From Blastocatellia bacterium (GTDB lineage Bacteria > Acidobacteriota > Blastocatellia > UBA7656), in assembly GCA_963765495.1 (NCBI GenBank), contig CAVXWP010000009.1, positions 192,001-256,000 of the forward strand: a stretch of 64,000 nt of DNA. Reading direction: 5' to 3'. Positions 1-64,000 of this stretch are shown in pieces. The notes below the pieces were generated by a model. That model was not told the origin of the DNA and ran no database searches. It saw only the letters and a program-made list of their open reading frames with translations. The position numbers were made by a program, and so were the translations under genes. Position 1 is the first letter of the stretch, and each line of letters opens with the position of its first letter.

Positions 1-1
1 A

Positions 2-1036
2 ACGGCTCGCACCAAAGCGCAGGCCGAGGAAGCCGAGCGCCACATTCTTGCAGCGATCCATGACGGGAAATATACAGGAGGTTCAAAGACTCAAAAGACT
101 CTGAAAGAGTTTGCCCATGAGGTGTATATCCCCTGGGCTAAAGAGAACAAGACCTCGTGGCGCGGTGACGCTTCGATGCTCAAGGTATTGGTTCGAATCC
201 TTGGGAAAAAGAAGCTGACCGAAATAAGCCAGTTCGATGTAGAAAAGCTCAAGTCACACTTGCGAAAGACGCTCACCCGCAGAGAAACGCCGATGAGCGC
301 CTCTTATGTCAACAAACATCTCAAGATGCTTTCGAAGATTTTCCGATTGGCGAAAGTGAAGAACAACCCTTGTGATGAAGTGAAACGACTTGGGGGCGAA
401 ACAAAGCGCAAGCGGTGGCTCAGACCCGAGGAGAGAGAAAAGCTTCAGGAGGCGCTCCAGTCTCCGAGACGCGTTCTACTTGCTCAAGCCATAGAACTGG
501 ACCTCAATACCGGCTTGCGTCGTGGCGAGCTTTTAAGCCTCAAACCTGATGACATAGATTTCCATCGAGGCTTGCTGATGGTCAGGGCAGGCAAGACAGG
601 CGCGCGAGAAGTACCTATCAACACGCGCGCGCGCCTGATCTTATCTGACCTGGTTAGCCAGGCTTCAGCCTCGGGCTGGGAGTATCTGTTCACCAACCCA
701 CGCACAGGAACCCGAATCAAGGACCTCAAGAAGTCATTCAAGAACGCATTGAAAGATGCAGGGATTGAGGATTTCACTTTCCACGATCTGCGCCATACCT
801 TCGGGACAATAGCAGTAGATCGAGGAGCGCCGTTAACAGGCGTGCGCGATGCTTTAGGGCATACGACACTCGAAACGACTAATCGCTATGTACACGCGAC
901 AGACGAAGGAAAGAGGCGCGCGGTCGAAGCGGCCGGAGAGCCTCAGAGGAGCGGAATAGTGAAAATGCCAGAGTCCGGTCACAAGGCGGTCACAAAGGAC
1001 CAAAAGCGAGAAAAGAAGGTAGCCTTAAATGGTTGA
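2..1036 (+). CDS. Tyrosine recombinase / phage-type integrase (5' end lies outside the window)
   Basis: Frame is open from position 2. Catalytic set present: R (TGLRRGEL), K (AGKTG), HxxR (FHDLRH), H (LGH), Y (TNRYVH). Stops 9 nt from a tRNA 3' end. Confidence 0.95.
   Translation, partial: TARTKAQAEEAERHILAAIHDGKYTGGSKTQKTLKEFAHEVYIPWAKENKTSWRGDASMLKVLVRILGKKKLTEISQFDVEKLKSHLRKTLTRRETPMSASYVNKHLKMLSKIFRLAKVKNNPCDEVKRLGGETKRKRWLRPEEREKLQEALQSPRRVLLAQAIELDLNTGLRRGELLSLKPDDIDFHRGLLMVRAGKTGAREVPINTRARLILSDLVSQASASGWEYLFTNPRTGTRIKDLKKSFKNALKDAGIEDFTFHDLRHTFGTIAVDRGAPLTGVRDALGHTTLETTNRYVHATDEGKRRAVEAAGEPQRSGIVKMPESGHKAVTKDQKREKKVALNG
976..995 (+). repeat. Direct repeat CGGTCACAA x2, putative integrase arm-type binding sites
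   Basis: Copies at 976-984 and 987-995, about 50 nt from the tRNA 3' end. Confidence 0.55.
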
Positions 1037-1045
1037 AAAGAAAAG

Positions 1046-1118
1046 TACCCGCGGCAGGAATCGAACCTGCGACCTTTCGCTCCGGAGGCGAACGCTCTAT
1101 CCCCTGAGCTACGCGGGC
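1046..1118 (-). tRNA. tRNA-Arg, anticodon CCG (CCA not encoded)
   Basis: Reverse complement GCCCGCGTAGCTCAGGGGATAGAGCGTTCGCCTCCGGAGCGAAAGGTCGCAGGTTCGATTCCTGCCGCGGGTA folds as a cloverleaf. Anticodon loop CT-CCG-GA, T-loop TTCGATT. Confidence 0.97.
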
Positions 1119-1173
1119 TTAAATCGAAAAAACAGCATACAGAGGATCAACTCCTATGTCAATTTTTTGCTCA

Positions 1174-2640
1174 TTAATGATCGCTTCCGTTTGCGCGCGG
1201 ATAACGTTGCAAGATGCCTTCTTCCTTCATCAATTTCTCAATTCCATTTACATCCATCGGCAGGAAATCTGTCACTATTTCTGCCCCGTCTTCCTTAATA
1301 ATAATTACATCCTCAAGACGTATGTAAATTTGCTCTTCGGGTACTCGTAGCGCAGGCTCTATGGTAAAGACCATCCCGGCGCGTAACGGCTCTCCATAAA
1401 CTCCTACATCGTGTGTGGCCATTCCTACCCAGTGGCCAAGCGAAGTCTTCGGATTCTTCGCCGAATCCTTGTATAAAGCTACGAATTGCCGGGCCGCATT
1501 TTCATAGGCGGGCTTTGAGAATTTCGAGCGAGCCAGAATCTGCTCCATCTCGCGGGCGGCTTCCTCCTTGATGACCGCAGGCGTGACATCTGGCCGGATG
1601 GCTTTGAGGATAGCCCTGTAACAGCCTTCGTAAAATTCGTACAACTCGCGCTGCCACGCGCTGAAACGCCCGTTGACCGGCCACATCCGTGTCACGTCAC
1701 TCATGTAATAGCCTACATCGGGGGCAAAATCCATCAGAAGAAATTCGCCCTCTTTCATAGTCCGTTTGCCAGAACTGTAATGCGGGTACCAGGCATTCGG
1801 CCCGCTCGCTATCAGCGAATAGTAGGCTTCACCCTGCGCGCCGTTGCGGTAGTAGACGAATTTCGCTACCCCGTCAAGCTCATACTCTTTCAATCCCGGT
1901 TCGGTCGAGCGCATAGCTTCCATTATTGCCAGGGACGACAGGTAGGTGGCCTTGCGGATGAGGGCGATTTCTCGCGGGCTCTTTATCAATCTGAGACTAT
2001 CGAGCGCAGGCGTGAAATCCCTGACCTCGAACTGCGGAAACCTTGTGCGCAGCAGTTCGGCAAAATGGCCTTCGCGTGAGGGGCTCCCATCCCACGGGTC
2101 AGAGGCCGCATCGGCAACCGCCCGGACGGCGCTATCGCGGCTTGTGGCGAATCCTTCGGCAGGGCTGAACGGCGTGTAGAGCGTGCGCGCCGCCTGGCTT
2201 CTGGCGTACCTGCCGAGATGCTCACCCAGTTGATCGGTCGAAGAGACCGCGTCTACGCCACTGAGCTTGATTATTAGTTCAGCGTCTTCGGCCGACAGCG
2301 TCTTGCCCTCGTTTCGCTCTCGCCCTTCGTTGCGATGGGGCAGATAGAGAGTCGCCCGGCGCTGCGCGCCATCCAGAAGCAGGTAAGCGTGAGGCACCTC
2401 GATCCCGCACAAATAATAGAATTCATTTGACTGGCGAAAGCGGACATACCCGACGGGGCTGGACGCTCCCTGTATGACGGCAAGCCCCGACTCTCCGAGC
2501 GCGTCATAGGCTTTGGCTCGCCGCGCGGCAAACTCTTCGGGCGGAAAATCGGGCGTAAATATCGGGATGCCTTCCTGCGCGAGAATTGGCGCTGAACCAG
2601 ATATGAGCAAGAAAACTGCCAGCAAGCTTCTTTTGAACAT
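1174..2640 (-). CDS. Exported Xaa-Pro aminopeptidase (M24B)
   Basis: Signal peptide, AMP_N-like N-terminus (FRQSNEFYYLCG), metal-site motifs YMSDVTR, LGHWVGMATHD, TIEP, IRLED. Confidence 0.9.
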   Translation of the reverse strand: MFKRSLLAVFLLISGSAPILAQEGIPIFTPDFPPEEFAARRAKAYDALGESGLAVIQGASSPVGYVRFRQSNEFYYLCGIEVPHAYLLLDGAQRRATLYLPHRNEGRERNEGKTLSAEDAELIIKLSGVDAVSSTDQLGEHLGRYARSQAARTLYTPFSPAEGFATSRDSAVRAVADAASDPWDGSPSREGHFAELLRTRFPQFEVRDFTPALDSLRLIKSPREIALIRKATYLSSLAIMEAMRSTEPGLKEYELDGVAKFVYYRNGAQGEAYYSLIASGPNAWYPHYSSGKRTMKEGEFLLMDFAPDVGYYMSDVTRMWPVNGRFSAWQRELYEFYEGCYRAILKAIRPDVTPAVIKEEAAREMEQILARSKFSKPAYENAARQFVALYKDSAKNPKTSLGHWVGMATHDVGVYGEPLRAGMVFTIEPALRVPEEQIYIRLEDVIIIKEDGAEIVTDFLPMDVNGIEKLMKEEGILQRYPRANGSDH

Positions 2641-2898
2641 AGCAAGCTCTCCTCGAATCTATTTTCGATTATCCATTCCACTGATCGGTGATTTTTTGGT
2701 AGCCTCATACTACTTGGAATGTCAAAAGAAGAAAAGCCGCAAAAATCTTTAATTGCATCTTTATTTGCCGGGGTCAGTAAATTTCCGGGAAATTCTTTCA
2801 TCGAGCAATCAGTGGGTTCATGCGATCTCAGCAGGTCAATTCGAGAATTACACGGCCCTGCCTCTCCGCCCTTCATGCTCTTGAGAAAGGCGTCTCAC

Positions 2899-2927
2899 TT
2901 GAGCGGCGCGCGGTAATGTTATATAAA
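2899..2927 (+). promoter_or_regulatory. Putative sigma70 promoter of the LLM operon
   Basis: TTGAGC-17nt-TATAAA, 40 nt upstream of ATG 2967. Confidence 0.4.
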
Positions 2928-2966
2928 TCAGACCGCCGGAGACTGAGCGGGGCGGAGGTCCAAACA

Positions 2967-4121
2967 ATGAGATTTTTCTTCTTCCATCTGATGTCGTGGC
3001 CATACCTGCCGGATGATTTTGAAAAGCATTACGATTCGGCCTGGATATGGTGTCCGAATACTCTTTTCGACCCGGAAAAAGGCAGCCGTCTTTACAACGA
3101 ATATCTCGACACGCTGATCTATGCAGAAGAGATTGGGTTTGACGGCGTCTGTGTAAACGAACATCATCAGAACGCCTACGGGCTGATGCCGTCGCCAAAT
3201 TTAATGGCGGCGATACTGGCGCGTCAAACCAGCCGGGTCAAGATCGCGGTCATCGGCAACGCCCTGCCGCTTTACAATCCGCCCACTCGCGTGGCGGAAG
3301 AATTTGCGATGATAGATTGCATATCGGGAGGCCGGTTGATCGCGGGTCTCGTCGTAGGCGGAGGGCCGGAATACTTCTCTTCGGGCATCAATCCCACGTA
3401 CGCTCGCGAGATGTTCAGAGAGGCCCACGACCTCATAATTCGAGCCTGGACCGAGCCCGGGCCTTTTCGCTTCTTTTCAAAGCATTACAAACTGAACTAT
3501 GTAAACCCGTGGCCGCTGCCAGTGCAGAAACCGTATCCGCCCGTCTGGATTCCGGGTGTCGGCTCGCTTGAGACCATGGAGTTTGTGGCCAATCGCCGGT
3601 ACTCATACATGGGAATTCCCTATTTCCACATAGATGTATTCAAGCGCACATTCGACATGTTCCGCCAGGCGTGCCTGCGCGAAGGGTATGAGCCTGAGCC
3701 CGAGCAGATGGGGTGGGCAGTGCCTATCTATGTAGCCGAAACCGATGAAGAGGCGCGAAGGGAATTTGAGCCGAGCCTGTGGTATTTCGCAAAGAAGCTA
3801 TTGCTTGGCATCGGCATTACGCCGCCCGGTTACACTTCGGTGAAATCGGCCATGTCCATCATCAAGAATCAGGACAAGTTCCTGGCATCGGTGGAGACGT
3901 GGGATCAGATCGAGAAGGGCGTCTATGCCATAGTAGGAAGCCCGGCCACGGTGCGCGACAAGTTGATTCATTATCAAAAAGAGTTGGGCGTAGGAAACAT
4001 ACTGACCGGTATGCAGGTGGGGGCGGTTACGCACGAACAGGCTCGCCGGAGCATGAAATTATTTGCTGACGAGGTAATGCCTTATGTTAGACAAGCTCAA
4101 GAAGCTCCAGTACGGGCTTAA
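2967..4121 (+). CDS. Luciferase-like (LLM class) flavin-dependent monooxygenase
   Basis: Motifs AEEIGFDGVCVNEHH, PTRVAEEFAMIDCISGGR, PLPVQKPYPPVW, VGSPATV. Start moved to ATG 2967, which has a GGAGG RBS. Confidence 0.9.
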   Translation: MRFFFFHLMSWPYLPDDFEKHYDSAWIWCPNTLFDPEKGSRLYNEYLDTLIYAEEIGFDGVCVNEHHQNAYGLMPSPNLMAAILARQTSRVKIAVIGNALPLYNPPTRVAEEFAMIDCISGGRLIAGLVVGGGPEYFSSGINPTYAREMFREAHDLIIRAWTEPGPFRFFSKHYKLNYVNPWPLPVQKPYPPVWIPGVGSLETMEFVANRRYSYMGIPYFHIDVFKRTFDMFRQACLREGYEPEPEQMGWAVPIYVAETDEEARREFEPSLWYFAKKLLLGIGITPPGYTSVKSAMSIIKNQDKFLASVETWDQIEKGVYAIVGSPATVRDKLIHYQKELGVGNILTGMQVGAVTHEQARRSMKLFADEVMPYVRQAQEAPVRA

Positions 4122-4923
4122 GGTCAAGTGGTATCAGGCGACCGAAGATCACAGGCGAATTCTCGATCTCAACGGGCGCAAGGTCCAGATAATGGAAGGC
4201 GGCGAAGGCGAGCCGTTGCTCTATCTTCATTCGGCCTACGGCGAAAATCTCTGGCTGCCTTTTCATCAAAAGCTCGCTGAAAAATACCACGTCATAGCGC
4301 CCGCGCATCCGGGTTTTGCTCAGACCGAGGGACTCGACGAAATAGATTCGATGGAAGACATGGTCTTTCATTACCTTGACCTGCTCGATTATTTCGGCCA
4401 CGAGAAGATAAATATTGCGGGCGTATCGCTCGGAGGCTGGATAGCCGCCGAATTTGCCACCCGCTACCCGGAAAGGGTCAAACGGCTTGTGCTTGCCACG
4501 CCCGCCGGGCTCTGGCTCGACGCGCATCCGGTGGCCGATATTTTCGCAATGATGAGATTTCCCGATAAACTGCGCGAGGTAAATTTTCATGATCCGAATT
4601 CTTATCTGGCCCAGATGCTGTTTCCGGCTGAGACCAGCGAAGAGAACATGGCCGAAGCCTTCAAGGCCATGACGGCTACGGCGCGGCTGGCCTGGAATCC
4701 GCCCGGCCATAATCCGAAGCTTGCCGGAAGGCTTCGGCGCATCAAGTCTCCTACGCTGATAATCTGGGGCGACGATGACAAACTGATTCCCACACCCTAT
4801 GCCGAAGAGTGGAGCGGCCTCATCAAGGACTCTCGCGTTGTAAAGATAAAGGATTGTGGTCACATGCTGATGTTCGAGGGCGAAGAGGACTTCGTTCGAG
4901 CTACAACCGATTTTCTCGGTTGA
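4084..4923 (+). CDS. Alpha/beta hydrolase
   Basis: GVSLGG nucleophile elbow, WGDDD acid, CGH catalytic His. Overlaps the LLM gene end. Confidence 0.9.
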   Translation: MLDKLKKLQYGLKVKWYQATEDHRRILDLNGRKVQIMEGGEGEPLLYLHSAYGENLWLPFHQKLAEKYHVIAPAHPGFAQTEGLDEIDSMEDMVFHYLDLLDYFGHEKINIAGVSLGGWIAAEFATRYPERVKRLVLATPAGLWLDAHPVADIFAMMRFPDKLREVNFHDPNSYLAQMLFPAETSEENMAEAFKAMTATARLAWNPPGHNPKLAGRLRRIKSPTLIIWGDDDKLIPTPYAEEWSGLIKDSRVVKIKDCGHMLMFEGEEDFVRATTDFLG

Positions 4924-4958
4924 ACAAACCAGGAGTTGAATAAAACAGAGGAGGAGAT

Positions 4959-5396
4959 ATGCTAAAAGTTGGAGAAGAGGCGCCGGATTTCACCGTAAAG
5001 GCGCATACCGGCGAAGACGTAACTTTGAGCGATCTGCGAGGCCGCACGGTCGTCTTATGGTTTTACCCAAAGGCCGATACACCCGGCTGAACGGCCGAAG
5101 GCATTGGATTCCGTGATCGAATCCAGGAATACGCCGCCCGAAACGTCGAAGTGTTTGGTGTAAGCTTCGACACCGTAGAAGAAAACCGCGCCTTTGCCGA
5201 GAAGTTCGACTTTCCCTTCCTGTTGCTTTGCGATATAGAAAGAAAAATAGGCATGGCATACGGAGCCTGTGATGATCCATCTGCCGGGTACGCGCGCCGC
5301 ATAAGCTATGTGATAGACCCGGAAGGACGCATCGCTCAGGCAATAGAAGAGGTAAATGCCCGCGAGCATCCCCGAGAGTTGCTCGAAACGCTTTAG
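4959..5396 (+). CDS. bcp: BCP/PrxQ-family peroxiredoxin with probable selenocysteine (TGA 5088-5090, codon 44)
   Basis: GAGGAG RBS and ATG 4959 read MLKVGEEAPDF...WFYPKADTPG-TGA-TAEG and continue in frame into the 5151-5396 ORF (VFGVSFD, FPFLLLCD, RISYVIDPEG). The TGA occupies the C of PxxxTxxC. Confidence 0.88.
5105..5125 (+). promoter_or_regulatory. Putative bacterial SECIS hairpin
   Basis: 7-bp stem TGGATTC/GAATCCA with loop CGTGATC. The loop begins 21 nt after the TGA and has G at position 2. Confidence 0.65.
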
Positions 5397-5412
5397 TAGT
5401 TATAAGGATAAT

Positions 5413-5485
5413 TAGACAGGGTTAACAGGGTTTTAATTCTCTTTCAGAATCCCGTTAATCTTGTAAATCCTGTTAATCCTGTCTA
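5413..5485. repeat. 9-nt-unit inverted repeat element (ACAGGGTTA / TAATCCTGT)
   Basis: Lies between convergent genes. A related copy is at 36043-36096. Confidence 0.75.
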
Positions 5486-5498
5486 TTTTTTTCAACCT

Positions 5499-8400
5499 CT
5501 ATTGATCGTCGCCGTTGGCCGATTCCGGCTTTTCTTCCGAAGACGGAAGCCGCCCGGCGTCGAGATGATTGTAATTCAGCGCGGCGTTGAAGAGCAGAAA
5601 GAATGCTCCCTGAGTCTGATGCCGCCACATGGGATTGGTAGCAAACATAACGACGTGGCCTTCGCCTACGGGTACGTCAACGACTGCCGGTTTGCCGGCC
5701 AGTTCTTTCCCGCCCGCGAGCATCCCACTCACAAGCAATTTCTTTTCATCAGAGACGAACCTGAGCACGATGCGCGGCCTCATATTCAGCGGCGGAATCA
5801 GCGGCCCAAGCATCTCGCGCATCTCATCGGAGATTCCCGCTTCGCCCGGTTTTGCGGGCTCGCGCTTTGGCGGCGGTCCCGCCTGCGGCATCCCCTGAAC
5901 TATGTCGGGGTCTGTAAGCCCTCCGCGACCCGAAGGCCGCCCGCCTGAATTGCCACCGCCTCCGCCTCCGCCAAAGCCGCCCGGTAACGCGCTGACCTGA
6001 AGCAAAGGCCCCTGATTGAAATAGATCTGAAGCGAGTCGTCGTAGCCGTAAGCAATCGGGCTCTTGAGATCGGCAAAAGTAGCGTTGTAAACCGACCCGC
6101 GCGCGTTTAACTCTTTCGCATCCTGAACCGTCACGCCGGTCGTTATCCCGTAATCAATCGGCAATTGCGCGATGGTTGTTATGGGGATAAACAACCCGCC
6201 TTTTTCGATGAATTCCTGTAGATGGACCATGCCGCGCAGTTCTATGCCGCCGCGCATGTCGGATGTTTGATCTGGCGAAAACCCAAAGTTCGGCGTAAGG
6301 GCGGACAACTGCCACGGTATGGGGTCGCCGCGCTTCGGCGTTCCGTTTACGATTGACTGGGCCGAGCCTCCAACGGGCGGGAAGATGATCACATCATACT
6401 TGTCTCTGAGGTTTGGCGTATCGCGCAATGCGTGGACCGAGATGTACGAATAAGGTATCTGCAATCGGTCGAATTCGATTCTAAACCAGCCTTCGTTTTG
6501 AGTGTTTGTCCACGTGTGAACTATCGCTATGCGCGGCACCGCCAGATCGTGGCTTTTAACTTCGGGCATGCGTTCGACAGCCACCGCCGCAATCCCGAGC
6601 TCTGTTACCGCCTCTTCCAACCGCTTGCGAAGATCGGCGCTGTTGCCTTCGCTTTTGATGAGAAAAGAGCCCCGGCTGAATTCCTGGTTGCCGATCTTGA
6701 ATGATTCTTCGGCGGCGCTCATCTTCACATCCTTTAGTCGGAACCGCAGGGTCGCCAGCGTGTTGTCCGTATTGTGATTGATCACATATCCCGCGGGCGA
6801 AGCCGCGCCCGTGATTCGCCCCTTGACCGTTGCGTCGCCTGAAAGCAGGACCATCGGAACGCCCAGAACGCTTTGATCTGTCACGCGAACCGTCTTGACG
6901 TTTCGAAGCGCGCCGAGCGTCCAGCCGGTATCGTCATAGGGCCGGGGGTCTTCCACGTTGTAATACTGCGTATCCATCATCATATCGGCCATCCGCGAAT
7001 AAGGCTGATCCATGCGGATGATGTAAGACCCGGACGGGTATTTCTGATCCTTTATGGAGAACTCTTTCGTCGCCGTATGTATCTCTACACCCATCAAGCG
7101 GAGCAGATTTACCATATCGGCGGCCTCAACCGGGCGAGCGGTGTCGCCGGGGATGACATAAGCCGCCGGGCCTTCATTGGCCGCCTTGGCGATGGCGCGT
7201 TTGCTCTTGAGATAAAAATTGTTCAGGAACCGCTCCCGGTTGTTCGCCACGAAATTCATCGCAAACAATAGAGCCGACTCCTGCATGTTTATGTTGTTGC
7301 GCATTGACCATTTCACGCGGGCAAGCGGCGGGTTTGGCCTGAACCAGTCGCGACTGGATTGCCCGGTCACGGTGCGGTCGCGCGTGTCTGCGCCGCCGTT
7401 GCCGAATGTCTCGTAGAAACGGCCTATCGAGTTGTGACCGTTGGCTACGTAAAACATGTAGTTCGGTGCCCAGCCGTCATAAAATCCGTGGGTCCACACG
7501 CCGGGCACGCCGCGCTTTGTCATCTCTTCGATCTCGTGATAGGCGAGCAGGTGCCATTCGTCAATTACTATGGGATCGAGCCACGCATTGTATGGCCCCG
7601 TGCCTGTAGAGGTGTAGAGGAACGGGACCGATTCGTGCAGGTCGTGAAGCACCTGCGGATGGTATTCAAGAAATGTCTTCATCATGTTGCGCGTCAGCGC
7701 AAGCGCCATCCCGAGGCCGTCGCGGTTGTTGTCGTGCGCTACGTATTTGCCCCAGTAGAGCAGAGGCGGTGTGGCTTTGCCGGGGTTTGCCTTGCGATAG
7801 TCGTACAGATCAACCATGCGGTCGTGTCCGTCAACTTCGAGCGCCGGGGTTATCATAATAATAACGTTTTTTCGGATGGCTTCGATGAAGGGGCTGTCGG
7901 ATACGGCGAGGCGATAGGCAAGCTCCATGAGCATTTCCGGCGAGCCCGTTTCAGGCGAATGGATAGAGCCTGATGCCCAGTAGAGTACCTTCCCTTCTCC
8001 CATCATCTGTTGCGCTTCGGCCTCGCTCAGACGGCGGGGGTCGGCAAGCCTTCCCGTAATCTGTTTGTACCTTTCGAGCTTTGCGATGTTGTCGGCGTCA
8101 CTCACGACGACAAGCATCTGCTCTTTCCCTTCTTCGGTTCGCTCAGGAGATGTGAATACGCGCACGCGCGGAGTCGCTTTTTCAAGCTCCAGGTAATAGC
8201 GGTACATGTCCTTGGTATAGGTCAGCTTGTTGGGCGCGCCTATGACATACCCAAGCGCCTTTTCCGGCGTAGGCACCTTGTCGGATGCGGGCAGATGGTC
8301 AACCAGTTCGGTGAGAAAATATTTTTCGGTCGTGTATTCTTTGATCTTCGCCGAATACCCTTCATCAATGCGCGACGGGGAAGAAGACTGGCTCTTTGCC

Positions 8401-8525
8401 TTCTTCTGCGGACCGGGCAGAGCTACAGCCCCGTTTACGGTCCCGGCCAAAGGGGCTAGCCAGATTGCGCAAAGGGTGATGAGCGCGCACATTTGCCTGA
8501 TCGCGAGCAAGCGTCCTCGGTTCAT
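5499..8525 (-). CDS. Exported M14 zinc carboxypeptidase-family protein with large C-terminal region
   Basis: Signal peptide, HxxE (SIHSPE), NNRD, HDLHES. Start at ATG 8525 with GGAGGA RBS. Confidence 0.88.
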   Translation of the reverse strand: MNRGRLLAIRQMCALITLCAIWLAPLAGTVNGAVALPGPQKKAKSQSSSPSRIDEGYSAKIKEYTTEKYFLTELVDHLPASDKVPTPEKALGYVIGAPNKLTYTKDMYRYYLELEKATPRVRVFTSPERTEEGKEQMLVVVSDADNIAKLERYKQITGRLADPRRLSEAEAQQMMGEGKVLYWASGSIHSPETGSPEMLMELAYRLAVSDSPFIEAIRKNVIIMITPALEVDGHDRMVDLYDYRKANPGKATPPLLYWGKYVAHDNNRDGLGMALALTRNMMKTFLEYHPQVLHDLHESVPFLYTSTGTGPYNAWLDPIVIDEWHLLAYHEIEEMTKRGVPGVWTHGFYDGWAPNYMFYVANGHNSIGRFYETFGNGGADTRDRTVTGQSSRDWFRPNPPLARVKWSMRNNINMQESALLFAMNFVANNRERFLNNFYLKSKRAIAKAANEGPAAYVIPGDTARPVEAADMVNLLRLMGVEIHTATKEFSIKDQKYPSGSYIIRMDQPYSRMADMMMDTQYYNVEDPRPYDDTGWTLGALRNVKTVRVTDQSVLGVPMVLLSGDATVKGRITGAASPAGYVINHNTDNTLATLRFRLKDVKMSAAEESFKIGNQEFSRGSFLIKSEGNSADLRKRLEEAVTELGIAAVAVERMPEVKSHDLAVPRIAIVHTWTNTQNEGWFRIEFDRLQIPYSYISVHALRDTPNLRDKYDVIIFPPVGGSAQSIVNGTPKRGDPIPWQLSALTPNFGFSPDQTSDMRGGIELRGMVHLQEFIEKGGLFIPITTIAQLPIDYGITTGVTVQDAKELNARGSVYNATFADLKSPIAYGYDDSLQIYFNQGPLLQVSALPGGFGGGGGGGNSGGRPSGRGGLTDPDIVQGMPQAGPPPKREPAKPGEAGISDEMREMLGPLIPPLNMRPRIVLRFVSDEKKLLVSGMLAGGKELAGKPAVVDVPVGEGHVVMFATNPMWRHQTQGAFFLLFNAALNYNHLDAGRLPSSEEKPESANGDDQ

Positions 8526-8847
8526 GTTTTCCTCCATCAGATAAATTTTTAATGACTGGAATCGAAGTATAATCAAGAATCAAGCCGGGATAAATACGAT
8601 TTACGAGAATGGTAATTGAGCTTTGATGCGCAAGTTTAACGAGTTCATCCCTGTTTGAAACCCGAAGAAGTTGGCGAGGCGCGTTCGCGTCCGCGCCAGT
8701 GGAAGCACGGACACGAACTCGCCCGCCTGCCTTTTAAGACTCCAATCAATTCCACTTGGTTACAACTTTTTCGAGAATTATTAAACAGAAAAATATGCAA
8801 AATCTTGTTTGAACCGCGACTGTCTCACTCCATAGCCATCCGCTTTT

Positions 8848-8897
8848 CTTTGCGACTTTGCGGCTTTTCGTGATCTGTTGGTCGCAAAGCCGCAAAG
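8848..8897. repeat. 8-nt-unit inverted repeat element (CTTTGCG / CGCAAAG)
   Basis: CTTTGCGACTTTGCGGC ... GTCGCAAAGCCGCAAAG. Confidence 0.75.
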
Positions 8898-8971
8898 CAC
8901 GCCCGCCTACACTATGAATTTCCAGAGAATCAATGGCCCTGATGAGACGCTGAGCGGCTTATTAACTTTTA

Positions 8972-9001
8972 TTGACAGCCAGAGCGTATCTTGTGTACTC
9001 T
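8972..9001 (+). promoter_or_regulatory. Putative sigma70 promoter of the zinc-ribbon/rpsU unit
   Basis: TTGACA-18nt-TACTCT preceded by TG. Confidence 0.5.
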
Positions 9002-9142
9002 ATGCAGGTTGGAGATGATTCGATTTGAGCGAAGTTGCTGAATTGATTCTCTTGACTGGTCTGCGTCTTCGTTTTTTTTCGCCGCATCCCAGTATGGAAA
9101 ATTCAGTGGTGAAATTTTGATTGATCCGAGGAGACGGGGAAA

Positions 9143-9370
9143 ATGGAAGATAAGACCCTTGAGTGCGCAGATTGCAGTCAGCCATTTACTTTTTCGGCGG
9201 GCGAACAACAGTTTTATCAAGAGCGGGGTATGAGCGAGCCTAAACGCTGCAAACCCTGTCGTGAAGCGCGTAAGGCCCAGCGAGGCGGCGGCGGTGGTCG
9301 CGGACCTCGCAGAGGCAGCGGCGGCGGCGATGCCGGCGGCGGACGTGGCGGATCATACAATCGCTGGTAA
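9143..9370 (+). CDS. Small zinc-ribbon protein (CxxC...CxxC) with Gly/Arg-rich tail, probable RNA-binding
   Basis: MEDKTLECADC...FSAGEQQFY...PKRCKPCR followed by an RGG-rich tail. Confidence 0.85.
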   Translation: MEDKTLECADCSQPFTFSAGEQQFYQERGMSEPKRCKPCREARKAQRGGGGGRGPRRGSGGGDAGGGRGGSYNRW

Positions 9371-9392
9371 TAAATTTTTATGGAGGATTTGA

Positions 9393-9596
9393 GTGGCAAG
9401 AGTACAGGTTCACGATAACGAGAGTATTGAAAGCGCGATTCGTCGCTTCAAGCGGCAGGTAGCCCGCGAGGGTATTATCACCGATACCAAGAAACACGCA
9501 TTCTATCTGAAACCCGGCGAACGCCGCCGCCTGAAATCTCAGGTTGCAAGGCGACGAGCAAGAAAGAGTCTCAGAAAGCGCACCCACGACGAGTAA
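9393..9596 (+). CDS. rpsU: 30S ribosomal protein S21
   Basis: NESIESAIRRFKRQV and FYLKPGERRRLK. GGAGG RBS with GTG start. Confidence 0.95.
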   Translation: MARVQVHDNESIESAIRRFKRQVAREGIITDTKKHAFYLKPGERRRLKSQVARRRARKSLRKRTHDE

Positions 9597-9608
9597 CCCA
9601 ATCATTTC

Positions 9609-9666
9609 CCATTGGGTGTCAAGCGCCGACGACGGTCACGACTGTCTCGGCGCTTGGTGCTAATGG
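9609..9666. terminator. Long hairpin between convergent genes, probable terminator
   Basis: CAAGCGCCGA...TCGGCGCTTG stem extended by CCATT/AATGG, followed by a T-run. Confidence 0.6.
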
Positions 9667-9689
9667 CATCGCTTTTTTATCGGGATATT

Positions 9690-10631
9690 CTACTGGTCCT
9701 GAGCAGCCATCAGGCGATGCAGGGCCTCTTTCATCTGCCCGCGCGTCTCTTCATCCTTTTCAACAGTAATGGCCGTGTTTAGCGCTTCGACAGACGACTT
9801 GTCTCCTATGTCGGCAAGCGAAAGCGCGGCTGCGACCTTTACCATCTTGTAGTCGTCTTTCAGCAACAGGGTGAGCGGCCCCACGGCATCTCTGCTACGC
9901 AGCAGACCGAGCGCAGTGGCCACGGCTGAACGCACATCGGGAGCGTCATCCTTCACCATCGGTGAGAGTTGAGCCAGAGCGCGTGTGTCCTTGAGAGAAC
10001 CGAGTCCGAGAACTGCGGCTCCACGGACGCTTGGGCTTGAATCTCGAAGCGCCGCAATCAACGGGTCAATTGCGCGGGGGTCGCCGAGTTGTCCGAGCAC
10101 CCTGGCAGAGGCGCTCCGCACAAACGCGACGTCATCTTTCAGAGAGGTCAGCAGAGGTTCGACGGCGCGTTTATCATCCAGCTGCCCGAGCGAATTTATA
10201 GCCGCGGCGCGCACGTTCGCATCCTGATCCTGCAAGGTGGCGATGAGTGGTTCCACAGCGCGCCGGTCATCCATGTCGCCGAGCATCTCCGCCGCATCTC
10301 GCCGGTCATCAGCCGATTGACTCTTCAGTTTCTGCAAAACTTTGGCCAGGTCATCGGACTCATCGTCGCCCGCCCGCGCATCGTTGACCTGTTTAGCCAC
10401 GGGGGGAATTTGCCACAGAGCCACAGAGACACAGAGATTTTTATAATCTTTTCTCTGTGCCTCTGTGTTTCTGTGGCTATTCTGAACTCCTACGTTGACT
10501 TCGCTTGTTTGAATTTGAGACCGAATCGGCAGGGGGCCCCGATCAAGCGGCAGAGCTTTGGCCTGCGCGCTTACGAAGATCAAGCACAGCGTCAAAATTC
10601 CTATTCGCGTGCGACTTAAAAGAAGAGCCAT
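9690..10631 (-). CDS. Exported HEAT (PBS-lyase-like) repeat protein
   Basis: Signal peptide and about six 31-aa repeats of the form LxDxxxxVRxxAxxxLGxLxDxRAVxPL. Confidence 0.85.
   Translation of the reverse strand: MALLLSRTRIGILTLCLIFVSAQAKALPLDRGPLPIRSQIQTSEVNVGVQNSHRNTEAQRKDYKNLCVSVALWQIPPVAKQVNDARAGDDESDDLAKVLQKLKSQSADDRRDAAEMLGDMDDRRAVEPLIATLQDQDANVRAAAINSLGQLDDKRAVEPLLTSLKDDVAFVRSASARVLGQLGDPRAIDPLIAALRDSSPSVRGAAVLGLGSLKDTRALAQLSPMVKDDAPDVRSAVATALGLLRSRDAVGPLTLLLKDDYKMVKVAAALSLADIGDKSSVEALNTAITVEKDEETRGQMKEALHRLMAAQDQ
10412..10478. repeat. 8-nt-unit palindromic element (CACAGAG / CTCTGTG) in frame inside the HEAT gene
   Basis: AGCCACAGAGACACAGAG (10419-10436) pairs with CTCTGTGTTTCTGTGGCT (10461-10478) with one mismatch, around an AT-rich spacer. 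Confidence 0.75.
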
Positions 10632-11002
10632 CCTATCACCGAACTGATAAGACCGAGCAAGAGGAAAACAACTACGCTCAGCAAGAGGTAAAACGGCAAG
10701 CCAAGCAACATAACGGCCCAGTCTTCCACTTTAGCCTTGAAGGAGAAAAGCAGGGCCACAAGCAATAACACTAAAGCGATACTTGCGGAGAGCGCGGCCA
10801 CCGACTTTCCAGCCAATCCGAGCGACCAGTACCAAAAAAAGCATTCAACAACCGGAGCATAGATACGATCCAGCCAGAATCCTTTATCGGTTTGAGCGCG
10901 ACGAGAAATTGCCCATCCGGTGCCTACAAGAAGAATTACGCTTGCAATCAGATTCGTCAAGTTGACGGCGAGCCTCACCCGGTCGAATCTGCTGCGTGTC
11001 AT
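10616..11002 (-). CDS. Hypothetical membrane protein
   Basis: 3-4 hydrophobic segments. Co-oriented and tightly packed in the deoB run. Confidence 0.6.
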   Translation of the reverse strand: MTRSRFDRVRLAVNLTNLIASVILLVGTGWAISRRAQTDKGFWLDRIYAPVVECFFWYWSLGLAGKSVAALSASIALVLLLVALLFSFKAKVEDWAVMLLGLPFYLLLSVVVFLLLGLISSVIGWLFF

Positions 11003-11031
11003 TTGTATATCAAAGGTATTTCAAACTCAAA

Positions 11032-11214
11032 CTAACTGCCAAACATCCCGCCTAGTTTGTCGGCCAGGCCGCCTGCGCCGAATTTATCCAGATAAGAGCT
11101 TAGCTGTTGCGGATTGTTCTTTATGTAATCGAGCACGGTGTCAACCGCCTGCTCGGCCTTTTGCTGGTCAAGCCCTACGTTTGAAACCAGCAGTGAAACA
11201 AGTTGATCTTTCAT
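11032..11214 (-). CDS. Small conserved-looking hypothetical protein
   Basis: AAGGAG RBS. Helical GLDQQKAEQAVDTVLDYIK and a GGL..KLGGMFG tail. Confidence 0.7.
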   Translation of the reverse strand: MKDQLVSLLVSNVGLDQQKAEQAVDTVLDYIKNNPQQLSSYLDKFGAGGLADKLGGMFGS

Positions 11215-11241
11215 AATAACGCGCGCTCCTTGAGTGAAAAG

Positions 11242-12429
11242 TCAAACTATCTCATTTAGAAAACTGCGTCCGGCCTGCAACTCTACACCGAAATTCTCGG
11301 CTATCGTCCGGCCAATATCGGCAAGCGACGAGCGCGTCCCCAGGTTTACATTCCGACGTGCGCGCGGCCCCCAGGCCAAAATCGGCACGTACTCGCGCGT
11401 GTGATCCGTAGATATATCCCCCGGGTCGCATCCGTGATCGGCGCTGATGATAAGCAGGTCGTCCTTTTGCATCGCCTGTTCGATTTCAGGCAGGCGAGCA
11501 TCGAATTGCTCAAGCGCCCGCGCGTAGCCTTCGACATCGTTGCGGTGGCCATAAAGCATATCGAAATCGACCAGGTTAGTGAAGATCAATCCGCCTCTCG
11601 TCTGATCGAGCGCCCGCAGGGTCTGGTCTACGCTTGCGTTGTTGTTTCCGGCGGCGAGTTCTTCGGTTGTGCCGCGATGGCAAAAGATAGAGCCGATCTT
11701 GCCGACGGCGGCAACATCGAGGCCCTTTGATTTAATGCGATCCAGCAGGGTCTCTTCCGGGGGATCAATGGCATAATCGCGGCGCGCTTCCGTGCGGCGA
11801 AAGTTTCCCGGCTCTCCCACAAAGGGGCGGGCGATCACGCGCCCGACCTGATCGCGCCCCGTGAGTTGACGGCGCGCTATTTCAGACCACTGATAAAGTT
11901 GATCGAGCCCTACGACCTGTTCGTGCGCGGCTATCTGGAAAACGCTGTCTGCCGATGTGTAAACAATAGGCCGCCCCGTGCGCACGTGTTCTTCTCCGAG
12001 TTCCTTTATAATCTCCGTTCCCGAGGCCGGTTTGTTGCCGAGCACCTTTCGCCCGATTGCCCGTTCAAACGCCTCTATAACGCGGGGCGGGAATCCATTT
12101 GAATAGGTGGGAAAGGGGTCGCTTGTGATGATGCCGCTCATCTCCCAGTGACCAGTTGTGGTGTCTTTGCCACGCGACTCGGTGGCCGCGCGACCAAACG
12201 CGCCCAGTGGCGCAGGGACCGGCTCGACCGGAAGTTTAGTGATGTTGGCCAGTCCCAGAGCGCGCAGATTCGGTATATGAACATCCCGCGAGCCAAGAGT
12301 GTGGCCGAGCGTATCAGCCCCCGCGTCACCATAATCGGCGGCATCCGGCATCTCGCCTATGCCTACACTATCGAGCACGACGAGCACAACTCTGTTGAAC
12401 GGCCTGTTAAACGGATTGTCCTGTGCCAT
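11242..12429 (-). CDS. deoB: Phosphopentomutase
   Basis: VLDSVGIG, GKDTTTGHWE, YTSADSVFQIAAHE, DFDMLYGHRND, ADHGCDP. Confidence 0.96.
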   Translation of the reverse strand: MAQDNPFNRPFNRVVLVVLDSVGIGEMPDAADYGDAGADTLGHTLGSRDVHIPNLRALGLANITKLPVEPVPAPLGAFGRAATESRGKDTTTGHWEMSGIITSDPFPTYSNGFPPRVIEAFERAIGRKVLGNKPASGTEIIKELGEEHVRTGRPIVYTSADSVFQIAAHEQVVGLDQLYQWSEIARRQLTGRDQVGRVIARPFVGEPGNFRRTEARRDYAIDPPEETLLDRIKSKGLDVAAVGKIGSIFCHRGTTEELAAGNNNASVDQTLRALDQTRGGLIFTNLVDFDMLYGHRNDVEGYARALEQFDARLPEIEQAMQKDDLLIISADHGCDPGDISTDHTREYVPILAWGPRARRNVNLGTRSSLADIGRTIAENFGVELQAGRSFLNEIV

Positions 12430-12490
12430 CTAAAAATCCCCTGCACGGATTCTAAGACCGTAAACCGAAATTAGCAACAATCGAGCAACC

Positions 12491-12520
12491 TTGACACTCT
12501 TTGCACGCGAGCGTATTAAT
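12491..12520 (+). promoter_or_regulatory. Putative sigma70 promoter giving a near-leaderless transcript
   Basis: TTGACA-17nt-TATTAA(T), 5-6 nt before ATG 12526. No SD sequence. Confidence 0.5.
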
Positions 12521-12525
12521 GAGCT

Positions 12526-12816
12526 ATGAATAACGAGGAAGCCACAACCCAACCCACCATCGAGACTGTCCTGAAACGCATAAATGTCCTTGCAGATGAA
12601 TTTCGAAACGGGATGCAGGCGCTCCACACCGAGCAGCAGGCGCTGCGCGCTGAGCAGCAGGCGTTTCGTGAGAGCATCGAAGATAGAATAGGTCAGCTTG
12701 AGTTCCGGCTCGATAAAGTTTATGGCGCTACGTTAACCGTGCGAGGAAACCTTGGCGAACTCCGCAAAGAATTGAAGGAACATATTCCAGAGCTTCAGCC
12801 TTATAGCGAGCTTTGA
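12526..12816 (+). CDS. Small coiled-coil hypothetical protein
   Basis: Heptad pattern QALHTEQQALRAEQQAFRE. Confidence 0.7.
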   Translation: MNNEEATTQPTIETVLKRINVLADEFRNGMQALHTEQQALRAEQQAFRESIEDRIGQLEFRLDKVYGATLTVRGNLGELRKELKEHIPELQPYSEL

Positions 12817-12834
12817 TCCGGCGGCTTTGAGTTT

Positions 12835-14889
12835 TTATTTTTGCGCTTTCGCAAGCCTCGCGCTCACAAACTCCAATACTGCTTCGTAGAGTTGTTCGAG
12901 TATCTTTCTTCGTTCGGCTCTGTTTGTAAATCCTATCGCCGCAAGTACGGCTTCATCCAGATTGCGACGGTCGGCGCGCTTCACTTCTTCAAAGACCGAC
13001 ACAACACGGCGGCCTGTGAGGGCATCGAGCGCCGCTTCGAGCCTCTTTCTCAAAGCTCGGGATAACTGGCGAGGATCGGGAATCAATATCTGTTCCGCTA
13101 CGGCTACGTCTATGTCGGCGATGGCCTGCGCGCCGGTCATCTGCCGACAGGTTATCTCGGCGAAGTAGCGCGCCCACGTTGAATTGAGCAGCGCCGCAAG
13201 AAGCTTTCCCGTAGCGGTATCGCGCGGGAATACGCCGTAGAGTTTCTTATCTTCATACACACCCGCGCGGTTCAGAGCCACAAGCCAGCGCTCGCCGACT
13301 TTGGCGGGAAAGATCAAAGGCGCAGGCTTCATTCCGCGAGTCACGCCGTACCACGGCTCGCGCCCCTTACAGGTAGGGCGCAGGTGGTAGCCCGCCTGCT
13401 CTCCGCTTCGGATGTACTTCAAAGCCTCTGTCCCGGCCAGTTCGTCAGGCGGAGCCTGGCAATTGAAGAAGAGTTTTCCTCCGTCTCCCGGCTCTATTTC
13501 TATGCCTGAAATCTCTTTCAACGAGAAGATAACCGGCGACAAAAACCTCGATTCTATTTTGTGTCGCGCGCCCCTGCCGTCTTCAACTACGGTGGCAGAA
13601 TGAGTCTTTTGCGAGGTCTTTTGCCGCCTTGTCTGTTTTCCACCCGATGGGTTGCGATCATCTACAGCCTTGAGATAGAAGAATTCATTTGCGCCCGTAG
13701 TAAGCCCGCGCCTCACCGAGGCAACATCGCCGAGATGCATCATTCTGGCATCCTTGCGCCCGACTACATAGAAAAATTCATTGGCTCCGGTCTTGACCCC
13801 GAATCGCACGCGGGCGAGGTCGGCAAGCGGCTTGAGACGGAGCCCGCCGCGATCAAGAACCTGAAAAAAAACGTCCTTCGCGTGCATGTACTTTCCCCAG
13901 CCCGCCGAGGGATTCGCCCGCGTCTCTGTTTTCGAGAGATCGCCTTCGCGCAGAATTTCTGCGCCGGGCAATTCCGCCTGACTCACTATTCTTATGCGGT
14001 GCGTCTTGTTCACAATCGGCGAGCGGGTCTCTTCAATAGCGCGAGCAAACTCAATCGCCTCCTCGGTCCGGCAACCGGAGGAGTCGAAGTTTCCGAATAT
14101 CTCTGCCAGCGGGCGGGTCAATTGAACAAAGCGCACCGGGTTGACACAGCGCGCTCGCTCGTCCGTCTCGCGCTCAAGCACGGTGATCGAAGTATTTATC
14201 GAAGCATCATCGAAAAAGCTCTCGACGGCGGATTCGATGACGGCCAGCACGCGGAAATTGCAGGTCAGAAACCTGCGGAGCGCGAGACCATAGGCTACGT
14301 CGAGCCAACTGCTCGCGGTTAAAAAGACTACGCGCCCGCCCTGAGAGAGAAATCTGATCGAGTGGGCAAAGAAATATACATAGATATCCGACCGGCCCGA
14401 CCACCGGGGCCAGAATACATCGGGCATTCTTTCGCGGTCCCGCGCCATTTGCGAGGCCAATCGCGCTTTGTCGCCTGAGCCCATCACCTCTTGCCTGATG
14501 TATGGCGGATTGCCGATTATCGCGTCAAACTGCAAAGGCAGCGCGTGTGAAACAAGTCCGCTCATCCCCGGCTCGATTTCGAAGAAATCAGCGCGTGCTA
14601 CCTGAGCGCCCGTCCTTGCGGCTCTCTCGATAGCCGGGGCCGACAGGTCTACTCCAAAGACTTCCCGAGAGCGTCGGGCGTCCTTTCTTTGCCCGCGTTT
14701 TTTTTCGGCAGTGTCGGCAAAGCCGATCTTGAGCCGCAAGGCTTCGGCAAGCAACCGCCCGTCGCCACAGGCCGGATCGAAGATCAAATCTCTTGAGGAT
14801 CGAACGGCGAAGGCCCCAAGCAGTCGGGCGACCTCAACAGGGGTATAGTGCTGTCCATAGCGATGGCGTTCGCCTCTTTTATCAGTCAT
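12835..14889 (-). CDS. N6-adenine DNA methyltransferase (gamma class, Eco57I/TaqI-like) with C-terminal target-recognition region
   Basis: GQHYTP (motif X), FDPACGDG (motif I), IIGNPPY (motif IV), DIYVYF. Start is uncertain (14889 or 14958). Confidence 0.85.
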   Translation of the reverse strand: MTDKRGERHRYGQHYTPVEVARLLGAFAVRSSRDLIFDPACGDGRLLAEALRLKIGFADTAEKKRGQRKDARRSREVFGVDLSAPAIERAARTGAQVARADFFEIEPGMSGLVSHALPLQFDAIIGNPPYIRQEVMGSGDKARLASQMARDRERMPDVFWPRWSGRSDIYVYFFAHSIRFLSQGGRVVFLTASSWLDVAYGLALRRFLTCNFRVLAVIESAVESFFDDASINTSITVLERETDERARCVNPVRFVQLTRPLAEIFGNFDSSGCRTEEAIEFARAIEETRSPIVNKTHRIRIVSQAELPGAEILREGDLSKTETRANPSAGWGKYMHAKDVFFQVLDRGGLRLKPLADLARVRFGVKTGANEFFYVVGRKDARMMHLGDVASVRRGLTTGANEFFYLKAVDDRNPSGGKQTRRQKTSQKTHSATVVEDGRGARHKIESRFLSPVIFSLKEISGIEIEPGDGGKLFFNCQAPPDELAGTEALKYIRSGEQAGYHLRPTCKGREPWYGVTRGMKPAPLIFPAKVGERWLVALNRAGVYEDKKLYGVFPRDTATGKLLAALLNSTWARYFAEITCRQMTGAQAIADIDVAVAEQILIPDPRQLSRALRKRLEAALDALTGRRVVSVFEEVKRADRRNLDEAVLAAIGFTNRAERRKILEQLYEAVLEFVSARLAKAQK

Positions 14890-15013
14890 CAGAGTTAAAC
14901 GGTTGTCGCAAGCATCGAAACTTGATAGCCGGGCGCTTGCGGAATAAAATTGAATCAAGCATGCTTGTGAAATTCAGGCGACAAGCGGGCTGAGTTTAGC
15001 AGCCGGACAGGCT

Positions 15014-16033
15014 ATGAATAAAGAAGAGATCGCTGAAATACTGGAACAGACTCCATTTATTCCTCACCCGGCGTTAAAGAACGCCCACGCGCAGACTATC
15101 GCATCATCACTCATCCGGCGGCGCATCAGACTGCTTGCCAAAAACTCCGAGCCTCGATTCTTTGATGTGACACCGGGCGGACGGGTGCTGGCGCATTGCT
15201 CGTGGCAACCGGATGCGGCGCATAAACCTACTGTTTTGATCCTGCACGGGCTTGAAGGCTCGACCGATTCGGGCTATATGCTTGGAACCGCAGAAAAGGC
15301 TCTGGCAGCCGGTTTCAACGCGATACGTTTGAATATGCGCAACTGCGGAGGGACGGAGCACCTCTCTCCCTCGCTCTATCACGCGGGGCTGACCGACGAT
15401 CTGCGGCAGGTGATCGCCGAATTGCTTGACCGCGACCGCGTAAGGCAGCTTTATCTGGTCGGTTTCTCTTTAGGCGGCAATGTAGTCTTAAAACTCGCGG
15501 GCGAATACGGGGACGAGATGCCGGAATCAATCCGGGCCGTAGCAGCTATCTCTCCATCGCTCGATCTGGCCTCCTGCGCCGACGCGATGGAGATGAGATC
15601 AAACCTGCTCTATCACTACAGCTTTCTGAGAAGCCTCAAGAGCCGCCTGCGGCGCAAGGCGCGGCTCTTTCCCGAACGCTATGATGTATCCCGGCTGCGC
15701 GGCATATGGTCGATCCGAAGCTTTGACGATGTCTACACCGCTCCGATGTCGGGTTTTCTCAATGTAACGGATTATTACCGGCGGGCAAGCGCGCTTCCAT
15801 TGATCGGACGGATCGCGGTGCCCACGCTAATCATTCATGCCAAAGACGACCCCTTCATCCCGTTCGCCCCGTTCGAGCGGTTGGAGATCACCGGAAATCA
15901 GAGGGTGGTTCTGCTTGCCCCCGATCATGGCGGTCACGTCGGATTCATCACAGCCCGCCCGGAGAGACAGGGCCGCTACTGGGCCGAAACGAAAGCCCTT
16001 GAGTTTTTCGGTATAGAAACCGGACGAGGTTAG
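15014..16033 (+). CDS. YheT/AB-hydrolase-4-like esterase
   Basis: NAHAQT, HGLEGS, GFSLGG, DDPFI, GGHVGF. Confidence 0.88.
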   Translation: MNKEEIAEILEQTPFIPHPALKNAHAQTIASSLIRRRIRLLAKNSEPRFFDVTPGGRVLAHCSWQPDAAHKPTVLILHGLEGSTDSGYMLGTAEKALAAGFNAIRLNMRNCGGTEHLSPSLYHAGLTDDLRQVIAELLDRDRVRQLYLVGFSLGGNVVLKLAGEYGDEMPESIRAVAAISPSLDLASCADAMEMRSNLLYHYSFLRSLKSRLRRKARLFPERYDVSRLRGIWSIRSFDDVYTAPMSGFLNVTDYYRRASALPLIGRIAVPTLIIHAKDDPFIPFAPFERLEITGNQRVVLLAPDHGGHVGFITARPERQGRYWAETKALEFFGIETGRG

Positions 16034-16056
16034 GGCCGTTCAATTCTCAGGGAAAT

Positions 16057-16143
16057 CTTTGCATACTTTGCGACTTTGCGCCTTGGCGAGAAATAGAATC
16101 TCGCAGAGACGCCAAGGCGCAAAGTACGCCAGGAAACACAAAG
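16057..16143. repeat. 8-nt-unit inverted repeat element
   Basis: CTTTGCGCCTTGGCG...CGCCAAGGCGCAAAG. Shares the core GCGAGAAATAG with the 27473 element. Confidence 0.8.
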
Positions 16144-16324
16144 CTTTATCATCCAAATTCAAGTTGTTTCAGACTGGAATTACCATCCGCACATTGACAA
16201 ATGAACCTGCGAGTATTAAAACGAATGCAACTGGAAACCTGCACGGGTGGGACTAAAATCCGTTGAATAAGCCGAACGAGAATAGAGGGAAGAGGCGGGC
16301 AGGGGTTTAGGAGAGGATTCCGAG

Positions 16325-18400
16325 ATGCTTGAAGCCAATACGGTTTTGCAGAACAGGTATGTTATTACCCGCAAACTCGGGCAGGGCGGAATGGGGGCTG
16401 TCTATCAGGCCACGGACCGGAGATTTGACAGCACTGTCGCCCTTAAAGAGACGCTTGTAAGCGGAGAACAGCTTCGCAAGGCATTCGAGCGCGAAGCGCG
16501 CCTGCTCAACAGCCTGCGACACGCGGCTCTGCCCGTAGTGATGGATTACTTCACCGAATCCGAAGGCGTTTACCTCGTCATGCAGTTTATCCCCGGAGAG
16601 GACCTGGCCGATCTTCTGGAAAAAAACGGCGGGCCCTTTCCAGCATCGAAAGTGGTCGAATGGAGCGATCAGTTGCTCAACGCTCTCGATTATCTTCACA
16701 GCTATGATCCGCCGGTTATTCATCGCGACATAAAACCTCAGAACTTGAAATTGACTCCGCGCGGCGAAGTGATCCTGCTCGATTTCGGACTGGCAAAAGG
16801 CTCTGTCGGGCTTTCCCCGCTGACCACTTCAAGCAGCGTACTCGGCTACACCCCGCACTATGCGCCGTTCGAACAGATTCAAGGGTCCGGCACCGACCCG
16901 CGCAGCGATCAGTATTCGCTTGCCGCCACCATGTATCACCTGATAACCGGGGTCAAGCCGGTTGATGCGCTTACGAGGACCGCCGCTAAAATCGGAGGGA
17001 GACCCGACCCTTTGCCAGCGCCAGGCGAGGTAAATCCCGATATTCCGGCTTCGGTCTCTGATGTTTTTGTGAAGGCGATGGCCATCAATCAGGATGAGCG
17101 ATACAAATCGGCCGATGAGATGCGGCAGGCATTGCGCGAGGCCAGAGACGGCTCATCCATCACAAGAGTAGGCAGCAGATCGGTTCCCGCTACACAGGAA
17201 ACAGGCAAGGACATGGACCGGACCAGAATAGGTTCGGGTCAGGCAACACAGCTCATGGACACCTCGATGGGGGCTCAACCTGCTGCGACCAGGATTGAAG
17301 CGGCTACGGTTGTGGACCACAAGCCCCTTGCGTCATTGCCTGCCCCGGCTTCCGTCCCCGCCAGCACTCGAATCGAAGCTGAGAGCCGCTCCTCTTCCCG
17401 ATTGCCGATTCTGATTATTGCGGTTCTGCTTCTGGCCGGAGGGGCCGCAGCCGTCTGGTACTTTATGAGCAACAAAGCGGCTGCCCCGCCCGCGACCCCG
17501 TCTCCGGCGACTGCCGGAAATGGCGCGCCTGAAACTGAAACCGTGGCCGGGCTGCCGCTGAAAACCATCTCTTTCGATGTAGTGACCCTCGACGACGCGG
17601 GCAAGGTTGACCGCAAGCCCGGCGAGGCGAAATATTTCACCGAAGAACTCGGAGCCGGAGTAAAACTCGATATGGTCAGGATACCCGAAGGCATCTTCCT
17701 TATGGGGTCTTCGGGCAGCGAGGTCGGCCGGTTTGGCGAAGAAGGGCCTCAGCATAACGTACAGGTGTCCGCATTTTACATGGGCAGGTTCGAAGTGACT
17801 CAGGCGCAGTGGCGGGCCGTCGCCGGTCTGCCAAAGATAAACCGCGATCTCAATGCCAGCCCGTCGGGCGCCGAAGGAGTCAACCGCCCTGTCGAGCGAA
17901 TCTCCTGGGAAGATGCGGAAGAATTCTGCGCCCGGCTGTCAAAAAAGACCGGGAAAACTTACCGCCTGCCGAGCGAAGCCGAATGGGAGTACGCGTGCCG
18001 GGCGGGAACCACTACGCCGTATAATTTTGGAGAGACAATCTCGCCCGAAGTCGCCAATTATGACGGAACTACTGTTTATCAAAACGGTCCAACGGGCGAG
18101 TACAGAAAGTCTACGATTCCGGTTGGGAGTTTGAAGGCGGCAAATGCATTCGGGTTGTACGATATGCACGGGAACGTGTGGGAATGGTGCGCAGACCCGT
18201 GGCATGCGAGCTACAACGGAGCGCCTTCGGATGGAAGCGTCTGGCAGGAAGGGGCCGACACATCGAAGAGAATTTTGCGAGGCGGATCGTGGAACCGTCC
18301 GGCCAACAACTGCCGCTCGGCATACCGCCTGAAGGACGCGACGACGACAAAATTCGATGTAATAGGATTTCGAGTGGTAATGGTTGACGAGAAGAAGTAA
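16325..18400 (+). CDS. Hanks-type Ser/Thr kinase + TM + FGE-sulfatase (SUMF1-like) domain
   Basis: Kinase motifs [21 protein letters not shown]. One TM. C-terminal [34 protein letters not shown]. Confidence 0.93.
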
Positions 18401-18488
18401 AGGACTCTATCCAACCCGATATCACCTTTTCCGCCTGCCACAGGCAGCCGAAGACTCAATTCATCCGAGAAAGTGACAGAGGAAATCA

Positions 18489-19419
<931 letters not shown>

Positions 19420-19431
19420 AAGGGTGGACGA

Positions 19432-20367
19432 ATGAGCAGAGTTCAAATCACCGTACCGGCTTCGACTTCAAATCTTGGGGCGAGTTTCGATGCCTGCGGG
19501 CTTGCGCTTACGCTTTATCTGCGGGTCACAATCGAAGAGCGGGAAAGCGGATTTGAAATTCTGCCGTCGGGCGAAGGCGCAGATAAGGTACCGCGTGACG
19601 AATCTAACCTGATTGCCAGAGTAGTCCGCTTTGTAGCCGAAAGACGCGGGCGAAGAATTGCCGGGGCAAGGCTGCTGGTTGACAGCCAGATCCCGCTTGC
19701 GCGCGGTCTTGGCAGCAGCAGTTCGGCCATAGTCGCGGGCATCTCGGTCTATGAGGCGCTTGCGGGCGAACGCCTGAGCGAGAACGAATTTTTCGGCTAC
19801 GCGCTGAACTTTGAAGCTCACGGAGACAATCTCGCGCCAAGCCGCCTGGGCGGGCTGGTCGTCACCTGTGTGGTCGGTGAGGAGAGTGAACGGCTTTCGC
19901 TCGTTAATGTCAAACGCCACTGGCCCGAGGAGGTCAAGATAGTCTTGCTGGTCCCCGAAATAGAGATGGAGACAGCGCGCATGCGCGCCGTATTGCCTGA
20001 AAGCGTAACGAGAGCCGACGCTATATTCAATCTCCAGCGCGCCGCCCTGCTTCAGGCCGCCCTTGCCGAGCATAGATTCGATCTGTTTAGCGAAGCCCTG
20101 CGCGACCGATTGCATCAGCCTTATCGCGCGCGCCTTGCTCCGGGCATAGGCGAGGTGCTGCGGCTCAACTTAGAGACCAGCCTCTATGACGGTTTGCTGG
20201 GTGTCGCAATCAGCGGCGCAGGGTCTACGATGATAGCCTTTGCCCTGAGCGACTGTGACGCCATAGCTGCCGAAATGCGTGCGCGTATGACGCACGCGAA
20301 AGTCGAGGCGCGAACCTTTCAGGTCGAGGTAGATAACCTGGGCCGGAGGTTTGAGACCCGTGAGTGA
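19432..20367 (+). CDS. thrB: Homoserine kinase
   Basis: [22 protein letters not shown] (GHMP), [20 protein letters not shown]. Confidence 0.93.
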
Positions 20368-20370
20368 AGC

Positions 20371-21369
20371 ATGAGAAGTGAGAGATTTAAATTGCGTAGC
20401 CTTATTATAATCAGCCTGGCTCTTGCGATGTCCCTCGCCGGATGTGGTGGTCCGAGTGAGACGAATCATCTGGCGAGCGCGGTGATGATGAAACAGGATG
20501 ACAGGGCTGCGCCTGAAACCAGCCCCGAATTCAAGTCGGAGATCTCGAAACTTGCCAGTGAGGGACTCGTCTTGAAAGAGGCTCTGGAAGCCGGTTTGAG
20601 CGAAGGCGCTCACCATCTGGCCGCGATATTCGAGCGCGCGGACTCAAAAGGCTCGGATGAACCCTACGAGTTCAGGATAATCGAAAGCGACGGGCAGAAG
20701 ACCAGGACCATATTTCGCCGGGGCGAGTTTTTCTTCTCTTTCGCGGGGCTTGGAAAGCTTGCAAACCTGAACGCGACCGACATCAACGGCGACGGATTGA
20801 AAGAGATTCTCGTGCTGAGTTCAAGTGGAGGCAATTGCTGGAGTTGTAATCCTATCGAGATTTACCAGATCAAAGACCACAAGGTCGCGCTTATCGCCGC
20901 CGGGCCGATTCAAGAGATAGCCGACATCAACGGAAACAACGTGGCGGAATTGTTCGTCACTGATGCCCGGTGGGAAGTCTATAACGATCTCTCTCACGCA
21001 GCTTCCCCGACGGCGTTGATGGTATATGTCTGGCGAAACGACCGCTATGTTTATGCCTCGCGCGCCTTCCCCGGATTTTACGACGCCGAGATCGAACGGC
21101 TCCACACAGCTATCAAGGAAGCCCGGGCCGAGATTACGACCGAAGATTTTTCCGATGAATCATACAAGGGGCTGGTCATGTCGCTTGCGATAACTTACGC
21201 GCACATGGGCAACCTTGAGCGCGGTTTGAACGAGTTGGAAGAGTTGATGAATCAAGACGTAAAATCGCCGGCCCAGAAAAAGTTGCGCGCGGCCATAGTT
21301 GCAGACTTTCGAAGCGGCGAAAGCTACAAAAAACTTACGCAGATGAAGTACGGCGACCCGATGCTTTGA
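20371..21369 (+). CDS. Hypothetical lipoprotein with FG-GAP/VCBS-like Ca-binding motifs
   Basis: Lipobox LAGC, DINGDGLKEI and DINGNNVAEL. Confidence 0.7.
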   Translation: MRSERFKLRSLIIISLALAMSLAGCGGPSETNHLASAVMMKQDDRAAPETSPEFKSEISKLASEGLVLKEALEAGLSEGAHHLAAIFERADSKGSDEPYEFRIIESDGQKTRTIFRRGEFFFSFAGLGKLANLNATDINGDGLKEILVLSSSGGNCWSCNPIEIYQIKDHKVALIAAGPIQEIADINGNNVAELFVTDARWEVYNDLSHAASPTALMVYVWRNDRYVYASRAFPGFYDAEIERLHTAIKEARAEITTEDFSDESYKGLVMSLAITYAHMGNLERGLNELEELMNQDVKSPAQKKLRAAIVADFRSGESYKKLTQMKYGDPML

Positions 21370-21526
21370 AGGTTGATCGGATCACCCGGATAGAGTCATA
21401 CAGATAGACTCGAACGGGCGACATATTTGGAGAGCAGACGGGACGAATCTTCGCGGAGCGATTTATGCTGTTTTGTGTTCAGGCAGTCAGGACCGCTTGC
21501 CCGCAAGACATCTCCGCTCGTACAGA

Positions 21527-23329
21527 CTACGGAAGATTGGGCTGAAGGCCCTTCTGATTTCCGACTGCATCAGAAGAGCGAGGCTCTTCTTCCGTTTTTG
21601 CGTCAAGAATGCCGAGCATTTCCTGCGCCTTCGAATGGCGAATGTAGTGATGCCAAATAAAAGTGAGATCAAAGAGCAACGCCGCAAGCCACCACAAATA
21701 AAGAAATCCCCCGAGCGCCAGAAAGACGAGCCACAACCGCCCATGCTCGTAGTCCTTCCCCTGATAGAGAATACAGCCAACTATAGCGAGCGTGAACAGA
21801 AAGCCTGTAAGCAGCAGAGGTTTCAGTCCCCACGCGGGGCGCTTCTTGCTCAACGACGAGGCCAGCAATACTATCGCCGTGATAATGCCAAGGAAGTACC
21901 ATTCGTGTGCTCCCTCTATTATGCTGTCAAACTCGATTTTCAAATAACTGCCAGTGTTAGCCTCCAATATCTTCAGATAACCGACAAGCGTAAGCAGGAA
22001 AAAAGCGATGCCCGAAAGTCGCCAGAACCACTTATGAGTCAGGCGGGGGATCCTCGTCGCCACCGTCATCCCGCCGAGCAGAAGAGCCAGCGCCGCCACG
22101 TCCACGGCGATGATTCGGGTGCTGGGATTTTCATTGGGGGCAATGTAGCCCGTGACGGCTTTATACAAGATATAAACCGCCATAAAAAACAGACCCGACA
22201 CAAGGAGGTAGGGCAGAGCGTAACCGGTTATCTCAGCCCGAAGTCTGCTCTTTGGAGCTTCCTTGAAACGGCCCTTTCCCTCTGTCAGAATCGGAGGTGA
22301 AGGCTCTACCACGTTCTCGATAAAATGGCCGAATACTTCCTTGTCATTCCAGTAATCTACGTGCGCCTTGGCAGGAAGATAGTATCTGCTGAATCCGTAA
22401 TTGTGCTCCTTTTTAAATTCAAACGCTTTCCAGCCGTTCTCTTTCAGCCATTTCTGAGCCGTATCAAGCCCGAATCCTATAGGGTCTCCGTAATCGAAAT
22501 AGTTTCGCCATTTGATCCGGGTTTCTTCAGATGCCATCTTGCCGGGTCGTTTAAGATCGCTCCAGAGGCTCGGCCAGAGCACCAGATGCTTATCAATGGG
22601 CGAGCCTATGGTCATGAAGCCCTTGACCTGCTTGACCCAATCCGAGCCCTCCTGCTTGACCCAATCCGGCGGATCGTCGCACATTGCCATCAGCAAACCA
22701 AGAAAAGCGATGACCGTCCCTTCGCTGTGAGCCACTATGTAAATCTCGTTGTCGCTATCGGGTTTATAGACTGCATTCATCACTTCAAAGAACTGTTTTA
22801 ATATCTGTTCCCGATAATTCTGGAATTCAGTCACTACCTGAACATCGCCGAGATAATCGAGCAGCAATCTGCTCAGATCAAACTTGAACAGATTGGCCTT
22901 TTCGGCAAGAAAGAGCAGTCTTTCAAGCGTTGAAAGCGTGTCTATGGACTCTTCAAGCACAGTCTCAAGCGTCAGAAAATCCTCCTCATCAAGGTCAGCC
23001 ATCTCCTTTTTTTGCTGTTGCAATCGAACTCGATCTACGATGGTTCTGGCCCACTTTCGGGACTCTTCAAGCGTATAGCCGTCTTTGACCGGAATGCGAG
23101 GGATGTCTGCCCAGTAAACTTCGGCAAAAGCGATATTTTGCCAGGGCTGCGAATAGGGAGGGCTAGGAGGCACGATGAATCTTTGTGCACCCGTAAGTTG
23201 ATTGCGCAGATTTCCAAGGGGCATGGCGGCAGTTTGTCCGTAACACCCAAAAAAAATGTTTACGACCGATTGTATGGTGGCGCAGGTAAACTGATCGCCT
23301 ATTCCATGAATTGCTACAATGATCTTCAT
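21527..23329 (-). CDS. Alpha/beta-hydrolase-like domain fused to a multi-TM C-terminus
   Basis: AIHGIG, IVAHSEGT, FMTIGSP, DPIG, AHVDYW and about six TM segments. ATG 23329 with GGAGGAG RBS. Confidence 0.75.
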   Translation of the reverse strand: MKIIVAIHGIGDQFTCATIQSVVNIFFGCYGQTAAMPLGNLRNQLTGAQRFIVPPSPPYSQPWQNIAFAEVYWADIPRIPVKDGYTLEESRKWARTIVDRVRLQQQKKEMADLDEEDFLTLETVLEESIDTLSTLERLLFLAEKANLFKFDLSRLLLDYLGDVQVVTEFQNYREQILKQFFEVMNAVYKPDSDNEIYIVAHSEGTVIAFLGLLMAMCDDPPDWVKQEGSDWVKQVKGFMTIGSPIDKHLVLWPSLWSDLKRPGKMASEETRIKWRNYFDYGDPIGFGLDTAQKWLKENGWKAFEFKKEHNYGFSRYYLPAKAHVDYWNDKEVFGHFIENVVEPSPPILTEGKGRFKEAPKSRLRAEITGYALPYLLVSGLFFMAVYILYKAVTGYIAPNENPSTRIIAVDVAALALLLGGMTVATRIPRLTHKWFWRLSGIAFFLLTLVGYLKILEANTGSYLKIEFDSIIEGAHEWYFLGIITAIVLLASSLSKKRPAWGLKPLLLTGFLFTLAIVGCILYQGKDYEHGRLWLVFLALGGFLYLWWLAALLFDLTFIWHHYIRHSKAQEMLGILDAKTEEEPRSSDAVGNQKGLQPNLP

Positions 23330-23413
23330 ATCTCCTCCATTGCGAGCCGGATAAACGGCAGCGGTTTGGCGTGGTGATCTCAACCGGCGGCAGTCATATC
23401 AACAAGCCTGAGA

Positions 23414-25612
23414 TCACTGATTTGTATTTGTGCTGCCGGTCAGATATTTTCCAACGGCCTTTCCCACTTCGAGGAAGCCAAACCCTATTCCGAAATAACT
23501 CCGCCTCTCATCTACGTTGAGGTTCCATCCATAAGTAAAGTGCAGTTTGTTGTTAAAGAGCGATACGACAGGTCCGGCACCGACCTGCACATCGGTTCCC
23601 TTTGTATTGGTAAACATTTCCTTTTCAAGATCGAAACCGGGATCATTGAAGTTCATGAAAGAGACATTGATGCCAAAGGTCGGAGCCAGCGCGCGAAGGA
23701 GTTTATCGCTCGCGTTTTCGCCTCGCTTGAAGTATGTTATTCCGAACGTCATGCCGGGCGAAGGAGCGAAATTGACTTCCTTGAGGCCAAGCCCGCCATT
23801 TTCCGGCGTGGCGATGTCTTTTTCGGTCAGACCAAGCCTCTTGATGAACATAAAAGAAGTGCCCAGATGGAGTTTGGCACCATACCGCTTCACGGCTATT
23901 TCGAACGGGACCGAAGCCCCCAGCCCTTCCCCCTCTAAATTTTGGGCCTGAACCGTCAGATAGAGCGTATCCCCATCCTGTGCTCTGGCTTTAAATAATG
24001 AGACATACCCGGGAAGGAATTTATCCTTGAGGATGCCCAAAGCTGCGCTGGCTCTATCCAGAGCATAAATTCTTGTAGCAAGATCACGAGCAACGTCTGA
24101 CGATCCACCTGCTCTCTGAATATCCATCAATTCTTTCTCAAGCATGTTCCTTTCATCTGTCTGTGAACGTCTTGGAGGGTTATAGTTGTCAATATTAGTT
24201 GCCATCAGCCTGACCTGCTCTCTTGCTGATCGAAGCATTCTATAAGCATCCCTGACGCGGCCCAAGAGTCGAATCTGGGTAGAAATATCTGGATTCCCGA
24301 CCCCCAGGACTTTTTCGAGATCCTCATTAATTTGCTGCGAGATTGCCCGCATTGTGTCGCGGTCCACAGAAAATACCTCTGTGGCGATTATCGTCACTAC
24401 CCCCCGATTCTTGGGGGCTAGAATGAAATCATTAGCTTCCTTAATTTCACGCTGAAATTTATTAAGTTTCTCTCTGGCTCTTGATAGAATCTCATCCCGC
24501 ACCGTCGCATCTGTTCGAGATTTTTCATCTGCAACAGCAAATTCTTCATCCGTTAATTCATCCTTGGGTGGAATGTTATCATAGACGCGGTAAGTATATT
24601 TGATGATTTCCGACGATATGCGCTGAAGGGTTAGCACCTTGAACATCATATTTCTTGCAGTTTCAAAAGAAGCTCCTAATTGAGCATTCGAATCTGCCTT
24701 ATCCTCGCCTATTTCCGAGTAATTCTTAACTTCAATGTTAGAAGACTTGTCACCAGATACCAGTTGAGCGGTCATATAGAGATTGTTCAACAACAGGTCT
24801 TCGTTCTCTGGTGCTGGGACAATGACAATAGTGCTTGCTTCGTCAGCGGTAAGTTTGATTCTGTCCAGGCCTCGTTTTGTGGGATCATAGATCAATTTAC
24901 CATAGTTAGTCGGATTTTCCGGGTCCGGGACTTTCGGGGATTCATAAATCTTTATGTACCTGGCGGGATCAAATATCGAGCGATTATTGCTGGCAGACGC
25001 GTTCGAGCTTGTCGCTTTAGCATCCTCAACTGCACGCGCAGATCTCGGCGGCGCGGTCCAGGTTTCCATGTTGGTTAAATGAGACGAAAGAACCTTGACC
25101 TGAGATCGAGAGTCGGCATCGCCGGCTGTCGTCACCTGAGAAGACTGGCTTTCTCTTTCGGCATCGCTGATCTCGCTTGAAATGTGTTTGGGCGGCGTTA
25201 TCTTCAGTCGGGCAGGCGTCATCACCATTCTTAGCGGAGCAGCATGTATCATAAGCGCGAAGGGTTGTGAAAATACCTGTCTGGGCTGCGATGAATCGCT
25301 GACTTCTATGACGAAACCGTAAGGGTCGCGGCTCGGCATGACGGGTGTTCCTCGAAGCTCGCCCGAGGCTTCCAGCTTGATGCCAGGCGGCAGGTCGCCT
25401 TCGATCAACTTCCAGGTCAACGGCGGCAACCCGCCTTCGGCCGTGAGTTGATACTCATATTCTGTCCCTGCTTTCCCTTCGGGCAAGGATAATGCGTTTG
25501 GCTCAGGTGAATACTCCTTCTTATCCGCTCTCAGAGTTGCGGCCGGGCTTATACTTTGTAAGAAGAATAAGAGGATCAATAAAGGGGCGATCTTCTGAAT
25601 CAGCATTTTCAT
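23414..25612 (-). CDS. Exported protein with N-terminal putative Ig (He_PIG-like) domain, helical core and beta-rich C-terminus
   Basis: Signal peptide, LPEGKAGTEYEYQLTAEGGLPPLTW...LPPGIKL...GELRGTP. GGAG RBS. Confidence 0.75.
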   Translation of the reverse strand: MKMLIQKIAPLLILLFFLQSISPAATLRADKKEYSPEPNALSLPEGKAGTEYEYQLTAEGGLPPLTWKLIEGDLPPGIKLEASGELRGTPVMPSRDPYGFVIEVSDSSQPRQVFSQPFALMIHAAPLRMVMTPARLKITPPKHISSEISDAERESQSSQVTTAGDADSRSQVKVLSSHLTNMETWTAPPRSARAVEDAKATSSNASASNNRSIFDPARYIKIYESPKVPDPENPTNYGKLIYDPTKRGLDRIKLTADEASTIVIVPAPENEDLLLNNLYMTAQLVSGDKSSNIEVKNYSEIGEDKADSNAQLGASFETARNMMFKVLTLQRISSEIIKYTYRVYDNIPPKDELTDEEFAVADEKSRTDATVRDEILSRAREKLNKFQREIKEANDFILAPKNRGVVTIIATEVFSVDRDTMRAISQQINEDLEKVLGVGNPDISTQIRLLGRVRDAYRMLRSAREQVRLMATNIDNYNPPRRSQTDERNMLEKELMDIQRAGGSSDVARDLATRIYALDRASAALGILKDKFLPGYVSLFKARAQDGDTLYLTVQAQNLEGEGLGASVPFEIAVKRYGAKLHLGTSFMFIKRLGLTEKDIATPENGGLGLKEVNFAPSPGMTFGITYFKRGENASDKLLRALAPTFGINVSFMNFNDPGFDLEKEMFTNTKGTDVQVGAGPVVSLFNNKLHFTYGWNLNVDERRSYFGIGFGFLEVGKAVGKYLTGSTNTNQ

Positions 25613-26090
25613 TGGTCAATTCTCCTTCAGACTTCATTATGTTTCGCACACACGTATCCAGATCGGGCAAATGCCGTTGAGGTAAATTGATTCCGAGAAT
25701 GTAACGCCTTTCTCGAAGAGAGGCTCTGCTTGCGCGCATCTCCTGAAAGGCGAACGAGTTCGCCTCAAGAGATCTAACCAGGATAAGCAGGATCATCCTG
25801 ATTCGTTTTTACCACCCGGTTAATTCTCTTTATTTCAATCTCTCGAGCTTTGATTGGGAACAGCAGTTTATGATTTCTGCCGTCTCACATATCAATGACA
25901 TTTTGTTGAAAACGTTACATGCCGATTTAAGTAATGAAAGGAATTCAGCAGTTTTCGAATCATCTCTTGTGCAGGTTCCGGTTCAGAGCATCAAAAAGGT
26001 TTCGATGGCAGGGATTGATCAGAGGGTAGTATTGTCAATAACAGAGACAATCTATTTTGCTTTCAATCTTCCGTGTAAAACCTGTCATAT

Positions 26091-26765
26091 TTAACCCGCT
26101 TCAACTGAGATGGTCTGGCCGCCCTCGTCTTCGGCTATGGTGGAGGGAGGCAACGCACCGGCTACGACATCGTGTGTCCGGCGGGCGAGCACGCGCGCAA
26201 GTTTCTTCAATTCAGCCCGGTTGATGTCAGAGGCCACCCGCTCGACAGGTATGGGTGGATGATAAGTGATAGTCAGTCTTCCGGCTCTCGGAAACCATTT
26301 TCCTACAGGCCAGATTTCATACGCACCCTCGATGCTCACAGGCACTATACAAGCGCCGTGAGTCAGCGCCAGGTGGAATGCGCCTCTCTTAAATGGCTTT
26401 ATGTCGCCGGTAATCGTGCGACCGCCTTCGGGGAAAATAACCAGCGCGTGATTGAGTCGCAGATGATTCATCGCCTCACGCTGCGCCGATGCGTCTACGG
26501 TCTCAAGGTTCACGGGAAACGCGCCGAACCTGCGCATCAGGAAACCGAGTACGGGAATCTGAAAGGGCTTGTCCCACGCCATGTAATAGATCCGTCTGGG
26601 CATGGGGATAGTAATCCAGATCGGATCGGCATAGGTGACATGATTTGGTGTGATGATGCAAGCGCCTTCAAGCGGGATATTCTCTATGCCGTGAAATTTG
26701 ATACGGAAGACCAGACGGCAAAACCACCAGACAAAGGGGGTCAGAATGGTTATGATGAATTTCAT
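26091..26765 (-). CDS. plsC: 1-acyl-sn-glycerol-3-phosphate acyltransferase family
   Basis: NHVTYAD (HxxxxD) and FPEGGRT. Confidence 0.85.
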   Translation of the reverse strand: MKFIITILTPFVWWFCRLVFRIKFHGIENIPLEGACIITPNHVTYADPIWITIPMPRRIYYMAWDKPFQIPVLGFLMRRFGAFPVNLETVDASAQREAMNHLRLNHALVIFPEGGRTITGDIKPFKRGAFHLALTHGACIVPVSIEGAYEIWPVGKWFPRAGRLTITYHPPIPVERVASDINRAELKKLARVLARRTHDVVAGALPPSTIAEDEGGQTISVEAG

Positions 26766-26880
26766 AAGATCACAATTCCGCGCTTGATTTGCCTGCTCGC
26801 AAGGCCGCGAAATATTTAACTATGCATCGGCGCGCTCGCGCAAGACGGTGCGCTCTGCTAAAGTGAATTTACTAAAGCCG

Positions 26881-27468
26881 ATGATCTACGAACAAACATA
26901 CGAGTATCTGGCCGAGCAATTACAATCGCGTCTGAGCGAAGAAGAGATGGCGCAGGTGCGCCGCGCATTCGAGATAGCCGAGGCCGCCCACACGGGGCAA
27001 ATGAGGGATGAAGGCACTCCCTACATCGTGCATCCGCTCAGAGTGGCCGTATCGCTTGTGGATGAATTGGGGTTGTATTCGCCCAGATTAATCTGCTCTG
27101 GCCTGCTGCACGACGTGATCGAAGACAGCGAGACCACACGCGAGCAGATAGCAGAAATGTTTGGCGAAGAGATTGCTGAAATCGTCTGGCTGCTGACGAA
27201 ATTTGACGATGTGAGTCTGCCCGCGTATCTTGCGGCCATCGAAGCGGCGAGCGCGACTGGCGCTCCCATAGTGAAGCTTTGCGACCGGCTCGACAACCTC
27301 AGATTCCTCGCCCACTCGCCCAGGGCCGAAAAGAAACGCCGATACATTCGAACGACCGGGGCCTATTACCTGCCGCTTGCCGCCCGCACAAACGATTACC
27401 TCTACGGCGAACTCGTTCGCTGGCTGGATGAGGCTCGCAATCACGTAAGGTCGCTCGGTGGCGAATGA
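26881..27468 (+). CDS. Stand-alone RelA/SpoT HD hydrolase (small alarmone hydrolase-like)
   Basis: AHTGQMR..G.PYIVHP, LLHDVIEDS, VKLCDRLDN. No synthetase domain. Confidence 0.85.
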   Translation: MIYEQTYEYLAEQLQSRLSEEEMAQVRRAFEIAEAAHTGQMRDEGTPYIVHPLRVAVSLVDELGLYSPRLICSGLLHDVIEDSETTREQIAEMFGEEIAEIVWLLTKFDDVSLPAYLAAIEAASATGAPIVKLCDRLDNLRFLAHSPRAEKKRRYIRTTGAYYLPLAARTNDYLYGELVRWLDEARNHVRSLGGE

Positions 27469-27472
27469 AAAA

Positions 27473-27524
27473 CCTGGCGTCTTTGCGAGAAATAGGTTCG
27501 CGCTGAGGCGCAAAGCACGCAAAG
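27473..27524. repeat. 8-nt-unit inverted repeat element
   Basis: CTTTGCGAGAAATAG...GCGCAAAGCACGCAAAG, related to the 16057 element. Confidence 0.7.
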
Positions 27525-27656
27525 CATTCTCGGTGGGTTAACCTGAAAATTAAAATGGCCCTGTTCCCGATTTCCAAATCGAACAAAACATTTGATTGTT
27601 TCGGGTAACGTGTGACAGCATTTAGCTAGCCTTCTGAAACTCGGGTCAGATGTATT

Positions 27657-30600
27657 ATGAAAGTTTGTCTGCAATTCACCGGCATCGGGGTTATCCTCCT
27701 GCTGGCAATTTCCCTGCCCTTGATCGGACGGGCAGTCTTCGCCTTTGATCAAGACAAGCTATCGGCCCAGTATTGTTTCGACACGTGGCAGACGGAAAAC
27801 GGCCTGCCGCACAATACGATTCTCGCGATGCACCAGAGCGAAGACGGCTATCTATGGCTTGCGACCGAAGAGGGGCTGGTTCGATTCGACGGCCTGCGTT
27901 TCACGGTATTCGATAAACAGAATACCGAACAGATCGCAAGCAATCGAATTCAGGTGCTTTCAGAGGATCGAAGCGGGAATCTGTGGATAGGCACTTCGGA
28001 AGGAATTATCGAGTTAAGCCGGAACAGATTTACCGCCTACACTACAAAAGAGGGTCTGTCCGACAACAACATCGGTTCGATATACGAAGACCGCGAAGGC
28101 AGCATATGGATAGGAACATCAGCCGGTTTGAATAGATTCAGGGACGGGCAAATCACCGCCTACACTACGCGCGACGGGTTGCCCGGCGATAGCGTAGGCC
28201 CTATACAAGAAGATCGAGCGGGGAATCTGTGGATAGGCACTTCGGCCGGTCTGGCAGCATTCAGGGACGGGAAATTCACAAACTATACTACTGAAAACGG
28301 GCTCGTTAGTAATAACGTGCGGCTGATACACGAAGACAAAGGAGGCGGGTTATGGCTCGGCACGGCAAACGGATTATCGAGATTCAAGGATGGAAGATTC
28401 ACATCTTTCACATCCTCAAACGGCCTGACCAATGATCGAATATGGTCTATTCACGAAGACGGAAGCGGCCAGATATGGGTAGGTACCGATGGCGGGCTCA
28501 ACCGATTTCACGCGGGACAGATCACAAGCTACACGACAAAGGACGGGCTTGCTAGTGAAAGCATCTGGTCCATCTATGAAGACCATCTCGGCGCGCTGTG
28601 GTTTGGCACACCGGGCGGGCTCGTCCGGCTCGCAAACGGGCGTTTTAGCACATTTACTACAAAAGACGGTTTATCATCCGACATCATTCTTTCAATCTGC
28701 GAAGACCGCGAAGGCAGCCTGTGGGTAGGCACGGAGGTGGGCGGATTGAATCGGCTCAAGGAGAGAATCTTTACAACCTTTTCGGTGAAAGACGGTCTGC
28801 CGGATGAAAAGACCTGGGCCGTTTTGGAGGACAGAAGCGGGAATCTCTGGGTAGGCAGTTACGGAAGCGGGTTGAGCCGGATGAAAGACGGCGAGGTTCG
28901 CACCTACACCACGAAAGACGGGCTTGCGAGTAACATCGTGAGGGCGCTTTACGAAGACAAAGCCGGTCGCATCTGGGTGGGGACACCAAACGGACTCGCG
29001 AAACTCGAAGACGGAAAATTCACAAACTACAGCGTAGAGGACGGGCTGGCGCAAAATGCCGTCTGGGCAATCAACGAAGACAGCGGGGGCACTCTCTGGA
29101 TAGGCACTCTCGGCGGATTGACAGGGCTCAAGGACGGCGAGTTCACCCTCTATACAACCACGGATGGCCTGACCGACGACAGCATCCTGTCGATATGTCC
29201 GGCAAGCGACGGCAGTCTCTGGCTTGGAACACGCGAAGGCGGGCTGAACAGGTTTAAGGACGGAAAGTTTACCGGCTACACCACAAAGCAGGGATTGTCT
29301 GACGACTCGGTCACGGCCCTTTATGAAGACGGAAAAGGAACTCTCTGGGTGGGGACGCGCCGGGGCGGGCTCAACCGATTTCGGGACGGCGCGTTTACTA
29401 AATACACGACCGGCGAAGGGTTGCTTGATGACAGCGTGCTTCAGATACTCGACGACGGGCGCGGCAATCTGTGGTTGAGCGGGGAAAAGTGCATCTCGCG
29501 AGTCAGGGTGGATGAGTTGAACGATCTTGCCGATGGAAAGATCGAGTCCATCAACGCCGTGTCCTACGATACGGCGGATGGTCTGGAAAGCAAGCAGAGC
29601 AGCAGCGGCCAGCCCGCGGCCTGCAAAGCCAGAGACGGGAGGTTCTGGTTTGCCACGGTCAAAGGCGTAGCCGTAGTTGACCCGGCAGCCATCAAGTCAA
29701 ATCAGTACCTGCCGCCCGTTGTGATCGAACAGATTCTGGCCGATGGCCAGCCCGCCCCCGCAGGCGCGAAGATCGAGTTGCCCGCAGGCACGGATAAATT
29801 CGAATTCCATTACGCGGGGCTCAGTCTATCGGCCCCTGAAAAAGTCAGATTCAGATATAAACTCGAAGGTTACGACAAAGGATGGGTCAATGCCGGAGGG
29901 CAGCGCGTCGCCTATTACACAAACATCTCGCCGGGCAATTACAAATTCCGGGTAATAGCCTGTAACAGCGACGGAGTGTGGAACGAGGCGGGCGCATCTC
30001 AGATGCTCTATCTCAAGCCGCGCTTTTACCAGACCTACTGGTTTTATGCTCTTTGCATCGCGGCAATCGGGCTTGCTAGCTGGGGAATTTATCTGTTGCG
30101 CATCAGACGGATGAGGGCTCAATTCTCAGCCGTTCTTGAAGAGCGCAGCCGTTTGGCGCGAGAGATTCACGACACTCTGGCTCAGGGGTTTATCGGCATC
30201 CGAATGCAGTTAGAGGCTGGCACAAAATCGTTATCCGGGTCGCCCGAAGCCGCGCAACGCCATTTTGATCTTGCTCGCAGCATAGCAAATTTCAGCCTCG
30301 CCGAAGCGCGGCAATTCGTCTGGGGCCTGCGTTCGCACGCCCTCGAAGAAGGCGACCTCGCAACGGCTCTTTATGACTTTGGCAATCACCTCAAGGCCAA
30401 TGCTTCGATAAACATCGTGCTGAGGGTATTGGGCACCCCCCGGCGGCTTCCCGGTTCGGCTGAAACTGATATACTCCGAATCGGCCAGGAGGCTCTTACA
30501 AACGCCGTAAAACACGCCGACCCGAGCGAGATTCGCGTCGAACTCGATTTTGAAGAAAAGACCCTCCGGCTGTGCGTGGCAGACAACGGGCGAGGCTTTG

Positions 30601-30743
30601 ACGCAGACAGGGCCGGGGCGATGAGCAGCGATCATTTTGGTCTGATCGGCATGCGCGAACGCGCCGCGCGAATCGGTGGTCAATTGGCCATAACCAGCGA
30701 CCCCGGCAAAGGAACCCGGGTCGATCTTGAAGTTAGCTGCTGA
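27657..30743 (+). CDS. Sensor histidine kinase: beta-propeller (Reg_prop) repeats, Y_Y_Y, TM, HisKA_3/HATPase
   Basis: About 14 EDxxGxLWxGT repeats, YTNISPGNYKFRV, ERSRLAREIHDTLAQG, EALTNAVKHA, GLIGMRER. Confidence 0.95.
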   Translation: MKVCLQFTGIGVILLLAISLPLIGRAVFAFDQDKLSAQYCFDTWQTENGLPHNTILAMHQSEDGYLWLATEEGLVRFDGLRFTVFDKQNTEQIASNRIQVLSEDRSGNLWIGTSEGIIELSRNRFTAYTTKEGLSDNNIGSIYEDREGSIWIGTSAGLNRFRDGQITAYTTRDGLPGDSVGPIQEDRAGNLWIGTSAGLAAFRDGKFTNYTTENGLVSNNVRLIHEDKGGGLWLGTANGLSRFKDGRFTSFTSSNGLTNDRIWSIHEDGSGQIWVGTDGGLNRFHAGQITSYTTKDGLASESIWSIYEDHLGALWFGTPGGLVRLANGRFSTFTTKDGLSSDIILSICEDREGSLWVGTEVGGLNRLKERIFTTFSVKDGLPDEKTWAVLEDRSGNLWVGSYGSGLSRMKDGEVRTYTTKDGLASNIVRALYEDKAGRIWVGTPNGLAKLEDGKFTNYSVEDGLAQNAVWAINEDSGGTLWIGTLGGLTGLKDGEFTLYTTTDGLTDDSILSICPASDGSLWLGTREGGLNRFKDGKFTGYTTKQGLSDDSVTALYEDGKGTLWVGTRRGGLNRFRDGAFTKYTTGEGLLDDSVLQILDDGRGNLWLSGEKCISRVRVDELNDLADGKIESINAVSYDTADGLESKQSSSGQPAACKARDGRFWFATVKGVAVVDPAAIKSNQYLPPVVIEQILADGQPAPAGAKIELPAGTDKFEFHYAGLSLSAPEKVRFRYKLEGYDKGWVNAGGQRVAYYTNISPGNYKFRVIACNSDGVWNEAGASQMLYLKPRFYQTYWFYALCIAAIGLASWGIYLLRIRRMRAQFSAVLEERSRLAREIHDTLAQGFIGIRMQLEAGTKSLSGSPEAAQRHFDLARSIANFSLAEARQFVWGLRSHALEEGDLATALYDFGNHLKANASINIVLRVLGTPRRLPGSAETDILRIGQEALTNAVKHADPSEIRVELDFEEKTLRLCVADNGRGFDADRAGAMSSDHFGLIGMRERAARIGGQLAITSDPGKGTRVDLEVSC

Positions 30744-30744
30744 T

Positions 30745-31377
30745 ATGAGCAAAGAAAATCCTATCCGCATAATGATCGTCGATGATCATTTCGTGGTCCG
30801 CATGGGGCTGGCTACGATACTTAACGCCCACCCGGACCTGACCGTAGTCGCCGAAGCCGCCAACGGTCAGCAGGCGATAAACCTGTTTCGCCAGCATAGA
30901 CCCGACATCACCCTTATGGATTTGCGGCTGCCCGGCATGGGGGGCGTCGAGATCACGAAAGCGATTCGCAGCGAGTTCCCAAACAGCCGCATAATCGTTG
31001 TGACCACTTATGACGGCGATGAAGACATTTATCGCGCGCTGCAAGCGGGCGCGCGCGCATACCTGCTCAAGGATGTGCCGGGCGACCAGCTAGTCGATGC
31101 CATAAGAGCGGTCCACTCCGGGCAGACCCGAATCCCGCCCGAGGTCGCAAGCCGTCTCGCTGAGCGATTGCCTCGCTCCGAACTCAGCCCGAGAGAGATG
31201 GATGTGCTAAGGCTCATCGTGGACGGAAAGAGCAATAAAGAGATCGCCTCCGCCCTTTTTATCTCGGAAAGCACGGTAAAGGTCCACGTAAACAACATTC
31301 TTGGCAAAATGGGCGTAAGCGACCGTACACAGGCGGCCATGACGGCGATTCAGCGCGGGATTGTGCATCTCGATTGA
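30745..31377 (+). CDS. NarL/FixJ-family response regulator
   Basis: IVDDH, LMDLRLP and LuxR HTH (LSPREMDVL...GKSNKEIA...TVKVHV). Confidence 0.95.
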   Translation: MSKENPIRIMIVDDHFVVRMGLATILNAHPDLTVVAEAANGQQAINLFRQHRPDITLMDLRLPGMGGVEITKAIRSEFPNSRIIVVTTYDGDEDIYRALQAGARAYLLKDVPGDQLVDAIRAVHSGQTRIPPEVASRLAERLPRSELSPREMDVLRLIVDGKSNKEIASALFISESTVKVHVNNILGKMGVSDRTQAAMTAIQRGIVHLD

Positions 31378-31397
31378 CGGGCAGACTCCTGAGCAGC

Positions 31398-31467
31398 ACT
31401 AGATCGAAAGTACTAGTTAAATTCTAATCTCTGGGCTGATGACAAAAGGGAGCGCAAAGGCTATTCT
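31398..31467 (+). promoter_or_regulatory. Putative activator site and promoter
   Basis: Inverted repeat ACTAG-N10-CTAGT (31398-31417) upstream of ATGACA-17nt-TATTCT (31439-31467). Confidence 0.45.
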
Positions 31468-31683
31468 GGCTACGGTGTTCATAGTAGCTTTGAGTTACCA
31501 GAGCTTACCGCCGCAGGCACCGCAACCTTGAAAATATTGCAGAGATACGAACTAATTCTTAATTTCCTTTGCAATTCGGGTCGCTTGCGGCGGTTAATTT
31601 TTTTTCGGCAGGCTCACCTCCGAGCCGTTTCAGCCATAAATTCAATGTTTTTACCGATGTTCGGTTTTCGAGGAACAAACATT

Positions 31684-32199
31684 ATGAAAGCAATTCTCAC
31701 GGTGTCGCTCATACTGCTCGCAGCAATTTCGGGGCTCTCGACAGGCCGCACAACCTGGCGACAGGCTACCGAAAAGGAGCTTGAATCGCTCATACCCGCG
31801 CGGGCTCCCGTCGAAAAAGAGAGGATTGAAACCGAGATGAGAACCGCTACGGGGGTTACGGACGGGCATGGCAAGTTTATCGCCGGGGTCCAGATAATAA
31901 CCGCCGGTTATGCGGCTGAGGGGAAATACTCGCACTTTTTTATCACGCAGGTGCCCATAAAGATCGGCGAAACGATGCTGAAACCGGGCGATTATGCCTT
32001 CGGTTACAAGCGGGTTGACGCAGAAAATCTGGAGGTCAGGTTTTACGAGGCCGCGACCGGAACCCCGGTAGTGACGGTGCAGGCAAAACGGGAAAGCAAA
32101 GGCGGTTCGGTTCGGTCTCTATTAATCACGCCGCCTGACAACGGAAATTCCAGCATCTACATTGGGAGATTCGCCATCGGCTACAAACTGGCGGAATAG
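31684..32199 (+). CDS. Exported hypothetical protein
   Basis: GAGGA RBS, ATG 31684, signal peptide, beta-rich mature part. Confidence 0.75.
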   Translation: MKAILTVSLILLAAISGLSTGRTTWRQATEKELESLIPARAPVEKERIETEMRTATGVTDGHGKFIAGVQIITAGYAAEGKYSHFFITQVPIKIGETMLKPGDYAFGYKRVDAENLEVRFYEAATGTPVVTVQAKRESKGGSVRSLLITPPDNGNSSIYIGRFAIGYKLAE

Positions 32200-32370
32200 C
32201 TCCGGGACCGACAAAAAACCTTGCGAGGGGTCAGGTTGTTCGCGCATCGCATGGCAGTCTTTTGGGCTGCCCTCAAGTTATTCATCCGACATCATCAATC
32301 ACGTTTCACACACCGCGCATTTCTCCCCGTAAATGGCTGATTTTTATTAGACTTTAAGCCTGTTTTGGCT

Positions 32371-32399
32371 TTGAAAAATCCACCCGAATAGTGTAAAAT
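32371..32399 (+). promoter_or_regulatory. Putative gyrA promoter
   Basis: TTGAAA-17nt-TAAAAT. Confidence 0.45.
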
Positions 32400-32643
32400 T
32401 TTCTTTGCTTGAGAAGCGAAAATTCTTATCACGCGGCCCCCTCGAAGACCGATCAATGAGGCCCTCACAATCGCCGGGCCATCGAGCCTGTCTCGGTCGA
32501 GTTGTGGCTGCCGACAATCGTTTGTTGGACCGCGAGAGGTATTTTGGAGCAAAGCGCAAAGTAAATGAGGAGCAAGAAACCACAGCGGTTAGCCTGGTTC
32601 TTTGCTCTGTAACCTGTAACCTGATTGATGAGAGAGTGAGATA

Positions 32644-35103
32644 ATGTCAGAAGCAGCACATAAGATTCCGGTTAACATAGAAGAAGAAATGAAGCGTAGT
32701 TATCTCGACTACGCAATGAGTGTAATCATTGGCCGCGCGCTGCCCGATGCGCGCGACGGACTCAAACCCGTTCATCGCCGGATACTTTTTTCGATGGATG
32801 AAATCGGGTTAAAGCCAAACAAGGCTTTCAAGAAGTCGGCAACGGTCGTCGGCGACGTGCTTGGAAAGTATCACCCGCACGGAGACTCGGCCGTTTATGA
32901 TTCGCTTGTGCGAATGGCGCAGGACTTTTCCATGCGCTACCCGCTCGTAGACGGGCAGGGCAACTTTGGCTCGATTGACGGAGACTCGGCCGCCGCCTAT
33001 CGCTACACCGAGGCGCGATTGACCCGCATCGCTACCGAGATGCTCGCCGATATCGACAAGGACACGGTCGATTTCATACCCAACTACGACGAATCGCGTC
33101 AGGAGCCTGTCGTGCTGCCTACGAGGTTTCCGAACCTGCTCGTTAACGGGTCTTCGGGCATCGCCGTGGGTATGGCTACAAACATCCCGCCGCACAATTT
33201 GACCGAAGTCGTCGAGGCGACCATACATCTGCTTCAAAAACCGGGGGCCAAGCTCAACGAGATCATGCGTATGGTGCCCGGCCCGGACTTTCCCACGGGA
33301 GGGTTCATTTACGGACGCGAAGGGATTCTAAGCGCCTACCAGACCGGGCGCGGAATAGTGGTGATGCGCGCGCGCGCTACGATAGACCGCGCGGGCCGTT
33401 CGGGTGAGCGCATGGCTATAGTCGTCACAGAGATACCTTATCAGGTCAACAAGGCCAAGCTGATCGAACGCATTGCCGATCTGGTAAATGATAAAAAGCT
33501 TGAAGGCATCTCTGATCTGCGCGACGAATCGGACCGCGAAGGCATGCGGATAGTCATCGAGTTGAAACGCGATGCGATACCCGACATAGTGTTGAACAAC
33601 CTCTACAAACTGACGCCGATGCAGCAGACCTTTGGCGTGATAAACCTTGCGATAGTCAACGGCCAGCCGCGCGAGTTGCCGCTGATCGACGCGCTCAATA
33701 TTTTTATCGAGCATCGCCGCGAGGTTGTAATTCGCCGTACGCGTTACGAACTGAGGAAGGCAGAAGCCCGCGCCCATATCCTCGAAGGTTTGAAGAAGGC
33801 GCTTGATCATCTTGATGAGGTAATCTCGATAATTCGCAAATCGAAAGCTTCGCAGGAAGCCCGCGAAGCGCTGATGCTCAGATTCAAGTTTTCCGAGTTG
33901 CAGGCCAGGGCGATTCTCGAAATGCAGTTGCAGAGGCTCACGGGTCTGGAACGTCAGAAGTTGATCGACGAGTACAGAGAGGTCATAAAACTGATCGCCG
34001 AGCTTCAGGAGATACTTTCAAACGAAGCGGTACTTCGCAACGTGATCGTCAAGGAGTTGCGCGAAGTGCAGCGCGCATACGGCGACGAGAGACGCACACA
34101 GATCATCGAAGCGGGCGCTGAATTGACTCTCGAAGACCTTATAGCCGACGAAGATATGGCCATCACCGTGACGCATTCCGGTTATATCAAACGCACGCCC
34201 GTCTCTGTTTATCGAGCGCAAAGGCGCGGCGGGACCGGAAGACGCGGCGCGGCGCTAAAGACCGAAGACGTTGTGGATCACCTGTTCGTAGCCTCGACTC
34301 ACAGCTACATTATGATCTTCACCAACAACGGGCAGGTCTATAAGCTTAAGGTACACGAGGTACCCGACGCAGGCGCAGCCGGGCGCGGCAAGGCAATAGT
34401 CAATCTGCTGAATATGCCAAAGCACGAAAAGGTTGCGGGTATCATCCCCGTACGCGCCTTTGAAGAAGGCAAGTATGTCGTTATGGCTACGCGCAAGGGG
34501 ACGATCAAAAAGACCAAGCTTTCGGATTTTGCAAATATCCGTCCGAGCGGCATAAACGCCATGGGCGTAAGCGATGACGATGAATTGATCGCAATCGAAT
34601 TGACCGACGGCAACAAGAAGATATTCCTCGCCACAAACAAAGGCAAGTCTATCTGCTTCGAAGAAGGCGACGTGCGCTCGATGGGCCGTCCCGCTCAGGG
34701 GGTGCGCGGAATCTCTTTAGGCAAAGGCGACGTCGTCATAAGCGTGGCGGCGGTCACCGATGACGACGAGATGCTTTCGATCTCGGAAAACGGTTACGGG
34801 AAACGCACAAAGCTCGACGCTTACCGCGTGCAATCTCGCGGAGGCAAGGGCGTCATCAATATGAAGACCAGCGAGCGAAACGGGCAAGTAGTAGCCGTGC
34901 TTCCCGTGTCGGATGAGAGCCAGGTATTGATCATCACCAATCAGGGCAAGCTCATCCGGGTCGAAGCGAAAGGGATACGCGAATACGGGCGCTCGACTCA
35001 AGGGGTAAAGATCATAGACACCTCTGACGGCGATTCGGTATCGTCGGCTTCGCTTATCGAGCGCAAGCAGGTTGCGACCGAAGATGAAGAGATCGATATC
35101 TAA
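32644..35103 (+). CDS. gyrA: DNA gyrase subunit A
   Basis: [37 protein letters not shown], GyrA-box QRRGGTG, C-terminal pinwheel repeats. Confidence 0.98.
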
Positions 35104-36023
35104 TGATGGTACGCGATGAATGCGCCCCGGGGGGTCGAGGATTTGATATGAACAGGTGGTTCCCTACTCCGAAAAAGGGCCTCATCGAGCGGGTGCGCTC
35201 GTCGCCTTTGCTGATTATTGGCTGCGCCGTCGCCGCTCTTGCGCTGATACTGACGCTCTTTTTTGTGATGGGCAGACTCTGGCACAGCGAGTCGGAAACA
35301 CTAAAGCTTGCAGCCGAGGCGTGGGATTCAGGCGATTACGAGGGTGCGGCTGAAGATTACGAACGATATATTCAGCAGAATCCGACGGGCGGGCAGTCGG
35401 AAGAAGCGCGCTTTCAGTTGGCCGGAATTTATCAATTTAATTTGAAACGCTACGATCAGGCGCTGGCTCATTACACGGCTTTGCTTGAGGGAAACCCGTC
35501 TTATGCAAGGGCCGATGTAATCCACGAGCGACTTGCGGAGGTGCTGGCTGAGCTTGGCCGCTCATATGAAGCGATAGGCGAATACGAAAAACTCAATCCA
35601 CAGGATCAGGACGAACGCAGGCGGATACGTCTGCGAATCGCCGATCTCTATTTCGACCAGAAGAATTACAGCCAGGCGCTGACGGAGTACGCGAAAGTCA
35701 CCGAGGGGGCGAACTTCGATGATCTGAGCGAGCGCGCTTATTTGCGCGAAGCCACGATCTATCACATAGGGCGTGGCCAGTATCAGCAGGCGCTGCCGAT
35801 CTATCAAAAGCTGCTTGCCGAAACCCGGGATGAACAGATGCGAGTCCGGGCGCTTTATGGTATCGCGGATTGTTATACCGGGCTTTTCAAGTTTGATGAA
35901 GCCGTTCGAACGCTGGGAGAGATAAAGGATTCAAACGAGCAGGAAACCATCAAGCGTCGAATCGCTCAACTCGAACAGCAGAAACGCGAAGCCGCCGAGG
36001 CTCAAGGCAGCCTTAAACCTTAA
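35103..36023 (+). CDS. Membrane-anchored TPR protein
   Basis: N-terminal TM followed by several TPR helical pairs. Exact start uncertain. Confidence 0.8.
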   Translation: MMVRDECAPGGRGFDMNRWFPTPKKGLIERVRSSPLLIIGCAVAALALILTLFFVMGRLWHSESETLKLAAEAWDSGDYEGAAEDYERYIQQNPTGGQSEEARFQLAGIYQFNLKRYDQALAHYTALLEGNPSYARADVIHERLAEVLAELGRSYEAIGEYEKLNPQDQDERRRIRLRIADLYFDQKNYSQALTEYAKVTEGANFDDLSERAYLREATIYHIGRGQYQQALPIYQKLLAETRDEQMRVRALYGIADCYTGLFKFDEAVRTLGEIKDSNEQETIKRRIAQLEQQKREAAEAQGSLKP

Positions 36024-36042
36024 CCGTCAGCGCCATTTACTC

Positions 36043-36096
36043 GACAGGATTAACAGGGTTAAAAGAGGATCTTGTCTAAGCAAATCTAATCCTGTC
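36043..36096. repeat. 9-nt-unit inverted repeat element
   Basis: GACAGGATTA...TAATCCTGTC. Confidence 0.7.
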
Positions 36097-36300
36097 AAAA
36101 AAAAGTCTCGCCTATTGAGCGATTTTGCTCTGAAAAATCGCCTCTCATGTTGATGCAAATATATTCCGAGCGAGAAGACGCATTGAGACAGTTGCAGAAG
36201 AATCGAAATACTCTTATTGAGGCTTCGGTTGCGGGGCTACATCGCATAAGACGGTCCATTAACAGGCTCATCAGGAGCGAAGGACCAAAGGGCAGCGGCG

Positions 36301-36329
36301 TTGACTTGAAATCTTCGAGCCGTTATTCT
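36301..36329 (+). promoter_or_regulatory. Putative sigma70 promoter of the ECF-kinase pair
   Basis: TTGACT-17nt-TATTCT. Supports a start at 36375 rather than 36147. Confidence 0.5.
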
Positions 36330-36374
36330 CTAGCGGGTTCGAGTCTTCAAATCCCTGGCCCCGGCGAGAAGAGC

Positions 36375-36944
36375 ATGTCCAAACCGTCGCCAAATGAAGT
36401 AACTCAGCTATTGCTTGACTGGCGCAAGGGCGATAAATCGGCGCTTGAAAAGCTGACGCCCATGGTTTATGACGAGCTTCGGCGGCTTGCGAATTACTAT
36501 CTCAAAGGCGAGCGCCAGAATCACACGCTCCAGGGCACGGCGCTTGTTCACGAAGTCTACATAAAACTGGTCGGCCACGACAGATTAGAGTGGCAGAATC
36601 GCGCTCACTTTTTTGCCTTCGCCGCCCGGTTGATGCGCCAGACGCTCGTAGACCATGCGCGAAAGCACAGGACGGAAAAGCGAGGCGGGGGCAAGCGAAA
36701 CCTTTCGCTTGAAGAGGCAACCGTCTTTTCCAAGGACCGCTCCGAAGATATGATAGCGCTCGATGATGCTCTGAGCGATCTGGCGAGGCTCGACCAGCGA
36801 AAGAGCCGGATCGTCGAGATGAGATACTTTGGCGGGCTGAGCATCGAGGAGATTGCCGAGGTAGAGGAGATTTCCGTGGCCACCGTCAGACGTCAGATGC
36901 GACTGGCAGAGGCCTGGCTGCACAGAGAAATCAGCAAGTCGTAG
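36375..36944 (+). CDS. ECF sigma factor, kinase-associated type (TIGR02999-like)
   Basis: EVTQLL, VYDELRRLA, HTLQGTALVHE, WQNRAHFF, LVDHAR, KRGG, RYFGGLS. Confidence 0.92.
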   Translation: MSKPSPNEVTQLLLDWRKGDKSALEKLTPMVYDELRRLANYYLKGERQNHTLQGTALVHEVYIKLVGHDRLEWQNRAHFFAFAARLMRQTLVDHARKHRTEKRGGGKRNLSLEEATVFSKDRSEDMIALDDALSDLARLDQRKSRIVEMRYFGGLSIEEIAEVEEISVATVRRQMRLAEAWLHREISKS

Positions 36945-36972
36945 AGCATCAGTCACGCACACCCCAGAAGCC

Positions 36973-39738
36973 ATGACACCTGATCGCTGGAGACAAGTCG
37001 AAGAGCTTTTCGAGTCGGCACTTGAACGCCACCCTGCCGACCGCACCGCTTTTCTCGATAAAGCCTGCGGAGGTGACCACGTGTTGCGCCGCGAAGTCGA
37101 ATCGCTGCTCAATCATCAGCAGCCTACAGGCAACTTTATCCCCACACTGGTAAACGATGCCGCCGATCTGCTCGATCATCAAGAGCCGTCGCGCGGCGAT
37201 GACGGCTCTTTCATTCCCGGCACAATCCTCGCGTCCCGCTATCGCATAATCGGGCTGGTCGGACGAGGCGGCATGGGCGAGGTTTATCGCGCAGACGATC
37301 TCAAACTTTCTCAGCCCATCGCCTTGAAATTCCTGCCAGATAAACTCTCTGCAAATCCGGACGTGCTTGCCCGCTTTCATCAGGAAGTTCGTATCGCTCG
37401 ACAGATCTCTCATCCGAACATCTGCCGCGTCTTTGACATAGGCGAAGTCCACGGGCGGCACTTCCTCTCGATGGAATACATCGACGGCGAAGACCTCGCT
37501 TCCCTGCTTGTAAGAATCGGGCGATTGCCTGAAAACAAGGCTGTCGAGATAGCCTCTCAGCTTTGCGCGGGGCTTTCAGCCGCTCATCAGGAGGGCGTGT
37601 TGCACCGCGACCTGAAACCGGCAAACGTGATGATCGACGGGCGAGGGAGGGCCAAAATAACCGATTTCGGGCTCGCCGGGTTGGCCGACACATTCGAGGG
37701 CCACGAGGTACGAGAAGGGACCCCGGCCTACATGGCACCGGAACAACTTGCCGGGCGAGAGGTGACGACGCGCAGCGACCTCTACTCGCTTGGGCTTGTG
37801 CTTTACGAAATATTCACAGGCAAGAGGGCTTTTGAAGCCTCGACTCTCGAAGATTTGATAAGGCTACAGGAATCGACTACGCCGACGAGCATCTCGAGCT
37901 TCGTAAAAGAGATTGACCCGCTTGTAGAGCGAGTCATACTGCGCTGTCTTGAGCGAGACCCGCAAGAGCGACCGCAGACGGTCTTGCAGGTAGCGGCGGC
38001 GCTGCCGGGCGGCGACCCGCTCGCGGCGGCGATAGCGGCGGGCGAAACGCCTTCGCCTGAGATGGTAGCGGCCGCGCCTAAAGAGGGAGCGCTCCGCCCC
38101 ACAACGGCCATTGCCTGTCTTGCGGGCATAATTGCCTTGCTTGCTTTTTTCGTCATTTACTCCGATAAGGCAGCAGTGCAAAACCTTGTTCCATTCGATA
38201 AATCTCCAGATGTGCTCGCAGAGCGCGCGAGTAATATCCTCAACAGGTTCGGCTATAGCGAGACCCCGATTGATACGGCTTATGGCTTTGGCCAGGATGC
38301 CGAGTACTTCAAATACGCGAAAGCGCGAGACACAGAAGACGAACTGATAAAAAGATTAGGGGACGGACAGCCCGCTCTCTTCTATTTCTGGTATCGCCAG
38401 AGTCCGCGATATCTCGAGACCATCAGCCACGAAAATGTGTCGCTCACCGACCCGCCGATGGAAGTATCAAATATGGCGAGCGTAAGGCTCGACACACTGG
38501 GGCGGTTGCTTGAATTTCAGGCCGTTCCGCCTCAGGTTGATGGAGAGAGCGAACCGGCGCAATCGCCGGACTGGAGCGCGCTTTTTTCCGAAGCCGGGTT
38601 GAACATCGCGGATTTCACCGTCACCCAGTCGCTCTGGGTTCCGCCCGTGGGCTTTGACAGCCGCGCCGCATGGACGGGGATATATCCCGGGCTTCCCCGT
38701 AACCCAGTTCGGATAGAAGCGGCAGCTTATCGGGGCGCGCCCGTCTATTTTCAGATTGTGATGCCGTGGTCAAAACCGCTCAGGCAGGAAGAGGTCACGT
38801 CAATTTCAGGCAAAAGGGCCGCGGCAATAATTCTCACGATCACTTTTATCTGCGGGCTTATCGCGGCCCTGTTTCTGGCTCGATATAATTTAAAACTCGG
38901 ACGGGGCGACCGCCGGGGAGCCTTTCGGATCAGCCTGTTTGTCTTCTCTGTAACGCTCGCGGGATCGCTCATTTTAGTCGATCACGTGCCCACGCTCTCA
39001 GGCGAGTTGAATATTTTGTATCAGATAATAGCGTGGGCGCTTGCGCTTGCCGGGCTGCAATGGCTTATCTACATCGCGCTTGAGCCGTATGCGCGCCGCA
39101 AGTGGCCGAGGCTTATGATCTCGTGGAACAGGCTGCTTGCCGGAGAGTTTCGAGACCCTATGGTCGGACGCGATATCCTGATCGGGGGGCTATTCGGATT
39201 CGGGCATACGCTGTCAATCTATTGCAGCTTTGTATTGCCTCAACTGCTGGGACAGCCGCAAAAAAGAACTCTGGGATTTGCCCCCCTTGCAGGAGGAGTG
39301 CCAACGTTTTTTGCGGCTCTGTTGTCTGATATTTTGCCGAGGAGCTTTTTTATAGGATTGGCCTATCTATTTCTGATCCTGCTCTTTTTTGTCGTGCTAA
39401 AAAAAGAGAGGCTCGCCGCCGCAGTGCTGTGGCTGGTGCAATTTACCATCATGGTACTGGCATTTCTCTTCACAGAGCCGTGGTATCTCTGGATATTTGG
39501 CGCGGCAATCGCGACCTGCTATGTCATTACGGCCTTTCGCTTTGGGCTGCTCTCGCTCATCGCCCTGCAATTCTTTTTCAGTTTGAGCTATTACCCTGCT
39601 ATGACCACGACTCTCTCAAGCTGGTATGCCGGACAGACCCTGATGGCGGTCGTGGTTTTATTGACTATAGCCGTCTATAGCTTTTACATATCGCTTGCGG
39701 GCCAGCCGTTGTTTAGAACCGAGATATTAAAAGAGTGA
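36973..39738 (+). CDS. Ser/Thr kinase with extracytoplasmic domain and multi-TM C-terminus
   Basis: MTPDRWRQVEELF N-terminus typical of ECF-coupled kinases, GRGGMG, HRDLKPAN, DFG, GTPAYMAPE. Confidence 0.93.
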   Translation: MTPDRWRQVEELFESALERHPADRTAFLDKACGGDHVLRREVESLLNHQQPTGNFIPTLVNDAADLLDHQEPSRGDDGSFIPGTILASRYRIIGLVGRGGMGEVYRADDLKLSQPIALKFLPDKLSANPDVLARFHQEVRIARQISHPNICRVFDIGEVHGRHFLSMEYIDGEDLASLLVRIGRLPENKAVEIASQLCAGLSAAHQEGVLHRDLKPANVMIDGRGRAKITDFGLAGLADTFEGHEVREGTPAYMAPEQLAGREVTTRSDLYSLGLVLYEIFTGKRAFEASTLEDLIRLQESTTPTSISSFVKEIDPLVERVILRCLERDPQERPQTVLQVAAALPGGDPLAAAIAAGETPSPEMVAAAPKEGALRPTTAIACLAGIIALLAFFVIYSDKAAVQNLVPFDKSPDVLAERASNILNRFGYSETPIDTAYGFGQDAEYFKYAKARDTEDELIKRLGDGQPALFYFWYRQSPRYLETISHENVSLTDPPMEVSNMASVRLDTLGRLLEFQAVPPQVDGESEPAQSPDWSALFSEAGLNIADFTVTQSLWVPPVGFDSRAAWTGIYPGLPRNPVRIEAAAYRGAPVYFQIVMPWSKPLRQEEVTSISGKRAAAIILTITFICGLIAALFLARYNLKLGRGDRRGAFRISLFVFSVTLAGSLILVDHVPTLSGELNILYQIIAWALALAGLQWLIYIALEPYARRKWPRLMISWNRLLAGEFRDPMVGRDILIGGLFGFGHTLSIYCSFVLPQLLGQPQKRTLGFAPLAGGVPTFFAALLSDILPRSFFIGLAYLFLILLFFVVLKKERLAAAVLWLVQFTIMVLAFLFTEPWYLWIFGAAIATCYVITAFRFGLLSLIALQFFFSLSYYPAMTTTLSSWYAGQTLMAVVVLLTIAVYSFYISLAGQPLFRTEILKE

Positions 39739-39802
39739 AGAACGAGAAAGAATTCGACTCTTCACACGCACTTTCATCTGCGCCAATCTCTTGTCGTATG
39801 AT

Positions 39803-40756
39803 TTAGATGACTTCCTTCACTCCGGCCCTGCCCGCGTGCTCGCGAATCTTTTCATTTATGCTTGTCGCAAGCGCAAGCGTACGCCGCCCTTCTTCACCTG
39901 TAGTCTTTACGGGAGCGCCTTCTACTGCCGCGAGGAAGGATTCTATTTCCAGCCGCAACGGCTCGTCGCGCTCGACTTCAAGCACGCGGCTGTTGAATTC
40001 AAGCTTTCCTTCCGGCGAAGGGCTCACTCCAACGACGGATGTTTCCTGCGCCGAGTAATCGATAGCCACATACTCGTGAGGCTGGAAAAACCTGAGCTTG
40101 CGCACCCGTTCGCCCGAAACGCGGCTCGCGGTCAGGTTTGCCACACAGCCGTTTTCAAACTCGATTCGAGCGTTGGCAATGTCTACGCGAGGCGTAAGTA
40201 TCGCCACGCCCGCCGCGCGAATCTCCGCGACCTCACTTTCAACAAGCGAAAGCACCACGTAAATATCGTGGATCATCAAATCCATCACCACATCAATGTC
40301 GAGGCTTCGCGGAGTGAAGATGCTCAACCGATGAGCTTCGAAAAACATAGGCCGGGTCACGATGCGGCTTGCGGCTTCGACTGCCGGGTTGAAGCGTTCC
40401 AGATGGCCTACCTGCAAGACGGCCTTGCCTGACCGGGCCGTTTCGATCATCTGGTCGGCCTCTTCAAGGGTTCGGGCAATCGGTTTTTCGACAAGCACCG
40501 CGATTCCGGCTTTCAACAGATCACAGGCCAGGCTGTGATGGCTCGATGTAGGAACAGCCAGGCTGACCGCGTCAACCTGGCCTATCAATTCGCGGTAATC
40601 CTCGACAAATCGAGCGCCGAATTGTCGAGCGACAGGCCCGCCGTTTGATTCCAGCAGATCGCAAACGGCCACAAGCCGCGCCTGTCTGGATTCGGCGTAT
40701 ATGCGCGCATGCTCGCGCCCGAAATGGCCTGCGCCCACAACAGCTACTCTAGTCAT
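39803..40756 (-). CDS. Gfo/Idh/MocA oxidoreductase (GnnA-like UDP-GlcNAc 3-dehydrogenase)
   Basis: GAGHFG, EKPIA, GHLERFNPA, DVVMDLMIHD, ANLTASRVS. Confidence 0.85.
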   Translation of the reverse strand: MTRVAVVGAGHFGREHARIYAESRQARLVAVCDLLESNGGPVARQFGARFVEDYRELIGQVDAVSLAVPTSSHHSLACDLLKAGIAVLVEKPIARTLEEADQMIETARSGKAVLQVGHLERFNPAVEAASRIVTRPMFFEAHRLSIFTPRSLDIDVVMDLMIHDIYVVLSLVESEVAEIRAAGVAILTPRVDIANARIEFENGCVANLTASRVSGERVRKLRFFQPHEYVAIDYSAQETSVVGVSPSPEGKLEFNSRVLEVERDEPLRLEIESFLAAVEGAPVKTTGEEGRRTLALATSINEKIREHAGRAGVKEVI

Positions 40757-40881
40757 GCATCTCACTCCCGGTTTTACTTTTACTGACGCTCATTCGGCCG
40801 GTATAGTCTCTGGTCAGGCCCTAAATCAAAAAAGATTGGATTTTCGCCTGCTACATTCGATTTTCGGAGACGTAATAATTC

Positions 40882-42615
40882 GTGCAGAGACCGCTTACAG
40901 AAAGCGCTTCGCCTACAGACACCAAATCTTCCTCAAAGCAGGAGGCCGCCCCACTCGGCAGACTAGACATAATAGATGAGCCGCCGCCCGCTGCCAAGCG
41001 GTACTTTTACCTGTTGGCGGGGCTGTTAATCCTTTCGAGTCTGACGCTCTTTTTCGGCATCAATCGGCTCGCGCTCATAGGGCCGGATGAGCCCAGATAT
41101 GCCGAAGTTGCGCGCGAAATGTTCGCCACGGGCGATTACATAACGCCTCGATTGTGCGGATGCCCGTGGTTTGAAAAACCTGCCCTGCTCTACTGGATGG
41201 CAGCCGGGGCCTATCACCTGTTCGGCGTAGGAGAATTTGCCGCGCGCTTTCCGGCGGCGTTTTCGGCGCTGGCGCTGGCGCTCTTCCTATGCTTTGCGCT
41301 GTGGCGCTGTGCGAGCCCCAGATTCGGCCTGATCGTTTCGCTCGTGCTTGCAACAAGCGGGCTATTTATAGGGTACGCACATGCCTGCAACCCGGACATG
41401 CTGCTTACGGCAACAATGGGACTGGCGCTCGTCGCGGGATATATGTCTACGCTTGAAAGCGGGCGCGTCCGTACAGGTTACTGGGCCTTATGCTGGGCAG
41501 GAATCGGAGCGGCAATGCTTGCCAAAGGGCTGATCGGGATAGTCTTGCCGGTCGCGATTTTTGGATTATATCTGTTGCTCTCGGGACGACTCTCGCGCAC
41601 AAGGTGGTGGCACTGGCCGGCAGGGCTTGCTATCTCAGTTGCAGTCGCATCGGTCTGGTATCTTCCTGTTACGCTCAGCAACGGATGGGATTTTATAAAC
41701 GAGTTTTTCATAAAACATCATTTCCGCCGCTATCTGACAAACGAGTACGGCCACCCGCAGCCGGTCTATTTTTACCTCTTTATCGTGTTTGCCGGGGCGC
41801 TGCCGTGGACTTTTTTCCTGATCCCGGCGCTCGGGCGGCTGCGCGCCCTTGCGCCCCGAAAATGTGAGCGTGATTCGCTGCTGCTGCTGGCCTGGCTCTG
41901 GGTAGCGGTCCCTCTGGTATTTTTCTCTTTTTCGCGATCAAAACTGCCCGGCTATATCCTGCCCGTCTTTCCTGCGATGGCGATCATTCTGGGCGTTGAG
42001 GTAGAGCGATTCTGGCAGGGCGAGCGGAGCAAATCTCTAAAAGCGGGGGCGGGGCTTACCGCCCTGATGTTGATTCTGATCGGCGCGGCATTTATCTGGT
42101 ATCTCAAAAAAGAAGCGATCAATCCGACAGGGTTGGAAAATGCGCTTTGCTGGTTGCCGCTAGCCGTGGGACTGATCGCTGCTGCAATGCTCGTCTCGGC
42201 GCGAAGACGAGCCTTTGTCGTCGGCACGACCGTAGTAATATCAAGCCTGATCTTTTCATCGTCGATTCTATTATTTCCGGCGCTTGAGAATGAGTTGAGC
42301 CTGAAATCGCTTTCGCTTCAAGCGGCTGCGGCGCTTCAACCGGGTGAGAAAATCGCCTTCTATGTCAAAAAGGAATTCGCCCCCGTCTTTTACGCCGAAG
42401 GCCGCGTGGTATGCGGCGTAGGCGATGACAATGTACTGAATGCTTTGGACCCGACCCTGCTTGCCGAAGCCTTGCAGGTCCATCCCGGTTTGATAGTGAT
42501 CACTCCGACAAGATGGGTAATCGATCTTAAAAACGATAAAAGATTTGAGACTGAATTGATCGGGACACAGGATGATATAAACGCGATCAGATTGCGGTTG
42601 AAACCAAAAGACTGA
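40882..42615 (+). CDS. ArnT/PMT-like GT-C glycosyltransferase
   Basis: PDEPRYAEVAREM, FEKPALLYW, AKGLIG, SKLPGYILP and many TM segments. Confidence 0.9.
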   Translation: MQRPLTESASPTDTKSSSKQEAAPLGRLDIIDEPPPAAKRYFYLLAGLLILSSLTLFFGINRLALIGPDEPRYAEVAREMFATGDYITPRLCGCPWFEKPALLYWMAAGAYHLFGVGEFAARFPAAFSALALALFLCFALWRCASPRFGLIVSLVLATSGLFIGYAHACNPDMLLTATMGLALVAGYMSTLESGRVRTGYWALCWAGIGAAMLAKGLIGIVLPVAIFGLYLLLSGRLSRTRWWHWPAGLAISVAVASVWYLPVTLSNGWDFINEFFIKHHFRRYLTNEYGHPQPVYFYLFIVFAGALPWTFFLIPALGRLRALAPRKCERDSLLLLAWLWVAVPLVFFSFSRSKLPGYILPVFPAMAIILGVEVERFWQGERSKSLKAGAGLTALMLILIGAAFIWYLKKEAINPTGLENALCWLPLAVGLIAAAMLVSARRRAFVVGTTVVISSLIFSSSILLFPALENELSLKSLSLQAAAALQPGEKIAFYVKKEFAPVFYAEGRVVCGVGDDNVLNALDPTLLAEALQVHPGLIVITPTRWVIDLKNDKRFETELIGTQDDINAIRLRLKPKD

Positions 42616-42643
42616 AATCCCAAATCCGAGATTTGAGATTTCA
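42615..42643. repeat. Short 7-nt-unit inverted repeat (AAATCC/TC / GAGATTT)
   Basis: Related copy at 47941-47964. Confidence 0.55.
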
Positions 42644-42673
42644 GCCAGGCCTTTATACAGGCTTTCCTATCGC

Positions 42674-43687
42674 TTACTTCATATTAGCCCGGGCCACGGG
42701 TCCGAGTTTCTCCGATGTGACCGGTATCGCCTGCTGAAAGAATGCCACCACGCGGGCATCATAATCGAGCGATGCCTTATCATAAAGACGGTTCACCCGG
42801 GTATTTTCGACTTCGATTATGGCCTTTTGTTCTTTGGCCTGATCGTGCAGTTCTCGCGTCATTTCCTCCTGCGGGCCGGAGTCCTTCGAGGTGATAAAGA
42901 GGATGCGCCTCCCGGTCGTAGAGGATAAGGCTTCCATAGCCGTTCCCGAATCCTCACGTCTCATGAAGTAAAGCTGCATCGCGAGTTCGTTCAATTTTTG
43001 CGTCCATTCGGAATCTACAAGTCGGCTCACCCATCCGTTGCCGCTTCCTACAAGCTGTTTGGTGCGAAAGTTGATAAAACGGGCCACGTCCGGGTAAACC
43101 GAATCAGCCACGACCGCCTTTACAACCGGGTCTTGCGACGAGGCCACGAGAGAAATGTATCCGCCAAGATCAACACCGTAAAGACCTACGCGCCCGTCAA
43201 GAAGCTCTTCCCCTTTGTCGGTCTTGAGCCCCTTGAGGAACTTTATCGCCGATAGCAGATCATCTTTTTCGTAGGTTCCAAGCCCCGACCATTTGACCGG
43301 GCTCTCACCGTGTCCGCGCATGTCGTAAACGAGTACGTGATAGCCCGCTTTCCACAGATCGAATGTCAGCGTAAGCAACTCCGAGCGATTAGAGCCGTAA
43401 CCATGAGAGAGTATTATTGCGGGCGCGGGCCGTCCCCGGCTCAAAAACCAGCCGACCGATTCCGTGGAATCCATGTTCTTCCACTTCTCATCGCTCCACA
43501 TCGGTTTTTGCAGTATCACTTGAAAATCACGCGGCGAGCCGTATAGCTCCGTCTTCGCCGGGTGCGCCAGCCGGTTCACAAGATAAAAATCCAGGGCGAC
43601 TACGCCTACACCGAGCACGAGCACGGCTGGGATAAAGACCCACATCACCCGCTTCAGGATGGTCTTCTTCTTCTTCGAAATAATCAT
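42674..43687 (-). CDS. Membrane-anchored alpha/beta hydrolase fold protein (nucleophile elbow GVDLGG)
   Basis: SHGYG, YDMRGHGES. Asp at the usual Ser position. Confidence 0.8.
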   Translation of the reverse strand: MIISKKKKTILKRVMWVFIPAVLVLGVGVVALDFYLVNRLAHPAKTELYGSPRDFQVILQKPMWSDEKWKNMDSTESVGWFLSRGRPAPAIILSHGYGSNRSELLTLTFDLWKAGYHVLVYDMRGHGESPVKWSGLGTYEKDDLLSAIKFLKGLKTDKGEELLDGRVGLYGVDLGGYISLVASSQDPVVKAVVADSVYPDVARFINFRTKQLVGSGNGWVSRLVDSEWTQKLNELAMQLYFMRREDSGTAMEALSSTTGRRILFITSKDSGPQEEMTRELHDQAKEQKAIIEVENTRVNRLYDKASLDYDARVVAFFQQAIPVTSEKLGPVARANMK

Positions 43688-43812
43688 AATTCTTAATTCA
43701 CGCGAGGCAGATGGAACAGGCAGGGGCAGGCTGATTTTATTGGAAGGTCACCCGAAAGAAGACCTCTCACACGGGTGAGTATAGCCTAGTCGTCGCTTTT
43801 TTCAATAGTTCT

Positions 43813-44523
43813 TTAGGCGGGCGGGCGGGCGGGCGGCGCAGACTCACCTTCGACCCAGACCGCACCGTCTTCGAAGTATTCCTTCTTCCAGATCGGGACT
43901 ATTTTCTTGAGCCGATCAATGGCGTACCGGCAGGCTTCAAATGCTACATTTCGGTGCGCGGAGGCCACTGTGATGACTACGCTCGACTCGCTTATCTCGA
44001 CGCGACCGAGACGATGAATTATGCCAAGCCGGTTGATGGGCCATTGCTCGCGCACTTCGCGCCCTATCTGCGCCATCGTGAGCAGGGCCATCTCCGTGTA
44101 GCCTTCGTATTCGAGATAAAGCGTAGCCCGCCCCTTTGTATTATCGCGAGCCACACCGTCAAATATCACGACTGCGCCCGATGGCCCCCTCACGAGCCTC
44201 GCCCTTAACCCCGGAATGTCAATCGGTTCGCGCGTGATCTCGAATATGTCTTCTTCGGCCTCCCCCCCGCTCACGGGGGGAAGTATCGCCAGCCGGTTGT
44301 TTTCAGCCAGAGGCTCGCTCCGAGAAGCATACTCTTCGTTTACCGCAAACAACAGACTCTCTTCCATAGCGGCAAGTTTAGGGTGGCGAGATTTGAGCGC
44401 GGCAAAGGCTGTCGCAACCGTGGCAGGTTGTTCAAGCTCAAGCTCAAGGCTCTCGGCCCCGGCCATCTCTCGCGCCTGCCCGAATAAAAGAACGGTGACC
44501 TTTATGCTGTTTGTCGTTGTCAT
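43813..44523 (-). CDS. moaX: MoaD-MoaE fusion molybdopterin synthase (MoaX type)
   Basis: MoaD part ends ILPPVSGG. MoaE motifs GAVVIFDG, LEYEGY, HRLG, SAHR, LKKIVPIWKKE. Confidence 0.92.
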   Translation of the reverse strand: MTTTNSIKVTVLLFGQAREMAGAESLELELEQPATVATAFAALKSRHPKLAAMEESLLFAVNEEYASRSEPLAENNRLAILPPVSGGEAEEDIFEITREPIDIPGLRARLVRGPSGAVVIFDGVARDNTKGRATLYLEYEGYTEMALLTMAQIGREVREQWPINRLGIIHRLGRVEISESSVVITVASAHRNVAFEACRYAIDRLKKIVPIWKKEYFEDGAVWVEGESAPPARPPA

Positions 44524-44535
44524 ATTTCCCTGCCC

Positions 44536-44637
44536 GTGATGCGTGATGCGTGAAGAGTGATGCGTGACTTTCAGGAAGTTTGCCGGTTAAACCGACTTGC
44601 AAGTCTGGTAAATCACCAATCACGTATCACTCTTCAC
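44536..44637. repeat. 7-nt-unit inverted repeat element (GTGAT[TG]C)n...(GAATCAC)n
   Basis: Same family at 50427, 58471 and 63583. Confidence 0.85.
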
Positions 44638-44638
44638 T

Positions 44639-45055
44639 TCAATCCTCTCCTACAATAGTTATCGCAATATCTTCGACGTTCAAGCCCGCGATTTTGAAAG
44701 CGCGAAGCTCGACTCTCGGCTCAAGCGAGAGGATGAAATAGTATGCCTCCGGGTAAAAGGCCATCTGAACGTCGGCCGCCGAGGGGTATGCCAGGGTGCG
44801 CGGATGGGAATGATATATGCCAAGCATTCTCTGACCCGCGTTGCGAATCGTTCGCATGGCGGCAAACAAATCCTCGGGCGAGGCGAAATATTTGGACTCT
44901 CGCCGCTCGGCCTCGTTGCGAAGCGGGTGCGCTTCCGTAATAACCCCATCGCGCCCGCTCAACAGACCGCAACACTCAAAAGGACGAGCCTCGAAGGCGT
45001 GCTCTCTTATAGCGCCCTCCACTCTGCTTGTTATGCTGATTGATAACCGACTCAC
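44639..45055 (-). CDS. JAMM/MPN+ (M67, Mec-like) metalloprotease
   Basis: PFECCGLL and YHSHPRTLAYPSAAD (E...HxH-x7-SxxD). Confidence 0.92.
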   Translation of the reverse strand: MSRLSISITSRVEGAIREHAFEARPFECCGLLSGRDGVITEAHPLRNEAERRESKYFASPEDLFAAMRTIRNAGQRMLGIYHSHPRTLAYPSAADVQMAFYPEAYYFILSLEPRVELRAFKIAGLNVEDIAITIVGED

Positions 45056-45140
45056 GCGCCCTTCGGCCTCCTACAAAATCTTACCTGATCTCTCCCGCAC
45101 ATTCTATCACGACCCTTTACCATTTTTTTCGGAACCGAAG

Positions 45141-45184
45141 TACGAAGATTTTCGTTGACAAATACGAAACGTTTCGTGTAGGCT
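45141..45184 (+). promoter_or_regulatory. sigma70 promoter with two palindromic operators (probable BlaI-family sites)
   Basis: TTGACA 45155-45160 and TAGGCT 45179-45184. TACGAA-N4-TTCGT at 45141-45155 and 45163-45177, 22 bp apart. Confidence 0.75.
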
Positions 45185-45220
45185 GGGTGGCAACAAAAAT
45201 CAGACTAAGGAGGCTCTAAG

Positions 45221-45610
45221 GTGAGCAGACGAAACCCGCCGAGGCCGACCGACGCAGAGCTGGCCATATTGCGAGTGTTATGGCAGCGCGGCCCAAGCAC
45301 AGTCCGGGATGTACAGGAAGAGTTAAATCAGGTGAGACCCACCGGGTACACTACGGTCCTAAAGCTGTTGCAAATCATGACGGAGAAACAGCTGGTTCGT
45401 CGCGACGAGCGCCAGAGGACACATATCTATCAGGCGCGGCTGTCGGAAGAGATGACACAGCAGCAACTGGTAGGCGATTTGCTCGACAGGGCTTTTGGAG
45501 GGTCGGCATCTCAGCTTGTCATGCAGGCGCTCGCCGCAAGGAGCGCATCGGCCGAAGAGGTGGCCGAGATACGGCAGCTTCTGAGCGAGCTTGAAGGAGG
45601 CGCAAAGTGA
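45221..45610 (+). CDS. BlaI/MecI/CopY-family repressor
   Basis: PTDAELAILRVLWQRGPSTVRDV, YTTVLKLLQIM, FGGSASQLV. Confidence 0.95.
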   Translation: MSRRNPPRPTDAELAILRVLWQRGPSTVRDVQEELNQVRPTGYTTVLKLLQIMTEKQLVRRDERQRTHIYQARLSEEMTQQQLVGDLLDRAFGGSASQLVMQALAARSASAEEVAEIRQLLSELEGGAK

Positions 45611-47754
45611 ATATGATCGAAACCATTATGGCGCACCCGACCGTGCAGGCTTTGGGCTGGGCCTTGCTGCATTTCATCTGGCAGGGGGCCGTGGTGGCAA
45701 CTCTTTCAGCAGGCATCATGACATTATTGCGGCACCGCTCGGCCAATTCGAGGTATTTGACCGCTGTTGCGGCGATGCTTTTGATGCTGGCTCTGCCGGT
45801 AGTTACGTTTTTCCTGCTGAGCGCGCCTTCTCAAAAACCGTCCGCTGAAATCACTCCTCTCATCTCGGATGAAAACATTATGTTGCCCGCTCCTTCGGTG
45901 AGCGAGATCGCTTCCGGGCAACAGATGACCTCTATGCCTGCGCTTTCGCGTCCCTGGTTGGAGATGATGTATGGGCGAATCGAGCCGGTGTTGCCGTCAC
46001 TGATAACGATCTGGCTTTTGGGCGTGCTTCTGCTTTCGCTCAGATTGCTGGGCGGTTGGATAAACGCGCAATACATAAAGAGGCGACGTTCGCGCCCCGT
46101 GGACTCTGAATGGCAGGAGCGGCTCAAATATCTGACCCGAAAGCTTGGAATAAGCCGAACCGTGAGTATGGTTGAATCATTTCTGGTGCAGGTGCCGACC
46201 GTCATAGGCTGGCTGCGCCCGGTAATACTGTTGCCCGCGAGCGCCCTCACAGGTCTGACCGCAGAACAACTGGAGGCGATACTCGCGCACGAACTCGCTC
46301 ACATCCGCCGTCACGATTATCTGATAAACCTTTTGCAGACGGTCATAGAAACGCTGCTTTTCTATCATCCGGCGGTCTGGTGGGTCTCGCATCGCATGCG
46401 GGTCGAACGCGAGAATAGCTGCGATGACGTAGCGGTCGCCCTCTGCGGAGACGTGTTGACATATGCTCGCGCTCTGACCGAGCTCGAGCAGCTTCGCAGC
46501 AACGGGCCGCAACTGGCCGTAGCTGCAACCGGAGGTGTTCTCTTGAATCGTATCCGCCGCCTTGCAGGCATCCCCTCCTCGCATTCGAATCGTTTCCCCG
46601 GCCTCTTTGCGGGGCTCATCGTAATCTCGGCGCTCGTCACAGTAGCCACGGGCGCGCACATGACTATAGTTGCTACCGAAGCAATTACTCCCGACCCGGC
46701 AACTCTTTCACAATCGGAATCTTCCCGCGCAACAAGAGAGAAGGTAGAGCAAAAGATAGCAGCCGCGATAAATCAGAAGCTCTCTTCCGAGAAGACCGAC
46801 GCGCAGTCCGAAGAGATCAGAACAAAAGCAGAACTCGCGGCGGCAAACGCCGTCAAAGTCGGGATGACCGAAGCGGAAATAGCTACGGCGGTCGAAACAG
46901 CCGTACAGGCCGTCCTGGCAGATGAAAAGGATTCCGACTCGGATGAAAATGATGTTGAAAACGATAATGAAACCGATCAGGAGCCTTCGCCCGAAAAACA
47001 GGATCAGAAGAATCGCATCGTGGAGGCTTTTATCGGCGCTCTAAAGGACGAAGACGCAAACGTCCGCGCGCAGGCAGCCTCGGCGCTTGGGTCGAGCAGG
47101 GACAAGCGCGCGGTCGATCCTCTGATCGCGGTCCTGAATGATCAGAGCCCACATGTGAGGATGCAGGCGGCATCTTCACTCGGCGATATCAAGGACTCGC
47201 GCGCGGTCGCCCCTCTCATTGCCGCGTTAAAAGATGAAGACGCAAACGTTCGCATGCAGGCCGCCTCATCGCTCGGCGACATCAGAGACAAGAGCGCCGT
47301 AGAAGGATTGATGGCTGCCTTAAAGGACGAGAATGCAAACGTTCGCATGCAGGCCGCTTCGGCCCTCGGAGATTTGAGGGATGCTCGCGCCGCTGACGCG
47401 CTGGTCCTTGCTTTGAAGGATGCCAGTCCAAACGTCAGGCTACAGGCAGCCTCGGCGCTCGGAGACTTGAGAGACTCGCGCGCCGTTGACGGCCTGCTGA
47501 TCGCGTTGAAGGATGAAAACGCAAACGTTCGCATGCAGGCCGCTTCGGCTCTGGGCGACCTGAGAGACGCACGCGCCGTAGAGCCTCTGATCACGGCCTT
47601 GAAAGATCAGAATCCGAACGTACGGATGCAGGCGGCGTCCGCGCTCGGAGACCTGAGAGATGGTCGAGCGGTTGATGCCTTGATCGCGGCTCTGAAAGAC
47701 GAAAACGCCAATGTCAGACGACAGGCAGCTTCCGCGCTTTCGGATATTAAATAA
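45607..47754 (+). CDS. BlaR1-like M56 metallopeptidase with C-terminal HEAT repeats
   Basis: LGWALLHFIWQG, GWLRPVILLP, AHELAHIRRHD, ERENSCDD, TM, acidic linker, then eight 31-aa repeats. GTGA overlap with the repressor gene. Confidence 0.93.
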   Translation: MNMIETIMAHPTVQALGWALLHFIWQGAVVATLSAGIMTLLRHRSANSRYLTAVAAMLLMLALPVVTFFLLSAPSQKPSAEITPLISDENIMLPAPSVSEIASGQQMTSMPALSRPWLEMMYGRIEPVLPSLITIWLLGVLLLSLRLLGGWINAQYIKRRRSRPVDSEWQERLKYLTRKLGISRTVSMVESFLVQVPTVIGWLRPVILLPASALTGLTAEQLEAILAHELAHIRRHDYLINLLQTVIETLLFYHPAVWWVSHRMRVERENSCDDVAVALCGDVLTYARALTELEQLRSNGPQLAVAATGGVLLNRIRRLAGIPSSHSNRFPGLFAGLIVISALVTVATGAHMTIVATEAITPDPATLSQSESSRATREKVEQKIAAAINQKLSSEKTDAQSEEIRTKAELAAANAVKVGMTEAEIATAVETAVQAVLADEKDSDSDENDVENDNETDQEPSPEKQDQKNRIVEAFIGALKDEDANVRAQAASALGSSRDKRAVDPLIAVLNDQSPHVRMQAASSLGDIKDSRAVAPLIAALKDEDANVRMQAASSLGDIRDKSAVEGLMAALKDENANVRMQAASALGDLRDARAADALVLALKDASPNVRLQAASALGDLRDSRAVDGLLIALKDENANVRMQAASALGDLRDARAVEPLITALKDQNPNVRMQAASALGDLRDGRAVDALIAALKDENANVRRQAASALSDIK
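47041..47751 (+). repeat. 93-bp coding tandem repeats (HEAT units)
   Basis: LKDENANVRMQAASALGDLRD-type unit x8. Confidence 0.9.
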
Positions 47755-47761
47755 GAAGCCG

Positions 47762-47784
47762 GAATCGGTCTTCGCGGCCGATTC
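47762..47784 (+). terminator. Hairpin after the M56 gene (weak terminator or stabiliser)
   Basis: GAATCGGTC-TTCGC-GGCCGATTC with no clean U-tract. Confidence 0.4.
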
Positions 47785-47991
47785 AAATTTAATTACGCTA
47801 TCACTGTTTTAGCCGAACACGGTTAATTTTTCGAAAAGTCCAAAAGCCGTACAAAATCGGTGAAAACCTTTTTGTGCGGCAGAAACAGATGACGACTTTC
47901 GCCGTCACTCAGGTGAGGTCTGTCCGCTCTCCGCTCTCGAATTTCAAATCTCAGATTTGAGATTACGGAACGGAGAAGCAAGGGGAAAACC

Positions 47992-50430
47992 ATGGAGACG
48001 CTGCTGCAAGACTTTCGTTATGGTTTTCGAACGCTTGTGAAAAACTCCGGCTTCACAGCGGTGGCGGTGCTTGCGCTCGCTCTCGGTATCGGAGCAAATA
48101 CGGCGATCTTCAGCGTAGTCAACAGGGTGCTGCTCCGGCCTTTGCCTTATGAAAATCCCGATCAACTCGTGATGATATGGGAGAGAAATCTTTCCGGCGA
48201 TCAGAAACAGAGTCAGGATTCGCCCGTTACCTTTACCGACTGGAAAGAGCAACATCAGATATTCGAAAAGATAGCCGGGTGGTGGTATCCGCAGATCAAT
48301 CTGACAGATCAGACGGGCGAGCCCGAGCGCGTCCGCACGATAGATACCACGGATGATTTCTTCTCGGTGCTTGGGGTCCAGCCTCTTCTGGGGCGCACAT
48401 TCCTGCCCGGAGAGGACCGCCCCGGCGGCGAGAGTCTGGCCGTTCTCAGCTACGACCTGTGGCAGCGCAGATTTGGCGCGGACCCGAATATCACAGGCAA
48501 ATCAGTCACGCTCGACGGGCGCTCTCATCAGGTGATTGGAGTGATGCCTGCGGGGTTCAACTTCCCCGAAAATACACAGGTCTGGCGACCGCTCGGATGG
48601 GACCCGGCCCGTCACATCAGAAGCGCGCGCTTCTTTGAAGTAGTTGCGCGACTGAAGCCCGGCGTGACCGTTGAACGCGCTCAATCGGAACTTGACGCGC
48701 TGGCCGGTCGCATCGAACAGGAATACCCGCAGACAAATACCGGCTGGGGTGTCTTTGTCATAACGCTTCACAACCAGATCGCGGGCAATTTCCGCATCGC
48801 ACTGTTTATTCTTTTGGGAGCCGTCTCTCTTGTGCTGTTGATAGCCTGCGCAAACGTCGCAAATCTGCTGCTTGCACGCGCCGGAGCCAGAGAGAAAGAA
48901 GTAGCGATTCGCCTTGCGCTCGGAGCCACTCGCCTCCGTCTTGTTCGTCAGCTTCTGACTGAAAGTATATTGCTTGCGATACTCGGCGGCGCGCTGGGGC
49001 TGCTTCTGGCATACGCCGGGGGCAATCTCTTGATGGCCGTCAATCCCATAGCCATTCCGCGTTTCGACGGGCTTCAGATCGACAGCCGGATGCTTGTCTT
49101 CACCATCGCTCTCACACTTTCGACCGGGCTGATATTCGGCATAGTTCCCGCCTTGCTGACATCAGGGGCAGACCTGAATCAGACGCTCAAAGAAGGCGGG
49201 CGGGATTCGAGAGCAGGCGCGAGCGGTCGTCGCGTGCGCGGGGCTCTCGTGGTCTCTGAGATAGCAATCGCCCTGATGCTGTTGATCGGGGCGGGGCTTT
49301 TGCTGAAGAGTTTCCTTCGCCTTGAGCAGACCGAGACGGGCTTCAATCCGTCAGGTCTTCTGACTCTGAATTTGCAACTGCCCGCGTCGAGCTACCCCGA
49401 GTGGCCTCAGGTAGCGGAATTCTATTCGCAGCTACTCGAACGGATCAAGACTATACCCGGCGTCGAATCAGCCGACGCGACGGCCTTCCTCCCGTTGGAC
49501 AAGGGCTGGCCCATCGCGTTTGAAATCCCCGGCCAACCGCCTCCGCAACCCGGCGAAGAACAGCGTGTGCAATATCATCAGGTGACGCCGGGCTACTTCG
49601 GCACCATGGGAATACCCTTGCTTGCCGGGCGCGAATTCCGAGAGCAGGAAGCTGCCTCGCGCCCCGGCGTAGTCATAATCAATGAGGCGATGGCGCAAAG
49701 GTACTGGCCCGATGAAAAACCCGTGGGCAAACACCTTATAAACAGGGCAAGGGCAATCGGGCCTCTTGCCCGATACCTGCCCGAGTCCTTTGATATCGAA
49801 GTAGTGGGAATCGTGGGCAATCTTAAGAACCGGGGACTCAGCCAGGAGGCCGAACCCGCCATGTTTTTCCCACAGCGCCAGTTCGCCGTCAGGAGTATGA
49901 GTCTTGTCGTTCGGGCGGGAGGAAACCCTCTGTCGATTGTCGGCGCGGTGCGAAATGAAATCCGGGTGGCGGACAGGAATTTGCCCGTCTCAGGGATCAG
50001 GACGATGAATGAGGTTCTCGGAGACAGCACAGCCGAATCCCGGTTCAGTCTTCTCCTGCTCGGATTGTTTGCCGCGCTTGCGCTGATCCTTGCGATGGTG
50101 GGCATCTATGGCGTTCTCAGTTATTCGGTCACACAGCGCAAACACGAAATCGGTATTCGCATGGCACTGGGCGCAAGTCGTGGTGATGTCATGAAGCTGA
50201 TTCTCGGCGAAGGGTTCCGGCTTGCACTTCTGGGGACCGGCAGTGGCCTGATCGGAGCCCTTGCGTTGACCCGCGTGATGAGGAGCCTGCTTTTCGGTGT
50301 GAGCCCGGCCGACCTGACTACTTTTCTGGGCGTCTCGCTTTTACTTGGCGTAGTGGCGCTTCTGGCCTGTTATCTGCCCGCGCGCCGCGCCACTCGAATA
50401 GACCCTATGGTGGCGCTCAGATATGAGTGA
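47992..50430 (+). CDS. ADOP-type duplicated MacB/FtsX ABC permease
   Basis: [68 protein letters not shown]. Confidence 0.95.
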
Positions 50431-50528
50431 TCCGTGATTCGTGAAGAGTGATTCGTGACTCCAGGCGAGCCCTCTTGTTAATGAAATGGAGCAGATCAGG
50501 AAATCACGAATCACGAATCACGGATCAC
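50427..50528. repeat. 7-nt-unit inverted repeat element
   Basis: GTGATTC units and GAATCAC units. The first unit contains the permease stop codon. Confidence 0.85.
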
Positions 50529-50564
50529 TGCTAACCCCAAATTTGAGATCGAAGGAGAGAGAAT

Positions 50565-51785
50565 ATGCAAATCAGTCTTATAAAGAGAGCCGGATCGACT
50601 TTCGGCATTATGGTTATCCTCAGTTTTGTGAGCGTGGGTGTGATGGTCCATGCCCAGTTGAATAATCAGAAAACGCAATCAGCCGCGACAGACGATGTGA
50701 AAGCAAATATCGAGGCGTTGCGATCTCAGGATGCGGTAAAGAGGGCGGCTGCCGCTTACGCACTTTCAAAACAGGGCGCTAAGGCTGTCGCCGCCATACC
50801 TGCGCTGATAGGGCTGCTGGGCGATGCCACCCCGGTTGACCCGCGCCTCTACAGAGACAAGGATTCCTGGTGCAACAACTGTCAATGGGAAGATTATTCT
50901 CCGGGCAAAGAGGCGGCCATTGCTCTTACAGACATTGGCGACCCGGCTGTCGAGCCGCTGATTGCCGCGCTCAACAGCACGGAATCGACGGCGCGCAAAA
51001 ACGCCGCGTGGGCGCTTGGAGCCATTGGCGATGACAGGGCTGTTATGCCTCTGACCGCGTCTCTGAAAGATCAGGCTCCCGATGTCAGAGAGCAGGCCGC
51101 GTGGGCAAGCGGAGCGATAGGAAGCAGTCGCTCGGTAGAGGCTTTGAATGCCGCGTTGACCGATACGAGCGCGGGCGTTCGCAAGCAATCGGCGTGGGCG
51201 CTCGGCGCTATCGGGAACAAAGGCGGCGTAACCGGCTTGATCGGCGCGCTTGGCGACACGGACCCGGATGTCAGAGAACAAGCCGCGTGGGCGCTCGGCG
51301 CTATCGGAGATGGTGAGGCCGCCGTGGCGCTGAGTTCTGCGTTGAAAGACGATTACGCCGAGGTCCGCAAACAGGCCGCGTGGGCGTGCGGAGCAATTGG
51401 CGACAGGCGCTCGGTAGCGAGTCTGGGCGCGGCGCTCACGGATATGAATGCCGGTGTGCGAGAGCAAGCCGCGTGGGCGCTTGGAGCCATTGGGGATAAC
51501 GGGGCCGTGGATGCGTTGAACAACGCTCTTAGAGATACTAACCCGGATGTGCGCAAGCAGGCAGCCTGGGCGCTTGGCGCGATAGGGAGCAACCGCGCGG
51601 TCGATTACTTGATCGCTTCGTTAAAAGACGAAGACTCTGACGTGAGAGAGCAGGCCGCGTGGGCGCTCGGCGCTATCGGCGACAACCGCGCATCAGACGC
51701 GCTCAGCGTAGCCTTGAAAGACAAGGATACGAAAGTGCGAAGACAGGCCGCGTGGGCACTGAGCGTTGTGGGATTTGAGAAGTAA
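50565..51785 (+). CDS. Secreted HEAT-repeat protein
   Basis: AAGGAG RBS, signal peptide (VHA), CNNC insert, nine VRxQAAWALGAIG repeats. Confidence 0.9.
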   Translation: MQISLIKRAGSTFGIMVILSFVSVGVMVHAQLNNQKTQSAATDDVKANIEALRSQDAVKRAAAAYALSKQGAKAVAAIPALIGLLGDATPVDPRLYRDKDSWCNNCQWEDYSPGKEAAIALTDIGDPAVEPLIAALNSTESTARKNAAWALGAIGDDRAVMPLTASLKDQAPDVREQAAWASGAIGSSRSVEALNAALTDTSAGVRKQSAWALGAIGNKGGVTGLIGALGDTDPDVREQAAWALGAIGDGEAAVALSSALKDDYAEVRKQAAWACGAIGDRRSVASLGAALTDMNAGVREQAAWALGAIGDNGAVDALNNALRDTNPDVRKQAAWALGAIGSNRAVDYLIASLKDEDSDVREQAAWALGAIGDNRASDALSVALKDKDTKVRRQAAWALSVVGFEK

Positions 51786-51816
51786 TTGATCGGCTGGCAC
51801 TGGCAGGGGAAACATC

Positions 51817-54231
51817 ATGGAAACTTTGTTGCAAGACTTCCGCTACGGGTATCGAATGCTCATAAAGCGTCCCGGATTTGCGGCCATCGCCGTGCTTGCG
51901 CTCGCGCTTGGGATCGGCGCTAATACGGCGATCTTCAGCGTAGTCAACGGCGTGCTGCTGAGGTCGCTTCCCTACAGCGGGCCTGACCGGCTGGTCATGG
52001 TCTGGGAACACAACTATGTCAGAGGCCGCGACCGCAACGTGGTGTCGCCTGCCAATTTTCTCGACTGGCAAAACCAGAATCACGTATTCGAAGAGATGGC
52101 GGCGATAATCAGTTTCCGCATAAACCTGACCGGCGCGGGCGAACCTGTAGAGTTGCCGTGTCAGATCGTAAGCCGCGACTTCTTTTCCGTTCTGGGAGTG
52201 CAGCCGATCATAGGTCGAGCCTTCACCGAAGAAGAGTGCCGACCTGAAAGCAACTACGCCGCGATACTGAGCCATCGACTGTGGCAAAGCCGGTTCGGAA
52301 GCGACCCGGAAATCATCGGCAAGTCAATCACGCTCAACGGAAAGAGCTATTCGGTTGTGGGCGTAATGCCGCCGGATTTCAATTACCTGAACAAGGAAAC
52401 CGAAGTCTGGATCCCTTATGGCATAAACCCGGCTACTGACTATCGAAAGGTATCGGGCCGTTTCCTTACCTCTGTAGCGCGATTGAAACCCGGCGTCTCG
52501 ATTGAACAGGCACAGGCGGAGATGTCTGCGATAGCCGCGCAGTTGGAAAAGACCTACACCGATTTCAACTCGGGCTGGGGCGTAAACCTTGTTCCGATCC
52601 ACGAGCAGGTCGTAGGCAAAGTGAGGCCGATCATTTTGATACTGCTCGGGGCCGTGGCCTTTGTACTGCTGATTGCCTGCGCAAACGTAGCCAATCTGTT
52701 GTTGGCTCGCGCTGCCTCGCGCCAGAAAGAGATGGCCCTGCGAACGGCGCTCGGAGCCGCGCGGCGGCGGATAATCAGACAATTGCTCACGGAAAGCCTG
52801 TTGCTCGCCGTGCTTGGCGGAGTGGGCGGATTGATTCTGGCCTACTGGGGGCTAAGGTTGCTTGTCGCGCTTGCCCCCCGAGAGATCCCACGCCTCGACG
52901 AGACGGGGATTGATTTTCGTGTGCTGGCTTTTACTCTTGGGGTTTCGATTCTTACCGGGCTGATCTTCGGGTTGTTGCCCGCGCTTCAGGCTTCAAAGCC
53001 GGATCTGAACGACGCGCTCAAGGAAGGCGGCAGAAGCGGCGCGGGCGCGGTCCGCAGCCGGACGCGAAATGCATTCGTCGTCGCAGAGGTCGCGCTGTCG
53101 CTCATCCTCCTGATAGGCGCGGGATTGATGATAAGAAGTTTCCTGCAACTTCAACAGGTCAATCCCGGATTCAACGGGCAAAATCTCCTGACAATGAGAG
53201 TGTTGCTTCCGGGCTCGACCTACACCGAAGACCAGCAGCGTTACACCTTTTTTGAGCAGGCCGAGCAACGCATCGCCGCCTTGCCCGGTGTTACCTCTGT
53301 TGGCTCGGTCAGTTTCCTGCCCCTGACCGGCCCGGGATCGGCCACCTCTTTTTATGTCACGGATCGGCCCGAACCGCCCCCTGGTGAAAAACCCGTTACC
53401 AACGTTCGAGTGATCTCCGGCGATTACTTTAAGACCATGGGGATTCCGCTTCTGAAAGGGAGACTCTTTACAGAAGGCGATACGAATGACTCTCCGAGAG
53501 TGCTGATAATCAGCGAGACGATGGCCCGCGAGTATTTCCCCGACGAAGACCCTCTAGGTAAGCGCCTCTCGATCAGTTGGGGTGATGACAGACCGGACGA
53601 GATCATCGGCGTAGTCGGAGACATCAGGGCCGAATCCCTTGACGGCGAGATTCGCCCGATGATCTACTGGCCCAATCGCAGAGAGACATATTCGTTTATG
53701 AATCTGCTTGTGAGAACCTCTACCGATCCGTTGAGCCTCGCGACTGCCGCGCAAAATGAGATCAAAGCGATAGACCCAAATCAACCTGTAGCTGAAATCA
53801 AGACGATGGAAGAGATCGTCTCCGAGTCGATAGCGGGGCCGCGTTTCAATATGCTGCTGCTCGCAATCTTTGCCGGGGTCGCGCTCGTGCTCGCCTCCGT
53901 AGGCATTTACGGCGTTATGTCTTACACCGTAACACAACGCACGCACGAAATCGGCCTGCGGATGGCGCTGGGCGCGCAAGCAGGCGACATCTTGAAACTG
54001 GTCGTAGGTCAGGGGATGATCCTTGCCTCAGCAGGCGTAATAATAGGTCTGATAGCCGCGCTATTGATGACATCGGTATTGTCGGGTCTGCTGTTTGCCG
54101 TGACGGCAACAGACCCGCTGACCTTCGCGGGCATCTCTTTGTTGCTGATAGCGGTGGCGCTTTTGGCCTGCTATATCCCGGCGCGGCGCGCAATCAAAAT
54201 AGACCCCGGCGTGGCGCTCAGATATGAATAG
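51817..54231 (+). CDS. Second ADOP-type duplicated MacB/FtsX ABC permease
   Basis: Same signature motifs. Paralog of 47992-50430. Confidence 0.95.
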   Translation: METLLQDFRYGYRMLIKRPGFAAIAVLALALGIGANTAIFSVVNGVLLRSLPYSGPDRLVMVWEHNYVRGRDRNVVSPANFLDWQNQNHVFEEMAAIISFRINLTGAGEPVELPCQIVSRDFFSVLGVQPIIGRAFTEEECRPESNYAAILSHRLWQSRFGSDPEIIGKSITLNGKSYSVVGVMPPDFNYLNKETEVWIPYGINPATDYRKVSGRFLTSVARLKPGVSIEQAQAEMSAIAAQLEKTYTDFNSGWGVNLVPIHEQVVGKVRPIILILLGAVAFVLLIACANVANLLLARAASRQKEMALRTALGAARRRIIRQLLTESLLLAVLGGVGGLILAYWGLRLLVALAPREIPRLDETGIDFRVLAFTLGVSILTGLIFGLLPALQASKPDLNDALKEGGRSGAGAVRSRTRNAFVVAEVALSLILLIGAGLMIRSFLQLQQVNPGFNGQNLLTMRVLLPGSTYTEDQQRYTFFEQAEQRIAALPGVTSVGSVSFLPLTGPGSATSFYVTDRPEPPPGEKPVTNVRVISGDYFKTMGIPLLKGRLFTEGDTNDSPRVLIISETMAREYFPDEDPLGKRLSISWGDDRPDEIIGVVGDIRAESLDGEIRPMIYWPNRRETYSFMNLLVRTSTDPLSLATAAQNEIKAIDPNQPVAEIKTMEEIVSESIAGPRFNMLLLAIFAGVALVLASVGIYGVMSYTVTQRTHEIGLRMALGAQAGDILKLVVGQGMILASAGVIIGLIAALLMTSVLSGLLFAVTATDPLTFAGISLLLIAVALLACYIPARRAIKIDPGVALRYE

Positions 54232-54252
54232 AGGTTAAGAGAAACCGCGACG

Positions 54253-54330
54253 GCCACGGATGATTGTGGATAAGAACGGGTGGGAACCAACCATTCAAAT
54301 ACCTTTCGGGCATCCATAATCATCCGTGGC
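54253..54330. repeat. 9-nt-unit inverted repeat element
   Basis: GCCACGGATGATTGTGGAT ... ATCCATAATCATCCGTGGC between convergent genes. Confidence 0.75.
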
Positions 54331-54502
54331 TCGGTCTCCATTTAGCCAGCGACTCGTCGGGATGAAACCGGTCATAGCAATTCAGACACAGAGTCTGCGT
54401 CTCTAATTCGCAATCCTCTTCCTCGCATTCCCATTCAATTTCACAGCCCCTGCACAGGTGCGAGTGATAGCCTCTCAGAGCTTCTTCGGTTCCGTCTGCC
54501 AT
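54320..54502 (-). CDS. Small acidic Cys-rich (putative metal-binding) protein
   Basis: HxCxxC...C...C...CxxC, 8 nt downstream of the BON gene. Confidence 0.55.
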   Translation of the reverse strand: MADGTEEALRGYHSHLCRGCEIEWECEEEDCELETQTLCLNCYDRFHPDESLAKWRPSHG

Positions 54503-54510
54503 AAAAACGA

Positions 54511-54972
54511 TTATGCTGAGACATTGATGTTATTTACAACGTTCTTTACGCCCTCGACGCTTTTGGCTACCTGTTCAGCCCTGCTTTTTTGCGAGTCGTT
54601 GGGAACGGTTCCGCTCAATGTCACTACATCGTTTTCCACGTCTACATTAATAGTCACATCGTCGAGATCGTCGGCGTAAGCAAGCGCGGAGCGGGTCTTG
54701 GTCCACAGCCACAGGTCATTTGCGCCCGTCCCTATCTTGCGCCCGAGGTCTTTTGCCTGTTTCTCGTATGACTCTTTATCTTTCTCATAATCCTCTTTCG
54801 AGATGTCGCGGGGGACGTTCTTGTTGCCGCGATTCGCTCTGGCGCTCTCGTTTTTGTTTGCTGCGGTGCGGTTGCTGTTTTCGTTCGTGTTGCCGTGCAT
54901 ATCACAGCCAAACGTAAAAGCAGCAATAAGCGCGAGGCTCGCAACCAGTACCATAAATTTCACTCTGTTCAT
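54511..54972 (-). CDS. BON-domain lipoprotein
   Basis: Lipobox-like TFGC, INVDVENDVVTLSGTV, VEGVKNVVNNI. Confidence 0.9.
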   Translation of the reverse strand: MNRVKFMVLVASLALIAAFTFGCDMHGNTNENSNRTAANKNESARANRGNKNVPRDISKEDYEKDKESYEKQAKDLGRKIGTGANDLWLWTKTRSALAYADDLDDVTINVDVENDVVTLSGTVPNDSQKSRAEQVAKSVEGVKNVVNNINVSA

Positions 54973-55158
54973 TGTTCACTCCTCTACGGCCCGGGAACGG
55001 TTTCCGATCCGGGCGCGGTTATTTTGTCAATCGTTGTCACTTTGAGTTCGCATCTCTCCATGCAGCGGTCACACTTTTGCCTTCGAACTTATGGAGCAAT
55101 AGGCGTGCCGCCAAAACAGGCTATTTGAGGCGCAAAACCATACTATTTCCACACGCGG

Positions 55159-55346
55159 GCGGATTGAATCGCTTCACATCATCCGGTTGCGTCGGTGTCA
55201 TTCGTGGCCTATTCCCACCAGGGCCATTCAGTTTTTGAGTAGCCCACAACAGGTGGAAGAAATGTTAAAAGTTGAGTTTAAGCAAAGGCGTGTTGAAATA
55301 GGCCGCGGATGACGCGGATGCGACGGATTTTCGCGGATCTGATTCG
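55159..55346. repeat. Degenerate 9-nt-unit (CGCGGAT) repeat arms
   Basis: AAATAGGCCGCGGATGACGCGGAT...CGCGGATCTGAT resembles 19330-19378. An inverted arm lies near 55180-55215. Confidence 0.55.
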
Positions 55347-55584
55347 AGTCTGCCCTTGATATTGTTGACCTTGCCCGATTGATAACGGACAATGATATAG
55401 TTCTATTGAAAGCTTAAAGTGTCGTGAATCGCTCGACAGGTTAAAATGCTGAGGTAAAGGCAATCCAACGACTCACCTTTACCCGTAGTCAGATTTGGAC
55501 TTCGGTTCCAGTTAGAGACAAGCTTAAAAACAAGCTCTTGAAATTTCAGACTTTAAGCGAATCACACAGCCTGGAGTAAATCTA

Positions 55585-57975
55585 ATGAAAAAGGCAGTAT
55601 TTTTTACAATCCCTCTAATCGCCTCCCTTCTCCTCACAACGAACGCTTTAGCCGGGCAACAAGATGAACGCGGGCGCGGCCTGAAGATAAAGGTGGGCGC
55701 GACGCCCGAAGAAGTAAAAGATGGGAAGCAGGCGGAAATTGGTTTGTGGGCCGTGCTGATCGGCGTGTCGCGTTATCAGATGGGAGATCAGAACGTTGAC
55801 GGCTACCGAATATCCAACCTCAAGAACGCGGCCGACGACGCGCAGTCGATCTATGATTTTCTCAAGAGTCCCGAAGGGGGCGGATTCCGCGATGAAAAAG
55901 ACGGCGGCCACATGATACTGCTCAAAGACGAGCAGGCGACAAAGGCAAATGTCGAAAGGGCGCTCGCCTCTTTGAAACAGGCAAAGCCAAACGATTATTT
56001 CGTGCTGTATATAGCGGCGCACGGCGCGCTTATCCCTTATCGCAAACCCGGCTCCAACACTACAGTAGATATTCCATACTTCGTGCTTTTCGACAGCGAC
56101 CTGCGCAACCCTGAAAACAGCATGCTCAAGATGGAAGCCTTTCGCCAGACGGTAAGCGAAGTGCCCGCCAAAAAAGGGCTGGTTCTGTCCGACACCTGTC
56201 ACAGCGGAGGCGTGCAGCTTGCCGGGCGCGACACATCAAATTCGTCGATTCGCGCCAATGCCCGCTATATCGAAGAGATGAACGAAGTGGCGAGCGGCGT
56301 CGGCTATATCTCTGCCGCCGATCAACTTGAGCAGTCCTTTGAGAACGACAATTTGAATCAGGGCGTGTTCACTTACTGCATGCTTCAGGGTCTTGCGGGC
56401 GATGCCGATACAAACTTTGACGGTAAGGTGACCTTCAACGAGCTTCAGGCCTACCTGCGCGATGAGGTGCCTCGCCTCACCGACAACAAGCAGCATCCAA
56501 AGGCCAACACCACGGCCATCGCCGCCAATTACCTGCCGCTTTCGGTAGTCAGCTATGCAGAAAATGTTGCCGCGACCGGCAACCCCGACGACTATGGATT
56601 GATGGTCATTCGCACGCCCGATGTGGACGGGGTCAAGGTAGCGATTGACGGAAAGGCGTTCGCCACATTCGACGCGGGAACTCAGCGCGCGGTGATGGTA
56701 AAAGTCGGCGCGCGCGATCTCACCTTTACAAAGGGAGATCTGAAACGCACGCTCAAGGCCACGGTCGATCACGAAAGACCGAAAATAGTCGAGGTCAATC
56801 TTACCTTTACCGAAAGCGACGAGGATTCGCTGGTAGAGCCTACCGATAAGGTCGTGGGCGTTTACCTGCCCGATGACAAAGAGCCGACCGGGGATGCGAA
56901 GGCTCTGTTTGTAAAAGGCGTTGACAGTTTTAACAAGCAGAAGTTCGAAGACGCAATCGAGCAGTTTAACCGGGCGGCGCAGGCAAACGGCGGTGGTTAT
57001 GCCGACGCGTTTGTTTATCGAGGCCGGGCCGAACAATCCCTGAGCCGCAAAGAGGCCGCCATAGCCTCTTTCAAGGCGGCGCTAGGGCTTCGCCCGACAG
57101 ATTTCGAGACCCAGACTCTGCTTGCGGAGGCCAAGTTCAACGCCGGGTATAACGTAGAGGAGGTTGTAAACGATCTGCGAAGCGTCATCAGACGCCATCC
57201 GAATTTCGATTATGCCCGCGTGGTCTATGGCGATGTGCTGTTATCGCGCAAAGATTTCGCTGCGGCAGAGCTTCAATTGAGGCGAGCCATAACTATCAAC
57301 CCGAAATCGCCGCCCGCGCATTTGATACTGGCCGATATATTGACCTATCAGGACTCGAAAGAGAAACAGAAACGAGCAGTCGAAGAGGCGGAAACAGCCA
57401 TTCAATTGTTCGATGAGGTTTCGCGAAAACAGGTCTCTACATCCGGGAGTCTGAAGCGGCTCTCAATTTCGCACCTGATATTCGGAGGCGGGCGCTATAC
57501 AAATGAACCGGCAGAGGCAGAAGCACACCACATACTGGGCAAGGCGCTCACGCGCATGGTCGAGCGTGATCTTACGATCAACGATCCCGACACCTATCTG
57601 AGCAAAGCCCGAACTCATCTGGATGAGGCGCTGAAGCTTGCCGAGAAACTCTCCGACAAGCATCGCCTCGTGCTTGTGCTCGACACTAGCGCGCAGAATT
57701 ATCTGCTGAAAGGCGACATCAAGCACGCTATTGAGGACGCGCAGCGGGCGCTGAAGATAAGCGATACGATGCCCGATCTGAAGGATTTTTACGAAGCTCA
57801 TTACACGCTTTATTCGGCCTACACAAGCGATCAGGAATTCTCGAAAGCCGCAGAGCACTTGCAGAGATTTATTCAGATAGCCGGTTCTCAATTGACCCCC
57901 GAAGAGCGTCAGGGGTACGAAGCGGAGTTGAAACGAATCAAGCGGATGAAGGACGCCAACCGGCAAAAGAATTAG
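55585..57975 (+). CDS. Exported caspase-family (C14) peptidase with PEGA-like and TPR regions
   Basis: Signal peptide, WAVLIGVSRY, AADDA, YIAAHG (His), SDTCHSG (Cys), GVFTY, DADTNFDGKVT, C-terminal TPRs. Confidence 0.9.
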   Translation: MKKAVFFTIPLIASLLLTTNALAGQQDERGRGLKIKVGATPEEVKDGKQAEIGLWAVLIGVSRYQMGDQNVDGYRISNLKNAADDAQSIYDFLKSPEGGGFRDEKDGGHMILLKDEQATKANVERALASLKQAKPNDYFVLYIAAHGALIPYRKPGSNTTVDIPYFVLFDSDLRNPENSMLKMEAFRQTVSEVPAKKGLVLSDTCHSGGVQLAGRDTSNSSIRANARYIEEMNEVASGVGYISAADQLEQSFENDNLNQGVFTYCMLQGLAGDADTNFDGKVTFNELQAYLRDEVPRLTDNKQHPKANTTAIAANYLPLSVVSYAENVAATGNPDDYGLMVIRTPDVDGVKVAIDGKAFATFDAGTQRAVMVKVGARDLTFTKGDLKRTLKATVDHERPKIVEVNLTFTESDEDSLVEPTDKVVGVYLPDDKEPTGDAKALFVKGVDSFNKQKFEDAIEQFNRAAQANGGGYADAFVYRGRAEQSLSRKEAAIASFKAALGLRPTDFETQTLLAEAKFNAGYNVEEVVNDLRSVIRRHPNFDYARVVYGDVLLSRKDFAAAELQLRRAITINPKSPPAHLILADILTYQDSKEKQKRAVEEAETAIQLFDEVSRKQVSTSGSLKRLSISHLIFGGGRYTNEPAEAEAHHILGKALTRMVERDLTINDPDTYLSKARTHLDEALKLAEKLSDKHRLVLVLDTSAQNYLLKGDIKHAIEDAQRALKISDTMPDLKDFYEAHYTLYSAYTSDQEFSKAAEHLQRFIQIAGSQLTPEERQGYEAELKRIKRMKDANRQKN

Positions 57976-58103
57976 CAAATCGGTTTCGCTCTACATTTTG
58001 CCGAACGAGATAATTGTGATAGATTTAGCGTGCAGCAACGAGGCGCGGGAGCCATCCCTTATTCCCATTCGTTCAGCAATAACAGGAACCGACAGGAGAG
58101 CAG

Positions 58104-58469
58104 ATGAGTCAAGTCATTGAAGAGGCCGAGGGGCTGGTAAAATTAGAGCCGATGTCTCATGGGCGGCCCGATCTCAGAAAAAAGAAACCGAAAATTCTGG
58201 CAGTTATCATGGATAACTGCACAGGCTGCGCGGGGTCTCCGGCCTGCGTGGAATATTGCCCCGTGGATGCCTGCATGTACTGGGTTTACGATACGGATTA
58301 TTTCCCGCTGGGCCGTATAGAGGTGGACCCGAACCTCTGCATAGGCTGCAAGCTATGCACGAGCAAAGGGCCGGACGGCACTTTCCTTGAAGGGTGCCCG
58401 TGGGATGCGATTGAAATGATGCCTACGGATGAATGGGAATCGCGCACCGGCCTGATGCTGAATCCCTAA
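58104..58469 (+). CDS. 4Fe-4S dicluster ferredoxin
   Basis: CTGCAGSPACVEYCP and CIGCKLC...GCPWDAI. Confidence 0.9.
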   Translation: MSQVIEEAEGLVKLEPMSHGRPDLRKKKPKILAVIMDNCTGCAGSPACVEYCPVDACMYWVYDTDYFPLGRIEVDPNLCIGCKLCTSKGPDGTFLEGCPWDAIEMMPTDEWESRTGLMLNP

Positions 58470-58470
58470 A

Positions 58471-58558
58471 GTGATTCGTGATTCGTGATGCGTGATTTAC
58501 AAGGCTTGCAATATGTCTGTAACAATCAAGCCTCTATAAAATCACGAATCACGAATCA
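58471..58558. repeat. 7-nt-unit inverted repeat element
   Basis: GTGATTCGTGATTCGTGAT ... ATCACGAATCACGAATCA. Confidence 0.85.
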
Positions 58559-58559
58559 T

Positions 58560-59510
58560 TCAGTGTGTGGCGCGGTTGCGGATCTCTTCAATGCTGGCCG
58601 CTGCCTTCTGGCGTATGTGATCGGGCATTCCTGCGATCTCGCGGGTGTAGCGTTCGATAAAGGGGATGTCTTCGGACTGGCCTATCAAGGCAAGAGCGAG
58701 CAGAGTGTTTTCCACCTGTTGAACGCCGGGCGAAATAACAGCCAGATCGGCACCTGCCTCGACTCGCGCTCCATCGTTTGATTTCACAAGATCAATGCGC
58801 CCGTCTTCGGGGATGCGCACGACCATCACACGTCCGTCATCGAGAGTTATGCGGGCGAGCGGCGAGCCCGCGGCCACGGGCGTGCCCTCCTGTTCCAGAA
58901 TCATCTCGACGGTCCCGCCCTCTTCGGCGCGCACCGTTATCGGTTTGAGCATCGAAACAAGCTCCGGTCTTCCGCTTGCGTCTCCGAATCTGACCAGCGC
59001 GAGCGCGGCGTTATGTCGCACTCCCGCGCTCTCGTCCTGAAGCATTGGAAGCAACGCCGAATGAAATTCCTGACTGGTGTTATCCTGGCCCATAGTCCAG
59101 GCAGAGGTGAGCCGCACCTGCGGCGTAGGGTTCTTAGCCGCCGAGATGACCGCCGGATAGAATTGCTTTACCGCCTGATCGCCATTGATTATGCGGTCGG
59201 CTATCTGAGAAAGCGCGTGCTGCACGTGGCGAGGCTTTTCGGTATCGCTCAGGTAGGATTCGAGTTGAGAATCGGAAAGCGAACGACCAAACCACGACCC
59301 GTACCACGATAAGAAAGAGACTATGACGAAAAGCGCCGCCACGACGAAAAGCGGCCACGGTAGCCTTCGCCGTTGCTCTGGCAGGGCAGGCTTTGAAAAG
59401 TCATCTTCGAATATTTCCTGATCTATCACTACTGTCTGATCTCCTGAAACTGATCGTTCCGTCAATCGGTGATTCGATTCTAAGCGGCTCGCGCAACGAC
59501 GGTCAAGCAC
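58560..59510 (-). CDS. Membrane-anchored HEAT-repeat protein with inserted biotinyl/lipoyl-like domain
   Basis: TM, HEAT units (VRLTSAWTMG, VRHNAALALVRFG) and two barrel-sandwich half motifs. True start is probably downstream of 59510. Confidence 0.7.
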   Translation of the reverse strand: MLDRRCASRLESNHRLTERSVSGDQTVVIDQEIFEDDFSKPALPEQRRRLPWPLFVVAALFVIVSFLSWYGSWFGRSLSDSQLESYLSDTEKPRHVQHALSQIADRIINGDQAVKQFYPAVISAAKNPTPQVRLTSAWTMGQDNTSQEFHSALLPMLQDESAGVRHNAALALVRFGDASGRPELVSMLKPITVRAEEGGTVEMILEQEGTPVAAGSPLARITLDDGRVMVVRIPEDGRIDLVKSNDGARVEAGADLAVISPGVQQVENTLLALALIGQSEDIPFIERYTREIAGMPDHIRQKAAASIEEIRNRATH

Positions 59511-59519
59511 GCCTCTGAT

Positions 59520-60128
59520 CTATGCAGGCCGGTTCGCGCTGTTCATATAAATGCGATCCGATCTCTTTTCACGCAACGAGCAGGCGCGGTTGGCATAGGC
59601 TAAGAGGAACAGGTCTTCATCGGCGAGCAAGGCTTTGCGAAAGGCCGAGTTGGTCACATACGCGGCGGCGCGCACCGCAGCGAAAGTCAACCCGGCGTAG
59701 GCCACAAGCGTGGCCGCAGTAATAAACTGGTTAAAGAGCAAATCAATAAACACAATCAATGAAGCCACACCCGCTATCGTGACCCATTTGCGAAACGGCG
59801 ATGCCGGGTGAGAGACGTAAAAGGCAAAGACCTGAATCGGCGCGGCAAAAAGCAGCCAGTAATCGCCAAGCGCCACTGCCGCAATCAGCGAGGCAAGCGC
59901 GGCGAGAACCAAAAGAAGCGACAACGCGGTTATCAATACTTTCTTGAATCCTGTATTGGAACTTTCCGACCATTCGGCGGCGGCAAGCGGGTCTACGCCC
60001 AGATTGAAGTCGCGGTCTGCGACTGCCCTTCGGAGTTCGGAAAAATTATTGAAGGGGAAACGAGGTATGTCGGATACGCTCTTCCATCCCGGCGCGTCTT
60101 TTCCCTTATCGGCTCGCGTAATTCCCAA
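59520..60128 (-). CDS. Hypothetical membrane protein
   Basis: Four hydrophobic segments, co-oriented in the operon. Start uncertain. Confidence 0.65.
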   Translation of the reverse strand: MGITRADKGKDAPGWKSVSDIPRFPFNNFSELRRAVADRDFNLGVDPLAAAEWSESSNTGFKKVLITALSLLLVLAALASLIAAVALGDYWLLFAAPIQVFAFYVSHPASPFRKWVTIAGVASLIVFIDLLFNQFITAATLVAYAGLTFAAVRAAAYVTNSAFRKALLADEDLFLLAYANRACSLREKRSDRIYMNSANRPA

Positions 60129-60181
60129 TTTTGCCCCGCGCTAATATGTGATATTTCACCCGCTCTGACCGATTCGATCAT

Positions 60182-61126
60182 CTATTCCGACGCAGCCGCC
60201 ACCTCTTCTATCTCCGTCTCGGCCTCTTCCTTTACTGCCGTGACGACGGGGACAAGCTGTCTGTAAAGATCAAGTTCCCCGGCATAAAACGCCAGCCGCG
60301 CCCACATTCGCGAGGCCAGTGCTATCTGCCCGATTATGAAGGCAAACCCTACGCCCAGGATGGATGATTGAGGAATGACGCCCCTCAACCAGGCGAAAAC
60401 AAAGAAGAGAATCAGTCCCGCCACCGCAAGAATCACATAGAGCGAGAAGGTCTTCAGAAAATGTCTAAAGACAAAGCGCGACGATTTCAGCAATTCCTTA
60501 AACATTCGGTTACGCCGGTTCACAACCGCTCCTATGCGACCGTAATCGACTATCATATTCACCATCCAGAGCAGAAGAAGAAAGACAAACCCGGCGGCGT
60601 ATTTTTCAAACACGACGGGTCGCTGGGTCGTGGCTGTGCTGTTTGCGCTGTTGATGGGCCACATAATGAGCAGATAGATGCCTAAAGCAAGCCCGTAAAG
60701 AATTACCGAGAAGAGCGAGAGGCGGAAGAATCGCCAGAAATTGGCCCCGCAACCCGAAAAGAATTTCCTCATGCTAAAGCCTTGCTCTCTGCAATTGTAG
60801 ACTTCGAGGATACCTCCCGCGAAAAAAGTATAAAGCAGCAGGTAGGTCGCGCCCAGCACAAGCAGCATAAGGCCAACTTCAGCGCCCGTCGCAAGAGCCG
60901 ACCAGTCAGGAGTCTGCCCGTTGACTATGTCAGAAAACCATACGGCATCAATCTTGTCGGCAAACATGCGTTCGGCGAAAAGCGTATGCCCGGTCGTCTG
61001 CACTACGAACAGGAAGACAGGCACAGCCAGCGGAAGCGCGAATAAAATATTGGCTGCCAGAAGCAGGAGAATCATCCTCCAACTCAGGCTCGCCCGTTTG
61101 ATTCCGGTAATGAAAGAATTGATCAT
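60182..61126 (-). CDS. Hypothetical polytopic membrane protein
   Basis: About six TM segments, GAGG RBS, follows the M1 peptidase. Confidence 0.8.
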   Translation of the reverse strand: MINSFITGIKRASLSWRMILLLLAANILFALPLAVPVFLFVVQTTGHTLFAERMFADKIDAVWFSDIVNGQTPDWSALATGAEVGLMLLVLGATYLLLYTFFAGGILEVYNCREQGFSMRKFFSGCGANFWRFFRLSLFSVILYGLALGIYLLIMWPINSANSTATTQRPVVFEKYAAGFVFLLLLWMVNMIVDYGRIGAVVNRRNRMFKELLKSSRFVFRHFLKTFSLYVILAVAGLILFFVFAWLRGVIPQSSILGVGFAFIIGQIALASRMWARLAFYAGELDLYRQLVPVVTAVKEEAETEIEEVAAASE

Positions 61127-61259
61127 ATTGCCTCAACCCGTCAGCGCATTCACCCGTCCAGGGGGCGCTCGCCTATGGTGGAATCCCTAAAATGGAATCC
61201 ATAAAGTGGAACCCGGAAGTATCGTCGGCTGCGGCCATCGGTTCGCCGCCATTCCCCGT

Positions 61260-63443
61260 TCAACCAAAGAAGCTAACGGCCTGCAAAAAGGACTGGAACC
61301 AGAACATCGCTCCCGTAGACCATCTCGCGGCAGCGCCCGCGCCCGTGTGCTCTGTCCAGCTATTGTTAATTATGCTGGCATCGAGCAGAACTTTTTCGTG
61401 CGGGTCCAGTTGAGCCGTCTTCAGCTTCGAAGGGGTTGAAAACCTGAGTTTCTTCCAGCGATCTTTTATTGCCCACGAATCTTTCCACTGGCTTCCGTCC
61501 CGGCTGTTGCTGAACTGGTACTCGATGACCCCATCGTGCATAGAAACGGGCGCGGCACTGATCCGGCTGCCGTCTTCAAATGTAAAAAGCAACTCTACGG
61601 GGAAGTATGCCTCTCCCACGCGGCGTAGCGAGACTTCCGTTTGATAGTCGCCGCTTTTATCCCGGGAATCATCTTCTTTGACTTCCGTCTTCTGTCCGTT
61701 TTCGTCATAGAGGCCAAGACGTTCGCCTTGCTGCTCGCTTGTCGCATCCGATATCTCGTAATCGAGCGTCTGAGTTCCTTTGACAAACTGATCGAAGAAC
61801 CAGTTCATATCCTGCCCCGTGACACGGTTGACGGTTTCAAAGAAATCTTCACTCGAAGGATGTCGAAAACGCCACTGCCGTTGGTACTCGCGCATTACGC
61901 GCGCCATCTGGTCTTCACCCAGGAAGCGTTCCAGCGTACGCAATGTCAGTCCTGTGCGCGGGTAGGAATTCAGGCCGTAGCTGAGCGTGCTATAAAACTT
62001 CCAGGCGGGCGTCAGAATCGGATCGTTGAATTTGCCGCGCAGGGTGATTACGCGATCCTCGATTGGATGCGGAAATTCCGCCGGGAAATAAAGCAACGGA
62101 ATCCCCCACCATCTGAACGCCACCTCGTCCGCGCCGTAAGCCGTTTCGAGGACTTTCCCCGTCGAATAGGTGTTGAATCCTTCATCGAGCCACGACTCTT
62201 CAAATTCGTTTGTGGCCACAAGCCCGTACCAGAACTGATGCCCGAATTCGTGAACGATCACGCCTTCGGGATTTTGATCGTGGCCCGGCCACCACGTAGT
62301 GCCCGCCGTGATGAGCGTGGGATATTCCATGCCGCCTGCGCCGCCCGCCCCGTATGGAGGATCAACCACCGTCAATGTGTCGTAAGGGTATTTGCCGTAC
62401 CACAATCCGAAATATTTTATGGCGTTGAAGGCGGCCTTGAAATGGCGGTCAATCTGGTCCCGGTGTTCGGGTTGAATCACAAGGGTCACATCGACATTCT
62501 TGAGCTTGATCTGATCCTCGGGCAATTTGAGGCGCGCGGCTTCTGCCTGAATCTCCTGCTCGGTCACCTGTTGCTCGGCGTTGAAGGTGCGAACCTCTTT
62601 TATGTACCCGGCGTCCACGGTCCAGGCGAAATCGTGCACGTTCTCTTGAAAAAAATTGTATGTTATAGAGCCGTCTTCATTGGAACGCTCGAAGCGGAGC
62701 TTTCCGGTCGCCCCTATTTTATCTTTGTAGACGGGCGGCACGGTCAGGTTGACATCAAATACGCCAAAGTCTGCATAGAATTCGCTCGTAGCGTGGAATT
62801 GATGGCAATTCCACCCGGCCTTTTGAACGTGCCGTTCGCCTACCCCCTCCCACACGCCGATCTTTGGGAACCACTGACCCACCATTGCAAACCGGCCCCA
62901 GTAGCCGGTCCTTGCAAACACGCGAGGCAGCCTTGAAACGAAACTGATGTCGAGCGTTATCTGCTCGCCCGGCGTGACAGGCTTTGCCAGCCCCACGCGG
63001 ATTACCGTCTGGTCGTCAGCGTTGTCATCATCCGGATGAATAAATGCGATTTTGCCTGTAAGGTCCTCTCCGTCAACGATCTTCATCGAGTTCACATCAA
63101 TCCAGCCCCACTCGCCCGGTTCGAAACGGTCTCCGCGAAGCTCGCCGCCCGACTCCCTGAAGAATGTGCTCTTCTCGTTTTTGAAGGCGTTCAGATAAAG
63201 GTGGAATTGAAGCTCGGAAATCGTATCCGGCGAATCGTTGAGCCACGTGAGAAGTTCGTGGCCTTCGATCATCGTAGGTCGTTTTTGATCGTCGAGTTTG
63301 AGCGAGGCGTCAATCTTGTACCAGACAATCGGCTGTGGCTTGTTCTCGGGCATAGCCTGCTGCGCTTGAGCGGGCAGGGCGAACAAAAGAATCAGGGAGA
63401 GTAGAGAAAAAATCCCCGGATGATGGCCGGAATGCTTCTTCAT
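61260..63443 (-). CDS. Exported M1-family aminopeptidase with hydrophobic C-terminus
   Basis: GGMEYP, HEFGHQFW-x-WLDEG, signal peptide. ATG 63443 with GGAGG RBS. Confidence 0.92.
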   Translation of the reverse strand: MKKHSGHHPGIFSLLSLILLFALPAQAQQAMPENKPQPIVWYKIDASLKLDDQKRPTMIEGHELLTWLNDSPDTISELQFHLYLNAFKNEKSTFFRESGGELRGDRFEPGEWGWIDVNSMKIVDGEDLTGKIAFIHPDDDNADDQTVIRVGLAKPVTPGEQITLDISFVSRLPRVFARTGYWGRFAMVGQWFPKIGVWEGVGERHVQKAGWNCHQFHATSEFYADFGVFDVNLTVPPVYKDKIGATGKLRFERSNEDGSITYNFFQENVHDFAWTVDAGYIKEVRTFNAEQQVTEQEIQAEAARLKLPEDQIKLKNVDVTLVIQPEHRDQIDRHFKAAFNAIKYFGLWYGKYPYDTLTVVDPPYGAGGAGGMEYPTLITAGTTWWPGHDQNPEGVIVHEFGHQFWYGLVATNEFEESWLDEGFNTYSTGKVLETAYGADEVAFRWWGIPLLYFPAEFPHPIEDRVITLRGKFNDPILTPAWKFYSTLSYGLNSYPRTGLTLRTLERFLGEDQMARVMREYQRQWRFRHPSSEDFFETVNRVTGQDMNWFFDQFVKGTQTLDYEISDATSEQQGERLGLYDENGQKTEVKEDDSRDKSGDYQTEVSLRRVGEAYFPVELLFTFEDGSRISAAPVSMHDGVIEYQFSNSRDGSQWKDSWAIKDRWKKLRFSTPSKLKTAQLDPHEKVLLDASIINNSWTEHTGAGAAARWSTGAMFWFQSFLQAVSFFG

Positions 63444-63582
63444 CAGTAAGCCTCCATCAGTCTTAAAACAACCCAGGTTAATCAAGTGAAGTGCCGTATC
63501 AGAGCCGTGGACAGCCAGTTACCGAGGAGCCGCCCGCCGCACTTATATCAGAAAACCTTTGATTGAACAATGATACGATGCC

Positions 63583-63682
63583 GATTCGTGATTCGTGATT
63601 CGTCATTCGTGACCCGTGGAATTTCCTGTAAAAAGACATTTTTCTTTAAGGTCACGGATCACGGATCACGAATCACGAATCA
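63583..63682. repeat. 7-nt-unit inverted repeat element
   Basis: GATTCGT units ... ACGAATC units. Confidence 0.85.
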
Positions 63683-64000
63683 TTACCGCGACGGGTATAT
63701 GTGATAGAGCATCAGGTAAACGATGACGCCCGTGACTGAAACATACAACCACATGGGAAAGGTCCATCGCGCGATTTTTCGATGCCGGGCAAACTGGCCT
63801 TTGAGCCCGCGTGTGAGTGTTACGGCGACAAAGGGAACTATGGTGATGGCAAGGGCTGTGTGGGTAATCAGGATAAAGAAGTAAACGGGTCTGGCAAGGC
63901 CGGTTCCCTGAAAACGGGTCGCGCCCGCGTGATAATGATAGATCAGATAGGAGATAAGGAATATGACGGACACGCAGACCGCGCTCAACATAACCCCGCG
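63683..64000 (-). CDS. DUF420-family membrane protein (5' end outside the window)
   Basis: FLISYLIYH, YFFILITH, HRKIARWTFPMWLYVSVTG. Confidence 0.88.
   Translation of the reverse strand, partial: RGVMLSAVCVSVIFLISYLIYHYHAGATRFQGTGLARPVYFFILITHTALAITIVPFVAVTLTRGLKGQFARHRKIARWTFPMWLYVSVTGVIVYLMLYHIYPSR

Follow-up and report, generated by a model that had tools for sequence, protein, structure and literature searches.

The locus analyzed here, found in the genome of a soil acidobacterium, raises the question of what a BlaI-type repressor and a BlaR1-type protease may control when HEAT repeats replace the penicillin-binding sensor, and whether the secreted HEAT protein and the two ADOP permeases encoded downstream belong to the same system. 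The window, that is the whole stretch of DNA analyzed, comprises 64,000 nucleotides of this genome (G000); a family set of 52 genomes, including the closest relative (G026), was used for comparison.

Gene content and organization

Five genes, all on the plus strand, encode in order BlaI, a zinc protease with a HEAT array (M56-HEAT), ADOP1, a free HEAT protein and ADOP2 (Table 1); this content and the co-orientation, proposed in an earlier sequence-only reading, were borne out by gene calls and by Pfam and TIGR03434 matches. All five genes are intact and full length, with no internal stops, and are followed by a convergent BON-domain gene (54511-54972). The whole genome (7.3 Mb) contains just two M56 genes, and it is thus very improbable that one of them came to lie beside the HEAT-ADOP2 pair by chance.

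Table 1. Features of the locus, in order along the window.
Feature	Position	Strand	Remarks
Operator 1, palindrome TACGAA-N4-TTCGT	45141-45155		TACGAAGATTTTCGT; shares its final T with the start of the -35 hexamer
-35 hexamer TTGACA	45155-45160	+	between the two operators
Operator 2, palindrome TACGAA-N4-TTCGT	45163-45177		TACGAAACGTTTCGT; within the 18-nt promoter spacer
Candidate -10 hexamer TAGGCT	45179-45184	+	18-nt spacer from -35; identified by reading, not flagged by the consensus scan
BlaI-family winged-helix repressor	45221-45610	+	129 aa; Penicillinase_R PF03965 (Pfam), 1.1e-27
M56 (BlaR1-type) zinc protease with C-terminal HEAT array	45607-47754	+	Peptidase_M56 1e-34 (residues 34-299); HEAT_2 3.3e-56
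Modest hairpin	47762-47784	+	9 bp; -13.6 kcal/mol, z -1.9; 8 nt past the M56-HEAT stop
ADOP1, duplicated MacB/FtsX-type permease	47992-50430	+	TIGR03434, 1040.6 bits (cut-off 622.3)
Long hairpin of heptamer repeats after ADOP1	50431-50527	+	-49.6 kcal/mol, z -5.2
Secreted HEAT-repeat solenoid (free HEAT protein)	50565-51785	+	HEAT_2 1.7e-69; N-terminal hydrophobic segment
ADOP2 permease	51817-54231	+	TIGR03434, 1087.4 bits
Long hairpin after the ADOP2 stop, end of cluster	54245-54335	+	-47.5 kcal/mol, z -5.45

The blaI gene starts with GTG, with AAGGAGG 8 nt upstream, and its product matches the BlaI structures 2g9w (2.5e-10) and 1sd4 (1.4e-07) in the PDB; its stop is overlapped by 4 nt by the start of the M56-HEAT gene. 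HELAH 227-231 and E269 of M56-HEAT align to HEYAH 201-205 and E242 of BlaR1 (8exs/8exp), and the protein thus has the BlaR1 zinc site. Hydropathy reveals four hydrophobic segments, the last of which (329-357) precedes the HEAT array; this topology and the likeness to BlaR1 would place the array outside the cytoplasmic membrane, the HEAT ectodomain covering residues about 465-715. The proposal that eight HEAT repeats stand in place of the penicillin-binding sensor agrees with the repeat count (eight VR-QAAS-type repeats at the C-terminus) and with the Pfam domain search, which found no PF00905 in the locus proteins.

The free HEAT protein has a single N-terminal hydrophobic segment of signal-peptide type (residues 9-33), about 10 very regular repeats and a CxxC loop, and shares 47-50% identity with the sensor array, so that a secreted protein of the sensor's repeat type does lie between the two permeases. 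Its AlphaFold2 model (pLDDT 91.5) is closest, among solved folds, to the alphaRep binders (TM 0.86-0.92, rmsd 2.2-2.7 Å, 46-49% identity), the best match having a TM of 0.92 and 49% identity.

Promoter and operators

The two palindromes described around the promoter are present, as is the TTGACA element, although the latter lies one base off the place previously implied. In relatives, the position of the candidate -10 hexamer is taken by TAGGAT, TACAAT or TATAAT. Exact palindrome matches in the window are confined to the TACGAAGATTTTCGT and TACGAAACGTTTCGT sites; allowing at most one mismatch there are six, whereas 100 shuffles averaged 0.97 and never reached six, and the full operator motif occurs genome-wide only at the locus promoter. 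The BlaI/M56-HEAT pair belongs to a group of regulators termed clade A: 29 of 31 orthologous clade-A blaI promoters have two operator cores 20-22 bp apart, the other two having one core, and TTGAC is found between both cores in 29/31 orthologous loci. Conservation at blaI promoters thus indicates that the palindromes are real operators and supports the view of the BlaI/M56-HEAT pair as a conserved, operator-controlled unit; since the promoter of the BlaI-family repressor gene itself carries the two conserved 6-N4-6 operators, the unit is autoregulated in design.

Downstream, none of the three genes ADOP1, HEAT and ADOP2 is preceded by an operator in the motif search of the window and of the genome. 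The 237-nt gap that follows the M56-HEAT gene and the hairpin at 47762, both noted previously, were confirmed, the hairpin being devoid of a proper U-tract. The long hairpin after ADOP1 contains a 17-mer present 124 times in the genome; it is a generic intergenic element and not a locus-specific one.

Conservation in relatives

The closest relative has the order BlaI, M56-HEAT, PF00144 hydrolase, ABC, ADOP, PF00144 hydrolase, HEAT, ADOP, all co-oriented, with identities to the window proteins of 80% (BlaI), 54% (M56-HEAT), 67% (ADOP1), 67% (HEAT) and 69% (ADOP2), the next-best ADOP paralogues being about 52-55% identical to the window ADOPs. The neighborhood search proposed earlier therefore recovered the five-gene order in one of the 52 family genomes, with three genes interposed: two hydrolases of beta-lactamase fold (PF00144 plus DUF3471) and a MacB/LolD-type ATPase, the latter directly before the ADOP1 orthologue. 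These genes are placed exactly at the 237-nt and 134-nt gaps of the window; no orthologue of either hydrolase was found in G000, the best matches being 31-34% identical, and the G000 gap aligns weakly to the G026 spacer. The synteny between the two genomes also takes in an unrelated upstream MoaE-ThiS gene, and hence this conservation may reflect plain shared ancestry. The statement that no ABC ATPase is present holds for the window, where the Pfam domain search found no ABC_tran domain in any of the five proteins, but it does not describe the system, because G026 and several relatives have an ATPase, the relatives as an ABC-ADOP arrangement beside the BlaI/M56-HEAT pair; its absence from the window may represent a local loss.

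Linkage among the components was evaluated in 80 free-HEAT loci. An M56(-HEAT) gene lies directly upstream of the related HEAT gene in 36 and an ADOP is directly adjacent in 21; the order BlaI-M56HEAT-HEAT-ADOP occurs in 14 (14 of the 36 with an upstream M56), PF00144 hydrolases are located next to the HEAT gene in 7, and 31 have no M56, ADOP or hydrolase nearby. A clade-B M56 query returned 34 matches. Of the 31 that were assessable, 27 are M56-HEAT proteins, with a HEAT gene directly downstream in 24/27. The tight BlaI-M56HEAT-HEAT-ADOP2 operons of relatives use these clade-B regulators and another operator, TGCTAA-N4-TTAGCA; the gene for the free HEAT copy is part of the regulated operon there, as in G003, where the successive gaps along BlaI/M56HEAT/HEAT/ADOP2 are 0, 41 and 2 nt. 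The closest clade-A HEAT relatives outside G026 (L034, L038, L041, L051) have hydrolases adjacent and no HEAT or ADOP genes. The free HEAT protein and the ADOP2-type permease are a gene pair travelling with BlaI/M56-HEAT pairs in many relatives; the components are thus widespread, but their exact five-gene order is found only in G026.

The analogy by which the sensor shares its fold with the induced protein proved to be a rule, which extends to a second, unrelated repeat: in a sister set of 30 M56 proteins with a different, undescribed repeat ectodomain, one or two secreted proteins of that repeat follow the M56 gene in 28/28 assessable loci, five of which run on into ADOPs. As the relatives show, a sensor accompanied by a free copy of itself is a recurring signaling design, so far unstudied.

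The ADOP permeases

Each ADOP is internally duplicated and has two periplasmic domains, eight hydrophobic segments and MacB_PCD and FtsX domains. ADOP2 falls into a single clade of seven (support 0.989) with the six HEAT-adjacent ADOPs from relatives, and ADOP1, a lineage-specific duplicate common to G026, is sister to it (support 0.961); the suggestion that the two permeases pair with each other is therefore not needed. Invariant alignment columns demonstrate that a cytoplasmic FtsX-family motif, which we take from MacB structures to be the ATPase-docking helix, is kept in both halves. The genome has 52-53 ADOP copies, of which 49/52 lack an adjacent ATPase. The reported linkage to PadR regulators also holds here, as each of the six PadR genes above the cut-off immediately precedes an ADOP gene or array. 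The ADOP family (TIGR03434) has been described as "orphan" permeases; the adjacent MacB-type ATPases in relatives and at two ADOP loci of this genome run against this label.

Proposed function and alternatives

In the reading that we favor, at a rough probability of 0.55, the locus encodes a switch of the BlaI/BlaR1 type, working by proteolytic derepression, with a HEAT solenoid in place of the penicillin-binding sensor; its underlying rule would be a sensor joined by a free paralogue, and ADOP permeases would often be among the outputs. An extracytoplasmic signal would engage the HEAT ectodomain and switch on the protease; BlaI would then be cut and leave its operators, promoter output would rise, and transcription passing the weak hairpin at 47762 would continue into ADOP1, the HEAT gene and ADOP2. 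The free solenoid would bind the sensor's ligand too, as a sink or carrier, and the ADOPs would act with it in the periplasm as MacB-type mechanotransmission permeases. As the locus's own ATPase has supposedly been lost in G000, they would be powered by a MacB-type ATPase from another locus, with candidate genes at C2:219544, C9:720264, C1:1166334 and C4:237654. Judging from the highly regular repeats and from the peptidase-like or beta-lactamase-fold hydrolases of sister loci, candidate ligands are peptide-like or periodic compounds of the envelope. Several observations weigh against this reading: the lack of downstream operators, the gap and hairpin after M56-HEAT, the stable hairpin after ADOP1, the clade-B regulators of the tight HEAT-ADOP2 operons as opposed to the clade-A pair of the window, the closest clade-A HEAT relatives that lack HEAT and ADOP neighbors, the synteny with G026 that reaches as far as MoaE-ThiS, the unconserved cleavage site of BlaI, the free-HEAT loci with none of the partners, and the similarity between sensor and free HEAT protein, which is not in excess over that with other genomes' partners (own partner top-ranked in 2/25 pairs).

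Some of these observations would be explained by a historical adjacency, which we regard as the foremost competitor though an unlikely one: BlaI and M56-HEAT would be a self-contained, two-gene autoregulated unit with its true targets, if any, elsewhere, and ADOP1-HEAT-ADOP2 would be transcribed separately or silent. The arrangement would descend from an ancestral clade-A pair beside a clade-B BlaI-M56HEAT-HEAT-ADOP2 operon, whose regulators were later deleted; indeed, contig L034 of G026 has a clade-A pair and, 2.2 kb on, a clade-B pair, G000 gave no clade-B M56 match at E <= 1e-40, and the clade-A HEAT pairs of L038, L041 and L051 stand without HEAT or ADOP genes, in line with the missing operators before ADOP1 and the HEAT gene and with the two internal hairpins. 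However, none of the five genes is damaged and all point the same way, their arrangement has persisted while the proteins of G000 and G026 diverged to 54-80% identity, the 47762 hairpin has no U-tract, and long hairpins are so generic, with hundreds in the genome, that they mark no boundary at the ADOP1/HEAT junction.

Somewhat less probable still is a titration, in which the free solenoid would bind the M56 ectodomain like-with-like and hold the protease off, until an envelope compound or damage occupying or removing it released the switch, a negative feedback resembling that of CpxP/CpxA. The coupling of an M56 sensor to a secreted protein of the same repeat in two unrelated folds (24/27 and 28/28) and the free copy inside the regulated operon of relatives argue for it, and a like-with-like contact under selection is a simpler account than two independent ligand specificities; the ranking of own partners and the separation of the window's free HEAT gene from the sensor gene by ADOP1 argue against it. 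Least probable of all is that the window is the remnant, with unpowered permeases, of a working eight-gene antibiotic or peptide resistance island like that of G026: the hydrolases and ATPase at the window's gaps, the missing orthologues in G000 and the hydrolases beside other free HEAT genes would fit, but the change may instead be a gain in G026, the spacer alignment is weak, the five genes are undamaged, a missing ATPase neighbor is the normal state of the ADOP family, and the hydrolases score 102 and 85 bits, far below the class C beta-lactamase cut-off of 415.

Comparison with known systems

As in BlaI/BlaR1 and MecI/MecR1 of Staphylococcus aureus and Bacillus licheniformis, the repressor gene precedes and overlaps that of an M56 membrane zinc protease with HEXXH and a downstream Glu, two dyad operators cover the promoter, and a putatively co-regulated secreted protein has the fold of the sensor, a likeness that in the BlaR1 case links sensor and beta-lactamase. 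Unlike these systems, the window has a HEAT solenoid as sensor, the operator TACGAA-N4-TTCGT and, in place of beta-lactamase or PBP2a, a solenoid and permeases as putative outputs; moreover, N-F, at which BlaI is cleaved in S. aureus, aligns to Q-A in the window protein and is thus not conserved. The free HEAT protein has the alphaRep/HEAT_PBS fold; alphaReps are artificial scaffolds used for protein binding, whereas it is natural and secreted, having a signal sequence at its N-terminus as well as a CxxC loop.

Atypical BlaIR systems, CenIR of Clostridioides difficile (bioRxiv 10.64898/2026.04.08.717257) and PvmSR of Pseudomonas aeruginosa (bioRxiv 10.64898/2026.08.03.742534), likewise combine BlaI with an M56 protease lacking a transpeptidase sensor; the available portions of both accounts mention neither a free secreted sensor paralogue nor an ADOP link, both of which are found here. 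In the CenIR study, 254 M56 architectures were counted, true beta-lactam sensors being about 6%, 96% of M56 lie within five genes of BlaI, and HEAT falls outside the nine architectures having at least 100 entries (bioRxiv 10.64898/2026.04.08.717257).

Both permeases resemble the ADOP/PadR family of Acidobacteriota, with scores far above the TIGR03434 cut-off, but their neighbor is BlaI/M56-HEAT instead of PadR, and a periplasmic HEAT protein is encoded between them. The type VII ABC systems MacB, LolCDE and FtsEX, which have the periplasmic partners MacA, LolA and EnvC, share with the window permeases the MacB_PCD and FtsX domains and the cytoplasmic motif; in contrast to these systems, the window locus has no ATPase and the two permease halves are fused in one chain. 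Here too an extracytoplasmic protein is encoded beside the permease, and the HEAT solenoid may be its partner.

Genes of the Locus

Five co-oriented open frames fill the locus and code for a BlaI repressor, a BlaR1-type M56 zinc protease ending in a HEAT array (M56-HEAT), a first ADOP permease (ADOP1), a free, secreted HEAT protein and a second permease (ADOP2). Pfam and NCBIfam name all five, confirming the sequence-only reading, which had described a HEAT-sensor protease and a secreted HEAT protein placed between two ADOPs. The cluster ends at ADOP2, since the next gene, coding for a BON-domain protein, is convergent; two other repeat proteins of the window are listed in the table.

BlaI matches Penicillinase_R (PF03965, 1.1e-27) over profile positions 2-114 of 115, and as a query it matches BlaI, MecI and 2g9w in the PDB. 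The Asn-Phe cleavage site of S. aureus BlaI is absent from the linker helix, where the aligned residues are Q-A in “LVMQALAA”; M. tuberculosis BlaI (2g9w) has H-F there, and thus the cleavage site is variable within the family. The M56 gene start and the blaI stop overlap by 4 nt. In M56-HEAT (PF05569, 1e-34), HELAH 227-231 and E269 are presumably zinc ligands, as are their BlaR1 counterparts. In S. aureus BlaR1 (structures 8exs and 8exp) they align to HEYAH 201-205 and E242. Hydropathy places four hydrophobic segments, at 23-41, 48-76, 124-153 and 329-357, with 21 Lys and Arg residues in the protease loop and none at the N-terminus; the last segment is followed by an acidic linker and by eight near-identical HEAT repeats. 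Pfam found no PF00905 penicillin-binding sensor in the protein, residues ~465-715 being HEAT repeats, and the NCBIfam blaR1_generic score is 102 bits, at a cut-off of 400; thus, M56-HEAT is predicted to be BlaR1-like in its mode of working and not to be a beta-lactam sensor.

The free HEAT protein (HEAT_2, 1.7e-69, Pfam) has one hydrophobic segment, at the N-terminus, which ends in VHA-Q; it also has a CxxC loop. It consists of the tandem two-helix repeats of ~31 residues, wound in a solenoid, that characterize HEAT_2/HEAT_PBS; AlphaFold2 models it as a regular solenoid of helix pairs (pLDDT 91.5), and the nearest solved folds are artificial alphaRep binders (TM 0.92, 49% identity). The sensor array and the free protein share 47-50% identity. 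A serine in each repeat of the window's sensor, as against a tryptophan in the free protein, is not a general distinction, W being present at this position in 72% of sensor repeats. ADOP1 and ADOP2 score 1040.6 and 1087.4 bits over the full length of TIGR03434 (cut-off 622.3), and each contains two MacB_PCD and two FtsX stretches, that is, an internal duplication. In ADOP2 the two periplasmic domains cover residues 45-265 and 446-672.

Coordinates of features in the window, on contigs (C) of the same genome and in loci (L) of relatives
Feature	Position	Strand	Description
HEAT-repeat protein	9690-10631	-	313 aa
One-mismatch palindrome	31546		
Upstream alpha/beta hydrolase	42674-43687		
First palindrome	45141-45155		TACGAAGATTTTCGT
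Promoter box	45155-45160		TTGACA
Second palindrome	45163-45177		TACGAAACGTTTCGT
Promoter box	45179-45184		TAGGCT
Five open frames	45221-54231	+	BlaI, M56-HEAT, ADOP1, HEAT, ADOP2
Hairpin after ADOP1	50431-50527		-49.6 kcal/mol
Hairpin after ADOP2	54245-54335		-47.5 kcal/mol
TPR protein	55585-57975	+	796 aa, weak CHAT-domain match
Other M56 gene (L001)	C1:1153199-1156248		BlaI / M56-TonB_C pair
Permease-less MacB-type ATPase (L085)	C2:217437-220284		
ECF sigma locus (L086)	C4:234465-240966		ECF sigma, 273-aa single-pass protein, 514-aa membrane-anchored HEAT-TPR protein, MacB-type ATPase, ADOP
Tandem ADOP array	C7:148858-173536		9 genes, headed by a PadR gene
Tandem ADOP array	C9:342863-387914		16 genes, headed by a PadR gene
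Permease-less MacB-type ATPase (L087)	C9:720264-720980		
29-residue-repeat M56 and secreted paralogues	L035:3001-7410		plus 29 further loci of relatives
Clade-B operator	upstream of blaI		L066, L068, L069, L073, L074, L081, L084 and others

Sensors with a Free Paralogue

A family search with the free HEAT protein, followed by retrieval of the neighbourhoods, revealed a second BlaI/M56-HEAT group, clade B, deeply separate from clade A, to which the window's pair belongs. The free HEAT gene lies directly after the clade-B pair in 17 of the 20 fetched loci, one further locus being cut by the contig end. To keep the count free of circularity, a second search of the family started from a clade-B M56 domain; its 34 matches are spread over 31 of 52 genomes, the window's genome having none. 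M56-HEAT was found in 27 of the 31 assessable loci, with the HEAT gene directly downstream in 24, after one intervening gene in 1 and lacking in 2. The genes can be tightly packed: in one relative (G003) BlaI, M56-HEAT, HEAT and ADOP are separated by 0, 41 and 2 nt, with an ABC-ADOP directly upstream. At the C-terminus, the free HEAT proteins of clade B have a long acidic (D-x)n tail that leads into P-x repeats and then a basic end; the window's protein lacks these, and the two conserved cysteines of the clade-B proteins are replaced in it by the CxxC loop.

The 80 best free-HEAT loci among species representatives of all prokaryotes are labelled mostly Blastocatellia or Pyrinomonadaceae, with some Vicinamibacterales or other. 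An M56(-HEAT) gene is directly upstream in 36/80 and an ADOP directly adjoins in 21/80; 14/80 contain the full BlaI-M56HEAT-HEAT-ADOP series, 6/80 have HEAT within ADOP arrays, 7/80 have an adjoining PF00144 (beta-lactamase-fold) hydrolase, and 31/80 show none of these neighbours; these counts express recurrence and are not a statistic, kin not being independent. The parts of the neighbourhood thus recur widely, and the exact gene order was seen only once. Outside the family, at least six genomes (G269, G409, G318, G106, G325 and G360) have M56-to-HEAT matches in one open frame; the phylum survey scored two candidates per genome and shows that such frames exist, any match being found in 128 of 401 genomes, a tally that includes the unpublished G203, G076 and G101, from which nothing is concluded here.

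A tree was built of 75 ADOPs, 52 of them from the window's genome; in it ADOP2 groups with six other ADOPs that directly follow free HEAT genes (support 0.989), and the sister of this clade is formed by ADOP1 and its orthologue in the closest relative (0.961). HEAT and ADOP2 have thus been inherited as a pair, and ADOP1 is a recent duplicate.

HEAT is not the only fold arranged in this way. Of the 33 clade-A members, 7 have HEAT, and in the other 26 Pfam found no domain after M56; the latter contain a repeat of ~29 residues with the consensus ...LSxDDLVAMRIHGVxxEFIKE.KxxGY, which has no Pfam or NCBIfam family. The products of the one or two genes directly downstream have a signal sequence and consist of this repeat as well (E 3e-57 and 3e-31 in L035), and two divergent loci, L178 and L180, share the layout (9e-54 and 3e-35) and continue into two ADOPs. 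By phmmer the repeat is present in 30 M56 proteins, none of them in the window's genome, with at least one downstream free paralogue in 28/28 assessable loci; five loci (L047, L056, L057, L178 and L180) continue into ADOPs. Its AlphaFold2 model has a beta domain and eight two-helix repeats (pLDDT 87), for which the PDB gave no good match. Thus, two unrelated solenoids share one layout, in which BlaI is followed by an M56 protease fused to a solenoid, by a secreted protein of the same solenoid and, often, by ADOPs. Sensors and their own partners showed no clear signal of excess similarity, the own partner ranking first in 2/25 pairs (median rank ~6).

Promoter and Operators

The two palindromes that had been described around a TTGACA box are both present; they flank the promoter box and occupy the spacer. 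No other exact match exists in the window. When up to one mismatch is allowed, the count rises to 6, compared with an average of 0.97 for shuffled sequence; the site at 31546, with one mismatch, was put down to chance. The full motif has no other occurrence in the 7.3-Mb genome, and motif scans gave no further operators, either in front of ADOP1, HEAT and ADOP2 or at other places of the genome. Orthologous loci were taken from 33 M56 matches (E <= 1e-30) in 31 of 52 other family genomes: in 29 of the 31 extractable blaI upstream regions TTGAC stands between two operator cores 20-22 bp apart, and the remaining 2 regions have a single core. Phylogenetic footprinting thus predicts that the two TACGAA-N4-TTCGT sites are operators of an autoregulated BlaI promoter. 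Clade B has its own operator, TGCTAA-N4-TTAGCA, occurring twice, ~44 bp apart, around a TTGACA -35 box; therefore, the paralogous circuits of the two clades appear to be insulated from each other by operator code.

The 237-nt gap after M56-HEAT contains a modest hairpin (-13.6 kcal/mol, z -1.9) without a U-tract. The hairpins after ADOP1 and ADOP2 are very stable and made of heptamer repeats, an element spread over the genome (one 17-mer 124 times, exact triple heptamers 414 times); this rules out the ADOP1-HEAT hairpin as a locus-specific regulatory element, and both hairpins say little for or against read-through. Rfam gave no match within 44500-55600 at E <= 0.1.

The Closest Relative and the Missing ATPase

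The exact gene order recurs on a contig (L033) of the closest relative, G026, with all genes co-stranded: MoaE-ThiS, BlaI, M56-HEAT, PF00144+DUF3471 hydrolase, MacB-type ATPase, ADOP, a second PF00144+DUF3471 hydrolase, HEAT and ADOP. One-to-one orthologues are 80% (BlaI), 54% (M56-HEAT), 67% (ADOP1), 67% (HEAT) and 69% (ADOP2) identical, and the next-best ADOP paralogues reach ~52-55%. The three extra genes of G026 occupy the places of the 237-nt and 134-nt gaps of the window. Neither hydrolase has an orthologue in the window's genome (best 31-34% identity); in a search for deletion scars, the 237-nt gap could be aligned weakly (score 26, ~77 nt) with the G026 spacer that follows M56-HEAT, and the 134-nt gap did not align.

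The sequence-only reading had also noted that no ABC ATPase is present. This stands for the locus itself (45141-54231, Pfam), but not for its syntenic counterpart, where the ATPase lies 62 nt upstream of the ADOP1 orthologue. The “orphan” feature of TIGR03434, the lack of an adjacent ABC ATPase, is thus not stable, and the absence is probably a trait of this genome and not of the system. Four close paralogues of the G026 ATPase (72, 71, 69 and 62% identity) are encoded elsewhere in the genome; the four MacB-type ATPases lie at C1:1166334, C2:219544, C4:237654 and C9:720264.

This genome contains 52-53 full ADOP copies in 20 loci, and all 6 of its PadR genes above the cut-off head ADOP genes or arrays, so that the ADOP-PadR link given in the sequence-only reading holds here. 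A MacB-type ATPase adjoins only two ADOP loci. One of the two is the ECF sigma locus L086, so that in this genome HEAT and ADOP are found twice with an envelope regulator, each time a different one. The permease-less ATPases L085 and L087, one of them with an HlyD-type adaptor, are candidates for sharing with orphan ADOPs. A conserved cytoplasmic motif of the FtsX family, which in MacB docks the ATPase, is kept in both ADOP halves, and we infer that ADOPs use ATPases encoded in trans; the evidence points to an ATPase encoded elsewhere and not to a dispensable one.

Proposed Mechanism

These comparisons establish which parts the locus has, that its operators are conserved, that the protease keeps the catalytic motif and that the parts are recurrently linked. 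The HEAT array would face the periplasm; its engagement would switch on the protease, BlaI would be cut and the promoter would open. In relatives with tight operons, opening of the promoter would have to increase the amounts of free HEAT protein and ADOP2, while in the window the induction of ADOP1, HEAT and ADOP2 would need read-through of the 237-nt gap and its hairpin. The free solenoid may bind the ligand of the sensor, or it may itself be what the sensor binds.

We propose, tentatively and with a probability of about one in five, that the switch senses the amount of unoccupied free solenoid, by titration of the paralogue, and not a small ligand directly; the ADOPs would load, unload or expel the solenoid-cargo complex by means of a shared trans ATPase, and the device would be general for acidobacterial BlaR-type proteases, having been built twice, with HEAT and with the 29-residue repeat.

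The adjacency in the window could instead be what remained after the loss of clade-B regulators, so that the five genes would not form one regulon. No operator precedes ADOP1 or the HEAT gene, and the window's regulators are of clade A, while the tight HEAT-ADOP2 operons are of clade B; outside G026, the nearest clade-A HEAT pairs adjoin PF00144 and S33-type hydrolases and a thioredoxin-like protein, and not HEAT or ADOP genes. A second contig of G026 (L034, G026:C546), cut at its end, carries a PF00144 hydrolase, the clade-A BlaI and M56-HEAT, a thioredoxin-like protein, a TAP-like alpha/beta hydrolase and the clade-B BlaI and M56-HEAT; such a tandem of both regulator clades could have left the window's arrangement as a remnant. 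The alpha/beta hydrolase upstream of the locus proved unrelated to the S33-type hydrolases of the sister loci (E 1.5; 3e-4 over 55 residues). Adjacency by pure chance is disfavoured, the genome having two M56 genes only, the other of which (L001) forms a BlaI / M56-TonB_C pair. That pair is followed by MgtC and has no operator in common with the locus. Taken as a whole, the interpretation of the locus as one envelope sense-and-respond system is partly supported.

Comparison with Known Systems

We know of no function assigned to the ADOPs since the family was defined, and a search of the literature, subscription journals and bioRxiv supplements excepted, turned up papers neither on M56-HEAT nor on what ADOPs do. 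Homologues already carry a label at JGI, and a hand count of the 120 closest M56 homologues among the matches listed gave 75 with HEAT_2; thus, the fusion is common in databases, though undescribed. The locus and its relatives offer a first handle on this very large acidobacterial paralogue family, in the form of a defined regulator, a defined periplasmic neighbour and the evidence for an ATPase encoded in trans. Should the output bind or remove compounds resembling peptides, this would be relevant to how Acidobacteriota, abundant in soil, withstand antimicrobials.

It is now known that beta-lactams are not what most BlaR1-like proteases sense. The CenIR preprint (bioRxiv 10.64898/2026.04.08.717257) puts true beta-lactam sensors at ~6% of M56 proteins and counts 254 M56 architectures, nine of them with at least 100 entries, HEAT not being among these nine. 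PvmSR is described in a preprint (bioRxiv 10.64898/2026.08.03.742534) as another atypical BlaIR system. The present circuits are built on the BlaI/BlaR1 kind; what is new is the testable rule that a repeat-solenoid ectodomain comes with a co-encoded free paralogue, together with the two insulated operator codes that accompany it, TACGAA-N4-TTCGTA and TGCTAA-N4-TTAGCA, and the link to ADOP permeases.
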